Shown piece by piece: positions 1 to 54,908 of a stretch of 54,908 bases of DNA. A model generated the notes under the pieces. That model saw only the letters and a program-made list of their open reading frames with translations, ran no database searches and was not told the origin of the DNA. The position numbers were made by a program, and so were the translations under genes. The stretch spans positions 1 through 54,908 of IMG/VR virus record IMGVR_UViG_3300015245_000530; one strand, given 5' to 3'. The first letter of the stretch is position 1, and each line of letters begins with the position of its first letter. The DNA comes from a virus (Duplodnaviria > Caudoviricetes).

Positions 1-392
1 CCTCGCGGGAAGCCTACAAGATGGCTCGCGTCGAGCCCCTCGACCTCAGCTTCGTCGAGAGCCACGACTGCTTCTCGATCTCCGAGATCATCGAGTACGA
101 GGACCTCGGCTTCTGCAAGAAAGGCGAGGGCGGGAAATTCATCGAGGAGGGCAACCCGTACATCGGCGGTAAAATTCCGTTCAACACGCGCGGAGGGCTC
201 CTCGGTATGGGCCACCCGCTCGGCGCCACGGGCGTCTCCCAGACGTGCGAAGTCCTGTGGCAGTTCCAGAACAAGGTCGAGCGTCAGCGTCAAGGCGCGG
301 GCGCCGAACTCGCGATGACGCACAACCTTTCGGGCGCTGCCAACGTGCACAGCGTGCTCGTGTGGGGCCGCTCGCCGACGGTGGGGGGATGA
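1..392 (+). CDS. Thiolase (SCP2/archaeal-type acetyl-CoA acyltransferase family), C-terminal part, 5'-truncated by the window edge
   Basis: Motifs ESHDCFSISEIIEYEDLGFC, NTRGGLLGMGHPLGATG and THNLSG; the frame is open upstream of ATG21 (SREAYKM...). Confidence 0.9.
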   Translation, partial: SREAYKMARVEPLDLSFVESHDCFSISEIIEYEDLGFCKKGEGGKFIEEGNPYIGGKIPFNTRGGLLGMGHPLGATGVSQTCEVLWQFQNKVERQRQGAGAELAMTHNLSGAANVHSVLVWGRSPTVGG

Positions 393-499
393 ACGTGAGC
401 GCGAGGACTTCCGCCCACGACGCCGCGATGGCGGGCAAGAGCCAAGACAAAATTCCGCCTACGAGCCAAACGCCCGAGCCGCTGCCGTATCTCCTCGAC
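389..499 (+). pseudogene. 5' part of the gene following the thiolase (possibly a DUF35 OB-fold partner), cut at the junction with phage DNA
   Basis: ATGA overlap with the thiolase stop; reads MNVSART...PEPLPYLLD, then runs into antisense phage primase sequence. Identity is inferred from common thiolase/DUF35 synteny. Confidence 0.35.
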
Positions 500-520
500 G
501 AAGCTGTCCTGGAATCGCAT
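476..520 (-). pseudogene. N-terminal fragment of a DnaG-type (CHC2) primase, truncated at the junction
   Basis: MRFQDSFVEEIRQRL resembles the alphaproteobacterial DnaG start (MRF..F..E.R.RL); similarity stops abruptly at ~475; a TTGACG promoter-like site lies upstream at 584-591. Confidence 0.55.
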
Positions 521-591
521 CTATCATCCGGCCGGGTGCTGCGCTGTTTTCGAGGCACGATTAACGGCCGGACGGCGCCTCGGCGTCAACA

Positions 592-1179
592 TCACTCGGC
601 GGCCTGCCTGAACTTCCCGACCTCGTTGCCCCACGACGTCCACCCGGTCGCCTCGCTCCGCGCGAAAAGCTCCAAGTAAGGTCCGTCGACGAGCCGCATG
701 ATGCGGTCGCGAACGCAGTCAGGTTTGCGGGAATGCTCGCGCCTGGGCTCGATGATGCCCATGCGCACGCCGCGGTTCCTGCGCTTCGGGTTCCCGCGCG
801 TGGCCAGAAGACAAGGTTCGCTGTTGGTCCTCGTCCAATACCCCAAGCTTATCGTCGGCTCGGGGTAATCGCACGACATGTCGGCGCCGCGGACTTTCAT
901 CCAATCGAAGCCGCACGTCTTGTAGTCGAACCCCCAGGTCCGCATTAACTCAAACGCGTCGGGAAGATGGGGCCATGAGACCCACACAAACAGGCAACAA
1001 TCGTCCGCGGCCAAGTCGCCAACCGGCATCGCGGCCACCTGCGCCGTCGTCATCGTGTCGTAGTAACGCTCGGCGCTGCGCTTTTTTCCCTTGCCGCTGT
1101 AGGCTGCGAAGGTCCAAGGAGGATCAACTAATATCGCCCCGAAGTGTCTCCTCGGAAGGCCACCGAAGATGTCGCTCAT
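592..1179 (-). CDS. MT-A70 family N6-adenine methyltransferase
   Basis: DPPW catalytic motif, LGYWTRTNSEPCLLATRG, REHSRKP, YLELFAR, GWTSWGNE. Confidence 0.93.
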   Translation of the reverse strand: MSDIFGGLPRRHFGAILVDPPWTFAAYSGKGKKRSAERYYDTMTTAQVAAMPVGDLAADDCCLFVWVSWPHLPDAFELMRTWGFDYKTCGFDWMKVRGADMSCDYPEPTISLGYWTRTNSEPCLLATRGNPKRRNRGVRMGIIEPRREHSRKPDCVRDRIMRLVDGPYLELFARSEATGWTSWGNEVGKFRQAAE

Positions 1180-1661
1180 GGATGTCCCAGGTCAATCAGT
1201 TTTTTGATTTCCGCCTGCGCCTCGGCCACGCTGAGGACTCGTATTTCCTTTGAGGGGAATCCTGACCCGACCTGCCGTTTGAGCCATGACCGCGCTCCCG
1301 GCCTCATACCGTTGCCGTCGAGAATAATCCAAACATGTCGCTCCGGCATGGCGTCCTTAGCGTTGTGGAACAGGTAGGGGAACTTCTCGTCCACGGTGCC
1401 GGTGCTGTGCTGCGCCACGCATTCGATGCGCAACAAAGCGACGCTATCGGCTGCGAACACGAAGTCGCTCTTCGTCTTGCACCCGTAGATCGACGTGTAG
1501 GGATCGTCCCTCACCAGCACCTTCTTCGAGAACATGTCCCTGGTGTCGCCGTTGCCAGATCCATAATCGATCACAGGAACGTTGCGGCACCTGAACGTGG
1601 TTGCCACCATCTCGTGAAGGACGTTCCCAGACCTGACCGCCTCTTGACCCGAATCGCTCAT
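1176..1661 (-). CDS. PD-(D/E)XK restriction-endonuclease-like protein
   Basis: SDFV...RIECxxQ..TGTVDEKFPYL...IILDG.G pattern; ATG1661 has a GAGGG RBS; ATGA-coupled to the methylase. Confidence 0.65.
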   Translation of the reverse strand: MSDSGQEAVRSGNVLHEMVATTFRCRNVPVIDYGSGNGDTRDMFSKKVLVRDDPYTSIYGCKTKSDFVFAADSVALLRIECVAQHSTGTVDEKFPYLFHNAKDAMPERHVWIILDGNGMRPGARSWLKRQVGSGFPSKEIRVLSVAEAQAEIKKLIDLGHP

Positions 1662-1730
1662 GTTGCCCTCGCGTCTCATTTTTTCACCGAGGTTAAAAAG
1701 CCGTTCGCGTCTCGTCACGTCAACAGCGCC

Positions 1731-2237
1731 TCAAAACAGCAAGCCAGTAATGACCCAGCACTCGAACTGCCAGCATGGGTTGGCGCCGTAGAATTTTCTC
1801 ACGACGCTCTCGACGAAAAGGTTGTCGTCATGGAACACGATGCCTTTGAGCGCGTCCCTTATCTTCAGCAAATTGTCGTCGTCCGGCTTGACGATCGGCC
1901 GCAGGATGCCGCCGAGGGCCTGCTCGCGAAACCTGCCCGACTTGCTAGGTGGCACCGCGAACACCGCAGTGAGCCGACAACGCAGCATGCACTCGGCGAA
2001 CACGGATCGGCCGGCCATCGCCTTCTCGCCGGCGAACTTCACCTCGGCCTCATAACTGCGAGTGCTTGTATCCTGGAACGCCATGGCGCGATCTTGGAAT
2101 CGTCCTTTGGCAGGGTTAGCCTTGAGGATGCCGGCGCGCGGCGCCCCCTTCCCCTTCGGTGGGCCCGGAAGGTACACGACGACGTCGGGTTCGCGCTTCG
2201 TCGCCGGCAGGTGGGAGCGGACGGTCGCGTCGAGCAT
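1731..2237 (-). CDS. rusA: RusA-family Holliday junction resolvase
   Basis: PKGKGAPR N-terminal motif and KPDDDNLLK..DALKGIVFHDD catalytic signature. Confidence 0.88.
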   Translation of the reverse strand: MLDATVRSHLPATKREPDVVVYLPGPPKGKGAPRAGILKANPAKGRFQDRAMAFQDTSTRSYEAEVKFAGEKAMAGRSVFAECMLRCRLTAVFAVPPSKSGRFREQALGGILRPIVKPDDDNLLKIRDALKGIVFHDDNLFVESVVRKFYGANPCWQFECWVITGLLF

Positions 2238-2689
2238 TACGCTGCTGCCCGTCGGTTAAGATTCCACGCCTCCAACGTATCAGCATGTTTGGCAAGAGCC
2301 GCGCTCTGTCGTCTCATTCGCCCGACGTTGAAATCGACATCTTCGTCAGTCATGGAGTCGCGCAATACATAGGTTGGTTCTTCACCTCCCAATCCCATTC
2401 TTGCTGCCGGATATCGCTGTTGAAGTCCTTCGAAAAATTCACCTTGTTTGGAATCAGGAGCTTCCGTTGACGCAGGATCGAACATTTCGGCCAACAAACG
2501 TCTTGCAATTTGACGTGCTGATTGATGCGCGAGGTCATAAACGATTGGATTATTTTTTCGCAACCGCAAAGCTTTGAGGTCGCGCATAGCTTCGGTAGCG
2601 ACCCACGCTGGACTGATTTTAAGTTGGTCGTTTCTTTTGTTGATGATACGCGAGATCACCGCCGCCGCTTGTTCACCCTCTTTAGTCAT
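2237..2689 (-). CDS. Hypothetical phage protein (AT-richer segment)
   Basis: 150-aa ORF coupled to both neighbours. Confidence 0.7.
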   Translation of the reverse strand: MTKEGEQAAAVISRIINKRNDQLKISPAWVATEAMRDLKALRLRKNNPIVYDLAHQSARQIARRLLAEMFDPASTEAPDSKQGEFFEGLQQRYPAARMGLGGEEPTYVLRDSMTDEDVDFNVGRMRRQSAALAKHADTLEAWNLNRRAAA

Positions 2690-3287
2690 GGTCGTATTCC
2701 TCTACGCGTCTGAGCCATGCAGCTATCAATGGCGCCAACCTGATGACGTCGGAACGCATAGCCCCTGTCATCGTCTCAAACAAATCGCACGGCGAACGAT
2801 CTAGCGGTGCATCACGCTCGAAATCTCGCAGTCTTCCCCACAACCATAGCGCTTTCTCGTCGACTAGATTTTGTTTCGGTGGCGTTGCGCTAGCGATGAT
2901 TCCATTCGTGGTCGGCTTAGTCGCAGAATTCAATGCCGCTTCGAATTGTTGATCGGGAACGGCGGCGAGTTTTTCCCAAGCCTTAGCCTGCCTTGGTGAA
3001 ATCCCTGCATCGTGGAGTTTTTTTGATTTAGGGACCACAGCGGACCCTAAATCCTTTTTGCGTTTTCCAGGATTTGAACGATTGAGTTTCGCCGACAATT
3101 GCCCTGCCTTGCGTTCGGCTCGTAATCTGATCTCGCAAGCTCGACGTTCGTTTTCGGTATTGTGGGCAAGACGTGAATACATCTCCAAAGCTAATGCTTT
3201 GTCGCGAATATCCTTCACCTCGTCTACTTTATAGGTGATCGCGATGGCGCGGACCATCGCATCATATTTGACGAGGCCATTGCTCAT
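2682..3287 (-). CDS. Conserved phage protein (LVKYDA...VDEVKDIRDKA...EIRLRAERKAG family)
   Basis: Recognisable phage N-terminal domain often seen fused to or beside DNA methylases; 201-aa ORF. Confidence 0.7.
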   Translation of the reverse strand: MSNGLVKYDAMVRAIAITYKVDEVKDIRDKALALEMYSRLAHNTENERRACEIRLRAERKAGQLSAKLNRSNPGKRKKDLGSAVVPKSKKLHDAGISPRQAKAWEKLAAVPDQQFEAALNSATKPTTNGIIASATPPKQNLVDEKALWLWGRLRDFERDAPLDRSPCDLFETMTGAMRSDVIRLAPLIAAWLRRVEEYDHD

Positions 3288-4009
3288 CAGAGTTCATCCT
3301 CCGCCTGCGCCGCCGGCGGCAGCCGCGACGCCCCGAACCCGGCCGCGGGCCCGTCGTCTTCGACCCCGTCCACGTGGCCGTGCTCCGCCTCCGAGGCCGA
3401 CGCGTCGTCGTTGCCACAGGCCGTTCGCGCGCCAGCGTCGCCCTCGTCGGCCTCGGTCTTCTGGATGCCCTCGCGCACGCGCCGCGCGGTCTCGTCGTGG
3501 TAGCCGGCGAGGTAGGCCTGCCCGTTCTCGCTGTCCGGGGGGTACGACGCGCCGGCTATCTTGCCCTCCTGGCAGTCGCGTACGCCGTGCGCGTATGCCT
3601 CGTCTACGCTCGTCGCCCTCGGCGGCTGGGCGAACAGGTCGAACTGGTTCGACATCGGGTGGCCCATCCACTTCGCCACGCGGAGCCGCAGCTCGACCTC
3701 GGCGCGGACCTTCAGCGCCTTCTTCGCCGGGCCGGCGAGCGCGTCGGCGACCTCGAACTCCTTCACGAAGAACCCGTCCGCCTTGAGCGCCGCCTTCAGG
3801 TCATTCTCGATCTTGTCGAGGACCTTGCGCTTGGCCTGCCACTCGTTCCACGTGCCGCGATGCTGGTGGAAGTTCGCCTGCACCGCGTCGGCGTCCGGCC
3901 TGCCGTTGTGGCCGTTCGTCACCATGCCGTCGGCCGATGGAACCGGCGCGGCCTTCGGCGCCTTCTTCCTCGCCGGTTTCGAGGTTCCCGCAGCCGCCTT
4001 CTTCGCCAT
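3287..4009 (-). CDS. Phage protein with GapR-like coiled segment and Rmf/CrpP-like motif
   Basis: DLKAALKADGF (GapR/DUF2312-like) and AYAHGVRD..EGK...YP...AYLAGY; Lys/Ala-rich N-terminus. Confidence 0.55.
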   Translation of the reverse strand: MAKKAAAGTSKPARKKAPKAAPVPSADGMVTNGHNGRPDADAVQANFHQHRGTWNEWQAKRKVLDKIENDLKAALKADGFFVKEFEVADALAGPAKKALKVRAEVELRLRVAKWMGHPMSNQFDLFAQPPRATSVDEAYAHGVRDCQEGKIAGASYPPDSENGQAYLAGYHDETARRVREGIQKTEADEGDAGARTACGNDDASASEAEHGHVDGVEDDGPAAGFGASRLPPAAQAEDEL

Positions 4010-4060
4010 GTCAAAACTCCATTGCTGGGTTCAAAAAAACTTGCGTGTGGTGTTCATTGC

Positions 4061-4426
4061 TCAGGCGGCGCTGGCGCCCCCGCGCTGCTGCGCCGGCTTC
4101 TTCGGCGCTGCCATGATCCTCCTCGGCGGCGGCCTGTTCGCGCTGCGCCTCGGCCACGCCCTGCGCACGTCGCGCTCCCACCGGTCGGAGAAGAAGCCCA
4201 TCGCCCGGTCGAACATCTCGGTGCGCAGCACGTTGGGGTTCTGCTCCAGCTCGTCGAAGAAGCTCGTCCTGCCGACGGCGTACCTGCCCACGGTCGACGG
4301 GCTGTACCCGGTCGCTTCGCCGTAGGCCCTCGCAACCAGCAGCAGCTCGGCCGCGAGCGTCCTCGTGACCGGCCCCGGCGCGCCGGCGCATTGCGGGGGC
4401 GGCGCCCCCTGTTTTCCCTTCGGCAA
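4061..4426 (-). CDS. Cro-like HTH regulator (alphaproteobacterial phage type); start uncertain
   Basis: LLLVARAYGEATGYSPSTVGR...FDRAMGFFSDRW pattern; first gene of the leftward operon. Confidence 0.6.
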   Translation of the reverse strand: MPKGKQGAPPPQCAGAPGPVTRTLAAELLLVARAYGEATGYSPSTVGRYAVGRTSFFDELEQNPNVLRTEMFDRAMGFFSDRWERDVRRAWPRRSANRPPPRRIMAAPKKPAQQRGGASAA

Positions 4427-4498
4427 GATCGCGGTCTCCCCTTATAAAAAGCTGGCTTACCAACTTGGATTTGGACGCTACGTGCCTTTCGGACTCGG

Positions 4499-4507
4499 CG
4501 TCAACAG
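4499..4507 (-). promoter_or_regulatory. Leftward promoter -35 (CTGTTGACG)
   Basis: TTGACG sigma70-type -35 upstream of the leftward operon; the same 9-mer recurs upstream of several genes. Confidence 0.5.
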
Positions 4508-4540
4508 CCGGGCCGCCGAAGGCGAGTCCCGGCGACAAGT

Positions 4541-4772
4541 CCAGGGACAACGCAGCCACGAGTCACAGAGACAGGGGGACCTTGCGGTCCCTGTCTTGCT
4601 TTCTTTGCAGAGCAAGAGGCCGCGCGCGTTCTTTATATGGCGGAGACGCCAGGGACATCCCTCAGAGACATGTCCCTGGCGATGTCTCTGGGATTCCCAG
4701 GGACATTGTCTCTGTTGAAATCAAACGTTAATTTTTATTTTCCGGCGACATGTCCCTGGCGATGTCTCTGGG
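4541..4772. repeat. Cluster of CAG(G/A)GACA / TGTC(C/T)CTG direct and inverted repeats with an AT-rich tract; candidate origin or operator array
   Basis: 26-bp exact direct repeat GACATGTCCCTGGCGATGTCTCTGGG at 4667-4692 and 4747-4772; inverted repeat GCCAGGGACA 4648-4657 / TGTCCCTGGC 4671-4680; further half-sites at 4541, 4566, 4698 and 4707; AT tract 4715-4741. Confidence 0.8.
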
Positions 4773-4829
4773 GCCCGTCGGGCGGTTGTCGCTGGCGGAA
4801 TGGAAGCTTTCTTCGAGCGCGCTTGCCCG

Positions 4830-4860
4830 CTGTTGACGCCCCGCGACGGGTGACAATAAC
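4830..4860 (+). promoter_or_regulatory. Rightward early promoter
   Basis: CTGTTGACG...ACAATAAC followed by an AAGGAG RBS and ATG4887. Confidence 0.55.
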
Positions 4861-4886
4861 GTCGGCGCGAACCAAAGGAGCGGCGC

Positions 4887-6146
4887 ATGAAGATCATCGA
4901 GTTGCAGGTCGAGGGCATCAAGCGGATCCGGGCGGTGACGATCCGGCCGGACGGGTCGCTCGTGGAGGTCACGGGCGCGAACGGCGAGGGCAAGACCTCG
5001 ACGCTCGACGCGATGTGGATGGCGTTCAAGGGCAGGTGCGGCGTCATCGAGCCGGTCCGCAGGGGCGAGGAGCGGGGCCACATCAAGGTCACGTGCGGCA
5101 ACGACGCGGGCGAGACGAAGTTGGTGGTCACCCGCACGTTCCGCAGGGACAAGCAGGGCGACGTCACGATGGACCTCAAGGTCGTCCAGGCCGACGGCGC
5201 CGAGGTGAGGAGATCCCCGCAGGCCATGCTCGACGCCCTCGTCGGGTCGATGTCGTTCGACCCGCTTGAGTTCTCCAGGATGGGCCCCAAGGACCAGTTC
5301 GGCGTCCTCTCGGCCTTCGTGACGGGGTTCGACTTCGACGCCAACGCCTCAGAGCGCAAGAGGCTCTACGACGAGCGCACGGCGGTCAACCGGCGCACGC
5401 ACGCGGCCGAAGCTTCGATCCAGACGGCGGGCTTTCCGCCGGGCCCGAAGCCGAAGCCGGTCGACGTATCCGCCGCCGTGGACGAACTGCAGAAGGGCGC
5501 CGAGGCCAACGCGAGGGTAACCTCCGCGGCGCGCCAGCGCCTGGAAAGCAGGAACCAGGTTGAGCGCTGGAGGGACGAGGCTGAGCAGCTGCGCGCCCGG
5601 GCGGCGACCATCGACAAGCGGGCGAACTCCGAGGAGACGATCCTGGCCGCGCTGGCCCCGCTCCCCGACATGAAGGACCTCATCGCGCTGCGCGCCGAGA
5701 TCGCCAGGGCCGAGGACGTCAAGAACATCATCGCGGTTCACGAGCGCCGCGAACACAAACAGGCCGAGGCCAGCGCCGCCAGGTCGGAGTCCGAGACCAT
5801 AACCCGCGAGATCGAGGCGCTGGACGCAGCCAAGCGCAACGCCATCGCGGCGGCCTCGATGCCGGTGCCGGAGCTCACGCTCGGCGACGGGGTCGTGCTC
5901 TACAAGGGCATCCCGTTCGCCGACGCTTCGCACGCCGAGAAGCTCGTGGTGTCGGCGTCGGTCGCGATGGCCGAGAACCCGGAGCTGCGCGTCATCCGCT
6001 GCTACGAGGGGTCGAACCTCGACAGGAAGTCGCTCGGCATCCTCGCGGCGATGGCGGAGAGTCGACAGTATCAGGTCTGGATTGAGAAAGTAGACGAAAC
6101 CGGGGAAGTCGGTTTTGTTATTGAGGATGGTGAGCTAAAATCATGA
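4887..6146 (+). CDS. SMC/SbcC-like AAA ATPase of the phage recombination module
   Basis: Walker A GANGEGKT, long coiled coil, degenerate signature ASHAEKL, C-terminal QVWIE.V. Confidence 0.85.
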   Translation: MKIIELQVEGIKRIRAVTIRPDGSLVEVTGANGEGKTSTLDAMWMAFKGRCGVIEPVRRGEERGHIKVTCGNDAGETKLVVTRTFRRDKQGDVTMDLKVVQADGAEVRRSPQAMLDALVGSMSFDPLEFSRMGPKDQFGVLSAFVTGFDFDANASERKRLYDERTAVNRRTHAAEASIQTAGFPPGPKPKPVDVSAAVDELQKGAEANARVTSAARQRLESRNQVERWRDEAEQLRARAATIDKRANSEETILAALAPLPDMKDLIALRAEIARAEDVKNIIAVHERREHKQAEASAARSESETITREIEALDAAKRNAIAAASMPVPELTLGDGVVLYKGIPFADASHAEKLVVSASVAMAENPELRVIRCYEGSNLDRKSLGILAAMAESRQYQVWIEKVDETGEVGFVIEDGELKS

Positions 6147-6655
6147 CCGCCGAAAAGCACGGTCACGCTCACCGTGGCGCCAAGACGCGAGAATATCGTA
6201 TTTGGATAGGGATCATCACGCGTTGCGGCAATCCCAAGTCGGCCAATTATCCTTGGTATGGCGGTCGAGGAATCTAGATCTGCGACCGGTGGCGCCGATC
6301 GTTCGAGGCGTTCCTCGCTGATATGGGACAGTGTCCATCGCCGCAGCACACCATCGACCGATACCCGGACAAGGACGGGAACTACGAGCTAGCCAATTGC
6401 CGATGGGCGACAATATTGGAGCAAGGGTCGAACACCAGAAACTGCGTGGACATCGTATATCGTGGCAGAGAGATGAACATCTCATCTGCCGTTAGAGCGG
6501 CAGGAAATATTGTTGATGCCACGACGGCGTCCACGCGTATCCGAAGACTCGGATGGTCCGTCGCCGCTGCGGTTGAAACACCTGCTGGTCAACGTGGAGG
6601 GAACATCAACGAATGTAGGCAACGGCGGATCGCTGCCCATGAGGCAACGTCATGA
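6143..6655 (+). pseudogene. HNH-type homing-endonuclease-like gene with an in-frame TAG at 6275-6277
   Basis: MTAEKHG...EYRIW...RC.NP....YPWYGGRGI*ICDRW..SFEAFLADMG...TIDR...DGNYE..NCRWAT, all in one frame from ATG6143. Confidence 0.85.
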
Positions 6656-6846
6656 AGCGCCAACCCGCCGCTGGTTCCTTCCGTAGGGACGATAAGGAAC
6701 ATTTGCATCCGCAGATCGTGGTGCGCCTCGACCGCGAGACGTTCGACCAGGTCAGGGAACTGGCGGCGCGCGAGAACGTCAGTTTCTCCCAGAAGGCGCG
6801 CGACCTCATCGAGTGGGGTCTTGAAGTGGAAAGGCAGAATTCATGA
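6652..6846 (+). CDS. Ribbon-helix-helix (Arc/CopG-like) DNA-binding protein
   Basis: QIVVRLDRETFDQVRELAARENVSFSQKARDLIEWGL. Confidence 0.65.
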   Translation: MKRQPAAGSFRRDDKEHLHPQIVVRLDRETFDQVRELAARENVSFSQKARDLIEWGLEVERQNS

Positions 6847-7211
6847 GCGGGAAACCTGAGAGCAACGCCAACGTCGTCACGATCGAGGTGGCGAGCCACG
6901 ACCGCGTCGCCGACAGGTGGCGCAAGCAATACTTCAACAAGGCGACGGGCCGGTGGAATCAGGCTCAACACGGCGACACTGAGATCGTCCACCGCAGGCT
7001 CGTGGCGCTCGGCTCCAACCCCAGCGCCGAGGCCGTCGACGAGGTCATAGGCAACGTGTCGTGGACCAAATTGCTTTGCACCTCCTGTTGGAAGTATCAC
7101 CGCAAACTGGTCCGCATCGGCCGCAATGAGAACGACCCCAAGGTGTGCGCCGAATGCATCAAGGCGGCGCACGACGCGGCAGTCGCGATCCTCGCCGAGG
7201 TGTCGCCGTGA
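6843..7211 (+). CDS. Hypothetical protein with CxxC...CxxC zinc finger
   Basis: CTSC and CAEC; coupled overlaps with neighbours. Confidence 0.65.
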   Translation: MSGKPESNANVVTIEVASHDRVADRWRKQYFNKATGRWNQAQHGDTEIVHRRLVALGSNPSAEAVDEVIGNVSWTKLLCTSCWKYHRKLVRIGRNENDPKVCAECIKAAHDAAVAILAEVSP

Positions 7212-7507
7212 GCACCGCCGAGGCCGCCGAGGTAGCCGAGCTCGCGGGCTTGCTGCGCGAGGTGATGAGATGGTACCGCGACGCCACCAAGCAGGACGAG
7301 GTCATCCTCTCCCGCAACCTGAGCCACGACGCTTTCTGCGACGCCTACCTCAACGGCGAGGTCACAGCGGCCGGCGCCGAGCGCACCGACGGCGGCGACG
7401 CGTGGCATGACCTCGCCGGCATCATCGCGCGCGCCGAGGTCGCGCTGAGCACCACGAGGAAGGCGGTCCGGGCCAGGGCCGCCAAAGACCGCAGGAGGAA
7501 AGCATGA
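7208..7507 (+). CDS. Hypothetical protein
   Basis: GTGA-coupled start with a GAGG RBS; phage codon usage. Confidence 0.6.
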   Translation: MSTAEAAEVAELAGLLREVMRWYRDATKQDEVILSRNLSHDAFCDAYLNGEVTAAGAERTDGGDAWHDLAGIIARAEVALSTTRKAVRARAAKDRRRKA

Positions 7508-7758
7508 GCGTTGAGGGAATGCAGGTCCTAAAGACCGACATCGCGGCGATGCTGAGGGACGCCGTCGCGACCGGGTCAATCAGGGGCGAGGAGGCCGGCG
7601 CCGTGCTGGTGTTTCTGCTGGCGAAGATGGTGGCGCAAACGGTCGACGAGGAGACGCGCGTCGACCTGGTCGTGACGATCGTCGAGAACTTCAGCGCCGC
7701 CGTCCAGTTCGAGATGGACAACCTCAAGACCAACCCGACAATGGAAACTATGCAGTGA
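7504..7758 (+). CDS. Hypothetical protein
   Basis: AGGAGG RBS, ATGA overlap. Confidence 0.65.
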   Translation: MSVEGMQVLKTDIAAMLRDAVATGSIRGEEAGAVLVFLLAKMVAQTVDEETRVDLVVTIVENFSAAVQFEMDNLKTNPTMETMQ

Positions 7759-7826
7759 TGCGAGGCTGTTGACGCGGCGCCAATTCGGGACAAAGTGTCG
7801 ACGCGTAAACAAGAGGAGAAGACCTG

Positions 7827-8036
7827 ATGTCGGTTAGTCGGAAACTATTCGTCGTTTGGTTTGTGGTGATGAGCTTGTTCGCAACTCACGAAGCTTGCGC
7901 CCAGTGGCGCTGCGCCGGCTGCTACCGCAATTGGGGGCCGACCGCGTCGTATCCGCGCTCGAACAACTGGCGCATGGGCTACAGCGTGTGGCGCGGTTGG
8001 GGGAACCGCGGAGGATACGGGTTCTACGGTCGCTAA
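7827..8036 (+). CDS. Small secreted Trp/Tyr/Gly/Arg-rich peptide
   Basis: Signal-peptide-like N-terminus ending in ACA, mature region QWRCAGCYRNW...GGYGFYGR; own CTGTTGACG site at 7766 and GAGGAG RBS. Confidence 0.65.
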   Translation: MSVSRKLFVVWFVVMSLFATHEACAQWRCAGCYRNWGPTASYPRSNNWRMGYSVWRGWGNRGGYGFYGR

Positions 8037-8143
8037 TGACGCACCGGGCACGGTACGGGTGGCGCGCGAAGCTCAAGTGGCGCCATCCGCGCAAGTCAAG
8101 CATCCAGTCCAGATTCACAGAATCGTTAACGGAGGAACGTGCC

Positions 8144-9121
8144 ATGGACGCAACGACCGCAACGACGCCGCCCCCGGAGCGGACCACGCCGAGGGCGCAC
8201 GCGCCAGGCATCTACATCGGCCTCCCGGCCGACGAATACCACGGGGACGAGGCGTTGGGCTCGACTGATATCAGGGCGCTCCGGCGCGGCATCAAGTTCG
8301 TCCACCAGGACACGCCCGCCACCGTGCTCGGCACCGCCATGCACATGCTGGTCCTCGACGGGCGCGACGCCTTCAACGCCGCCTACCACCGCCGGCCGGG
8401 CGAGTACGCGGACATGTCCACGGGGGACAAGAGCAAGATGACGAAGGCGCTCAAGGCCGAATACCCGTTCATGGAGATACTCCCGGCCGAGGACTACGAC
8501 CTGTGCGTCGACTCGCTCAAGATCATCGACGGGAACCCCGACCTCGCCGGCTGCATGCTGGGCGGCCTGTCCGAGGTATCGGTGTTCTGGGAGCGCGACG
8601 GGTTCCGGCTGAAGTGCAGGTTCGACAAGCTCAAGCTCAACGGGGTCGGCGACCTCAAGACCATCGCCAACGAGCGCCACAAGAACCTCGAAGAGGCCTG
8701 CCTCTACGACATCAAATACCGTCAATACGGCATGCAGGCGGCGCATTACCTCGATGGCCGATCGCGTCTGCCGGCGCTGCTCAAGAACGGGTGCGTCTAC
8801 GACGGCGCCACGGGCGAGGCGCTGTCCAGGAAGGACGGCCCCAAAGCGGTCCTCGACTACCTCGACAAGGTCGCCGCCAAGGGGGGGAATTCTGCCTTCC
8901 AGTTCGTGTTCCTGCAGAAGGAGCCGCCGGCCACCACCTGGTCCACCTTCTTCGACTCGACCGATCCCCTGATAGAGTTGTGGCGCGACCACGTCGACTC
9001 GGCGTTGGCCCGGTACCCAGCGCACCTCGACAAGTTCCACGCGCCCGGGGGATGGTCGACAATCGAGCCGGTCCGCAAGGTGGTGATGTCCGATTTCCCG
9101 GGCGGGGAGTTCGGGTGGTGA
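8144..9121 (+). CDS. RecE/exonuclease VIII-like PD-(D/E)XK exonuclease (DUF3799-like)
   Basis: PGIY....DEYH, GTAMH, EVSVFW..DG..LKCRFD.L....DLKT, YGMQAAHY; GGAGG RBS. Confidence 0.85.
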   Translation: MDATTATTPPPERTTPRAHAPGIYIGLPADEYHGDEALGSTDIRALRRGIKFVHQDTPATVLGTAMHMLVLDGRDAFNAAYHRRPGEYADMSTGDKSKMTKALKAEYPFMEILPAEDYDLCVDSLKIIDGNPDLAGCMLGGLSEVSVFWERDGFRLKCRFDKLKLNGVGDLKTIANERHKNLEEACLYDIKYRQYGMQAAHYLDGRSRLPALLKNGCVYDGATGEALSRKDGPKAVLDYLDKVAAKGGNSAFQFVFLQKEPPATTWSTFFDSTDPLIELWRDHVDSALARYPAHLDKFHAPGGWSTIEPVRKVVMSDFPGGEFGW

Positions 9122-9495
9122 CGGCGACCAGATCGTTCCTGGCGCCGATGGGCGCGCTCGACAACAAGCCGGTTTATGGCGCCCCTTGCAACGGTTGCGG
9201 CCTGTGCTGCATAGCGTCGCTCTGCGCCCTGGGCCAGCACGTGTTCGGGCGCATCGAGGGCCCCTGCCCCGCGCTCGGCATAGATGACGACCTGAAGTCC
9301 TCGTGCGGCCTCGTCACCGCCTCTACACCGGAGATGTCCGCGGCCGCGAAGTTGATCATCGGCGCCGGCGACGGGTGCGACGCGAGGTTCGACGGCGAGC
9401 CGCAGAATCAGGAGACGGTCGATAAGTTCACGACGATCGTGTTGCGGACCGCGCGCGCGTTCAAGCAGGCCAAGTTCATGTGGGGAATGAGATGA
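9118..9495 (+). CDS. Cys-cluster (CxxCxxCC) metal/Fe-S-binding protein
   Basis: PCNGCGLCC...C...CPAL...C...GCD. Confidence 0.65.
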   Translation: MTATRSFLAPMGALDNKPVYGAPCNGCGLCCIASLCALGQHVFGRIEGPCPALGIDDDLKSSCGLVTASTPEMSAAAKLIIGAGDGCDARFDGEPQNQETVDKFTTIVLRTARAFKQAKFMWGMR

Positions 9496-9681
9496 GTTGG
9501 GAGTTGCAGGTCAGAAATTAGATTTGAGCAGGGGAACCGCCAAGGACTTGCGCACAGGCATCACGCGCCCGCTAGCATCCACGTTGGATGGAGACATCGA
9601 TTGCTTTCTGGGGGCGACCATTCTGTCACCCATGCAATGGCCGCACCCCATCGATCAGAATCCGATGCCAGAGAATACTCG

Positions 9682-9879
9682 ATGAGCTCCTCCCAGATCA
9701 GAGGTGGATTCGAATTCTCGTGTGATGCCTGCGGAGAGGTGTGGGTACCACCAAAACTTGGTCGCGGATCGGAGAGGCGAGACTTTCAAGAATGCTGGGG
9801 CGACGCCAAAGAGGCTGGATGGAGAGCGCACCGCAATAAACTCGGAGATTTTGAACATCGATGTCCCGACTGTCGATAG
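9682..9879 (+). CDS. Small zinc-finger protein
   Basis: CDACG...AKEAGW...HRCPDC. Confidence 0.65.
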   Translation: MSSSQIRGGFEFSCDACGEVWVPPKLGRGSERRDFQECWGDAKEAGWRAHRNKLGDFEHRCPDCR

Positions 9880-10061
9880 GTGTATCCGTCGAGAGGACCG
9901 CGATCGCCTTCGCCGACGGCGCGGTCGACGTGCTGTCCCCCGACGTCAAGCTCAGCATGGCGTTCATGAAGTCCAGGATCGCCAACATCGGCGAGAGTAA
10001 CGAGGACCGGCAATCCCGGGTGGTGCGCGTGCGCGTCGAGGTTCTGCGGGAGGAGACATGA
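9861..10061 (+). CDS. Hypothetical protein
   Basis: ORF with phage codon usage, coupled to the next gene. Confidence 0.45.
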   Translation: MSRLSIGVSVERTAIAFADGAVDVLSPDVKLSMAFMKSRIANIGESNEDRQSRVVRVRVEVLREET

Positions 10062-10474
10062 GCTCCCGTCGCCGGCATGGCAATCCGCCGAAGCTCATGA
10101 GCGTCTTCGAGGCGTGCGAAATCGCCTCGGCGATGATCCGGGCGGCGGGATTTGAGCTGCGTTACCAATCCGCCATCAGCGAGACGCGGTACTTCGGGTG
10201 GCCGGGCCGCGAGGGGACGCTCAGGGTGTCGGCGCACAAGAGGAAACGCGGCGCCAACGGGTTGCCGCCCATCATCGCGCGAGTGACTTTCCACGACGCG
10301 AGCGAGCCCGGCACGGTCTCGATGGACGAGGTCCGCATGGACAACACCGTCGCCAACGCCATCGGCCGGTACATGCTCAGGTCGGCGGAGCCGCCGTTTC
10401 AAACATACCGATGCATGAGCGGCGCATGGGGCGGCGGCGCCACTGTTGACTGCGCGGCCAGCGCCGGCGCTTAA
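10058..10474 (+). CDS. Hypothetical protein
   Basis: GGAGG RBS, ATGA overlap. Confidence 0.6.
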   Translation: MSSRRRHGNPPKLMSVFEACEIASAMIRAAGFELRYQSAISETRYFGWPGREGTLRVSAHKRKRGANGLPPIIARVTFHDASEPGTVSMDEVRMDNTVANAIGRYMLRSAEPPFQTYRCMSGAWGGGATVDCAASAGA

Positions 10475-10520
10475 ATAATCTCGAGCGGAGGGGCGAGCTC
10501 CCAAAGGGAGAACGCGCGCG

Positions 10521-12074
10521 GTGAAGTCAGACCGAATGGCCCCAATGACAAGGGCCGCCCTCCGGCCAGTTTCTCAAACCCTCGACGAGGAGACCACAGT
10601 GGCAACGACACCGAGACCGCTCGACGACGATAGCTTCGCGGACGCCATGGACCGCGACAGCCGCCAGGCGATGACCACGTTCGTGGAGTCGGGGCGGCGC
10701 GGGCAGGACGAGGAGCGATTGCCGGAGATCTCGTTCCAATCCCCCGCCTCCCGCGTGTTCGGCGCGCAGAAGGTCGCCGTCTACCGGGACGAGGAGCGCG
10801 TGAAGCTCAGGCTCGTGACCGCGGCGGCGATGGCAGGGAAGAACTGGTACTACAGCTGGCCGGTCAAGGGCGATGGGGGCAAGACGGAATGGGTCGAGGG
10901 GCCGTCCATCAAGCTCGTCGACGACCTCGTGACGATCTACGGCAACTGCTACCTCGGGACACCGCATATGGAGGAGACGTCCACGCACTGGCGGTTCTAC
11001 TCGTCCTTCACGGACTACGAGACCGGAACCACCCGCGAACTCCAATACAACCAGCGCAAGAGCCAACGCCAGAGCAAGAAGATGGACATCGGCAGGCAGG
11101 AAGACATCGCCTTCCAGATCGGTCAGTCCAAGTCGCAGCGCAACGTGGTGAGACACGCGCTGCAAACATGGTGCGACTTCGCCATGCACGAGGCCAAGCG
11201 CTCGCTGACGGACAAGATCGGCAAGGACCTTCTGAGGTGGAGGGACGACGTCGTGTCGGGCCTCAACCGCGCGAACATAGAATTGGGGCGCGTCGAAAGA
11301 ATCCTCGGAAGGACCTGCGACCGGTGGCTCGTATCGGACGTCGCCGCCGTCATCTCCACCATGAAGACGATAGCCGACGGTTTCCAAACCTGGGACGAGG
11401 CGTTCCCGCCGACGTCCGGCACCACCAGCCCGATGGCCGGCGAGGAGGCCGGCGACGGGGAGGACGGCGAAGCCGAAACCGCCGCGAGCAAAGACAGGGT
11501 ACCTGCCGGTCGTTCCACTCCGCCCCCCCCGGCAGGCAACGGCGCGGCGACCGGGCCTCAGCCCCCGGCCGCCGCGAGTCGCCGGGAAGACGAGCCCGAC
11601 CCCGGCGAGCAGGTGGACGGCCAAGACAGGCAACCGCGGACCCCAAGCGAGCCGGCGAAATCCGACCTGCCCCCAGAAGGGGTCGCCGCGGCCGGGAAAC
11701 AGGCCGCCGGAGAGCCGGACAACCGGGCGGCGAAGGACACGCCCTCGGATAGCCAGGACGCCCTGAAGCCGGCCGGCGAAGGCGGCAAGGCCAGGAAACC
11801 GAAGAAGGCCGACCCTCCCGCGGCCGCCGAGATCGCCCCGGGCCCGGGCGCAGAGGTGTTCGACAACCCCGGCCGCAAGACGGGGGACGAGTACGTCGCC
11901 TACTTCGGCCGGTGGGTCGCTGCGGCCACGAGCCTCACAGACATCGCCGACCGCTGGGCCAGGGAGCGCAACCTGCGCAACGCCCTGAGCACGGGACCCC
12001 TGAACGAGGAGCAGCTCAGGGCGGCGTTCAACCTCCGGGCCGAGGCCGAGGCCAGGATCAAGGGGGCAGCGTGA
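10521..12074 (+). CDS. Putative single-strand annealing/recombination protein with a long low-complexity tail
   Basis: YYSWPVKG...EGPSIKL......YGN motif of a phage family usually found near exonucleases; function inferred from context. Confidence 0.5.
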   Translation: MKSDRMAPMTRAALRPVSQTLDEETTVATTPRPLDDDSFADAMDRDSRQAMTTFVESGRRGQDEERLPEISFQSPASRVFGAQKVAVYRDEERVKLRLVTAAAMAGKNWYYSWPVKGDGGKTEWVEGPSIKLVDDLVTIYGNCYLGTPHMEETSTHWRFYSSFTDYETGTTRELQYNQRKSQRQSKKMDIGRQEDIAFQIGQSKSQRNVVRHALQTWCDFAMHEAKRSLTDKIGKDLLRWRDDVVSGLNRANIELGRVERILGRTCDRWLVSDVAAVISTMKTIADGFQTWDEAFPPTSGTTSPMAGEEAGDGEDGEAETAASKDRVPAGRSTPPPPAGNGAATGPQPPAAASRREDEPDPGEQVDGQDRQPRTPSEPAKSDLPPEGVAAAGKQAAGEPDNRAAKDTPSDSQDALKPAGEGGKARKPKKADPPAAAEIAPGPGAEVFDNPGRKTGDEYVAYFGRWVAAATSLTDIADRWARERNLRNALSTGPLNEEQLRAAFNLRAEAEARIKGAA

Positions 12075-12292
12075 TGGGAACCAGGAGCGGCGCACGCCAC
12101 AGAAGGGGCCAGACGTCGAAGTTGAAATTGGACGCCGACAAGATCGCCGTGATCCTCAAGGGGTACGTGGAGCACAGGCGCACGCGCGACGTCGCCGCGC
12201 AGCTCCGCGTGAGCGAGGTCACCGTGAAGCGGTACTACTCGGAGTGGATGGACGAGTGGGTTCACCGGAACCCGATAGTCGTCGGCAGGTGA
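12074..12292 (+). CDS. HTH DNA-binding protein
   Basis: TRDVAAQLRVSEVTVKRY. Confidence 0.65.
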   Translation: MGTRSGARHRRGQTSKLKLDADKIAVILKGYVEHRRTRDVAAQLRVSEVTVKRYYSEWMDEWVHRNPIVVGR

Positions 12293-12468
12293 CGGCGTGC
12301 ACCGCTGGGGAGAGCCCGACCGGCAGCGCGACCACACCGACCGCGCCTGCCTAAAAGGTTGCGGGTGGACGAGGCGGACGCGCAAGGAGCCGCCGCAATA
12401 CTGGACGGAGTGGTGGCGCGATGGGGAGCGTGTAGACTTGGACAAGACCCCGCCCTGCGGAGCCGCGA

Positions 12469-12675
12469 ATGGTCATGGGCAACAAGCGCAAGCGCCACCG
12501 GCCGCCCGGGACGAAGCGGGTGATCGTCGACGCTATGCGGGGGATGGACGCGGCGCACGCGTTGGACGACCAGAACTTGGCGCTGCCGGACCGGGAAGTC
12601 GCCGCCCGGGAGCGCCAGAGGACGAGGCGCAGGACGGCGGCGGCGAAGAGCATAGCATGGGGCCTTTCCAAATGA
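12469..12675 (+). CDS. Hypothetical basic protein
   Basis: ORF ends in an ATGA overlap with the exonuclease start. Confidence 0.4.
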   Translation: MVMGNKRKRHRPPGTKRVIVDAMRGMDAAHALDDQNLALPDREVAARERQRTRRRTAAAKSIAWGLSK

Positions 12676-13415
12676 CGACGCTCATCAGGGTGTTCGACTG
12701 CGAGACCACCGGGCTCAACCCCGCCACGCACCGCATCTGCGAGGTCGCGACGGTCGACCTGGAGGTGAATGAACCGACCGAGGAATCAAAGGCCCGCGGC
12801 TACAATCAGACGGTCGTTCAACGCGGCGAGATGTGGTCCTCGCTCGTCGACCCCGGCGTACCGATCCCGCCCGAGGCGGCCGGCGTGCATGGAATTGTCG
12901 ACGACATGGTCAAGGGGAAGCCGGCGATCGGCGACCTGGCAGAGTACATCAAGCGCGGCCCTCCGGATTTCTACTGCGCGCACGTCGCCAAGTTTGATTC
13001 CTCGTTCTTTCGGCCGGCGGCCATCCCTTGGCTCTGTACCTATAAAATAGCCCTGTGGCTCTGGCCAGACTGCCCGGTGCACAAGAACGCGGTGCTGCGG
13101 TACTGGCTCAAGCTCAAGTTCGCGGAAGATCCCGGGGTCCCGCACCGGGCGCTGCCCGACGCCATCATCACCGCCGCCGTCCTGCGCCGCGCCATCATGG
13201 AGGGCGCGGCTGTCGAGGAGATGGCTCGGGTGAGCGAGGCGCCGGCGTTCCTTCCTCGCCTCACGTTCGGCGAGCATGCCATGAAGCCCATCGCCGACGT
13301 TCCCGACAGCTACCTGTCGTGGATACTCCAACCCAAGCAGGCGGGCATGAACGAGGACGTGCGCCACACGGCCTACCACGAGCTGCAGCGGCGGCGGATC
13401 GCCAAGTCTGGATGA
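12672..13415 (+). CDS. DEDDh 3'-5' exonuclease, exonuclease X-like
   Basis: DCETTG, AH.AKFD, HRALPDA, and the C-terminal FGEH....IADVPDSYLSW domain typical of ExoX. Confidence 0.88.
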   Translation: MTTLIRVFDCETTGLNPATHRICEVATVDLEVNEPTEESKARGYNQTVVQRGEMWSSLVDPGVPIPPEAAGVHGIVDDMVKGKPAIGDLAEYIKRGPPDFYCAHVAKFDSSFFRPAAIPWLCTYKIALWLWPDCPVHKNAVLRYWLKLKFAEDPGVPHRALPDAIITAAVLRRAIMEGAAVEEMARVSEAPAFLPRLTFGEHAMKPIADVPDSYLSWILQPKQAGMNEDVRHTAYHELQRRRIAKSG

Positions 13416-13699
13416 CGCCCATGACGATCTTCCGCTCGCCCCTCCGCGTCCTGAGAACGCAGGCCGAGAAAATAGCGAAGATGCTCAAGGCCGCCGAGCG
13501 CGGAGAGGTAGTGGCTGCCGACCCGGGCGGGAATATCGCGGCGGCCCGCGTGGGGGAAAGCGTGACCTTCGCCATCGCGATGGACGACAAGATACTCAAG
13601 ATCGAAATGTCGTGGGCCGCAATCCGCGACACCAGCGAATCCGGGATCGCCGAGTACATTCTCAGGCAGATGAGGGATGACCGCGACGTCGCCAATTGA
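13412..13699 (+). CDS. Hypothetical protein
   Basis: ATGA-coupled ORF. Confidence 0.6.
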   Translation: MTPMTIFRSPLRVLRTQAEKIAKMLKAAERGEVVAADPGGNIAAARVGESVTFAIAMDDKILKIEMSWAAIRDTSESGIAEYILRQMRDDRDVAN

Positions 13700-13814
13700 G
13701 GGAATAACCACGCGCGATGATGATCCAGACGAGACGGCTGGACGCGCCCTCTACCGAGCAAGCGCGGAGACGACAACGAGAACCTCAAACGCCATAGCTG
13801 GACGGAGAGTGACC

Positions 13815-13991
13815 ATGAACGCGTATTGCCATGACCGCAGACAACACCTGTTACAGAACAACGAGCAACTCATGATTGCTCTCGCCAAGGCCGAGAACGT
13901 GCGCCTGCGCCGGCAGGTCGCCGACATGGCGGCGGAGAAGGCGATGCTCCAGGCCGCTGTTGACGCCGCGGGCAAGACCGACAAAACCTAA
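13815..13991 (+). CDS. Small coiled-coil hypothetical protein
   Basis: GGAG RBS; heptad pattern. Confidence 0.45.
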   Translation: MNAYCHDRRQHLLQNNEQLMIALAKAENVRLRRQVADMAAEKAMLQAAVDAAGKTDKT

Positions 13992-14012
13992 CGGGACACG
14001 AAGGAGAACGAC

Positions 14013-15707
14013 ATGAACGTCCAGGCGACGCTCGATTTCGCGCGACTCTATCCCCTCGACGAGTTCAAATACGACCACGAGGCGCCGCCAAACAGCGGCA
14101 TCCGACCCACCAGGGTCGCCGGGCGCGAGGACGTGGCCTCGCTGCGCGAAAGCATTCGAGCGCTGGGCCAGATCGTCCCCATCGTGTTCCAGACGCACCA
14201 CGCCGTTAAATACGTCGTCTCCGGCAACCGCCGGCTGAGGGCCATTCGCGAGCTCGGCCACTCGCACGTGATGGCCATCGACGCGGAGCGCCTCTGCGGG
14301 ACGCCCATAGAGGTCGCGCTCGCCGACAACATCATCCGCTCGCCGCTCCACCCGGTCGACAAACACGACGCGTTCGCCGCGCTCATACAGGCGGGCGAGA
14401 CCGTCGCGGAGATCGCGGCCGCCTACTCCATCAAGCCGCGCGAGGTCGAGCAGGCGCTCGCCGTCTCCAAGCTCGCCCCGGAGGTCCGCGAGGTTTGGCG
14501 CGCCGGCGGCATTGACGCCGAGACGGCGCAGACGTTCACAATGGACACCGACCAGAAACGGCAGGCGGCGGTCCTCAAGCGGCTCGGAAAGAACAACTCT
14601 GAGGGTAGAATCCAGGAGTACCAGGTCAGGAGGGAGCTGGTCGGCGAGCGCGGCGACGGCCAGCGCCTCATCAGGTTCGTCGGCACCGGAGCCTACGAGG
14701 CCGCCGGCGGTAAGGTGATGGTCGACCTGTTCAAGGATCGCCACGGGTTCTCGGACCTGGCGCTCCTCAAGAGGTGCGCGGACGAGAAGTTGGCTGCGCA
14801 ATGCAGGCGACTCGTCGATGAGGATGGATGGTTGTTCGCCGTGTGGGGTGAGGAAGCGGACCGGTCCTACATGTGGGGCCGCAACCGGCGCGAGGTGAAA
14901 TTAACTGGGGACGAGAAAGCGCGCGTCGCCGCCATCACCAAGCAGGTGGACGCCATCGACGAGCAGGAACTCCAGACCGAAGACGACATGGATAAGCGCG
15001 ACGAGTTCGCGGCCGAGGCGGAGGCGATCGAGGCGGCGGCGGCGATGCGCCGGTGGCCCCGGAAGGACCGCGCGGGGTTCGGGTGCGTCGTGAGCATAGA
15101 CCACGACGGCAACATGGAGGTCGCGCCGGGATACACGAAGCCCGCGCCGAAGGTTGCGGCCAAGGACGCGACGCCAGCGCAGAAGAAGAAGGCGCAGGCC
15201 GACCGCGCCAAGGCGGCGGAGGGCGGCGAGGTCTCGAAGGCGCTCGACCAGCGGCTTCGCGTGCAAATGCTCAAGGCGACGCAGCGGGCGCTTCGCATGG
15301 CATCGGAGAAGTGGGACAGGCAGAACCACACGTTGCCGGCCATCCTATGCCGCGTGGCCGCCGACCGCATCAAACCGGACAACAGTTGGGACGCCGGCCT
15401 GGAGGGCAAGCAACTGGACGCGATCCGTGAGGCCATGGATTCGGACGTCATGAACATTTGCTGCGCGAAGGAATTCGACGCGAAGGATTATTTCGCCAGC
15501 GTGTCGAGGGCCAACATCGTGGCCGTCGTGCGTGAGGCCGTCAGCGATGTTGAGGCCGTGCACGTCGAGAAGAAGAAGGTCGCCGACGCCGTAAAGTATG
15601 CGCTGGCGAACATCCCGAAGACCGGTTGGTTGCCCGTCCAGCTCCGCACCCCACATTATGCCGGCCCGGGTTCCGGCAAGCAGTTGAGAAAAGGTAGACG
15701 AAAATGA
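14013..15707 (+). CDS. ParB/RepB/Spo0J-family protein (long plasmid-type form)
   Basis: LRESIRALGQIVPI, VVSGNRRLRA, LADNIIRSPLHPVD...AF, HTH, and C-terminal GWLPVQLR. Confidence 0.88.
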   Translation: MNVQATLDFARLYPLDEFKYDHEAPPNSGIRPTRVAGREDVASLRESIRALGQIVPIVFQTHHAVKYVVSGNRRLRAIRELGHSHVMAIDAERLCGTPIEVALADNIIRSPLHPVDKHDAFAALIQAGETVAEIAAAYSIKPREVEQALAVSKLAPEVREVWRAGGIDAETAQTFTMDTDQKRQAAVLKRLGKNNSEGRIQEYQVRRELVGERGDGQRLIRFVGTGAYEAAGGKVMVDLFKDRHGFSDLALLKRCADEKLAAQCRRLVDEDGWLFAVWGEEADRSYMWGRNRREVKLTGDEKARVAAITKQVDAIDEQELQTEDDMDKRDEFAAEAEAIEAAAAMRRWPRKDRAGFGCVVSIDHDGNMEVAPGYTKPAPKVAAKDATPAQKKKAQADRAKAAEGGEVSKALDQRLRVQMLKATQRALRMASEKWDRQNHTLPAILCRVAADRIKPDNSWDAGLEGKQLDAIREAMDSDVMNICCAKEFDAKDYFASVSRANIVAVVREAVSDVEAVHVEKKKVADAVKYALANIPKTGWLPVQLRTPHYAGPGSGKQLRKGRRK

Positions 15708-16159
15708 AACCTGCAAAGATCGCCAAGGTGCACCACGACGAGCGCAAGCCGGAGGTGGTGATCAGGGACCTGAAGTCGGACCTCGCGCAGTCGCGCGAGC
15801 GCAACGAATATCTCACCAAACGCCACGACGAGAGAAGCAATGAACTCAGCGAGGCAAAGAAGATCAACAAAGGGTTGGCCGATGCGAACGCCGAGCTGAA
15901 AGAACGTCTCGTCAAGGCAGAGCTGGCCGTGCACTGGCACCGCGGCTATATCGCCCGCACCCATGAGGACGACGTCGCCAACGAGGAACTCGTGACGGTC
16001 GGCGATGTCGATGGGGAACGGTCTCTGGTGCCGAAGCGCAAGTTTCAATCACAGCCGGCAGATTTCCACGATCGCGAACCGAGCATTGGCCAAGAAGGCA
16101 TTTATACCAACCGGGACACTGGCAGACCGCCCCCGCGCAAGCATTGGGTAAACTACTGA
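15704..16159 (+). CDS. Coiled-coil hypothetical protein
   Basis: ATGA overlap, heptad repeats. Confidence 0.65.
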   Translation: MKPAKIAKVHHDERKPEVVIRDLKSDLAQSRERNEYLTKRHDERSNELSEAKKINKGLADANAELKERLVKAELAVHWHRGYIARTHEDDVANEELVTVGDVDGERSLVPKRKFQSQPADFHDREPSIGQEGIYTNRDTGRPPPRKHWVNY

Positions 16160-16160
16160 G

Positions 16161-16373
16161 ATGATCGACACCGAAGTCGCTGAGAGGATCGACCGCGATA
16201 CCGTCCGCATGCAGTGGCGCGGGAGCGACGACGGGATCGTGTGGTCGCCGTGGTCGGTCCTCGCGCAACTGCACCAGAAGATCCCGTTCCACAAGTTCGT
16301 GCAGGGGAGGATATGGGTCGATGGCGAATGGTTCACCTCGCCGGTCGACACCTATCCGGAGGATTGGGCGTGA
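16161..16373 (+). CDS. Hypothetical protein
   Basis: Operon packing. Confidence 0.55.
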   Translation: MIDTEVAERIDRDTVRMQWRGSDDGIVWSPWSVLAQLHQKIPFHKFVQGRIWVDGEWFTSPVDTYPEDWA

Positions 16374-16717
16374 AGCGCGACAAGTCCCCGAACGTCCTGC
16401 TGCTGCGCCCGGGCGATCGGTTGCCGGACCTGGACGACGGCGACAGATGGGTGGCGCCGAAGAAGGGGAACGACCGTATGTGGCAGGTCGTCCTATTCAA
16501 CCGTCACCGCGGTGTTGACCGCAGACGCGAGGGCACGTTTACGATAGCCCGGTTGCTCGCGCTGGTGAGGGCCATCAAGTCCAGGCACCCGCGGGCGGTC
16601 AAGTCGCCGAAGTCGAAGGCTGGACCGATCATATACCGCACGCGCCATTATGGACCGGCCATCGCGATCGTCACCGCGCTCGACGGGCCGGTCGCGAGCG
16701 TCGCGACCAAGCAGTAA
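16370..16717 (+). CDS. Hypothetical protein
   Basis: GTGA-coupled start. Confidence 0.45.
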   Translation: MKRDKSPNVLLLRPGDRLPDLDDGDRWVAPKKGNDRMWQVVLFNRHRGVDRRREGTFTIARLLALVRAIKSRHPRAVKSPKSKAGPIIYRTRHYGPAIAIVTALDGPVASVATKQ

Positions 16718-16721
16718 GGGG

Positions 16722-16910
16722 ATGAATATGCAGGTCTGGATCATCGCCAACGCCGCAGAAAATTTGTTCCGCACATGGAGCGCCGAAGGACCAAGATGGA
16801 CGGATTCGCGCGACGAGGCCACCTGGTATGTCCGCAAAACTGATGCCGAGAAGGTGTCCGAGAACGACGAGGACGCCTGGAAGATATTGCCGCACCAAAC
16901 GGAGAAGTGA
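16722..16910 (+). CDS. Hypothetical protein
   Basis: AAGGGG RBS. Confidence 0.55.
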   Translation: MNMQVWIIANAAENLFRTWSAEGPRWTDSRDEATWYVRKTDAEKVSENDEDAWKILPHQTEK

Positions 16911-16911
16911 G

Positions 16912-17130
16912 ATGGCAGCGTCGCTCAAGGACTACGAGATTCGCGAGGGCACTCACGGCCAGATGGGCATCTACCCGCGCGCCTACAACATAAAGCTCGC
17001 CACGTTCGTACCCAACTCCAAAAATCTGCAGACCGCGCTCAGGCGCGTGTTCGACAAGGCCGACAGGGCGGAGCGGCGCAAGCAGGAGCGCCGGGCGCAG
17101 GGCAAGAACGAGCCGGGAGTAAGACCATGA
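16912..17130 (+). CDS. Hypothetical protein
   Basis: GGAG RBS. Confidence 0.55.
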   Translation: MAASLKDYEIREGTHGQMGIYPRAYNIKLATFVPNSKNLQTALRRVFDKADRAERRKQERRAQGKNEPGVRP

Positions 17131-17170
17131 CGAGGTTGATGCGCAACCAACGCGACAAGGAGCCAGACTG

Positions 17171-17413
17171 ATGGGAATACGGCGCATAGGTTGGCTGGGA
17201 CAGAAATGGTGCTGCTACTTCTGGCACACGTCGTGGGCCGACCTGTCAATCGGCGTCCACCTCAGCCTGTCAGCCCCCAACGTGGAGCTGCACCTGCCTT
17301 TCGGGTTCGTCAGGGTGGACCGCGTCGAGCACCTCAACGTCTACAAACTGAGAGCGTGCAACATCCGGCACCACCGGGACAGACTCGCCTTCTGGGAGAA
17401 CTACCGTGGGTAA
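17171..17413 (+). CDS. Hypothetical protein
   Basis: AAGGAG RBS, overlaps the next gene. Confidence 0.5.
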   Translation: MGIRRIGWLGQKWCCYFWHTSWADLSIGVHLSLSAPNVELHLPFGFVRVDRVEHLNVYKLRACNIRHHRDRLAFWENYRG

Positions 17414-18128
17414 GAACAGTGCAATTTCCTGGTGTGACAGCACGCAAAACTTTTGGCTGGGATGTTCTCCCATTTCCGATGCGTGCCAAAATTGTTACGC
17501 CGAATCGTGGGCTAAACGCGCCGGCAATCCGGAACTTTGGACTGGATCCCGCCGTCGCACCAAAACATGGGGCGATCCGCTCAAGTGGAATCGGCAGGCC
17601 GAACTCACCGGTTATCGGCCGCGGGTATTCTGCTCGTCACTCGCTGACTTTTTCGACAACGAAGTGCCAACGGAATGGCGCGTCGATGCATGGGACGTAA
17701 TCCGCAAGACCACGAATCTGCGGTGGATGATCCTGACGAAGCGCATCGGGAATGCAACCAAGATGCTTCCGCCAGACTGGCCTATGCCGCATGTCGGTCT
17801 GATGACCACGCTCGAAAATCAGGAAGTATTCGACCGCGATTGGCCTAAACTCGCTCGCACGCCAGCAGCATGGCGCGGCATATCCGCGGAACCTCTGCTC
17901 GGTTCCATCGACATTGGAGACGCGCGTCCAAGCTGGTTGATTTGCGGCGGAGAGAGCGGACCGCAACATCGCATGCTGGATGTTGACGCCGTTCGTCGCT
18001 TGCGTGACCAATGCGCGCGCAATGATATCGCTTTCCATTTCAAACAGCACGGTGGTCAGCGGCCAACATCAAACGGCTGTCTACTTGACGGCCGTGAGCA
18101 CAAGGATTTCCCGGAGGCGCTGCGGTGA
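17406..18128 (+). CDS. Phage Gp37/Gp68 (DUF5131) family radical-SAM-like protein
   Basis: ISWCDSTQNFWLGC...S..CQNCYA, RVFCSSLADFF, LTKR, SAEPLLG, WLICGGESG, FHFKQ. Confidence 0.92.
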   Translation: MGKNSAISWCDSTQNFWLGCSPISDACQNCYAESWAKRAGNPELWTGSRRRTKTWGDPLKWNRQAELTGYRPRVFCSSLADFFDNEVPTEWRVDAWDVIRKTTNLRWMILTKRIGNATKMLPPDWPMPHVGLMTTLENQEVFDRDWPKLARTPAAWRGISAEPLLGSIDIGDARPSWLICGGESGPQHRMLDVDAVRRLRDQCARNDIAFHFKQHGGQRPTSNGCLLDGREHKDFPEALR

Positions 18129-18307
18129 GCCGGTGGAGTGTTGACGCCTACGAGGCGAGCTTGCCAGATATGCCGCTGGACGAGCTCTGCGCGCGTCTGC
18201 GCGGACAATATCCGAACGGCGCCAAGTACGGCGCATCTCCGTTGCAAGCGGAGGCGGCGCGCCGTCTCGAGGAATTGGACGCCACGATCGACGACATGAG
18301 GACATGA
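18125..18307 (+). CDS. Hypothetical protein
   Basis: GTGA coupling, GGAGG RBS. Confidence 0.5.
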   Translation: MSRWSVDAYEASLPDMPLDELCARLRGQYPNGAKYGASPLQAEAARRLEELDATIDDMRT

Positions 18308-18308
18308 C

Positions 18309-18617
18309 ATGCCCCTGGTGAACACAGTGGAAGATCGCGCGGTTCTCGACGTGCTGGTGCTGGCACTCGCGCGCGCCGACAAGGAGACGGATAATCTCGA
18401 CATGCGGACACTGGCAATAAACTTGCTGTTCACGTTGCTGGAAATGAGTCTGGCCGAGCGCCTGAAGCTCGCCGAACGTCTTCTGTCGAAATCATCTGGT
18501 GAGGCGCCGGAAGGTTACTCGTCGGTAGTGGTGCACTTCAACAGCGACAACCAGCGCGAGGCTTTCCTCGCCGCCATCCGCGGCATCGGGTCGGTGACCG
18601 TGCACGAGGCGTCGTGA
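18309..18617 (+). CDS. Hypothetical protein
   Basis: GAGG RBS; operon packing. Confidence 0.55.
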   Translation: MPLVNTVEDRAVLDVLVLALARADKETDNLDMRTLAINLLFTLLEMSLAERLKLAERLLSKSSGEAPEGYSSVVVHFNSDNQREAFLAAIRGIGSVTVHEAS

Positions 18618-19084
18618 TGGCGAAGTTCGCCGAAAATACATCCGTCGCCGTCGAGAAGTCACGCGGCGAGATTGAGCGCATGGTTATACGCTACGGCGCC
18701 ACGAGTACGGCTTTCATGAATGCTCCGGGCCGGGCCGTCATCGCGTTTGATGCCAAGAACAGGCATGTCGTGTTCGAACTTCCGCTGCCAAATATCAATG
18801 ATAAGAGATTCGATCGAGATGGCCGCGGTTCAATGCGCAACGTCACCAAGAGATATGAAGTTTGGGAGCAGGAATGCCGCCAGCGCTGGCGAGCACTTGC
18901 TCTCGTCATCAAGGCAAAGCTCGAAGCTGTTGAGAGCGGTATAACCAACTTTGAATCCGAATTCCTTGCTCATATCCGCATGCCAGACGGCAAGACTGTC
19001 GGTGAACATGTCACGCCGATGATCGCACATGCCTATGAGACGGGAAAAATGGTTCCGTTATTACCACCACCGAGGTCATCATGA
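18617..19084 (+). CDS. Conserved phage hypothetical protein
   Basis: TSVAVEKSRGEIE...RWRALALVIKAKLEAVESGI..FE.EFLAHI family. Confidence 0.8.
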   Translation: MAKFAENTSVAVEKSRGEIERMVIRYGATSTAFMNAPGRAVIAFDAKNRHVVFELPLPNINDKRFDRDGRGSMRNVTKRYEVWEQECRQRWRALALVIKAKLEAVESGITNFESEFLAHIRMPDGKTVGEHVTPMIAHAYETGKMVPLLPPPRSS

Positions 19085-19428
19085 CTGAACAAGCGCCGCC
19101 GCTGAACATGAAGATCGAGGATGACCACAGCGAGGGTTGGGACCCGGTCCACCTGGAGATATTCGGCCAGCGCCAACACTTCGGGTTCGCGCGCGAGGAG
19201 GAGCGGTACGGGTCGAAGATGATCCGCATCGACGTGCCGGTTAACGGCGACCGAGAGCGCACGGTATGGGAAACGCACTGGTACGGTCCAGCCGCGATCT
19301 TCGGCGTGCGCCTCACCGATGCTGTCACGGTGTTCGAGGCGAACAAGAGCCGCGTTGCACCGGGCAGAATGCTGTTGGGCCGTCCTGTCGACCACGATCA
19401 CCATGACGACGATGAGGAGGAATACTGA
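19081..19428 (+). CDS. Conserved phage hypothetical protein
   Basis: LEIFG...G..MIRIDVP...YGPAAIF pattern. Confidence 0.65.
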   Translation: MTEQAPPLNMKIEDDHSEGWDPVHLEIFGQRQHFGFAREEERYGSKMIRIDVPVNGDRERTVWETHWYGPAAIFGVRLTDAVTVFEANKSRVAPGRMLLGRPVDHDHHDDDEEEY

Positions 19429-19817
19429 TGAACATCACGCCGGCACGAGTACCAAAGGAGCGCGACGAGGAGTTCAAAGTCTTCGACGCAAGGCCGCAAC
19501 ACATTCGCACTAGCGAGGTCAAGGCAAGTCCGCGCGTGACTCTAGCCGAAATCAGACCGACCATTTCTTCTGATTTTGAAACGTCGGTCTCCCGCGAGGC
19601 GGAGGCCGGACTGCGGGAGATCGAAGCGCGGCAAGAGGTACCGCTCCTGCGCCAGTTCGCCATCCTGGCTAGGATGCTCACCTTCGGCGACATGTCGGAA
19701 CTATGCGCGGGGGTGACGGGTGCCGATGCCGGCAAAGCAAATGGTCTGGCCGCCGAACTCGACAGGTGGGCGAAGGAATACATTGGGCAGCCGCCGATGC
19801 CAGAGGAGCCGAAATGA
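19428..19817 (+). CDS. Hypothetical protein
   Basis: GAGGAGG RBS. Confidence 0.6.
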   Translation: MNITPARVPKERDEEFKVFDARPQHIRTSEVKASPRVTLAEIRPTISSDFETSVSREAEAGLREIEARQEVPLLRQFAILARMLTFGDMSELCAGVTGADAGKANGLAAELDRWAKEYIGQPPMPEEPK

Positions 19818-20002
19818 TCGACGTTGACCAAGTGAAGACCATCGACCTTGTGCACGTGATGCACGAGATCGACCGCGTTATGGGGAAAACGTGCGGTGCC
19901 TGCAAGTTCTCCAACATCCAGCACGGCTTGTCGTGCAGGCGCGGGAAACGGCCGCTCGACGAGAGCGACGGGTGCGGCGATTGGGAGAAGCGCCATGTCT
20001 GA
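19814..20002 (+). CDS. Small Cys-rich protein
   Basis: TCGACKF...C.......GC..WE; GAGGAG RBS. Confidence 0.55.
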   Translation: MIDVDQVKTIDLVHVMHEIDRVMGKTCGACKFSNIQHGLSCRRGKRPLDESDGCGDWEKRHV

Positions 20003-20219
20003 AACGCGCCCCAATAGTTTCCCGTTCCTTCACCTCGCGCGGCTCCTTTGCCTGCCATACGCCGACGTGCTGTTGATGGCCGACTGGTTCGCCGGCAGGC
20101 GCGACGAGCCGACGCGCGAGGCTTTCGAGCGGGTCGCGGAGAGTGACGCCAGGAATCAGCAGGCGATCTTCCAAATCTATTGCTGCGAGCGGGACCGGCG
20201 CGCCGCGGTGTCGACGTGA
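19995..20219 (+). CDS. Hypothetical protein
   Basis: GGAG RBS, operon packing. Confidence 0.5.
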   Translation: MSETRPNSFPFLHLARLLCLPYADVLLMADWFAGRRDEPTREAFERVAESDARNQQAIFQIYCCERDRRAAVST

Positions 20220-20359
20220 GGTTGATTGCGCTGGCCATCATGTCCGGGTTCGACCAGGTCGCGCTCGCCATCAGGCCCCACGACTTGGACGAGTTCGGAA
20301 TAGCCGTTCGGGTGATTCTAGGGTTCGCCTTGCTGGCGTTCCTGGTGACGGGAAAATGA
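20216..20359 (+). CDS. 47-aa membrane peptide (not in the ORF track)
   Basis: GTGA-coupled; MRLIALAIMSG...IAVRVILGFALLAFLVTGK. Confidence 0.45.
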   Translation: MRLIALAIMSGFDQVALAIRPHDLDEFGIAVRVILGFALLAFLVTGK

Positions 20360-20360
20360 C

Positions 20361-20528
20361 ATGACCAGGGACGAGGCGACCCAGGAACGGGCCCTCCGGA
20401 TAAGCCAACGGACCTACGATCACATGAGCGTCGGAAACTACACGAGGACCGTGACGGGCATCGCGATAGAGTTCCTGCTCGAGCGCATGGCCGCAACGGG
20501 TTTGTTGGAGGACCGCGATGACAAGTGA
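20361..20528 (+). CDS. 55-aa hypothetical protein (not in the ORF track)
   Basis: MTRDEATQERALRIS...; fills the gap and overlaps the next start. Confidence 0.45.
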   Translation: MTRDEATQERALRISQRTYDHMSVGNYTRTVTGIAIEFLLERMAATGLLEDRDDK

Positions 20529-21231
20529 ACTGCCGGCGATCTTCTCGACGCCGATGGTCAAGGGGCTCATTCAGGGCCGCAAGACCATGACCAGGCGCCT
20601 CGCCTGGAAGGGCGCGGCGCGCTCGTCGCCGTGGCGCCAACTCAAGCCGGGCGACGCCCTCTGGGTGCGCGAGAGCTGGCGCGTCGGCAAGCAGTACGAC
20701 GACGTGGTCTCGCGCGACCTCGTGCCCCGGAGCATGACGATCGTCTATGAGGCTGGCGGGTCGATGGGGAACGACGCCGGCGAGTGGGTGGGGTCGGAAT
20801 GGCCGGGCGATATCCCGAAAGTGATCCCGTGGATTGGAAGGGGGCGCCCGCCCATACACATGCCGAGGTGGTGCTCGCGCATCCTGCTCGCCGTCACCGA
20901 GATTCACATCGAGCGGCTGCAGGACATCACCGCGGCCGACGCGGTGGCCGAGGGCGTCGTCTACGAGACGGCCGACCCCGGTTTCTACTACGTGCCCTAC
21001 ATCGAACCGCACAGCATCACGGCGGTCGGCATCGAGGAGCGCGAGGGTCCCCCGTCGCACGCCGTGCGGTGCTTCGCAAAGCTGTGGGATCACATCCACG
21101 GACCGCGCTCATGGGACGCCAACCCCGAGGTCGCCGTGGTATCGTTCGAGATGCACGTGAAGGCGAACGTCGCGCCCATGGCCTTCATCGACGCTTCGAT
21201 AGGCGGTCCACCATCTCGCCCAGGCGCTTGA
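20518..21231 (+). CDS. ASCH/PUA-like conserved phage protein
   Basis: GRKTMTRR, PGDALWVRESW, PIHMPRWCSRI, ERLQDIT..DA.AEG, WDANPEV. Confidence 0.82.
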   Translation: MTSELPAIFSTPMVKGLIQGRKTMTRRLAWKGAARSSPWRQLKPGDALWVRESWRVGKQYDDVVSRDLVPRSMTIVYEAGGSMGNDAGEWVGSEWPGDIPKVIPWIGRGRPPIHMPRWCSRILLAVTEIHIERLQDITAADAVAEGVVYETADPGFYYVPYIEPHSITAVGIEEREGPPSHAVRCFAKLWDHIHGPRSWDANPEVAVVSFEMHVKANVAPMAFIDASIGGPPSRPGA

Positions 21232-21496
21232 TCTCGTCCTCCTGGCGCCGCTGGTCGGCCCGCAGGTTGATGAGCTCCTGGCCGCGCGCAGATTGGAGGT
21301 TACGCGTCTGCGTCCATTCGCTGCGCATGTCGGCGACGATCTCGGATATCGATTTCAACTTCCAGTCGATAACGTAGTTGCCGATCGTAACAATGCCGCC
21401 AAGCGTTCCCACACTGCCGAATGCTGCCAGAACGATGGCGATGACGCTGGCTTTGCCGTTATGAGCGGGCGGCAGATTGAGGGTGTTGGCCGCCAT
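21185..21496 (-). CDS. Membrane-anchored coiled-coil protein at the end of the lysis cassette
   Basis: One TM segment followed by a coiled coil. Confidence 0.6.
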   Translation of the reverse strand: MAANTLNLPPAHNGKASVIAIVLAAFGSVGTLGGIVTIGNYVIDWKLKSISEIVADMRSEWTQTRNLQSARGQELINLRADQRRQEDEIKRLGEMVDRLSKRR

Positions 21497-21821
21497 CCTG
21501 ATGACCCCTATCTCGCTCCCGGCTCATGTGGCCGCGCACGCACATGATCACCACCGTCGCGGCGAACGATATGTTGAGGAGCATTCCGGTGGGCCGGTGA
21601 CCATCGACCAACATCCAGTCATCGAAGTGGAACAGGCCGTTCATTATCGCGAAGATTCCGGTGAACCCGAACGCGAAGCATTGGGCGAGCGTTCCCGGAG
21701 CATCCTCAAGCCTGGTGATCTTGATCATGTAGACGCAGCTGAGCGCCAATGTGACGCACGCGATGGTGCTCCACGTGGCGAACTGCGGGCCGATCAGGAT
21801 CGCGAAGTCATGGGGCTGCAT
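21459..21821 (-). CDS. Membrane protein (3 TM) in the lysis cassette
   Basis: Three hydrophobic segments. Confidence 0.65.
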   Translation of the reverse strand: MQPHDFAILIGPQFATWSTIACVTLALSCVYMIKITRLEDAPGTLAQCFAFGFTGIFAIMNGLFHFDDWMLVDGHRPTGMLLNISFAATVVIMCVRGHMSRERDRGHQDGGQHPQSAARS

Positions 21822-22116
21822 TAGTGCCTCCGATGCCGCCGAGACGCGGCAATATGACTTTCCTGTAGAAGAGACTCAAGCCTTCATTGCCGGAATAACC
21901 GATCACAAATGCCAATAAAATCGGCGGCATGTGGGTCATCACGGCGATCGGCTCACCGACGTATACTCCGATGAACGTCCCGGATATGACAATCGCCACC
22001 TGCTCGATAGCCTTCAACGCGAGGTCGCGAAGAGCTGCTACAATACCTCCAGCGAAGCCAGCGGTCAGGATGGCAGGGTCGATGCGGAGAGCGTCGAGCA
22101 CCTCTTTCACGTCCAC
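21808..22116 (-). CDS. Putative holin
   Basis: AGFAGGIVAAL...3 TM, ~100 aa, lysis context. Confidence 0.6.
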   Translation of the reverse strand: MDVKEVLDALRIDPAILTAGFAGGIVAALRDLALKAIEQVAIVISGTFIGVYVGEPIAVMTHMPPILLAFVIGYSGNEGLSLFYRKVILPRLGGIGGTNAAP

Positions 22117-22139
22117 ATGGTGCCTTTCTTTGCCGAGAC

Positions 22140-22172
22140 AAAAGCAAACGGCGCGGGTCGTTGCCCGCGCCG
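22140..22172 (-). terminator. Rho-independent terminator after the porin gene
   Basis: 9-bp stem CGGCGCGGG/CCCGCGCCG with a 6-nt loop, followed by TTTGCTTTT on the minus strand. Confidence 0.75.
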
Positions 22173-22208
22173 CCGAACATGCACCACAACCGCAGGTGCG
22201 GCAAGTCG

Positions 22209-22919
22209 TCAGAATTTGTAGTTCAACTCCGCACGCACGACGTCAACTCTATCTTTCTGCGTGAATACGAGGCCCGGCATCGCTGGGGCGGCAGCATTGA
22301 AGCTTCCGAAGTCGTATTGCAGATATTTAACGCCGAGAATCCAATTTTGGGCAAGCGGAAATTTGACGCCGCCGCCCCATACGAAACCATCCATCGTCGG
22401 AGACGCGCTGGCGTTGAGGGCGGCTCTGCCAGTCAAGTCTTGCACCGTGAAGGAGCCGCCTCCCCATCCCCAACCGACCGTTCCGTAAAGCAGAGCGTGA
22501 CCGACCGGAATGATGCCGAACTCGCCGCGAATCGAGGCGAGCCATGAGTTCTTGCTGTTCGTCGTGATGAGACCAGGCATCGTTGCGCTGCCGGTAATAT
22601 TCGCGCCATCAACATCGCCTTCCAGACCGGCGTAGATGACATTCGCGAAACGGTACCCATAGCCCGCCTGAAAGCCACCGACGAACCCCTGCGGCGCAGC
22701 GGAGAGATTCGCGATCGGTACAGCTTGGAACGCGGCGGACGCATTCCCGAGGTCCCAACCATAGCCGACGTTGACGCCGACATAGGGGCCAGAGAACGGA
22801 TCATAATTCACGTATTGGATTGGTTGCGGCAAAGCCTTCGTGTGCAAGTCGGCCGCATGAGCGGTGCCTGCCACGGATACGGCGGCCAGGGCCGCCAGCA
22901 TAGAAACGCGAATAGACAT
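22209..22919 (-). CDS. Omp25/Omp31/RopB-family outer-membrane beta-barrel protein
   Basis: Signal peptide ending AHA-ADL, FSGPYVGVNVGYGW, GGFQAGY, GLEGD, C-terminal VRAELNYKF BAM signal. Confidence 0.9.
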   Translation of the reverse strand: MSIRVSMLAALAAVSVAGTAHAADLHTKALPQPIQYVNYDPFSGPYVGVNVGYGWDLGNASAAFQAVPIANLSAAPQGFVGGFQAGYGYRFANVIYAGLEGDVDGANITGSATMPGLITTNSKNSWLASIRGEFGIIPVGHALLYGTVGWGWGGGSFTVQDLTGRAALNASASPTMDGFVWGGGVKFPLAQNWILGVKYLQYDFGSFNAAAPAMPGLVFTQKDRVDVVRAELNYKF

Positions 22920-22965
22920 TGTTGGTGGTCCTTCTGTGGTGCCCGGTGCCGCCGAGCGCGGTATG

Positions 22966-23262
22966 TCAGATCCGATCCGGCGTGATTTTCGGCTGCATCG
23001 AGTCCGCTGCGACCTGCCGTATCTCTTGGCTTACAGGGTTCGGTACAGTGATGATTTTCTTCACGTCAGGCAGCGCTGCAGCGGCCGCCAGTTTGGACGA
23101 GTCGGTATGGGCGCTGTAAGACCATGCGGCCGTCGCTATGGCCACCACGGCGGCTCCTACGTCGCTGGCGGACCCAGCGGGTATCCACCCCTTTCCGACG
23201 ACATAGGCGAGGCCGGCGGGAAGCAGGGCGCGGAGGATTCCCAGCAATTGGTCTTGGTTCAT
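22966..23262 (-). CDS. Putative holin-like small membrane protein
   Basis: Two TM segments (GILRALLPAGLAYVVGKGWI; AAVVAIATAAWS) directly after the endolysin. Confidence 0.65.
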   Translation of the reverse strand: MNQDQLLGILRALLPAGLAYVVGKGWIPAGSASDVGAAVVAIATAAWSYSAHTDSSKLAAAAALPDVKKIITVPNPVSQEIRQVAADSMQPKITPDRI

Positions 23263-23368
23263 GACGGCGGTCTCCTGAGCTTTGCAGCCCCAGTTCCGCC
23301 TTACCCTGAAATTGTATGTCGCGTCTACCTTGCCTGTGACGGTTTAGCCGCGGTGTTGCCCGCACGCA

Positions 23369-24016
23369 TCACAAACCGAATTCCGGCTTCCACAAGCGCA
23401 GTTGCCGACGACGCTCATCAAGGCCATTCAGGCCACCATTCAATTTGCGGGTTTCCCCGACAATGTCATTGGCTTCAGCGAACGGAAGGCACCCGCACGC
23501 GATCCAGTCCGCCACGCCACATTCCAGAGCGTGGTCGGGATCGACGAGGAGTTCCGGGTCGTCCAGCACGCTGAACCCCGCCTTGTGCGCATCCAGCACC
23601 TTCTGCAGAATGGCATGGCCATCGCGGCCAGTGACCTGCGTGAGCCCGGCGCCGCGGAAATCATAACCGTCGGTGCTCGGCGGCGGCGCATTCCCCATGC
23701 GTCCGCCGTATGCGATCTCACCTATCATCTTCTCATTGTGCGCCCAGCGCTGTGCCATCGCCGGCGTAAAGTGAGTGGGGAAGATAACACGCAATCGTTG
23801 TGCCGTGTAATTTAGTGATTCGACCATTTCCAATCCCTGATCGCATTCTTCGGAGGCTTGCGCAAAAAAATGCGCGACGGCCATCGGCTTGCCTGCAATG
23901 CCATAGGTGTCCAGCACGCGCTGCCCTGAGGCAACGATTCCCTCCAACAGGCCGGGCACGTGCGCATCTCCATGTGGCCAACGCCGACGCATCGTCTCAA
24001 TTGTGAGTTCGATCAT
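23369..24016 (-). CDS. Glycoside hydrolase family 19 endolysin
   Basis: AHFFAQ..EEC, ESLNY, YGGRMGN, DGYDFRGAGLTQVTGR, LNGGLNGLDER. Confidence 0.9.
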   Translation of the reverse strand: MIELTIETMRRRWPHGDAHVPGLLEGIVASGQRVLDTYGIAGKPMAVAHFFAQASEECDQGLEMVESLNYTAQRLRVIFPTHFTPAMAQRWAHNEKMIGEIAYGGRMGNAPPPSTDGYDFRGAGLTQVTGRDGHAILQKVLDAHKAGFSVLDDPELLVDPDHALECGVADWIACGCLPFAEANDIVGETRKLNGGLNGLDERRRQLRLWKPEFGL

Positions 24017-24153
24017 TGGCATCCCCCCAGGAACATAATAGTTCCGACGGCCACACGTTGCGGACAACCATGAAAAGTCTTGTTGAGGACAATTGCGATT
24101 CCGGCCAACGCGATGGTCAGCAATATCACCCCGACAATCTCGCGCGTCGCCAT
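24013..24153 (-). CDS. 46-aa single-TM peptide upstream of the endolysin (not in the ORF track)
   Basis: MATREIVGVILLTIALAGIAIVLNK...GGCQ; stop overlaps the endolysin ATG (ATGA). Confidence 0.55.
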   Translation of the reverse strand: MATREIVGVILLTIALAGIAIVLNKTFHGCPQRVAVGTIMFLGGCQ

Positions 24154-24157
24154 GCCT

Positions 24158-24541
24158 TCAGCGACCTCCATTCACATTGGCGAGATCGGTTGTCGCCCGC
24201 TGCACCTGTGCCTTCTTCACCACAGCGCTGGGTGGCGGATTTTTGCGTGCCTCGGCAGCGAAACGATCAAGCATCGCGTATTTCGCCGGGTCATGGCAAA
24301 ACCAATTCGATTTGGATGACGGGACCATCGTGTTCGCCTCGGACATGAGCTTCGGGACGTACAAGCGGCAGTTGCCCGACACCACGTAGCGCTTGTCGTC
24401 TGGGTCGAGCTCGTACTGCGGCTTGCCGCCGTCGGTGACCGGCTTGCCGTCCCTCATCACCGGGACGAGGATCTCTCGCCCATCGTAGTCGCGGCCCTTG
24501 GACCATGCTGGACAGTTCTCGCAGCTGTGCGAATTGTGCAT
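24158..24541 (-). CDS. Hypothetical Cys-containing protein
   Basis: SCENCPAW...GNCR...WFC pattern; GAGG RBS. Confidence 0.6.
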   Translation of the reverse strand: MHNSHSCENCPAWSKGRDYDGREILVPVMRDGKPVTDGGKPQYELDPDDKRYVVSGNCRLYVPKLMSEANTMVPSSKSNWFCHDPAKYAMLDRFAAEARKNPPPSAVVKKAQVQRATTDLANVNGGR

Positions 24542-25107
24542 CAGGACGCCTCCTCTTCTGCTTGCCCGGCCGCCGCCCCGGCTGCCGCGATCGCCTCGTC
24601 GGTGACGATCTTCGTGCGAAGTTCGCTCATCAAATCGTTCACCTGCTTGTGGTGCTGTTTGGCAAGCTCCAGGTGGCCCGCGACCACCGGCTTGCGCGCC
24701 TCGTCAGCGGAGGCAAGCTCGGCCTCGAAGTTCCCAACCTGCTCCACCAACGCCGGCAGGACGAGCTCGTGGTTGGCGACCTCGGCCCTCTGCTGCGCCT
24801 GATGCCGCTTGAGCGCGTCCACGTTGTCGCGCAGCTTCGCGGCGCGCGCCTTGAGCCACGGCGCGAGGTAGGACTCGATCTGCTTACGATCCGTGAACCC
24901 CTCGCCAGCCCCGAACCCCTCGATGGTGCCGTGCTTGTGGTCGCCATGCCAATGGATGGCCATGATCCTGTCGCCGGGCACTTCGCGGACTGACCCACTC
25001 ATGTTCGGAATGATGGCGGGGAACCCATCACCGCAAACGTACCCCTCGCCGTCGAGGTCGACCCAGCGGTTGCCGGGGACGACCGTCATATTGGTGAACT
25101 CGCGCAT
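24541..25107 (-). CDS. Putative tail-fibre-associated/chaperone protein
   Basis: Follows the fibre genes; IMAIHWHG....GTIE motif plus coiled coil; GGGAG RBS. Confidence 0.5.
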   Translation of the reverse strand: MREFTNMTVVPGNRWVDLDGEGYVCGDGFPAIIPNMSGSVREVPGDRIMAIHWHGDHKHGTIEGFGAGEGFTDRKQIESYLAPWLKARAAKLRDNVDALKRHQAQQRAEVANHELVLPALVEQVGNFEAELASADEARKPVVAGHLELAKQHHKQVNDLMSELRTKIVTDEAIAAAGAAAGQAEEEAS

Positions 25108-25160
25108 GTTTTCTCCCTGTTTCACCGAGCGAGAGCAGAAGATATGGCAACGCGTCAACC

Positions 25161-26414
25161 TCAAATGCCGCCATCAACTGACAATGATATCTGAAGATCA
25201 TCGCCGACAGCGGCTCCAGCATTGCCGGTGGCCGTTATGAATATATCCTCCGTCGTTGCAGAAATCGAAGTTGAGCTACAATCATTAGTGCCAATTGATC
25301 TCACCTGACCATTGCTGGCTAACGGATTGTAGCCAGTTGCTGTCGGTGTCGCCCTCATCGTGACGGGATTCCTTGTGGACATAAATACCGGGTTTGCTCC
25401 TAGCTTTCCTACAATCGCATGCAATATCGCTGCTGGATTTGTGGCCTGCGCAGGGGCCGTCCCGTATGGGAACGTCTTCCAGAAATGCCGCTTACACCCG
25501 AGAAGCGCCCGCTCGAAGGGGACGCGCTCGAAGGAGCTGACGAAGCCCGAGTCCTCGCATTGGACATCGTCGATCTGGATTGAATCGTCAGCACCAGCCG
25601 TTCCTACAGGCGTCCAAGTAAATTGCACCTCACCCTGCGTAGCATTCGTAGGAAGCGTTGCAGAGGCGATCGCAGATATCGTACCCTGCGTGCTGACCGA
25701 AAGGCTGGCCGAGCCGGAGACGACGTTCGTCTCGCTGGTGAAACCGCCGCCTCGCTTGGCCACGGCGCCCGTACCGACGTAGAGCGTGCAGGTGATTGTC
25801 CCGCTGGCGGGCGACCAGTTCGCGCCCGACTTGACCACCGCGCTCAATGCGACCTTCTTGCTGCGAAGACGGAAGACCTCATCCGTATCGAGCGGAAATC
25901 CGAACGTGTACGCACCAGTACCAGTCTGGCCGTTGTTCCTGCTGACCTTGGCGGCGAGCTGTGACGTGTTCGTCAGGCCGGTGGCCGCCGCGACGACCGA
26001 CGCCTGGTTAGTGCCCGTCGCAATGTACCAACGATCGGCAGTGTACTGCGTCGTGGAGGCTGGGACCGCGAAGCTCGAACTCGACCCGGCACCCCGCTGC
26101 CATACCTCCATCCCGCCGTTGTCTCCGAGCACGTTGCGGTTTGGCCCGGGAATTAAGATCAGGTGCGCGACCGTGTCGAGCATGGCCCACGGGACGAAAC
26201 TGGTTCCGTCGTGGATGCTGAGCACGTTCAGCGCGGCCGCGGTGTTCAGCCACTCCTGACCGGCGACGAGCGCCGACGACGCGCCGGGGCCGAGCGTCGG
26301 CGCCGACGAACCGGAGAATTTGGAGATGACGGCGGCGAGGCCAGAACTGATGTCGCCGCACAGCGACGCCCCACTGAGCGGAGAACCCGGGATGATGACT
26401 GCGCCCTGGGACAT
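25161..26414 (-). CDS. Tail fibre/receptor-binding protein, paralogue A
   Basis: MSQG N-terminal domain; N...NGGMEVWQRG...ADRW carbohydrate-binding-like domain; CKRHFWK. Confidence 0.75.
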   Translation of the reverse strand: MSQGAVIIPGSPLSGASLCGDISSGLAAVISKFSGSSAPTLGPGASSALVAGQEWLNTAAALNVLSIHDGTSFVPWAMLDTVAHLILIPGPNRNVLGDNGGMEVWQRGAGSSSSFAVPASTTQYTADRWYIATGTNQASVVAAATGLTNTSQLAAKVSRNNGQTGTGAYTFGFPLDTDEVFRLRSKKVALSAVVKSGANWSPASGTITCTLYVGTGAVAKRGGGFTSETNVVSGSASLSVSTQGTISAIASATLPTNATQGEVQFTWTPVGTAGADDSIQIDDVQCEDSGFVSSFERVPFERALLGCKRHFWKTFPYGTAPAQATNPAAILHAIVGKLGANPVFMSTRNPVTMRATPTATGYNPLASNGQVRSIGTNDCSSTSISATTEDIFITATGNAGAAVGDDLQISLSVDGGI

Positions 26415-26416
26415 CG

Positions 26417-27676
26417 TTAAATCCCCGCGTCAGCTTGAGCGTGGATATAGATCAAGTGATTCGCGGCCGCGGCTGCAGCTGCGATGATAAGCACGTGTTC
26501 AGGCGATGGATTGTTAGTATCGACTGTGACAGCCAAATCCGCCGCCGCCGTTTGATCTCTCCAATTGGCGTTCGCCTGCGTTGGATTGTATGTCGTGATC
26601 GTGGGCGTCACTCTCATGGGGATGCTGTCACCCCATAGATATCCTGTTTGCGCCGCCGCAGCGGATACAACACCCAAAGAGCCTGCCAGAGCTCCATTTT
26701 GAACTGGTGCCGTTCCGTAGGGGAATGTTTTACGATAATGACGTTTGAGCTTCGGCAGCAGGAAATCGAACGGCAGGCGCTCGAACAGGCTGGCGAACAC
26801 GCCGGTCTCCAGCTGCACGTCATCAATCTGGATGCTATCATCAGCGCCGGCGGTGCCGACCGGCGTCCAAGTGAACTGAAGCTCCCCTTGCGTAGCTGTG
26901 GTCGGTACCGTCGCCGCGCTCGTGGCGGTTATGATACCCTGCGTGCTCACGGCAAGGTTCACCGAACCGGTCAGCACCGTGGTCTCCGAGGTGAAACCGC
27001 CGCCGCGTTTACCGACCGCACCTGTGCCGACATAGAAGTTGACGGTCAGTGTGCCAGACGCGGGCGACCAGTTTGCTCCGGCCTTGGCCACAACCTGGAG
27101 CGAGACCTTTTGGCCGCGCAGGCGCAGCAGTTCGTCAGTGTCGAGCGGGTAGCCGAAGATGTAGGCCGTCGTGCCGGTCTGGCCGTTGTTGCGAAGCATC
27201 TTCGCGGCGATGTTGGAGTTGCTTCCCAGGCCGTTCACCAATCCCGTGACGGCCGAGATGACAGACGCTTCGTTGGCTCCTGTCGTCACGTACCAGCGAT
27301 CCGCCGTGTATGCCGTGCTCGACGCACCGACTGCAAACGATGAGGATGAGCCGGCGCCCCGCTGCCACACCTCGAAGCCGCCATTGTCGATGACGTTGCG
27401 CAGCGCCTGCGGCGTCCACGCGAGGTGGTTGACCGTGTCCATCGACATGAACGGCAGGAACTGCGCGCCGTCATATAACTTGTGCACCTCGATCGTATTC
27501 ACGGTATCGAACCAGCTCTGGAACGCGACCAGCGCACCCGATGCGCCGGGCCCGATCGTCGGAGCGGAGTTGCCCGAGTACTTCGAGGTGATCGCGGCAA
27601 ACGACGAATTGATATCGGCCGCTGCCGCAGCGCCGGTGAGCGGCGAGCCGGGTAGGAGGATGGCGCCCTGCGACAT
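26417..27676 (-). CDS. Tail fibre/receptor-binding protein, paralogue B
   Basis: Full-length paralogue of 25161-26414 (shared QFTWTPVGTAGADDSIQIDDVQ). Confidence 0.75.
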   Translation of the reverse strand: MSQGAILLPGSPLTGAAAAADINSSFAAITSKYSGNSAPTIGPGASGALVAFQSWFDTVNTIEVHKLYDGAQFLPFMSMDTVNHLAWTPQALRNVIDNGGFEVWQRGAGSSSSFAVGASSTAYTADRWYVTTGANEASVISAVTGLVNGLGSNSNIAAKMLRNNGQTGTTAYIFGYPLDTDELLRLRGQKVSLQVVAKAGANWSPASGTLTVNFYVGTGAVGKRGGGFTSETTVLTGSVNLAVSTQGIITATSAATVPTTATQGELQFTWTPVGTAGADDSIQIDDVQLETGVFASLFERLPFDFLLPKLKRHYRKTFPYGTAPVQNGALAGSLGVVSAAAAQTGYLWGDSIPMRVTPTITTYNPTQANANWRDQTAAADLAVTVDTNNPSPEHVLIIAAAAAAANHLIYIHAQADAGI

Positions 27677-27688
27677 GCGATGTTTCTC

Positions 27689-28870
27689 CTAGAGGCAAAT
27701 ATAAATAGTCCCAACGGCGGTGTACTGGATGTTGGTGTGGGCGTTTCCGCTACCACTATTATTGATACTGATTCCAGTGGTTGAACTGCCCGTATTGCCG
27801 GATGCAGCGGCTTGTCCGGGACCACCACCAGCCGTCTGGGTCGCTCCAGCAATAACTGATGTGTGAAGATGTCCTGGATCTATGACGATATGGTTATGGG
27901 TAGCCAATTGCGCCGTAGTTATGCTGACGACTTGCGACCCACCCGTCGCCATCGCCGTGATCCCGTCCGGGGTCAGTGTCAGCGAGGTGAGGCGAGACGC
28001 AGCCGAGTTGCCCATATCATCAAGACCGGCAAGAACTGCGCCGCGCAGATCAGGCGTCCCAATCGTCTTGTTGGCCGCGAAGTCGGCCGCGGCGCTTGCT
28101 CCCCGGCCGCCGGAGACCGGGCATATCGTGTCTGGCAACCCGTTGTAGAGATACGTGAAGAGGTTGATCGCGGTGGCGCTGGCGAGTTCCGTGGCGCCAG
28201 AAGACGCCGACCCTATCGTGCGGCCGCTCGCCCTCACTGCGCCGCTGATGGCATTGTTCTTGGTCGGCATCCAGAAGCACGCGCCGGTCGGCAGCGTGAA
28301 TCCGGGCGTCGCCAGCGCCCTGGTGAAGCCAAATACGTACCAGATGCCGATACCCTGGTATACGAGCGTCCACTGGTCGCCGGGCTGCGTGGTGATGTCC
28401 TGGAGGCCTGGGGTGACGATGGTGCCCGCGCCGTAGGTGAGCTTGAGGTTGCCCGACGCCTGGCACTTCTTCTCCTCGCCGACCTGCGCGGCAGTGCCGA
28501 AGTTCGTCACCGTCGCCGAACCGCTGATGATGATGAACGTCTGCGGCGCGGCGCCGACGTCGACGGTCGCGGCGCTCGCGAGCATGGCGATCCCGCCGCC
28601 CATCTTCGGCAACCAGTTGGAGTTGACCACGTCGAGGTTCGCGGAGCGGTTCCAGTTGACGCCGTCGAACCACTTGAGCGCGGGGAAGTTGACGTTCGTG
28701 GTGTCGAACCACGTCTGGAACTCTTGCGCCGCCGTGCCGGGTCCGTTGGTCGGCGCCGACGCGCCGGAGTTCTGGGAAGCTATGGCGTTCCAGGCCTGGT
28801 TCATCAGGCCGGCGAACGTCACCATGGAAAACGATCCGCCGGTGGGGACGTTGTAGGAACCCTGCGACAT
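27689..28870 (-). CDS. Tail fibre protein with tail-collar-like domain
   Basis: MSQG N-terminal domain; PDLRG..LAGLDDMG, GG.Q.V.....QLATHNH, AHTNIQ collar motifs. Confidence 0.8.
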   Translation of the reverse strand: MSQGSYNVPTGGSFSMVTFAGLMNQAWNAIASQNSGASAPTNGPGTAAQEFQTWFDTTNVNFPALKWFDGVNWNRSANLDVVNSNWLPKMGGGIAMLASAATVDVGAAPQTFIIISGSATVTNFGTAAQVGEEKKCQASGNLKLTYGAGTIVTPGLQDITTQPGDQWTLVYQGIGIWYVFGFTRALATPGFTLPTGACFWMPTKNNAISGAVRASGRTIGSASSGATELASATAINLFTYLYNGLPDTICPVSGGRGASAAADFAANKTIGTPDLRGAVLAGLDDMGNSAASRLTSLTLTPDGITAMATGGSQVVSITTAQLATHNHIVIDPGHLHTSVIAGATQTAGGGPGQAAASGNTGSSTTGISINNSGSGNAHTNIQYTAVGTIYICL

Positions 28871-28974
28871 CAGCCGCGCCTTCTAAAATCAGCGTAGAAA
28901 ACCAGGTTGCCGGCGACGCGGTTCGCTCCCCACTCGATCGGGATCGGCGTTCCTTTTGGCAGTTGTTGTGACAT
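28870..28974 (-). CDS. 34-aa mini-protein copying the tail-tip N-terminal motif (not in the ORF track)
   Basis: MSQQLPKGTPIPIEWGANRVAGNLVFYADFRRRG versus tail tip QGTPIPVGWGTGRLAGNLIYYADFR; TGATG-coupled at both ends. Confidence 0.7.
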   Translation of the reverse strand: MSQQLPKGTPIPIEWGANRVAGNLVFYADFRRRG

Positions 28975-31900
28975 CAGTACCCCGCGAATTCGATGTTGAT
29001 TGTTCTGATGACCCCGACGGAAGCATTCGTAACCCTAACGAATGCCGATGACAATGTGAGGCTTGTGACCGCGAGGACATCGCCGGCCGCCTCATCGACT
29101 ATGACAGCCTGGTAAACTGGCAGACCGGGTGTAGCGGGCACACCTCCAGAACCACCATTGAATGCCGCCAGCGTCGCCGAGCCGTCTGGCTTGAATGTGA
29201 TGGTGGTCCCGGCCGCTGCGAGCGTCAGGCCAATATAGTGGTCGATGCGGGACGGGATGTGCACCGCGAAGGTGAACGAGGAAGCCGAATCGATGGTGTT
29301 CAGGTCGAACGACTCCAGGAACAGCTGCATGTTGAACGCCATGGCGCTGTAGAACCCGGCGCGGTACCGTTGCCATCCGAGGAAGACCACGCCGTCCGCC
29401 GACAGGTTGATGTTGGGGAACGTTGTGATGAACATGTTCGCCGACGCGGCGAAGATGTCATTGAAAGAGAACACATCGGTCCAGGTGAAGATGTTCTGCC
29501 CGACCGGGACACCCTGCGTCGTCCACGAACAATCGACGAGACACCCGACGATCCGGCCGACGTTGACAATGTGGGAAGCCGGGATTGTGTAGGTACCGCT
29601 CACGGTAAACACCGTCGCGAAATTATATACGTCGACGATGCCGTAAACGTCTGTCATATCATAGACGTCTCCGCTGCCGCCATTGCCAAAGTTGTACCAA
29701 TCCGTAAGCGCGTAAATGTCCGCGACACCATACAAATCGCCGGTTTCAAAAGTTTCGATAGTGCCGCTGTTGTTGTAGACGTCGCCGGCGAACGTGCCGG
29801 TGAGCACCCCGGTCGCCCCGAAGAACTCATCCCAAGATTTCACGATGTTGAGAGGGATCACCGCCGTGTTGCTGATGACGCCGATCTGCGCGGCGTTCAT
29901 CGAGTAGACGTCCAATCCTGGCACCGGCACGGCGTGCGCCTTGATGAGGTACACCGTGCCCCCGAGGCTCGAGCCGATCGCGGGCACGTTCGGGTGCAGG
30001 TAGCGCCCGATCACCTGCGCGGTGTTCCAATCAGATCCGCGCCTGATCTCGTAGTCGATGGGGTTGCGGAAGTCGTCGACCTCGTCCCACGAGAACAGGG
30101 TGATGTTGGACTGGTAGTTGGTCGTGAAGTTCTGCACGTCCGGCAGCGGCGACGTGAGCGCGGTGCCCTGGATCGTGTAGGTGTAGGCCGACACGCTCGC
30201 CAACGTCTGCGGGCCCGCCCCGGCGTGGTTGAAGTTCACCAGCTTGACGTAGAGGGTCTGGCCGATGCGGTCCGCGGTGAAAGGCACCCGGAAGACGCCC
30301 TTGTTTATGCGCACGAACGTGGTTCCGGCCGGGCTCGACTTGGGCGCGGTGCCGTAGCCGCCACGGTTGAGGTTCGTCAGGTTGTAGGCGTTCGCCCCGG
30401 TCGGGGTCGCGTTCTGGTAGGCCAGGAACTCGCCGCCCACGTAGCAGAGCGTCGCGAAACCGAGCAGATCAGCGGTGGTGCCGCTGAGGAGTTGGGCCTG
30501 GCTGAGCGCCAGGTCGACCGCGAGCACGCTGGCGGGGTCGATCGTGGGGGGCAGCGTGGACGCCGGCACGGCCGCTAGCGCGCCGGTGAGCACACCCATG
30601 CTCGTCGGGCCGAGCTGCTGGCCGACGAAGTCGTAGTTGACCCCGTCGTAACTCACGTAGACGTTCGCGCCGCCCCACGCCGCGGGGTTGACGCCGGTGA
30701 TCCCGGCCCAGACCTCCAACCCCTTCGACCCCGGTCCGGTGAGCGGGTCGGACGGTTCGAAGAAGAACGGGGTGTTGGTAACGCCGGGATCTGCGTTGTA
30801 GTCGGGCACGAACCCGGTGTTGACCTGGACGCCGTAGAGCGGCGGCGAGGCGGAGCCGACGAGCATGTCCTCCGCGATCATGGAGAAGGACGCGTCGTCC
30901 GGATTCTCGGTGATCTCCTTTATGCGGACCAGCTTGCGCGAGAGCCTCATGGCTGGGTCCGTGACCGTCACCAGGTCCATGGGCTCGAGCAGCACGTATT
31001 TGTGGACGAGCGTGAACTCGAACGTCGCCTTGACCTGCTCGCGGCCGAGCTGCAGGTGCGAGCACGTGGTGGCCGACGAGTCCAGCGCGAAGACGTCGAC
31101 CTGCTTCGGGTCGCGCGATCGCAGCCCGATGTCCTGGATGGACGCGTCGTCCTTCGCCTCCGCCACCGTCGGGTTGTAGGCATTGGCGCGGCCCGGGTAC
31201 TTGACGGTGACTTTGTTGTACGTGTCGGCGGTCTGCTTGAGCCTCACGACCACGGGCGATTCGTAGCTGTTCCCCGACGGCAGGAAGTCGTCGTCGGCGA
31301 GGTCGAACAGCGGCGACAGGTTCGGGACGTAGGTGTAGCCGTTGCCCGATATCGTCGAGTCGTAGTACGGCACGACCTTGAGCTTGCCGCCCGACCACAC
31401 AGCCTCCGCCACGAGGCCGTACAGGATGTCGGACAGGAACGCGCTGTAGGCCTTCTGCTGCGTCAGCACCGGCGACATCCATATCCCGGCGGCCTGCCCG
31501 TAGGCGTAGAGCGGCGTGAGCACCACCCCGTACCAGTCGGTGAGCGCGTAGATGTCCGGGACGCCGTACAGGTCGCCGTCGCCGAACCTGTCGAGCGGGA
31601 ACCCTATCCCGTACTTGTCGTTGGTCGCCGAGTCGACGATGATGTCCTTGGCGTTGGCGTCCTGCGGTGCGCCGGGCGCGAAGAAGCCGAACTTCACCTC
31701 GATGTTGAGCGCCGGCAGGTCGGGCGACGCCCCGAGGTTGAACGGCGCGGCCGCTATGTACGCAATGCCGCGGTTGGCCCGCGCGTCCCCGGGGTGCGCG
31801 CTGACCACGTATCCCCAGGCGGTCTGCGCGTAGCTGCCGGTGAACAAGGAGAAATTGAGGGCGCCGAGCGAGGTGATGTTCTTGCTGTTCCAAACCGTGC

Positions 31901-32201
31901 CGACGCCGACGATGGGCCCCTCGCACAGCCCCATCATCACCGTGGTGTAGTAGACCGTCTGCTCCTGGCCGCCGCCCTGCTTGCCGGAGCCGCCGCCGCC
32001 GGTGCCCTTGCCGCCGCCCTGCTGCGCCTGCTGGACCTGGATGGAGCGAAAGTCGGCGTAGTAGATCAGGTTGCCGGCGAGCCGACCCGTGCCCCACCCC
32101 ACCGGGATCGGCGTGCCCTGCACCGAGGTCTGGACGCGCAGCGAGGTCGCCGGCGGGTTCGGCGTGCTGGCTCGCGGCGACCCGCCGAACAAACTCGTCA
32201 T
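28974..32201 (-). CDS. Tail tip/central fibre (host-specificity J / GTA megatron-like) protein
   Basis: GTPIPVGWG, GLCEGPI, LEPMDLVTV, FN3-like segment; position after DUF2163 and NlpC. Confidence 0.85.
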   Translation of the reverse strand: MTSLFGGSPRASTPNPPATSLRVQTSVQGTPIPVGWGTGRLAGNLIYYADFRSIQVQQAQQGGGKGTGGGGSGKQGGGQEQTVYYTTVMMGLCEGPIVGVGTVWNSKNITSLGALNFSLFTGSYAQTAWGYVVSAHPGDARANRGIAYIAAAPFNLGASPDLPALNIEVKFGFFAPGAPQDANAKDIIVDSATNDKYGIGFPLDRFGDGDLYGVPDIYALTDWYGVVLTPLYAYGQAAGIWMSPVLTQQKAYSAFLSDILYGLVAEAVWSGGKLKVVPYYDSTISGNGYTYVPNLSPLFDLADDDFLPSGNSYESPVVVRLKQTADTYNKVTVKYPGRANAYNPTVAEAKDDASIQDIGLRSRDPKQVDVFALDSSATTCSHLQLGREQVKATFEFTLVHKYVLLEPMDLVTVTDPAMRLSRKLVRIKEITENPDDASFSMIAEDMLVGSASPPLYGVQVNTGFVPDYNADPGVTNTPFFFEPSDPLTGPGSKGLEVWAGITGVNPAAWGGANVYVSYDGVNYDFVGQQLGPTSMGVLTGALAAVPASTLPPTIDPASVLAVDLALSQAQLLSGTTADLLGFATLCYVGGEFLAYQNATPTGANAYNLTNLNRGGYGTAPKSSPAGTTFVRINKGVFRVPFTADRIGQTLYVKLVNFNHAGAGPQTLASVSAYTYTIQGTALTSPLPDVQNFTTNYQSNITLFSWDEVDDFRNPIDYEIRRGSDWNTAQVIGRYLHPNVPAIGSSLGGTVYLIKAHAVPVPGLDVYSMNAAQIGVISNTAVIPLNIVKSWDEFFGATGVLTGTFAGDVYNNSGTIETFETGDLYGVADIYALTDWYNFGNGGSGDVYDMTDVYGIVDVYNFATVFTVSGTYTIPASHIVNVGRIVGCLVDCSWTTQGVPVGQNIFTWTDVFSFNDIFAASANMFITTFPNINLSADGVVFLGWQRYRAGFYSAMAFNMQLFLESFDLNTIDSASSFTFAVHIPSRIDHYIGLTLAAAGTTITFKPDGSATLAAFNGGSGGVPATPGLPVYQAVIVDEAAGDVLAVTSLTLSSAFVRVTNASVGVIRTINIEFAGY

Positions 32202-32207
32202 GCGGCG

Positions 32208-32726
32208 TCACCCCCAGAGCGTGAAGAACTTCACCGCCCTCGCGGTCGTGGCGAGCAGCGCCTGGTCGCCGCGCTCCTCGAAGACGAGGCCCGCCCCGGC
32301 GTTGGCGTGGATGATCCAGGGCCAACCCTCGGCGCGGTCGAAGTCCGCCTGGTACTCCGGCCAGCCGTGCGCGTTCACCACGCCGCCGTGCGAGAAATCG
32401 CGGGCCACGTGGAACATGGCGATGTCGCCCGGCCGCACGCGCTCCTCCGGGATCTCCGACGCGTACCTGCGGATGTGCTGGAGATACAGTCCGGAGGCTC
32501 GGTTGAGGTGCGCCATCGAGTTGTAGACCTCGATCGGCACCTCTCCGACGAGGCCGGACTCCTCGTAGACCTTCGCGAAGAACGTGCAGTCGGCCGCCAC
32601 GCGCTTGATGCGCGCGCCGTGGCGGTAGGGCGTGCCGATCCACTCCCGGGCGACCTCGACCACGCGCCGGCGCTGGAACCACTCGTCCCCAAGGCAGGCG
32701 CGCGTGGGCGCGACGAGGCCGCTCAC
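32208..32726 (-). CDS. Tail-associated NlpC/P60 peptidase
   Basis: AREWIGTPYRH, ADC, PGDIAMF, SHGG, IIHA. Confidence 0.88.
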   Translation of the reverse strand: MSGLVAPTRACLGDEWFQRRRVVEVAREWIGTPYRHGARIKRVAADCTFFAKVYEESGLVGEVPIEVYNSMAHLNRASGLYLQHIRRYASEIPEERVRPGDIAMFHVARDFSHGGVVNAHGWPEYQADFDRAEGWPWIIHANAGAGLVFEERGDQALLATTARAVKFFTLWG

Positions 32727-32778
32727 GCGGATACCGGCAGCGTCGCGAGGACGTCCAACAGGTGAATTGTCGACATGC

Positions 32779-33708
32779 TCATATCGCCGTCTCCGCCGCG
32801 GGGATGAGGTCGAATCCGCCGAAGTTGACCTCGTTGTTGAACTTGGAGATGCAGGTCGAGCGGAGTTTATCGCAGCCGGGGTAGGCCGTGAAGCCATCAC
32901 CGGGCGCCACCGCGAACGGGAACGGCGCGATCAGGAACATGTTGACGGCGTCGAAGCTCTTCACCATGCGCCGGAAGCCGGCGTTGAGCCCCGAGGTCAT
33001 CGTGAGTTGGCCGAGCGAGTAGTAGCCTGCGACGTGGCCGAACCCGGTGGTGACGATCTGGGATTGCGTCGAGCCGGCAAGCGCGGTTCCAACGGAGGAA
33101 AAACTGGCCTGAGAGAGTTGGCATCCAGCATCAAACAACGTCCATCGACACGGCGACTGCCAGGTGTTGCGCGGGATCAGCAGCGAGAACTGGTCGAGCC
33201 ACGAGTTGATCGAGAGCACCGCCTGGTTGCGCATGATGTCGACGGCCGCCATGCGGCCCGCGAAGTAGTCCACCAGCACGAAGGCGCCGCTGGCGTCGGA
33301 GAAGACGAGGAGCGGCGAGGTCCACGGCTGCGGCCAGGATGGCCAGTAGGCGCGGTGGACGCGCCCCGCCGAGCCGGACAGTGATCCGCCGGCGACGGAC
33401 GCCAGCCACGGAGTATTGCCTATGCTGACGGGGTAGGCGGCGCCGGTCACCGGGTCCACCCCCACGGGCATCGCGTGCACCTGCCAGGTATCGACGTCGA
33501 GGCCCGTCTTCCAGTGCCCCACGGCCTTGTTGTCGGCCTGGTCGAAGTAGAGCGCCGATGAGTAGGTGTTGCCGGCGTACACGACGTCGACGTCGGCCGT
33601 GGTGTAGCGCAGCACCTGGCCGGTAGTGAGGGTGAGCTCGTAGAGGTCGCAGAACACGAAAACGCCGGTGGCGAGCAGCGCGATGAGTCCTGCGGGTGCC
33701 GTCTTCAT
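32779..33708 (-). CDS. DUF2163/BR0599-family tail hub protein (GTA gp13-like)
   Basis: LRYTTAD.D, C.WTLFDAGC, PGCDKLRSTC..KFNN..NFGGF..IP. Confidence 0.9.
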   Translation of the reverse strand: MKTAPAGLIALLATGVFVFCDLYELTLTTGQVLRYTTADVDVVYAGNTYSSALYFDQADNKAVGHWKTGLDVDTWQVHAMPVGVDPVTGAAYPVSIGNTPWLASVAGGSLSGSAGRVHRAYWPSWPQPWTSPLLVFSDASGAFVLVDYFAGRMAAVDIMRNQAVLSINSWLDQFSLLIPRNTWQSPCRWTLFDAGCQLSQASFSSVGTALAGSTQSQIVTTGFGHVAGYYSLGQLTMTSGLNAGFRRMVKSFDAVNMFLIAPFPFAVAPGDGFTAYPGCDKLRSTCISKFNNEVNFGGFDLIPAAETAI

Positions 33709-33821
33709 GACGAGTTTTCTACCGCACTCCCGCGAGCTAAGAAATGGGCATCACTCGAAGTAGCCGCCGATGGCCACGTCGCCGCGGATGATCTCGCTGA
33801 TGGACGCGGTCTGCACCAGAT

Positions 33822-35108
33822 TCAGAGCGAGCGCAGAAAGTTCACGAGTTCCTGCTTGGCTGCCGGCGGCAGCAGCGAGAAGGCGCGCACCACCACGTTC
33901 GCCTCGCTGCCGGGGCTGGCGTGTGCAGTTATCGCCGCCAGCAGGTCGGACGTCCTGCCGTCGTGCAGGAAGAACAGGCGCTGCCCGACGCCCCACAGCG
34001 GCGCCGTGCGGAACTCGCTGCCTGTGGCGAGGCCCTGCGGGATGCCGTCCGCGAGCCCCTGCCCCATGTCGTGTAGGGCGAAGTCGCTGAAAGGCCGGTA
34101 TTCCACCTTGCTCTTGCCGATCAGGCTCATCTTCCCGGTGACCTGGCGCTCGATGTGGCAGCCGTCGCAGCCCACAGTCTTGAAGACGATGAGGCCAGCC
34201 GCGGCGGGCAGGTGGACGGGGATCGCCGACGCGGCCACGACCTGCGGAGTTTTGGTGGCCGGGGTCGGGGGCGCGAGCATGCGCATGAAGGCTGCGAATT
34301 TCGTCACGTCGCTGGCCGCGTCCGCCGGCGTCGACTTGACCGAGGTCAGGTTGGTGTGGTCCTCGGGCAGCGCGTTGAATTGGCAACCAGGGGTCTCGTC
34401 GCGCTCCTGGGGGAACACCTCGTTGGTGACGCCCTGCTCGACATTATAGGCCTCGCCCGCAAAGATCATCAGCGACTTGTTCTGCGCCTTCCACCCGAAC
34501 CTGGTGATGGTGCCGTCGTTGCCGCTCCGGTTGAACCGACCGGTGATGCCCGGAAACTTGGCCTGCGCCCTCGCGGCTGCTTCGAAGTTGGCGTCCGGCG
34601 TCGCCTCCACCAAGCCGAGCCCGAAGACCGGCGTGGGGATGCGGAATGAGATGTTGCGAGCGGCGATCGCCGCCGCGAAGTCTGGCTGCGCGATGTTGCA
34701 CCCCTGGGCGTCGGCGCGGCCGGTGATGACGAACAAGTCGTGGACGCCGCCGTCCGACACGAACCGCGCTTCCCTCACGGGGCCGTTGGGCGTGATGAAG
34801 GATGGAACCTTGTTCTTGGCGCCGTCCAAGGTTGCCACGGCCACCTGCGGGTTCACCCGCGGGCTCGTCCCTCCCGTCGCCGGCTGCGCGTGGCACCCGG
34901 CGCAGGAGTCGAGGTTGAACCTCGGCCCTAGCCCGTTCACCACTCCGTCGACTTCCTCGAACGCGTCCTTGGACGCGTCGAAGAAACCGGCGTCGACGCC
35001 AGCGAGCGCGCCGCCGGCCCCGGCAGGTCCACCTCGCGGGCCCGGATCGGTTTGGCCGAACACCGGAGTGGCGGCGAGCAGGGCAGCAATCAAGACAGGT
35101 CTGAACAT
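33822..35108 (-). CDS. Secreted di-heme oxidoreductase (DHOR/DUF1111-like, cytochrome c peroxidase-related)
   Basis: Signal peptide; GLGPRFN..SCAGCH; GRF...RFGWKA; GCDGCH; FSDFALHDMG; FRTAPLWGVG..LHDGR. Confidence 0.9.
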   Translation of the reverse strand: MFRPVLIAALLAATPVFGQTDPGPRGGPAGAGGALAGVDAGFFDASKDAFEEVDGVVNGLGPRFNLDSCAGCHAQPATGGTSPRVNPQVAVATLDGAKNKVPSFITPNGPVREARFVSDGGVHDLFVITGRADAQGCNIAQPDFAAAIAARNISFRIPTPVFGLGLVEATPDANFEAAARAQAKFPGITGRFNRSGNDGTITRFGWKAQNKSLMIFAGEAYNVEQGVTNEVFPQERDETPGCQFNALPEDHTNLTSVKSTPADAASDVTKFAAFMRMLAPPTPATKTPQVVAASAIPVHLPAAAGLIVFKTVGCDGCHIERQVTGKMSLIGKSKVEYRPFSDFALHDMGQGLADGIPQGLATGSEFRTAPLWGVGQRLFFLHDGRTSDLLAAITAHASPGSEANVVVRAFSLLPPAAKQELVNFLRSL

Positions 35109-35191
35109 GGTTTTGAATCCCCTTCTTCGTTGACTACGCCGCGACCTCAATCCCCACATCGTGGGTATTTTGCGGCCCAGCCGGGGCGCCG

Positions 35192-35464
35192 TCAGATGAT
35201 CCTGTCCCTGTTGCGGTGCATCAACACGCGGGCCGCCCTGTTGACGCCCCCCATTTTCCTGGCTTCGCCGTTGAGCCACGTCGCCGAGTAGTCGAGCGCG
35301 TTGGCCACCGCGCGAAGGCACGGCGGCAGCCGGTCGAAGCCCCTCATCTCCTTGCGGAAGGACCCCTCGACGGCCGCTATGGGCACCACGGCGCCGTCGA
35401 ACAACATGCTCCCATCCGGCAGCGGCTCAAGCCGTTGCGGGCGACGGCGACGCTGGCGCCTCAT
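35192..35464 (-). CDS. Hypothetical basic protein
   Basis: ATGA-coupled to DUF2460; MRGFDRLPPCLR motif. Confidence 0.55.
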   Translation of the reverse strand: MRRQRRRRPQRLEPLPDGSMLFDGAVVPIAAVEGSFRKEMRGFDRLPPCLRAVANALDYSATWLNGEARKMGGVNRAARVLMHRNRDRII

Positions 35465-36093
35465 TTGCTCTGGGTCTTGATGGTGGTGAACTTGATGGCC
35501 TTGGCCTGCCATATCAGGTTCACGAACTTCTCGAAGTCCACCGCGTCGTCGTCGAACCGGCAAAGCCAGTTGAACGTCCCGGTCCAGGTGAGCGCGGCCG
35601 CGGCCGCCGGCGGCGAATTGAACGTCACGAGCCCCTGAGTTCCGAGCGTGTAGAGCACCGTCGGCGTGCCGGCGACCTTGACGCTCGCGATCGCGACCGG
35701 CGCGAACACCGGCTCGGAGAACGTGACGCCGCCGAACCCAGTCATGGTGCGCACCAGCGGGAACGCCGTCGTGGCGCCATCGCCCAGCCCGAAGAGCTGG
35801 TCGGTCACCGCCCCGTCGTCCGGGTCGGCGAACTGGAACACGAGCGCGGCCCCCCGCACCAGGTTGAACAGGACCGCGAGCCCCTGCATCTCCAGGGCGG
35901 CGAGCGACTGCAGGGCGGCCGAGCTGGAGTTGAGCGCCTCATACGGGAGGGAGATGCGCCAGCGCGGAAAGCTCCACAGCGGGATCGGGTTGTCCTGCCC
36001 GGAAGTCGCCTCCTGGTGGAGCGTCTTCCAAGTCGGGGTCTTGACCACCGGGTAGGTCGCGCCGATGAGCGGGGGGAACGTTGGCACCGTCAT
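35461..36093 (-). CDS. DUF2460 distal tail protein (GTA gp12-like)
   Basis: KTPTWKT...SG, FQFADPDD, GDGATTAFPL, LTWTGTFNWLCRFDDD. Confidence 0.88.
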   Translation of the reverse strand: MTVPTFPPLIGATYPVVKTPTWKTLHQEATSGQDNPIPLWSFPRWRISLPYEALNSSSAALQSLAALEMQGLAVLFNLVRGAALVFQFADPDDGAVTDQLFGLGDGATTAFPLVRTMTGFGGVTFSEPVFAPVAIASVKVAGTPTVLYTLGTQGLVTFNSPPAAAAALTWTGTFNWLCRFDDDAVDFEKFVNLIWQAKAIKFTTIKTQSK

Positions 36094-36094
36094 A

Positions 36095-38230
36095 TCAGTA
36101 CGCCGGCCTTAAGGTGGGGTTTGCGCTCATCGCCTTCGCCACCGCCTTGGCGATGACCGCGCTGCCGCCCTTCTGCAGCCAGTTGTGCACGCTGGCTCCG
36201 TCCATCGCGCTCACGTTGATGGTCACGCTCGCCCCGCCGCCCTGGCCCTGCCCGCTGAACGGGCCGCTCGTCTGCGCCGGCGTGACGCTCTCGCCCCTGT
36301 GGATGAAGGCGAGGCCAGACTTGAGGACCATGTCGGTGCCGACGTCGAGCGCGGGCACGGCCCCGGCAGCGGCCGCGACCGTCGCCTCGCCAGCCAGCGC
36401 GGGTCCGGCGGCCGCGGGCCCCATCACGGGCGACAGGAAACCGAAGATGCCGGCGAACGTCTGCGCCGCGCTCGCCATGATCGATTTGACGATGTTTACG
36501 AAGTTGGCGGCCATGGACGACACCGCCCCGGCCTGCTCGGCACCCGCCCTCGCCGTCACCCCCGCGGTCGTGGCGGTGGTGCGCGCTAGCTCTCCGGCCG
36601 CCCACTCGAACACCCACTTCTCGACGAGCTCGATGAGCTTGATGATGAGGTCGCCGGCGATGTTCTTCATGGCCTGCGCCCAGGTCACGGTCCCCGACAG
36701 CAGCCCGCGGAGCTGCGCGTTGAACGCGCCCTGCACCGCCGAGAACACCTGGTTGTAGGTCTTCATCTCCTCCAGCGCGGCCTGGTCGACGATCTTCTGC
36801 TTGTCGAGCACGTACTTGCGCTCCATCGACAGCTTCTCGTCGAGGATCTTCTGGTACTGCGTCTTGCTGAGCCCGCCGATCGCGAGCTCGGCGTTGATGG
36901 CCGACGTCTCCGCCGCCTTGCGCTGCTCGAGCGCCGCGAGGAGCGCCGCGGTCTTCTGCCCCTCGGTGATGACGTGGAGCTTGTAGTCCGTGTCGACGCG
37001 CTCCTGCGCCAGCTTGAACGCGTCGTCGGCCGCCTTGATCTTGGCCTCCTCGGCGGCGATCGCGGCGGTGACGTTGTCCTTGTTGAGGATGCTGAGCTTG
37101 GCGTTCTTCGTCTGCTCGATGCCGACGTGGTGGTCCGCGCCCGACTGCCAGATGCCGGAGAGCCGCCCGGTCATCCCCTTCCAAACGCCCTCCATCTGCG
37201 CCGCGATCGTCTCGGTGCGGGCCGCGACCTGCGCCCCGAACTTCTGGAACTCGTCGGCCGCGGCCGCGAAGTTGAAGGTGAAGACGTTCTTTATGATCGT
37301 CCCGAGCGACATGAAGTCGTCGATCATTCCTTTGATCACCGTGCTGGACAGCTTCCAGAGCGCCTCCATCGCCGCCACCCCGACCACCAGCGCGGACGCG
37401 AAGGCCTTCGCGGCGCCGGCCAACAGCTCGAGGACGGGGTGGAGTTCGCCGCCCTTCTGGATCGACTTGTTCAGCCACTCCACGAAGTCGACGAGCGGCC
37501 CGCGCACGCCGGCGAATGACGACGCGAACGTGGTCGCGATCGTCTCCCCTAAATTGCCGAGGCTCTTGTTGAGCTCGATGCCCTGGAGGTGCAGCGAGTG
37601 CATCGCGGCGAGGAACTCTGGGGTAGACGCGCCGCCCGCGCGCGCGACCATCTCGTCGAACTCCTGGATGGCGTGCGAGCCCTGGTTGAAGACCGGGATC
37701 ATCTCGGCGCCGGCCCGTCCCAGCAGCGCCATCGCTATGGCGTCCTTGTCGATGCCGTCCTTGAGCACCGAGAACTTGTCGGCCAGGACCTGCATCTTCT
37801 GGTCGAGCGACATCGCCTGGAACGTGGACGCCTGGATACCGAGCACCGCGAGCCCGGCCTGCGCCTGGAGGCTGCCGGCGTCGGCCCGGGCCAGCTGGAG
37901 GCCGAGCCGCTCCATCGCGTGGGTGAGGCTGTCGAGCGTGCTGCCGGCGGCCTGGGCGGTGACGTCGAGCCGGGCGACGCCCTCGGCGGTCGTGCCGAGC
38001 AGGGTCATGGCGCGCTGCGTCTGGATGGCGCCCTGCTCCATCCTCTCGAAGAACTCGGAGACCTTCTCCACCGCGAAGGCGGCGGCGACGAGCTCGGCCA
38101 CCTCCTTGAGGTGCGACGCGACCTCCTCGACCGGCGAGACGAGTCCCTTGATGCCGTCGACCGCCCTGGTGAGGCCGGTCAGCAACCCGTCTATCCTGGC
38201 GCCTACTGAGACGTCGAGCTCGTCGGCCAT
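36095..38230 (-). CDS. Tape measure protein
   Basis: 711 aa, Ala-rich helical, AMALLGRAGAEMIP motif, C-terminal IH.GE.V; position in the tail module. Confidence 0.9.
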   Translation of the reverse strand: MADELDVSVGARIDGLLTGLTRAVDGIKGLVSPVEEVASHLKEVAELVAAAFAVEKVSEFFERMEQGAIQTQRAMTLLGTTAEGVARLDVTAQAAGSTLDSLTHAMERLGLQLARADAGSLQAQAGLAVLGIQASTFQAMSLDQKMQVLADKFSVLKDGIDKDAIAMALLGRAGAEMIPVFNQGSHAIQEFDEMVARAGGASTPEFLAAMHSLHLQGIELNKSLGNLGETIATTFASSFAGVRGPLVDFVEWLNKSIQKGGELHPVLELLAGAAKAFASALVVGVAAMEALWKLSSTVIKGMIDDFMSLGTIIKNVFTFNFAAAADEFQKFGAQVAARTETIAAQMEGVWKGMTGRLSGIWQSGADHHVGIEQTKNAKLSILNKDNVTAAIAAEEAKIKAADDAFKLAQERVDTDYKLHVITEGQKTAALLAALEQRKAAETSAINAELAIGGLSKTQYQKILDEKLSMERKYVLDKQKIVDQAALEEMKTYNQVFSAVQGAFNAQLRGLLSGTVTWAQAMKNIAGDLIIKLIELVEKWVFEWAAGELARTTATTAGVTARAGAEQAGAVSSMAANFVNIVKSIMASAAQTFAGIFGFLSPVMGPAAAGPALAGEATVAAAAGAVPALDVGTDMVLKSGLAFIHRGESVTPAQTSGPFSGQGQGGGASVTINVSAMDGASVHNWLQKGGSAVIAKAVAKAMSANPTLRPAY

Positions 38231-38272
38231 GCGCCGTCCCCGCCGGAATATTTCCGGGAATAATCCGCCGCT

Positions 38273-38575
38273 TTATACAGAGTTGCCGTTGAGCGGGTCG
38301 CGCCACACGGCGCCGTCCCAGAAGATCGTCTTGCTGAGCGTCGTGTCGAAGTACCGCATGCTGGGCTGGAGCGGCTGCGGCGCGCTGTTGACCGTCGGCC
38401 TCGCGGCGGTGGTGCCGCTGAGCCCGACGAACACCCACCCGTTGGCGGTCAGCTCGTAGGCGTCGGCGTCGGCGGCCACGTCGAGGAACGAGCCGGCGGC
38501 CGCGGTGTAGGTGCGGCCGTTGATGGCGAGGGTCTGCCGCGCCACGTCGGGCGGGGGAAGCACGCGGATCGTCAT
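38273..38575 (-). CDS. Small putative virion protein
   Basis: GTTAARP...YFDTTL...IFWDG..W motif common in virion proteins; GAGGAG RBS. Confidence 0.65.
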   Translation of the reverse strand: MTIRVLPPPDVARQTLAINGRTYTAAAGSFLDVAADADAYELTANGWVFVGLSGTTAARPTVNSAPQPLQPSMRYFDTTLSKTIFWDGAVWRDPLNGNSV

Positions 38576-38588
38576 GTGGCCGTTCTCC

Positions 38589-38888
38589 TCAGTTGATGGT
38601 CACGTTGCCGTTCGGGAACATTTGTACCAGCTGTTCGAGCGTGAGCGAATTGGATTCTTGCGGGCTGGCGGCCGCGGCGCCGCGGCCCCCCCTGTTCCCG
38701 GGCTTGAACCCGTTGGCGTAGGCCACGAAGGCGACCATCTCGTAGTCCGCCGGCACCACGTCTAGGCTGCGCTGGATCGCCTCCAGCATGTCCATTGTGA
38801 CGGCGCTCTCGACGTAGTGCCAGGTCCACCCGAAGACCCTGCAGAGCCTGACTATGATAAGGTCCCAGTCGGGACCGGCGCTTCCCCC
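38589..38888 (-). CDS. Tail assembly chaperone C-terminal extension (gpT-like, reached by -1 frameshift)
   Basis: The -1 frame from GGGGGAA reads GSAGPDWDLIIVRLCRVFGWTWHYVE...; open to 38589. Confidence 0.65.
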   Translation of the reverse strand, partial: GGSAGPDWDLIIVRLCRVFGWTWHYVESAVTMDMLEAIQRSLDVVPADYEMVAFVAYANGFKPGNRGGRGAAAASPQESNSLTLEQLVQMFPNGNVTIN

Positions 38889-39319
38889 GCCGGCGCCGCC
38901 GGCTTGCCCTCCCCGGCCGGTTTCTTGGCGAAGGCGAAGCTCTGCGTGATGATGACGGGCAGCGCCATCAGCAGCTCGTCCACCCCGATCGGCAGGTCGT
39001 CGAACTGGGCCCGCGACATCTCGGGATGGGCGCGCGTCACGGCGGCGTAGGTGACCTCGGCCAGGATGTCCATGGTCTCCGCGTCGATCGGGAAGTTGAG
39101 GAACCAGGACTGGTCGATCTCCCCGCCGGCGGTGATCGCAACCTTGGCGGCCCCGGCCATACCCTGGACCGTGGCGATGAGCGGCATGATCTTCTTGAGG
39201 TTGCCGACGACCACGCGGTTCTGCTTGAACGCCAGGCGCGGAATGCGGAAGTCGGCGCCGCCGAGTTTGATGGCCGGCGAGTTGCTGATCTCGCCCTCGG
39301 TGAGGTACTGCGCCGTCAT
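38852..39319 (-). CDS. Tail assembly chaperone (gpG-like)
   Basis: Lies between tail tube and tape measure; ends in ...GE with a slippery site. Confidence 0.75.
   Translation of the reverse strand: MTAQYLTEGEISNSPAIKLGGADFRIPRLAFKQNRVVVGNLKKIMPLIATVQGMAGAAKVAITAGGEIDQSWFLNFPIDAETMDILAEVTYAAVTRAHPEMSRAQFDDLPIGVDELLMALPVIITQSFAFAKKPAGEGKPAAPAGEAPVPTGTLS
38882..38888 (-). promoter_or_regulatory. Programmed -1 ribosomal frameshift site GGGGGAA
   Basis: G GGG GAA near the chaperone 3' end with an open -1 frame; the same heptamer is known at phage G/T frameshifts. Confidence 0.65.
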
Positions 39320-40071
39320 GACTTCTCCGCGAAGGACCAGGTGGCGACGTTGCCGGCCGCGTCGGCGAAGACCGAGAAGTCGAGCTCCTCCATCACGAAG
39401 TCGTCGAGCTTGGTGGGGAACCCGAGCTTGGCCGCCGTGCAGTTCGGGATCTTCATCGTGAGCGGCAGGTTCTGGAAGGTGGTGAAGAGGTTCGCCTGGA
39501 AGGTCGGCGTGGCGCCCAGCAGTTGGTTGACCGCGACGATCTTCTGTCCCGTCGCCGAGACCGTGTACGTGTAGCTGATGAGCACCGAGATGCCGCTGGC
39601 GTTGTCGGCCGAGGCGAACGTGTATACGCCCACGGCGCTGACGCTGTACTGGCCGGCGGTAGGGCCCGAGGCGACCTTGGTGAACGGGAGCGCGGTCGCG
39701 GCGTTGATGACCCCTAGGTCGTCCACGAACTGCGCGCCGTTGACCACCGTGATCTGGAACGGCGTGGTGGGGATCGCGGTCGGCCCCTCGGCGAACGAGG
39801 TGGCGACCTGCCCCGCCACCGGGGTGATGCCGAAGAAGAGGTCGCCCATCACCAGGCCGGACACCCGCGCCAACTTCGCCTTGACCGCGAACTTTCCCTT
39901 GCCGCGCGCGATCGCGACGGGGAACTGGTACTGGCCGTAGAGCTCCTTGATGTCGAACGACATCTCCACGCCGACCTCCTGGACGAGCCCGAAGTTGACC
40001 GGTGTCTTGAGGACGCCCGGCAGCGTGTCGGTGCGGAATCCCTGCAGCACTCCTGAGCCGAACGAGAACAT
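39316..40071 (-). CDS. Major tail tube protein
   Basis: FGSG, KELYGQYQFP..IARGK, Ig-like insert, FPTKLDDF; position in the tail module. Confidence 0.8.
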   Translation of the reverse strand: MFSFGSGVLQGFRTDTLPGVLKTPVNFGLVQEVGVEMSFDIKELYGQYQFPVAIARGKGKFAVKAKLARVSGLVMGDLFFGITPVAGQVATSFAEGPTAIPTTPFQITVVNGAQFVDDLGVINAATALPFTKVASGPTAGQYSVSAVGVYTFASADNASGISVLISYTYTVSATGQKIVAVNQLLGATPTFQANLFTTFQNLPLTMKIPNCTAAKLGFPTKLDDFVMEELDFSVFADAAGNVATWSFAEKS

Positions 40072-40089
40072 GGTGGGAATCCCCTCTGT

Positions 40090-40545
40090 TTACGGGACGG
40101 TGATGAACACGGGGACTCGGGCCATGCCGTCGCCGTCCAGGTCGCCCGGGTCGCGGAACACTTTGCCCTCGATCCTGCAGTGTTGTACCAGCCCGCCGAG
40201 CGTCTGTCTTCCCACGCCGGCCAAGTCTTTTCCGGTCGGCAGTAGCGCCCGCTCGATGGCGGTGAGTATCTGGTTCATCTGCGTCGCCCCCTGGACCGTG
40301 GGGTCTTTGCAGTTCGTGTAGAAGAACAGGCGCGCCTCCAGGACGCGCTTGGGATTGACGTCGTTAGACCAGGTGTAGGTCTCCTCCGTGCCCTCGAACT
40401 GGAACAACGCTGGCCGCTGGTCGAGCGCAACGTCGCCCCACAGCTTGAGGCGGCGGCTCGGCGTCGACTTCCACGGGTAAACGGTCAGCGGCGACACGAG
40501 CGCGAACAGGGCGGCGAAGATGGTCTCTCGGTCGACGGCGGCCAT
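40090..40545 (-). CDS. Tail terminator/neck protein
   Basis: RETIFAALF, QTLGGLVQHC.I.G, DPGDLDG; position before the tail tube. Confidence 0.7.
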   Translation of the reverse strand: MAAVDRETIFAALFALVSPLTVYPWKSTPSRRLKLWGDVALDQRPALFQFEGTEETYTWSNDVNPKRVLEARLFFYTNCKDPTVQGATQMNQILTAIERALLPTGKDLAGVGRQTLGGLVQHCRIEGKVFRDPGDLDGDGMARVPVFITVP

Positions 40546-41030
40546 CAAGGCTTGATCCCGCGGTTGACGGCCGCCTCGACGTCGGCGAGCAGCACCGGCT
40601 GCATCTCGCGCAGGCTCGACCGCATGAACGACCTCTGGGGCATGACCGAGCCGGGGTGGTTCACCCGCTTGAAGAATACCTGGTTGCCCTTCCACATGAA
40701 GGCGAGCGCGTTGCCCTTGGCCTCGATCACGTGCGCCGAGGTCTTGCCGCCGTACTCGTGGATGCGCCCGTACTTCACGTCGCCGGACTGGCCGACCGTG
40801 CCGCGGACCAGGCCGCCGCCCTGCTCCACGGGCAGGACGGAGTGGATGCTTGCTCGCAGGTTGCCGCTCACGACGTTGAGGACGTCGCCCGACAGCTTCG
40901 CCTTGATCTTGGCCTCCAGCTTGAGGGTGTCGCCGGTGATCGCCTTCACCACCTCGCGCTTCACCTTCTCGCCGCGGGCGCCGAGGCTCGCGATCAGTTC
41001 CTTGTCGCCGACGAGCTCGACCGTGATCAT
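40545..41030 (-). CDS. HK97-gp10-like/virion morphogenesis (tail completion) protein
   Basis: SGNLRASI, YGRIHEYGG, VNHPG...PQRSFMR. Confidence 0.8.
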   Translation of the reverse strand: MITVELVGDKELIASLGARGEKVKREVVKAITGDTLKLEAKIKAKLSGDVLNVVSGNLRASIHSVLPVEQGGGLVRGTVGQSGDVKYGRIHEYGGKTSAHVIEAKGNALAFMWKGNQVFFKRVNHPGSVMPQRSFMRSSLREMQPVLLADVEAAVNRGIKP

Positions 41031-41359
41031 GTGCCGACCTTCTCCGTGGTGCCCACCCACACGAACTCGCCCAGCGCGCCGACGGGGAAATAGTCGCGGC
41101 AGGCGCAGCAGAACGTCCGGCCGTAGAACTCCGGCTTGGCCGCGTAGGTCTCCGCGATCGCGCGCGGCATCGAGGTGAGCCCGCCGCATTTCTGGTGCAT
41201 GTACGCGGTGCGGACCGGTCGGCAAAAGCCCTTCGCCCGGTCCTCCGCCGACATGACCCAGTGGTCCTTGTGCTGGCCGTCAGGGTGCCGCGACATGTCG
41301 GGCACGCTCGCCTCCTCGGGGAGGAACGCCGGCCGGCCGGTGGTCGTGTCCTTGCTCAA
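41027..41359 (-). CDS. Conserved zinc-binding hypothetical protein
   Basis: RAKGF.RPVR..Y.H.KCG..T.M...IAETYA..P.FY..TFCC.C...FPV...EFVW. Confidence 0.7.
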   Translation of the reverse strand: MSKDTTTGRPAFLPEEASVPDMSRHPDGQHKDHWVMSAEDRAKGFCRPVRTAYMHQKCGGLTSMPRAIAETYAAKPEFYGRTFCCACRDYFPVGALGEFVWVGTTEKVGT

Positions 41360-42219
41360 TGCGTCACCACGCGGCGGTATTGCCCGAGCATGAGCTTCAC
41401 GCCGTCCTGCATGTCTTTGAGGCTGAACGATATGGTCTCCTGGCCGCCCAGCGACTTCGACGCCTGGCCGATGCGGCCGCGGTAGGTGTAGCGCTCCGCG
41501 ACGAACTCGATGACGGCCTGCGCGACGTCCGCCGGGATGTACCCATACGAGACCAGCACCGTCTTGCCGCTGTCCGCGGCGTTGAACGTGTAGGTGGGGG
41601 TGCCCGTCACCGGCTGGGCCGTGACCGCGTACTGGCCGGCGGCCGGCGCTCCGACCACCTTGACGAGGGCGACCCCGTTGCTGGCGAACGTCGCGCCGGC
41701 GTCAGCGCCCCAGGCCCCGTAGGGCTGCGCGAAGACCGGTTGGAACGGTCCGGCGCCCGCAGGCACGAGCACCGCCTCGCCCGTCACCTGGTAGCCGGCC
41801 GTGTAGGACACCTGGATGTTCTGCATGCCGCGCGGGACGCAGAAGCCGAACAGGTCTAGCCACTGGCTCTGCCCCGGCGGGCTGCCGTCGAAGGGGCTGA
41901 GCAGCCACCCCGAGGTCAACGCGGCGTTCGTCGGCGACGGCGGCACGCCGGCCGGCACGACCACCGTTCCCAGCATGAGCGACGAGACCGATATCACCGG
42001 GAAGTGCCTGAGCAGTATCCGGCGCTGGTTGGCGCCGTAGCCGTCCATGCGGTCGGAGAACGCTGCGGGCAGGAAGTTGTCGAGGTTGCAGTAGCCGACC
42101 ACGACCCTGCTCGCCATCGTGATCATGCGGCTGAGCAGCGCGTCGGCGTCGCTGGTGCCCGACGCGATGCCGAGCCACGACTTGACGTCGGCGAGGTACG
42201 TGAGGTCGTTCGCCGCCAT
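41356..42219 (-). CDS. Head-tail adaptor (gp6/gp15-like) with inserted Ig-like domain
   Basis: DLT.LADVKSWL, VSYTAGY, IPADVAQA, L.QYRR. Confidence 0.8.
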   Translation of the reverse strand: MAANDLTYLADVKSWLGIASGTSDADALLSRMITMASRVVVGYCNLDNFLPAAFSDRMDGYGANQRRILLRHFPVISVSSLMLGTVVVPAGVPPSPTNAALTSGWLLSPFDGSPPGQSQWLDLFGFCVPRGMQNIQVSYTAGYQVTGEAVLVPAGAGPFQPVFAQPYGAWGADAGATFASNGVALVKVVGAPAAGQYAVTAQPVTGTPTYTFNAADSGKTVLVSYGYIPADVAQAVIEFVAERYTYRGRIGQASKSLGGQETISFSLKDMQDGVKLMLGQYRRVVTH

Positions 42220-42222
42220 CGG

Positions 42223-42696
42223 CTACGCGGCGGGGCCGCCCCCGGGAGGCTTGGTGGGTGAGGACTGCGCCGCCTTCTTGGCTGCCACCTCCGCATCGTT
42301 GGCGGCCGCGGTTTTGGCGGCCGCGGCGGCGGCCGCCGGGTCGGCCTTCTTTTTGAGCTCCGCCACCAGCATGTCGCGCACCACCTCGGTGGCGAGCGTC
42401 TGCATGACCACGACGCCCATGCCGCGCAGCTTCGCGAACAACTCGTTGCGGCCGAGGTCGGCCGGGTCGTCGCCGTCGCTGGGCGCCTCCGCCGCTAGTT
42501 GGCCGCCGCCGAGGAAGGCCTCTTTCGACGCCTGCGCCGCCTCGTCGCTCACCACCTGGAACGCCGGGTCGTGGCCCATCATGATGGCGGCCAAGTCGCC
42601 CACCAGGTTGCGGAGGAGGCCGTCTGGGTCGACCTTGAACTGCTGGCCGTTGACGACGACGCTGAGGTGTCCTGGAGGGGCGCGTAGGTTGGTCAT
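42223..42696 (-). CDS. Hypothetical head-associated protein
   Basis: Follows the capsid region; Ala-rich tail. Confidence 0.55.
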   Translation of the reverse strand: MTNLRAPPGHLSVVVNGQQFKVDPDGLLRNLVGDLAAIMMGHDPAFQVVSDEAAQASKEAFLGGGQLAAEAPSDGDDPADLGRNELFAKLRGMGVVVMQTLATEVVRDMLVAELKKKADPAAAAAAAKTAAANDAEVAAKKAAQSSPTKPPGGGPAA

Positions 42697-42899
42697 TGCA
42701 GCTTGCCTTTCGCTTCTAGCACCACCTGGTGGCAGGGGCCGCCGTGGTCGCAATACGCGCAGCGCGAGTTTGCGCCGGGCTCGAACGTCTCGCAGGGGCC
42801 GAGGTTCCCCGGATACGTGCCGCAGGAACACCGGCCGATCTCGAACCTCTCGGTCAAGGTCGTCTCGCACCGCCCCTGCTGGTCACCCAACATCATCAA
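42693..42899 (-). CDS. Small Cys/His-rich protein
   Basis: CSC...C......RCAYCDH...CH; coupled overlaps. Confidence 0.5.
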   Translation of the reverse strand: MMMLGDQQGRCETTLTERFEIGRCSCGTYPGNLGPCETFEPGANSRCAYCDHGGPCHQVVLEAKGKLQ

Positions 42900-43441
42900 C
42901 CGTTGCCGATGTTGGTGAAACGTTTAGCCACTTTCCCATATTCCGACGCTTGCTGCCGACGCACAGGATCGGCCATCTGAACGGTCGCCGCTCTCCGTAA
43001 CTTCTCGATGTGCACCGATGATTTTATTTGACCCTTGCGGCTCGCAGAAATGCGCGCTCGATGTTCGGCCGATTTCGGCCGGCCAGAATGCAAAGCTCGC
43101 ATTTTAGTGCTCACGGACATCGGTTGCGGAACGCCCCGCCGTGTTCCCGCGACTGGGCACACGTTGTAGCCAAAATCTGAATCGCTGGTCTGAAGCATAT
43201 TCATCCAGATTTGCTCGCGTCGCAAAAGCCTATCTTCATTGCATCTTTCGATGATGCGGAAAGAAAACGCCGCCTCTCCGAACTTATCGAAGGCTCGCTG
43301 CAGATGAGGCGAGTGATGTTCGCCACGCCTGAGCATCCGTCTGTGGATGTAGAGCCTCCTGACCGCGTCTCGCGAGGAACCGACATAGGCTTTCCCGTCG
43401 GAAACATTGAGAATCAGATAGATGCCGGGGCGGCAGGCCAT
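42896..43441 (-). mobile_element. Free-standing GIY-YIG homing endonuclease with NUMOD3-like repeats
   Basis: GIYLI.N..DGKAYVGSS, H.PHLQRAF.K.G, REQ.W, GYN, KSAEHRARIS; AT-richer than its flanks. Confidence 0.9.
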
Positions 43442-43474
43442 TATTTGAACTTAGCATGCCGTTCCCGAAATCGC

Positions 43475-45094
43475 CTAACCATTCCCAATATTGGTGATGA
43501 CCCCCATGCTCGGGGGGAAATAATGTTGCAGGACCTCGTCGGCGTAGACGCCGCTCTCGTAGCGCCTGGCGCGCAGGGGCCACTCGATCTGGTAGTAGTC
43601 CTGCCGCGTGCGGACCTGCATCACGTTGCCCACGTTGCTGATCGGGTAGGGCAGCGCGTTCGACGTGAACAGCATCGTCCCGGCCGGCAGGTTGGGGTGG
43701 ATGCGGATGTCGAGGACCTTGGCCCCGGACATCGAGTACTTGTTCAGGTAGGTGCGGACCATCACGCCACCGCCGAGCGCGCTCTGCTGGCTCTCGAAGA
43801 CGAACCGCTGGGCCGCGTTCGCGGACCCCGCCAGTATCTTCTTCGACAGGTTGGTGGCCTCCTGGGACGACACCCAGACGGTGTCCGGCGATAGGCGGTA
43901 GATGTCCCACCGGTCCTTGAGCAGCGCGTCGATCTCGACGATGCCGCCCGCGCCGTCGCCCGTGAGCGGGCTGCCGGTGCCGGCGGTGCCGGTCGCCAGC
44001 GAGGCGATGTACGCGTTCGAGCCGGTCTTGAACGCCTGGTAGAGGATGCCGTCGAACACCAGCGCGTTGGTGGAGCTGTCGGACGCCGGCAGCGAGGCGG
44101 CGGTCTGCGTGCCGGTCGCCAGCGCGGTGATGTTGATGGAGTTGATGGTGGTGATCGCGCCCAGCACCTCGTTGCCGGCGCCGACCCCCCAGAACCACGC
44201 GTAGCCCAGCGCCCCCGTCTTGAGGGTGGTGGTCGCGGTGATGCGGTGGGTGCTCACCGCGTCGTTGGCCGTGGTGACGGTGGCGTTGGCAGACTTCTGC
44301 GCCGCGCCGCCGCCGAACACGTCGGTGGACCCGTCGGCGTTCGCGCGCGTGATCTGCGCCTGGATGCCACCGGCGACCGATCCGTTGATGACCGCGTCAA
44401 GCGAGAGCGGCACGACGATCACGCTGAAGCCCGTGTTGAACGCGAGCGTGCCGCCGGTGCCGACGTCGGCCAGGACGGGCGTGCCGCCGGTGCCGATCGG
44501 CTGTGAGGTGTTGCCGCCGAGGATGAGGATCTCCTCGCCGATCATCGTCGCCTCGAGCCCGACCTTCGCGCCGATGGCGCGGATGTCGTCGAAGCCCATG
44601 CCCGCGTACTGGGCCTCGAAATCGACCGAGGTCTCCAGGCCGATGCCCTTGTACGAGGCGATGTAGTCCTGGGTCGATACCTGCTGGACGCCGCCGCGGT
44701 TGCCCGCGCTCACGCCGATGCGCATGCCGGTGGAGTTGATGGCGGTGACGGCGCGCCACGCCGCCTGGATACCGCCCTTGCCGGACACGCGCGGGATCAT
44801 GTTCCGCAGCGGGGTGAGGACGGGGTAGAGGAACTTCGCGCCGAGCTCCAGGTCGTAGTAGGTGAGGCCGGACACCGCGGAGCCTGACTGGCCGAACGTG
44901 CTGGCCTTCGTCAGGAAGCTGGAGTCGGGCAGGAATGGGTTCTCGATCGACTTCTTGATCTCGTCGAGGAACGACCCCATCGCGGAGAGGTTCGCCTGGA
45001 ACTCCTCCATGGTCTTGGCGCCGAGCGACTTGGCGAGCTCGTTCTTGAGGTGCGGGCTGAAAGTGATGGCCTTAGTCATGGCGTTCATGGCCAC
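43475..45094 (-). CDS. Major capsid protein (with beta-rich insertion)
   Basis: 539 aa after the protease/scaffold; YDLE..AK.LYPVLTPLRN.IPRV, IHP.LPAGT, YYQIEWP, ITNIGNG end; strong codon bias. Confidence 0.85.
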   Translation of the reverse strand: MAMNAMTKAITFSPHLKNELAKSLGAKTMEEFQANLSAMGSFLDEIKKSIENPFLPDSSFLTKASTFGQSGSAVSGLTYYDLELGAKFLYPVLTPLRNMIPRVSGKGGIQAAWRAVTAINSTGMRIGVSAGNRGGVQQVSTQDYIASYKGIGLETSVDFEAQYAGMGFDDIRAIGAKVGLEATMIGEEILILGGNTSQPIGTGGTPVLADVGTGGTLAFNTGFSVIVVPLSLDAVINGSVAGGIQAQITRANADGSTDVFGGGAAQKSANATVTTANDAVSTHRITATTTLKTGALGYAWFWGVGAGNEVLGAITTINSINITALATGTQTAASLPASDSSTNALVFDGILYQAFKTGSNAYIASLATGTAGTGSPLTGDGAGGIVEIDALLKDRWDIYRLSPDTVWVSSQEATNLSKKILAGSANAAQRFVFESQQSALGGGVMVRTYLNKYSMSGAKVLDIRIHPNLPAGTMLFTSNALPYPISNVGNVMQVRTRQDYYQIEWPLRARRYESGVYADEVLQHYFPPSMGVITNIGNG

Positions 45095-45166
45095 GGTCTC
45101 CCGGGTTGGTGGCGTTGGGCGTGCGCCCCGGGCTCGTTCGCTGAACGAGAATCACCGCTGCGCTGT

Positions 45167-45236
45167 GCGCGTCCCGTCCCCGGGCCGCTTATCCCACCGT
45201 CCCCGGCGGCATTCCATCGACCGTCCCCGGCCGGAA
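45167..45236 (-). promoter_or_regulatory. Three tandem GGGA-tetraloop hairpins in the capsid mRNA leader
   Basis: CCGTCCCCGG at 45174, 45197 and 45221 (+), i.e. CCG-GGGA-CGG on the mRNA, each with an extended stem. Confidence 0.7.
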
Positions 45237-45237
45237 G

Positions 45238-47070
45238 TCAGTACCGCGGCGTGCCCGACCCGGGCCGCGTCTCCTGCGCCATGCGGCGCTGGTTCGTCAG
45301 GAGGTAGTGCATGTCCGCGTTCACGCGGGCCTGCGCCCTCCTCTCGGGCTCGGGCACGTTCGACCCGGCGTCCCCGCCGCGGCCGTCCATGCCCTTCTCG
45401 ACCACGTTAACGCGGGTCGTGCCCTCGGGCAATGGGATCGACTCCATTTTCTTGATGCGCTCGGTCCAGTCGGTGATGACCGCCGCCTGATCCCGGATCG
45501 TCTTCTGGAAGGCCTCGAGCTGGGCGTTCATGCTGCCGCGGATCTTCTCGGCTTGGCTGGCCTCGCAGTCCGCCCCCGCGTCGACCAGCAGATCGTGCGC
45601 GTCGTTGAGGCGCCGCTGGTCGGTCTTGGAGTGGCGCGCGCCGATCTTGGCGAGCGGCATGCGCCCGACCACCTTGGCGAGGTCGCCCACGATCATGCCG
45701 CGCTCCATCGCGCCGTTCGCCTCCGCGGCCTCCTCCTCGCGGATCGACTGGAGGCACTCGTCGAGCACCTCGGCGCATATGTCGCCCATCTCGACGAGCA
45801 GCGCGCCGAACCGGTCGCAGAGCTCCTTGGAAACCACGACGCCGTACCCATAGCCAGGCCCCTCAAGCGATTCCTCGGCTGAGTCCAGCGACGCCAGCAG
45901 CTGGATGAGGTTGGCGACGCCGTAGAGCGACGCCGCCTTCTTGACGTCGACCTCGGCGATCTTCGTGACGTCGATCACCTCGGCGGCCTTGACGCGCCAG
46001 TTCTCCGGCAGCTCGGCCGTCGCGCCCAGCGACTTGGCCCGGCGGATGATGTGGCGCTTGGTGGCCGCCTGGTTCCTCGCGCGCGCGAGCCCCTCGACCA
46101 CGTCCTTCAGGGACGCCTTGTCGGGGATCGGGTACTCGCCGCCCTTCATGGCCACGCCGTCGCCGGCGTACTTCTTGCGCTCCGCCGGCGAGTAGGTGCG
46201 TCTCTCAAGCTCCTCGCGCATCAACTTCATGGCGTCGGTCGCCGGCTGCGCGGCCTTGGCGGCCACCGAGGCCGCCCGCGCGGCGAGCAGCGCGGCGCGG
46301 AGGTCCGACTTCTTGCGGAAGCTCTTGCCTGGCAATTCGGAGTGCACCCAGTCCTGCGCCCAGTTCTCCTCGCCGAGCGGCTCGTCATGGACGTGCGCGA
46401 TCGAGTGGTCGCCCGCGGCCTTGAGCGCGCTGGCGCGCTCCAGCTGCTTGGTGATGATGCCGCACGCCTCGGTGATGTGCTCGGCCCACTTTGATTCGTC
46501 TCCCGCGGCCTTGGCCAGGCGCTGCGCCTCGGCGGCCACGGTGTCGTTGGTGAACGGGATCTCCTTGGCCGCGAACTTCTTCAACTCCACGGTGCCGTCG
46601 GCCTTGACGATCTCGAACGTGGCGGTGGGGATGCAGGGCAGGTCGACGAGCGAGCCCTCGTAGGGGTCGGCGACGTACCGGTATAGCTTCTCGTTCTTGT
46701 CGTCGCGGGTCCGGCTGACGTACTTGCCGCCGATCGAGAACCCCGTGTAGACGCCCTCCAGGACCTTCTCCCACTCGTTCTTGTCGACCACCTTGGCGGC
46801 GACGTTGATCCGCAGGTGGTCGTCGTCAAAGCCCATGTCGGTGAACTTGCCGGCGGCGACGGCCCCGTGCATGGCCCGCAGGTTGCCGACGCTCTTGCCG
46901 TCGGTCGCCTTGGCGCAGTCGTTGGACCACTTCTCGAAGTAGGGCTTCGAGCCACCGTAGTCGAATATCTCCCCTGACCTGTCGGGCACCTCCTCGGCAA
47001 GCACGCCGTAGACGATCTGCTTTGCCGCGTCGACCTTGGTGATGGGGACGAAGACTGAGAGGTTGCCCAT
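45238..47070 (-). CDS. Prohead protease (XkdF-like) fused to scaffold region
   Basis: ITKVD..KQIVYG..EVPD..GE, NLRAMH, YTGFSIGG, EGSLVD.P; later GEYPIPD domain and KIGARHS. Confidence 0.85.
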   Translation of the reverse strand: MGNLSVFVPITKVDAAKQIVYGVLAEEVPDRSGEIFDYGGSKPYFEKWSNDCAKATDGKSVGNLRAMHGAVAAGKFTDMGFDDDHLRINVAAKVVDKNEWEKVLEGVYTGFSIGGKYVSRTRDDKNEKLYRYVADPYEGSLVDLPCIPTATFEIVKADGTVELKKFAAKEIPFTNDTVAAEAQRLAKAAGDESKWAEHITEACGIITKQLERASALKAAGDHSIAHVHDEPLGEENWAQDWVHSELPGKSFRKKSDLRAALLAARAASVAAKAAQPATDAMKLMREELERRTYSPAERKKYAGDGVAMKGGEYPIPDKASLKDVVEGLARARNQAATKRHIIRRAKSLGATAELPENWRVKAAEVIDVTKIAEVDVKKAASLYGVANLIQLLASLDSAEESLEGPGYGYGVVVSKELCDRFGALLVEMGDICAEVLDECLQSIREEEAAEANGAMERGMIVGDLAKVVGRMPLAKIGARHSKTDQRRLNDAHDLLVDAGADCEASQAEKIRGSMNAQLEAFQKTIRDQAAVITDWTERIKKMESIPLPEGTTRVNVVEKGMDGRGGDAGSNVPEPERRAQARVNADMHYLLTNQRRMAQETRPGSGTPRY

Positions 47071-47259
47071 GGGGTTCTCCGGGAGGTCACCACTTTTAGA
47101 CGCGAATTGGGGGAAGCGCAATGCTTCCGGCGCCCCGCAAAACGTCGTCTGGACCACCGTCCTTGGCGGCCCGCCTTCGCCGCTTGCAGCTGCGCCGGCC
47201 CCAGCCAGAGTACCACTGGAGGCCGGAGGTCGCAGAGGTTGGGGCCGAGAACGTGCTAC

Positions 47260-47571
47260 TCATGGATCGCCGCTTGCCCCGCCCTTAACGTCACCACGCC
47301 GCGAGATACTCTTGCAAACGAATGCTGAGCGTCGCAGTTGCGAAGCCGACGCCCATTGGAACACGGTTTTCCTCGAGTGTCCAAGCGCCAAGGCGATGAA
47401 GTCGACGCCGACGCCGAGCAAGTATAATGCCTCCAACGACTCGCTGTCGTCGACCGTCCACCTGCGCCTGTCCCGTGGGGAGGGGAACGCGAGCGGTTCA
47501 TATTCGACGAGGTCGATGCCGAAGATTGCCTGCAACTCCTCCCGCGAGGCGCATAGAACCCCCACGCTCAC
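47260..47571 (-). CDS. HTH-like hypothetical protein
   Basis: WT..D...L..LY......IALALG.S..TV..WAS...L. Confidence 0.5.
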   Translation of the reverse strand: MSVGVLCASREELQAIFGIDLVEYEPLAFPSPRDRRRWTVDDSESLEALYLLGVGVDFIALALGHSRKTVFQWASASQLRRSAFVCKSISRRGDVKGGASGDP

Positions 47572-47750
47572 AGAGGTTTGTAGTCCATGAACTTGAGCGA
47601 CGGTAACGTTACGGGCTTGAGCTTGCCCGGCCCCTTGAGGCGGCCGCCGACGCCGTACCTGTTGTTCGCCGCGGTGTTCGCCTGGCGCATGAGTTTGACC
47701 TTGGGATCGAAGTTGCTCCCCTTGCCTGGACGCATCCACACCTTCGCCAT
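47568..47750 (-). CDS. Small basic hypothetical protein
   Basis: MAKVWMRPG...KPVTLPSLKF; coupled overlaps. Confidence 0.5.
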   Translation of the reverse strand: MAKVWMRPGKGSNFDPKVKLMRQANTAANNRYGVGGRLKGPGKLKPVTLPSLKFMDYKPL

Positions 47751-48028
47751 CACCCGTGGCCCGATCGATCGCTCTCCGGCGCCCGCTCTGGCTCGCTCCA
47801 GTGCGAAGGCCTCGCTCCAGTCGTTTCCTCGATCAGGTCGTCCATGCACGACTGCATCAGTCGCCTGAAGCGGTCCTTGAGTTCCAGGTTGTTTACCACG
47901 AAAGTTATCCGGATGGAGCCGAGGAGAAGGGCGTCGTCCATCGTCCCGGACTTGGCCATGTAGGCGTTCCAGAATTCCCCCTCGTGCCGCAGCGCCAGGC
48001 GGACCGGCATCAGAACTTTCTCGCTCAT
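47750..48028 (-). CDS. Conserved phage hypothetical protein
   Basis: RLALRHEGEFWNAY.A...TMDDA.LLGSI...APE.DRSGH. Confidence 0.7.
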   Translation of the reverse strand: MSEKVLMPVRLALRHEGEFWNAYMAKSGTMDDALLLGSIRITFVVNNLELKDRFRRLMQSCMDDLIEETTGARPSHWSEPERAPESDRSGHG

Positions 48029-50418
48029 TCCTCGTCTCCCGCCTCGTCTGCCGGCTCGTCCTCGACCACTGGCGCCACGGCGCACTCGCAGTTCGGGTGC
48101 GCGGTCGGCTCAGAGTCGCCGGACGGGAAGTCGTCGTCAACATCGATGGCCCCGGCGTCGGCGTTCTCCTGGCATATCTCGCAGGGGTTGGGCCCGAGTA
48201 TCCACTCCTTCTTCACGTTCACGCCGGCCTCGTCGCGGGCGATCCTGTAACCCTCGACGGCGGCCGCGGAGTTGGCGTCGCGTATCTCGGTGAAGGCGAT
48301 GAGCTCCGCCCGGTCGTCCGAGAACGCGCCTATGTCCGCGATCTCGTCGGCGATGGCCTCGTTCCCGATGTTCTCGTCGAGGCCGTCGGCGATGGCCTCG
48401 CGGATGGCGTCTCGGGTGGTGTCCTCGATCTGGTAGCGCGCGTCCGGGTTGTCCACCAGCTCGCCGTCGACGTACCGCTTGCCCACAAGCTCGGCCGCGT
48501 AATCGCGCGCTATGTCGGCCGCGCGCTCGTTCACGACGTCCATGAGGTCGGATTCGGCGTCCACCCCGAGCGACAGGACGGCCTGCTCGGCGTAATCCTG
48601 CGCCGCGGCGGCCAGCGCGTCGGCCACATCGTCGATCGCGGCCTCTATGTCGGACAGGTCGGCGTCGGCGGCGATCGCCGCGGCGATCTCCTCGTTGGTC
48701 CTGGAGTCGTCGGCCTTGGCTACTTTGGCCAGGCCCCGCTTCACCGCGGCCTTGGTTTTCTTGGCCGCCTTGCCGAACGCGCGCCTGAGGAGCTTGGCCG
48801 CCTTGGCCCGGGCCCGCAGGATCTTCGGCCGGTCAAAAGGGATGGGTTCGAGCCGCCTCCCGGCGGCCGACTTCTTCTTGACCGGTTTGCCCTTCGACTC
48901 GTCCGGATTCGCTGCGCCGCCGTTCGGCTTGGCGTTCCCGGCCGGCGGCTTGCCGCCGAAGGCGGGCTCGGGCGGGCCAAGCAGGTCGAGCGCCTTCTTC
49001 TTCTCCTCAAGGGTGTTGGCGCCGATCGGCAGGTAGCCGGTGGCCGTCTTCACCATCAGCTGGTCGGCCGCGGGGTCTTCGGACGGCTCCTCGCCGAGCT
49101 CCTCGCGCGCCTCGTTCAGCGTGATGAGCCCGTCCTCGACGCGCTTGGCAAGGATGTTGGTCTGCTTCTCCTGGTCGACCTCGATCTCCTCGTCGAAGGC
49201 GAACTCCAGGTCGCGCGAGCCGAACTCTACCTCTATGACGTCGGTGAACCACTCGCGGATGTAGTCCTTGTAGGGCTCTATGCCCTCCTCCTTGGCCGTG
49301 TCCTGCGCCGTGCCGGCGGTGGCCCGGTTCATCATCTGGACGAACGGCTGCGGCGACATGGAGTGGGCGAAGCACACGACGCGCGCGAGCCACTCGTCGG
49401 TCTTGCCGGTGAGCTCCGGCTCCTTGGTGGGGATGAAGGTCTTGGCGACGCCGCCGGGCACGAACTTCGCGCGGCGCCTGACGGCGAGGTTGCCGGACAG
49501 CATCGCGTCCCAGTAGGTTTGGAACGCCTGTATCTGGTCGGGCGTCCAGCTGTCCGGCGCGCCGATCAGCGACTCGGGGACGTTTCCCTCCGTGTAGTAG
49601 CTCAGCATGAACTGCTGGCGCCGCAGCGCGATGTTCACGGTGGTGATGATCTGCTCGACGGGCGAGTAGCCGTACACCTTGTGGGCGCGCTTGTTGTAGG
49701 GCCGGTAGATCAGGTCCTCGACGCTGTAGTTGACCGCCGGGTAGCCCTTCAACGCCTGCTGGTATGCGGGAGGGACCACGCGGCCGCCGTCGGCGGCGAC
49801 GTAGGGCACGGGGGTGCGGCCCCAATCGTCGACGAGGACCTTGACGGTGGCGCCGTCGATCTGCTTGAGCGCGATGAGCTGGCCGCCGCGGTTGCGTTGG
49901 CAATAGATGGCCGGCGCGTCGATCACGCACAGGTCTTCCAGGTACGACCGCAGCCAAGCGCGGTACCTGGTGATCCCGTCGGGCCGGCTAAAGAACGGGG
50001 TGAGCGCGTCGATGCGCGCCTGGTCGGCGTCCTTGATCTTCGACTTCTTGTCGGTGCCCTTTACGCGGATGCTCCAGTTCAGCTTGCAGAGCTGGTCCTT
50101 GCGCGTCTCGATGACGAGGCGGAGCAGGTCGTAGACCTCCGCCAGCGAGCGCAGCATCTGGAAACCGACCTGCTCGTAGGCGCGCGGCTGGTTGACGAGG
50201 TTGTAGCCGTGGGGGTAGTCGAACTGCCGCCCCGCGACCTCGGGCGGCGCGATCGGCTCCATGGGGTTGAGGGGGCCGAACCAATCCTCCGGGCCGTTCC
50301 GAATGATGCCCTGCGATCGATCGTAGTTCGACGAGATCGTCACCTGGTAGGGCGACAACGCCGTCATCGAGCGGCCTTCGCCCCGAGGGGTCTGCACTTT
50401 CTCAATGTCATCAGTCAT
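48025..50418 (-). CDS. Portal protein fused to a MuF/gp7-like minor head domain
   Basis: Portal motifs (IETRKDQ, YGYSPVEQ, ITLNEAREELG.EP) then RAELIAFTE, KKEW, CEIC..N, PTAHPNC.C. Confidence 0.88.
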   Translation of the reverse strand: MTDDIEKVQTPRGEGRSMTALSPYQVTISSNYDRSQGIIRNGPEDWFGPLNPMEPIAPPEVAGRQFDYPHGYNLVNQPRAYEQVGFQMLRSLAEVYDLLRLVIETRKDQLCKLNWSIRVKGTDKKSKIKDADQARIDALTPFFSRPDGITRYRAWLRSYLEDLCVIDAPAIYCQRNRGGQLIALKQIDGATVKVLVDDWGRTPVPYVAADGGRVVPPAYQQALKGYPAVNYSVEDLIYRPYNKRAHKVYGYSPVEQIITTVNIALRRQQFMLSYYTEGNVPESLIGAPDSWTPDQIQAFQTYWDAMLSGNLAVRRRAKFVPGGVAKTFIPTKEPELTGKTDEWLARVVCFAHSMSPQPFVQMMNRATAGTAQDTAKEEGIEPYKDYIREWFTDVIEVEFGSRDLEFAFDEEIEVDQEKQTNILAKRVEDGLITLNEAREELGEEPSEDPAADQLMVKTATGYLPIGANTLEEKKKALDLLGPPEPAFGGKPPAGNAKPNGGAANPDESKGKPVKKKSAAGRRLEPIPFDRPKILRARAKAAKLLRRAFGKAAKKTKAAVKRGLAKVAKADDSRTNEEIAAAIAADADLSDIEAAIDDVADALAAAAQDYAEQAVLSLGVDAESDLMDVVNERAADIARDYAAELVGKRYVDGELVDNPDARYQIEDTTRDAIREAIADGLDENIGNEAIADEIADIGAFSDDRAELIAFTEIRDANSAAAVEGYRIARDEAGVNVKKEWILGPNPCEICQENADAGAIDVDDDFPSGDSEPTAHPNCECAVAPVVEDEPADEAGDEE

Positions 50419-50537
50419 ATGCGGGTGCAACATGGAAGCCGATCATCCACATTAGACTACACTGAAACGACCACCAAGTCACGGTGGCGCCGCGAACTGC
50501 GTCAGATCGGCGGGGCCTGAGAATTTCTGAGTGATGG

Positions 50538-52082
50538 TCATGGCGGAAGCATTTCAGGGTTTGAGAGCAAATTTGCTGGCCCGGAAAATTTCTGCGTCAA
50601 GCTCATTGCCTGATACGCGCCAATCGTACTCGGTGGCCTAGAATTAGAATTACAAATATTGGTGATAGGAATGTTTATGAGATCAGTCACGACATTCACA
50701 TTTGCACCAGCGTCCTGCACATCACTTACCGTAAACGTATTCGCTGAGCTGCAATTATTGACACCACCTACGTCGCCAAGGAAATATTTATAGCCAGGGA
50801 CAAAAAGGCCGACCGAAATCCCGTTTGTATAGTTAATATCTGACTTTGATATTGTAAAGGTGCCAGCTGCAAAAGATAATGACGACAAATCAATATGATG
50901 AAAATTCGTCAAAGCAGTCGGAAACGTCACGCCATCAAGTGATATACTATTGCTTCTCCCACAACATGTTGACCCAGCACGGATGCCATTATTTGGACCG
51001 CCAGGCGAAAAGATAGTGTTGACAATATTTGTATTTAGAACAGTCCCTCCTAAAGCACCACGAAAATTTGAATTCGATATATTTAGTGCAGCAACGGAAG
51101 CGCTTTGAATAGTCAACTGATCTCCAGTGCATCGCGTAATATTTAGTGATTCTATTTCTTTATCGATTTCCGACGCCAGCAATTCGCATCCACTAAAAAA
51201 TATAGACTGCGAAACCGTCGGGTCCGTACCGACACCTGATATAGATACATCTTGGGCTACAATTGTCCTGCCCTGAAACGTTACCTGTCCTGCGCTATAT
51301 ATCGTTCCGCCCCTGATGGTTACATTCGTATTCCATGATGGCTCTAGCAAGTAAATCATCGCTGGTCCGCCTAAATTAATGCTGGATGGGCCGCCAGTAG
51401 ACAATTGAGGATATGTCGATTTATATGAATTGCCTAATATGCTGCTAAGCGTTATTACGCTTCCATTTATCGCCGTTATCAACCTGAATTCAAAAAATTG
51501 AAAATTAGGCGGGAACCCATTCAACTGCAACCCAAGAGCGGTGATCGTAATCCACCGACCGACTGAAAACCTACCAATGTTTCCGTCATTGACGGTTACT
51601 GTTGAATCTCCCGCACTGGCGGTATTTATTAAAGCGTTGTTCGTGTTATTATCGAAAAATCCGAATCCACCAACAAACTGCACATTTTGGATTGTCGCCC
51701 CATACATCCAAATATCTGCGTTTGTAATTCCAGATAAATTATGCGCTGAACAATCACTCGTTATACAGAAATGTGTGCCTGTTGTGTCGAGGATGCAATT
51801 AGAGCCGGGAGGAATATATAATACGGCCTTGGTTGGGTTCGCCGCAATCGACGCGCTGACCCATGATGCCCATGCTGTCGCATCAGAATCGGTTCCATTG
51901 CAAGTCGCTCCATAACCCGTATTACATTTTCCAGCGATCGACGAAGTTATGCACGAGACGTTAGTCGGGCCTCCGTAAAGATTTGGATCGAATGTTGTAT
52001 TATGGCCGCCTCTTCCTCCTGCGAATGAAGATTGAAGCGCACCTAAAACAAACAAGCTAACTAATATAGCGCGCCACATCAA
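50538..52082 (-). CDS. Secreted beta-helix-like protein (AT-rich), possible depolymerase or adhesin
   Basis: Signal peptide ending SFA; YGATCNGTDSDATA and LYIPPG pectin-lyase-like cap motifs; many Cys; Asn/Ser/Thr/Ile-rich. Confidence 0.65.
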   Translation of the reverse strand: MMWRAILVSLFVLGALQSSFAGGRGGHNTTFDPNLYGGPTNVSCITSSIAGKCNTGYGATCNGTDSDATAWASWVSASIAANPTKAVLYIPPGSNCILDTTGTHFCITSDCSAHNLSGITNADIWMYGATIQNVQFVGGFGFFDNNTNNALINTASAGDSTVTVNDGNIGRFSVGRWITITALGLQLNGFPPNFQFFEFRLITAINGSVITLSSILGNSYKSTYPQLSTGGPSSINLGGPAMIYLLEPSWNTNVTIRGGTIYSAGQVTFQGRTIVAQDVSISGVGTDPTVSQSIFFSGCELLASEIDKEIESLNITRCTGDQLTIQSASVAALNISNSNFRGALGGTVLNTNIVNTIFSPGGPNNGIRAGSTCCGRSNSISLDGVTFPTALTNFHHIDLSSLSFAAGTFTISKSDINYTNGISVGLFVPGYKYFLGDVGGVNNCSSANTFTVSDVQDAGANVNVVTDLINIPITNICNSNSRPPSTIGAYQAMSLTQKFSGPANLLSNPEMLPP

Positions 52083-52987
52083 AACCCGCCAAATGTATGG
52101 TAGTTTGCACTCACGTTTGACGATTGCGTGCTGGAAAAATTAGTACCCCACACCCCAGCTCCGCTTATCTGTCCAACATAGTTGCTCCCGTTTCCGTCAT
52201 TTCCTATAAAGATAGCATTCTGCGCCAAAGCCAAAGCGCCACAGTTACCCGTGGTGTTGCTTCCGTCTACGTTTATTGCCGCATTCGGCGAGGTATTCCC
52301 TACCGCCGTAGCAGCATGCCAAGCACCACTTGTCGATGCTTTCAACAAATCAGATCCGCAAAAAGCGGAATTTTCAGGTGTATTATAAAAGTATAGACCT
52401 GCGTTAGTCCCACCTGTTTTCGTGGCAACGAGTGCTCCTCCGGACGCTCCTGTTGCAGTATCTTTGTAGGAAACGCTTACCGTCCATGGTTGAGAGACGG
52501 ACACGCCCCCATTCCATGCCACCTTCGTCAAAAAACTGCCGCTGGCAAACACCATGCACGCGTGTCCGTTCTGACAATTAAACAAAATGGTCGGACGCGT
52601 GGCCTCTGTGGGGTTCGTGGCATCGTTAGAATTTCCTGTCTGATCGTAGGCGGTCTTGATTGTGCACGTAACGACGCTGCAATGAGATGCGCCTATCAAT
52701 CCATCGACAACGGTACCTGATGAATTAAAAACAAGGTCTCCGCAAGATGCATCTGCAACGAGACAGACATTGAACGCCAATCCTCCGCCGCTCGCATAAG
52801 CTGCTGTGTATGCCTGTGCACCCCAAAATGTTAGAGCGCTTCCCACAACATCGCCGGGACCCTGAAAAGCCGCAATTCCGCTCCCCGCTCCACCAACTCC
52901 CGTCAATGTCAATTGCGCGCGCGGCTGCACGAGCGCCACGCCAAGCAGAAGGAGCGCAAAGCCGGTGGCGAAGAGGGAGCGGTTCAT
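52079..52987 (-). CDS. Secreted LamG/arabinofuranosidase-B-like beta-sandwich protein
   Basis: Signal peptide; GPGDVV, YDQTGN.NDA......RP, YVGQI.; several Cys pairs. Confidence 0.6.
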   Translation of the reverse strand: MNRSLFATGFALLLLGVALVQPRAQLTLTGVGGAGSGIAAFQGPGDVVGSALTFWGAQAYTAAYASGGGLAFNVCLVADASCGDLVFNSSGTVVDGLIGASHCSVVTCTIKTAYDQTGNSNDATNPTEATRPTILFNCQNGHACMVFASGSFLTKVAWNGGVSVSQPWTVSVSYKDTATGASGGALVATKTGGTNAGLYFYNTPENSAFCGSDLLKASTSGAWHAATAVGNTSPNAAINVDGSNTTGNCGALALAQNAIFIGNDGNGSNYVGQISGAGVWGTNFSSTQSSNVSANYHTFGGF

Positions 52988-52989
52988 TG

Positions 52990-53934
52990 CTACTTCCAAT
53001 CAATATTTACCACAAACGTAGCCGCCGCCGGCGATGTATCGTCGTTTGCTGCAATGCCAGTCACTACGCAATAGCTAATACCGGTCGAGAATTGCGCATC
53101 GATCACGGTTCCTATCGCGCCGGCGCCGTTGGCAGCAGTCGAGGCCGCAGGAATCATAATTTGCTTAACAATTGTATCGCTGGCACAGGTCGGAGATGAT
53201 GCTTTGTCGTAAAACTTCAACCAAGCTGGGGCGGAACCTATACCAAATACCTGTACGGCATGAACTATGCCAGAGGACGGCTTGAGGTTGGTCGCATTGT
53301 CGTTGTTCGCAGCAACGAACCATTTCGGCGTCCAACCTCCTGCCGTAAATGCCACATTACCGCTTGTATTGCACAAGGTCGGATCATAGGGCTTGACAGG
53401 GAGGTGCTGAATGAACGGCGTGACAGAACCCGACCCGGTAATCGCAGTCGTCAGTCTTATACGAATGCTGCGATAACCCTGCGTAAAAATTACGAAGGGC
53501 TCATCGGTGCTTGCAACCAGCGTATAAGGGTTGGTGCGATTTAGACAAGCGGACTGCGCGGCCATGAAGAATTGAACGGGGATGATAATTGGCGCGCCTG
53601 CCAATCCGTCAGTATAGGTACCGTCGTATGTGCCCTCGAAGGTGACGGCTCCAACCGTAATCGTGCTCGTCTGAATCAATTGCACGCTGATAGCCGGCGA
53701 TCCGGAATTATTCCAGATTACCTGTGATGTATTTACGGCTGTACCAGAATTCCATGCCGCGCCGGTAATAAGTGCCGCGGCTGGCGTGACCATAGGTGAC
53801 AGAACGCCACCGCCAATATCTTTGGTTGCGGGTGTAGTACCTGACCCGCCGGTGATCTGTACGGCATTGTCGGCCGCCATGGCGTGACTGAACAACGTCA
53901 GTACGGCGAGTAACCCAAACAATGATTGCTTCAT
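52990..53934 (-). CDS. Secreted two-domain beta protein resembling phage head-spike/decoration proteins
   Basis: Signal peptide ending AMA; VTFEGT.DG domain and WLKFYDKAS.PT...IPA...FSTGI domain. Confidence 0.6.
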   Translation of the reverse strand: MKQSLFGLLAVLTLFSHAMAADNAVQITGGSGTTPATKDIGGGVLSPMVTPAAALITGAAWNSGTAVNTSQVIWNNSGSPAISVQLIQTSTITVGAVTFEGTYDGTYTDGLAGAPIIIPVQFFMAAQSACLNRTNPYTLVASTDEPFVIFTQGYRSIRIRLTTAITGSGSVTPFIQHLPVKPYDPTLCNTSGNVAFTAGGWTPKWFVAANNDNATNLKPSSGIVHAVQVFGIGSAPAWLKFYDKASSPTCASDTIVKQIMIPAASTAANGAGAIGTVIDAQFSTGISYCVVTGIAANDDTSPAAATFVVNIDWK

Positions 53935-53939
53935 GTTGT

Positions 53940-54155
53940 TCACCATAGCAATAGGACGAAGTATTGGGAGTTGCAGGCTTGCGAAAAGTCGAGCGCGTTG
54001 GAACAACCGCCCCCGCCACCGCCGCCGCTCGATCCCGTTGCGCTACTGCTCGGCCCGATCGGCACCAGCGATCCAGGTCCAATGCTGGGGCGATTGAACT
54101 GCGCCATGACGTGACCGGCCCATATAAGCGAGAGCAGCACCAGAACCGTTCTCAT
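53940..54155 (-). CDS. Small secreted protein with Gly linker and CSNALDFSQAC motif
   Basis: MRTVLVLLSLIWAGHVMA signal; poly-Gly; C-x9-C; hydrophobic aromatic C-terminus. Confidence 0.65.
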   Translation of the reverse strand: MRTVLVLLSLIWAGHVMAQFNRPSIGPGSLVPIGPSSSATGSSGGGGGGGCSNALDFSQACNSQYFVLLLW

Positions 54156-54616
54156 GACAAATCCTGGATGTTGACGTTCACATCGCAGGTGAGCGCCGTC
54201 GCATTCGCGACCGTGATACGCACGAACAGAGAGGCCGCCGTCAGCCGTGTCGTGGCTACCGTACCGGCCAACGTCATCGGCAGGATGATTGCCGCTGAGG
54301 TCGCTCCCGTGACCGTACCGGCCGCGACGAGGTTCGTGCCCGTCCCGCCAGCGGCGGTCCAAAGTCCTACCTGAGCAAGCACGGGTGTTGCGGAACAATT
54401 CGTGACCCTAATATTGGTCACCACATACGCTGTCACCCACGCGGGAACGGTGATCGTTGCGTTGTCGCCTGTCGCCGCAAAGTTGACTGTGCGGGCTGTG
54501 AGGTTGCCGACCGCCTGCGCAGGCGCATTGACGGCCTGAGTAATTGGACCCGCGGCCCAGCTTTGCGAGCCGAACAGCAGTGCTGCGATGATGGATAGGG
54601 GTCTGATGTTCAACAT
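54152..54616 (-). CDS. Secreted beta-sandwich protein
   Basis: Signal peptide ending SWA; Thr/Ala/Val-rich; one Cys pair. Confidence 0.65.
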   Translation of the reverse strand: MLNIRPLSIIAALLFGSQSWAAGPITQAVNAPAQAVGNLTARTVNFAATGDNATITVPAWVTAYVVTNIRVTNCSATPVLAQVGLWTAAGGTGTNLVAAGTVTGATSAAIILPMTLAGTVATTRLTAASLFVRITVANATALTCDVNVNIQDLS

Positions 54617-54908
54617 CCTGAGACTCCCGATCCGATGTTATCCACTACGGTGACCGGCGTCGTCGAGGTCCCGGCGTAAATGATGACTTTTGCAGTTCCG
54701 GCATTCGTTCCGCACACCGCCTCGAACTTGGCGAATCCCGCGCCGGGCGCCGATCCTGATGCGGTTATTTTAGGAAGACCAATCTCACCCGCAGCAAGCG
54801 TTGCACTCGCCGACGACCCGAGCAAGACCGTGGCGCCACCGCATGCTCCCGCATTGTCGTAGAGAACTTGTCCATTCGTGGCGCCGCATGCATTGACAAC
54901 GCCCGTTG
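54610..54908 (-). CDS. C-terminal part of a fibre-like Cys-containing protein (5'-truncated)
   Basis: Frame open to the window edge: ...ACGATNGQVLYDNAGACGG...GVSGC. Confidence 0.6.
   Translation of the reverse strand, partial: TGVVNACGATNGQVLYDNAGACGGATVLLGSSASATLAAGEIGLPKITASGSAPGAGFAKFEAVCGTNAGTAKVIIYAGTSTTPVTVVDNIGSGVSGC

Follow-up and report, generated by a model that had tools for sequence, protein, structure and literature searches.

A 34-codon reading frame at a duplicated tail-tip/fibre gene junction of an uncultured siphophage: micro-protein or remnant of a captured tail-tip hairpin?

A reading frame of 34 codons fills the space between the tail-tip gene and the first fibre gene of an uncultured siphophage, and its peptide resembles the N-terminal part of the tail tip itself, which raises the question of whether the frame encodes a working micro-protein or is what a rearrangement has left behind. 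The window analysed here is the whole 54,908-nt stretch of a linear IMG/VR virus record, the completeness of which is estimated by CheckV at 79%. A preliminary description of this DNA had offered three readings of the frame, namely a free plug or strand-complementing peptide similar to lambda gpI, an assembly regulator acting by mimicry, and a scar of recombination that swapped the tail-tip module.

The mini-ORF belongs to a siphophage structural module on the minus strand, which also includes a portal with a Mu-F domain, a head-tail connector and a tape measure protein; the baseplate genes (Table 1) form a set of the RcGTA type. The tail tip matches the NCBIfam GTA_megatron profile with an E-value of 5.1e-33, though short of the cut-off of the family, and its N-terminus aligns to profile positions 47-134 (E 1.3e-13). 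Its AlphaFold2 model (mean pLDDT 81.8) is matched by Foldseek to the baseplate hub or central fibre proteins of JBD30, T5 (pb3), Chi, lambda (gpJ), RcGTA and R4C, the last two being represented by 6tba_8A and 8gtc_M. The resident copy of the motif shared with the mini-ORF is modelled with confidence (residues 31-50, pLDDT about 90): strands 38-42 and 44-57 form a hairpin, followed by a disordered glycine-rich loop (59-79) and a further strand (80-94). Alignment with its relatives shows the resident tail tip to be collinear with them and of full length. Each of the three fibre genes starts with MSQG.

Table 1. Features at and around the tail-tip/fibre junction, in positions of the window
Feature	Position	Strand	Description
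Mini-ORF (P0001)	28870-28974	-	34 codons and stop; peptide MSQQLPKGTPIPIEWGANRVAGNLVFYADFRRRG
72-nt core of the mini-ORF, codons 8-31	28882-28953	-	homologous to the tail-tip hairpin motif
Resident motif copy, tail-tip codons 29-52	32046-32117	-	GTPIPVGWGTGRLAGNLIYYADFR; ungapped alignment with the core
Junction copy 1	28967-28976	-	TGATGTCACA; tail-tip stop overlapping mini-ORF start
Junction copy 2	28863-28872	-	TGATGTCGCA; mini-ORF stop overlapping fibre start
AGAAGG	28879-28884	-	in the last mini-ORF codons; SD-like, 8 nt 5' of the fibre ATG; -4.9 kcal/mol with a generic anti-SD
Distal tail protein	35461-36093	-	DUF2460
Hub	32779-33708	-	Gp84_N and BR0599 domains
NlpC/P60-like peptidase	in 32208-32900	-	TIGR02219, E 1.8e-8, short of the family cut-off
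Megatron/gpJ-type tail tip (baseplate hub), P0002, 1075 aa	28974-32201	-	PF13550, 7.1e-21; PF23666, 6.8e-16
First fibre gene, P0003	27689-28870	-	first of three tandem paralogous fibre genes; start MSQGSYNVPTGG

The sequence and coordinates of the frame were confirmed as first reported: it reads 34 codons and fills the gap between tail tip and fibre, one A being common to its ATG and the TGA of the 1075-aa tail-tip ORF, another to its TGA and the start codon of the 393-aa fibre ORF. The start is preceded by an SD-like GGGGT (-6.3 kcal/mol), a value inside the range of the neighbouring genes. The peptide is called as a gene in public data, where it is present on four contigs, and its cluster at 90% identity has one member. 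One of these contigs, 1313 bp long, carries an identical tail-tip C-terminus, and the flanking proteins are known from two sources; other contigs that contain the peptide or neighbouring proteins represent this strain again, as identical fragments, and so offer no population variation. A structured RNA at this place was considered and rejected, for the fold of 28840-29010 has a z-score of +1.0 against shuffled sequences and Rfam yields no match at gathering scores.

The likeness to the tail tip is confined to the core of the frame. Aligned without gaps to tail-tip residues 29-52, the mini-ORF shares with them 17 of 24 residues and 54 of 72 nucleotides, and a repeat search ranked the same pair first among the direct repeats of the region (69 nt at 77%, the core against 32049-32117). 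With the tail tip as query against the record, the mini-ORF took second place (E 5.7e-8), and a profile built from 116 tail-tip N-terminal 24-mers gave it 40.6 bits versus 42.6 bits for the tail tip itself; the near-invariant positions of the motif (G, P, WG, R, N, L, Y, D and F) are all retained in the peptide. Codons 1-7 and the final three have no counterpart in the tail tip. The claim that the mini-ORF copies the N-terminal motif of the tail tip therefore stands as to the gapless match, but the homology is limited to codons 8-31: the mini-ORF is a diverged copy of a short tail-tip strand motif. Among family profiles, the peptide covers positions 40-65 of phrog_1101 (26 of 1405 positions, E 3.2e-4) and positions 64-89 of GTA_megatron (NF048004; 9.5 bits against a cut-off of 800, E 0.18, non-significant alone), while a Pfam-A scan at E up to 10 returned no family. 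As it stays under the full-protein cut-offs of the GTA megatron and Phage-tail_3 families (NF048004, PF13550, phrog_1101), the peptide is a fragment homologue of megatron-type tail tips and not as a member of these families.

The boundaries of the extra DNA can be read off by comparison with related phages. Relative to the loci L025, L006 and L004, the window carries one clean extra block, and the junction of L025 and L008 (...GCGGGGTACTGATGTCCCAAGG...) equals the window sequence minus 104 nt. At the two ends of the block stands TGATGTCNCA, which occurs in the window exactly twice, 104 nt apart, with 0.30 occurrences expected by chance; by the spacing of the two TGATG copies the inserted DNA measures 104 nt and not 105. 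An ancestral junction consisting of the tail-tip stop, the fibre ATG and the first fibre codons is thus duplicated around the insertion. The upstream copy furnishes the mini-ORF with the SD-like GGGGT, the ATG and the residues MSQ, and the downstream copy with the overlapping TGA. Because the junction is duplicated, neither the two TGATG overlaps nor the MSQ start need selection to account for them. Both had been brought forward as signs of a gene: the overlaps are indeed present at both ends, and all three fibre genes do begin with MSQG, but coupling loses its force as an argument once the duplicated junction supplies both overlaps, and the same duplication supplies MSQ. What the duplication leaves to chance or to selection is that both the captured fragment and the second TGA share the reading frame of the inherited ATG, for which we would put the odds, by rough estimate, at about 1 in 9. 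Two further candidates were set aside. The last 12 nt of the insertion, compared by eye, have no similarity to the 3' end of the tail-tip gene, of which they might have been a remnant. The pair of template and variable repeat of a diversity-generating retroelement is disfavoured too, since the 18 differences between the copies span several bases and a reverse transcriptase is absent among the scanned ORFs.

Whether the frame is kept by other phages was asked of the closest tail tips first and of wider collections after that. The nearest tail tips were taken from 5.8 billion protein clusters as the best 14 of 300 matches among 7999 scored candidates (P0004-P0017); they are 54-69% identical to the resident over full length. 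Their DNA was found at eight loci in IMG/VR and seven in JGI metagenomes, with several contigs common to both, and 14 loci comprise the 3' end of the tail-tip gene together with downstream DNA (L003-L006, L008-L010 and L023-L029). At most ten of these are distinct: L004/L026, L005/L023 and L006/L024 are identical over 600 nt, and L009/L028 have the same junction on contigs of equal length. A fibre gene starting MSQ[GA][SA]YNVP comes after the tail tip in 14/14 loci. It follows directly via TGATG in L008 and L025 and after a spacer of 4-15 nt in L003, L004/L026, L006/L024, L009/L028 and L010; in L005/L023 an unrelated 418-nt insertion with a 129-aa ORF intervenes, and in L027/L029 an unrelated 488-nt insertion with a 162-aa ORF that bears a NUMOD3 motif (E 2.9e-4). 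The tail-tip/fibre junction is thus a demonstrated insertion site and, as far as the compared sequences indicate, an insertion hot spot. Neither the mini-ORF nor a second copy of the motif is present in any of the 14 junction-bearing loci, and in a tblastn search of the relatives' loci the tail-tip N-termini were the sole significant matches, the next best having an E-value of 0.18.

The wider set, 80 of 289 confirmed loci, brought in tail tips 32-43% identical to the resident. When 29,551 stop-to-stop frames of the window and 107 loci were scored with the motif profile, one strong match was obtained in each of 90 loci (86 distinct), every time inside a frame no shorter than 300 aa; a second copy was found in none of these 90 megatron-like tail-tip loci (best second match 9.4 bits, E 1.4), and two strong matches occur only in the window. 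A phmmer search with the peptide against 1.84 billion representatives returned, at E up to 0.001, the peptide itself, one 950-aa tail tip and a 114-aa protein, P0125, and thus no similar free-standing short protein among these representatives. In a protein atlas the peptide drew look-alikes by length alone. Among 50,697 phage records, tblastn matched annotated tail-tip genes alone, in five records. DNA patterns for PIPIEWGANR hit no place in the metagenome and genome collections, and the looser G.PIP.EWG hit 11 places in IMG/VR, three of them in long tail-tip frames and eight unrelated. Pattern scans with the tail tip alone were confirmed for 0 of 42 matches in genome contigs and 0 of 1 in viral contigs, and a search of the literature for such a small ORF brought up nothing relevant. 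The preliminary description had proposed to look for the frame by tblastn at the same locus of relatives. With the ORF kept in 0/14 junctions and 0/90 tail-tip loci, the outcome goes against a conserved gene: a conserved small gene should be open at the same site in relatives, which is not the case here, in a sample whose nearest tail tip is 69% identical.

The age and the past of the copy are recorded in its differences from the tail-tip genes. Of the 72 nt, 18 separate the mini-ORF from the resident motif, 19 from that of L025 and 20 from that of L006, and the resident in turn differs from L025 at 18 and from L006 at 20 nt, which makes the three-way relation star-like. The mini-ORF accordingly did not arise by recent duplication and decay of the resident motif; it is as distant from it as from relatives of 60% identity. 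Individual sites point in several directions. In the first half of the copy, 33 of 38 nt agree with L025, L006 and L005, which places this half nearer the relatives; AGNL and YADFR are common to the mini-ORF and the resident, whereas APNL stands in every one of the 14 closest relatives and almost none of them has the A of YADFR; and the E at position 14 of the peptide recurs in long tail-tip frames of another subfamily (L016, L018 and L019).

The dN/dS ratio (NG86), which the preliminary description had also proposed to determine, is 0.29 for the mini-ORF versus the resident and 0.23-0.40 for the resident versus its relatives. Reconstruction of the three-way ancestor assigns 10 nt and 4-5 residue changes to the branch of the mini-ORF and 9-10 nt and 4-5 residue changes to that of the resident. 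In neutral simulations with 10 substitutions, 23% of the copies gain a stop; residue changes as few as those observed have a probability of 0.16 with L025 as outgroup and of 0.04 with L006, and the profile score of the mini-ORF is kept in 2.7-2.8% of the stop-free simulations. A long neutral history of the copy along its whole branch is therefore unlikely, and most of the divergence must have arisen under selection that preserves the motif, either in the functional tail-tip gene of a sister phage or on the mini-ORF itself. Since a neutral history is unlikely, reading the frame as a scar calls for a recent capture from an unsampled donor, and with the closest sampled relative only 69% identical, such a donor is quite plausible. 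Recent capture from a functional gene explains the low dN/dS equally well, which for this reason is no proof of selection on the mini-ORF.

The comparison with known tails bears on what such a peptide could do. The statement that the motif occurs in the N-terminal segments of lambda gpI-like and megatron proteins has held up, strongly for the tail tip, whose N-terminus aligns within GTA_megatron as given above, and weakly for gpI, of which the motif profile picks residues 186-GNVLPVLYGEMRV-198 with 6.1 bits (E 0.0015 in a three-sequence search). By its sequence the motif corresponds to a gpI-type hairpin that is here fused to a J-type protein, and its region to the start of the adhesin-like domain of the RcGTA and R4C megatrons, a domain reported to span residues 47-229 in RcGTA and 46-211 in R4C (PMC7296036, PMC10276861). 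In lambda, the resolved part of gpI, 135-223, is described as a trimeric plug in the tip, held to gpJ through beta-sheet augmentation at three places, and the counterparts of lambda L, K, I and J are given as RcGTA genes 13-15 (PMC10721106). Like the mini-ORF, gpI has the G..lPv.YG..Rv.G motif (186-198) in a protein apart from the central fibre gpJ. In contrast to the mini-ORF, gpI is a conserved lumen plug; its 223 aa include an additional N-terminal region, and residues 137-152 form a hydrophobic segment (PMC10721106). The mini-ORF, with 34 aa, amounts to the hairpin only, without the hydrophobic segment, is a singleton and coexists with a fused copy in the tail tip. The order of the genes differs as well, lambda I being placed between the peptidase gene K and J, and the mini-ORF downstream of the J-type gene. 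As to gpI-like membership, the peptide thus has the strand motif, by weak similarity, and neither the size of about 220 aa with the plug nor the position between K and J. In the RcGTA and R4C megatrons (g15), the hairpin to which the mini-ORF aligns is part of a protein of 1300-1450 aa, whereas in the window an extra copy of it is free-standing.

Two other comparisons concern the arrangement of the DNA. Phage gene fragments and morons resemble the mini-ORF in being lineage-specific insertions at gene boundaries, here with a short flanking duplication; unlike the typical ones, the insert is a paralogous fragment of the neighbouring structural gene, it forms an intact coupled ORF, and its motif is well kept. 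Another parallel is P0125, which is encoded on a metagenome contig of 908 bp, has an identical PIPIEWGANR and is 64% identical by phmmer over mini-ORF residues 7-31. It likewise carries the hairpin directly before a tail gene whose first codons are duplicated (MSEG...MSEG), but differs in that the hairpin runs on in frame into an NlpC/P60-like peptidase (E 9e-6 versus the peptidase of the window). A near-length search with its residues 1-40 returned P0125 itself only, making it a singleton as the mini-ORF is; a shorter-length search gave no candidate, the limited reach of this search being evident from its missing the window's own peptide also. P0125 hints that such events recur, or that there is some use for the hairpin.

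The reading that competes most seriously with a remnant, though a doubtful one on balance, is that the frame encodes a functional micro-protein: translated between the tail tip and the fibres, it would be a gpI-like beta-hairpin in free form. Beta-sheet augmentation would anchor it in the N-terminal domain of the hub or tail tip, or on the free hub prior to attachment of the tail tip; once there, it would help assembly along, act as a cap or regulate assembly by mimicry. The equivalence of the motif to the hairpin that opens the megatron adhesin-like domain, its recurrence in gpI 186-198 and the three beta-sheet augmentations by which gpI is described to hold gpJ (PMC10721106) speak for a docking peptide, and so do the retained invariant positions, the residue changes as few as in a functional gene, the rarity with which neutral simulations keep the score, the E shared at position 14 with the tail-tip frames of L016, L018 and L019, the coupled start with its SD, and the same hairpin standing before the tail peptidase in P0125. 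Against it stands the singleton status of the peptide, absent from 14 syntenic junctions and 90 tail-tip loci and without a similar short protein in the large libraries; the low dN/dS, as argued above, fits recent capture equally, and the tail tip owns the hairpin in cis. A bolder form, to which we would give slightly less credence again, regards the hairpin as a portable address tag of the baseplate: the free, co-translated 34-residue peptide would dock where the gpI-like hairpin of the tail tip docks and would cap or time the assembly of hub and tail tip, and P0125 would carry the same tag on a tail peptidase for loading into the baseplate. It is improbable, if still worth naming, that the open frame and not the peptide is what is kept, as a relay by which ribosomes pass from the tail tip to the fibre gene. 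Coupling is suggested by the arrangement in relatives, where the fibre start overlaps the tail-tip stop or sits 4-15 nt after it or, in L005/L023 and L027/L029, an unrelated ORF intervenes; the window retains both overlaps by way of the mini-ORF, and promoter-like and terminator-like sites are absent from 27500-30000. But the AGAAGG ahead of the fibre gene, which may be its own Shine-Dalgarno-like site, could make a relay unneeded, and the retention of the hairpin residues would be left without explanation.

Two more explanations have very little to recommend them. In a metagenome-derived contig one might fear that a chimeric join had placed a copy of part of the tail-tip gene at the junction, but the exact peptide on four contigs, one of them the 1313-bp contig with the identical tail-tip C-terminus, and the flanking proteins from two sources make an artefact of assembly or sequencing most improbable; nor would 18 differences in 72 nt be expected of a mis-join within the same genome. 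Recoding, in which a -1 shift near the 3' end of the tail-tip gene adds the hairpin to the C-terminus of the tail tip, or a shift where the mini-ORF ends fuses it to the fibre, is the least credible of all. The frame of the mini-ORF is indeed open for 20 codons upstream of its ATG (54 aa from stop to stop), but no X XXY YYZ slippery heptamer precedes either junction, a TAG stands in the fibre frame 15 nt 5' of the fibre ATG, and the RNA of the region has, as noted, neither structure beyond that of shuffled sequences nor a match in Rfam.

With these readings weighed, somewhat better than even confidence goes to the mini-ORF being a lineage-specific remnant of recombination or repair, probably translated only by way of its inherited coupled start. 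It most likely originated by illegitimate recombination or templated break repair at the hot-spot junction, through which 104 nt came to be inserted between the tail-tip and fibre genes. The core of the insertion, 72 nt long, is a piece of the 5' region of a megatron/gpJ-type tail-tip gene, most probably that of a related sister phage and recently captured, and encodes the first beta-hairpin after the N-terminal arm, the counterpart of which in lambda belongs to the separate gpI. The duplicated TGATGTCNCA gives this fragment the old ribosome-binding site of the fibre gene, a coupled ATG and an overlapping TGA, so that the frame is probably translated, into a peptide that presumably lacks a function. 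As the resident tail tip, according to its model, keeps the hairpin in cis, no docking site would be left vacant for it. Codon usage speaks for a remnant too, being off relative to the neighbours: GC3 is 0.63 in the mini-ORF where the tail tip has 0.89 and the fibres have 0.71-0.79, and the coding sequence ends with AGA AGG. The well-kept motif, the in-frame geometry, the plausible SD of the inherited start and P0125 stand against the remnant. Of the third reading in the preliminary description, the scar is the part that fits best, the ORF being absent from relatives, but there is no sign that the tail-tip module was swapped: the full length and collinearity of the tail tip leave such a swap unsupported.

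As a remnant, the locus offers a snapshot of how phage tail modules get rearranged: a duplicated, insertion-prone gene boundary can turn a captured gene fragment into a translationally coupled ORF, and new micro-proteins may plausibly arise by such junction duplication together with fragment capture. Should the peptide prove functional, a gpI-like hairpin could act in trans even in megatron-type tails and would provide a very small handle on how hub and tail tip join. If the tag reading is true, the peptide would be smaller than any trans-acting tail assembly factor described so far and would stand, as a living intermediate, between the split (lambda I plus J) and the fused (megatron) forms. 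The practical weight is modest either way, as the locus belongs to one uncultured phage without a host.

The window's insertion between the tail-tip and first fibre genes shares its architecture with P0125, a metagenome protein known here from its protein sequence, in which an NlpC/P60-like tail peptidase is preceded by an in-frame fused tail-tip hairpin. The first four peptidase residues (MSEG) occur twice in this singleton, giving the layout MSEG-KPIPIEWGANRISGDLLWYCDFATGKTSGP-MSEG-MQRV...

In relatives, the tail-tip/fibre junction carries other insertions. The 162-aa ORF shared by loci L027 and L029 starts there with TGATG and, judging from its NUMOD3 motif, looks like a homing endonuclease. 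The 129-aa ORF of L005 and L023 is without any family match. On the fibre side, all three paralogous genes of the window begin with ATGTC[GC]CAGGG (MSQG), and relatives have either two or three fibre genes.

A DHOR (di-haem oxidoreductase, Pfam) match covers residues 224-499 of the 499-aa ORF (E 5.8e-34) that separates the gene of the distal tail protein from that of the hub, and tblastn detected no counterpart of this ORF in the related loci L003-L011. The two flanking genes adjoin directly in L007 and are separated by ~240 nt in L004. The tail module that holds the mini-ORF thus has this ORF as its second lineage-specific insertion, possibly a moron.

Within the tail-tip gene, a 49-nt direct repeat (82%), whose copies correspond to residues about 209-225 and 819-864, produces the D-x-Y hexapeptide repeats (GDLYGVPDIYALTDWY), both in low-confidence loops of the tail-tip model. 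Among the 15 closest tail tips, the first D-x-Y block is present in five and absent from nine, with P0017 having a shorter stretch. Such a pattern is a further sign of short-segment copying or loss within the gene.

Coordinates and sizes of the features (positions in the window unless a locus is named)
Feature	Position	Strand	Details
P0125			114 aa; 908-bp JGI contig
DHOR-like ORF	33822-35321	-	499 aa
Tandem fibre genes (three)	25161-28870	-	393, 419, 417 aa
NUMOD3 ORF	L027:2067-2555		162 aa; Pfam E 2.9e-4; identical sequence in L029
ORF at junction	L005:10444-10833		129 aa; also L023
49-nt repeat copies	29694-29742; 31530-31578		
Outer-membrane beta-barrel gene	22209-22919	-	PF13505, E 1.4e-14

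Elsewhere in the record, the outer-membrane beta-barrel protein gene is located downstream of an endolysin-like gene, and G+C is 49-52% in the final 5 kb (50001-54908) versus 60-68% in the rest.
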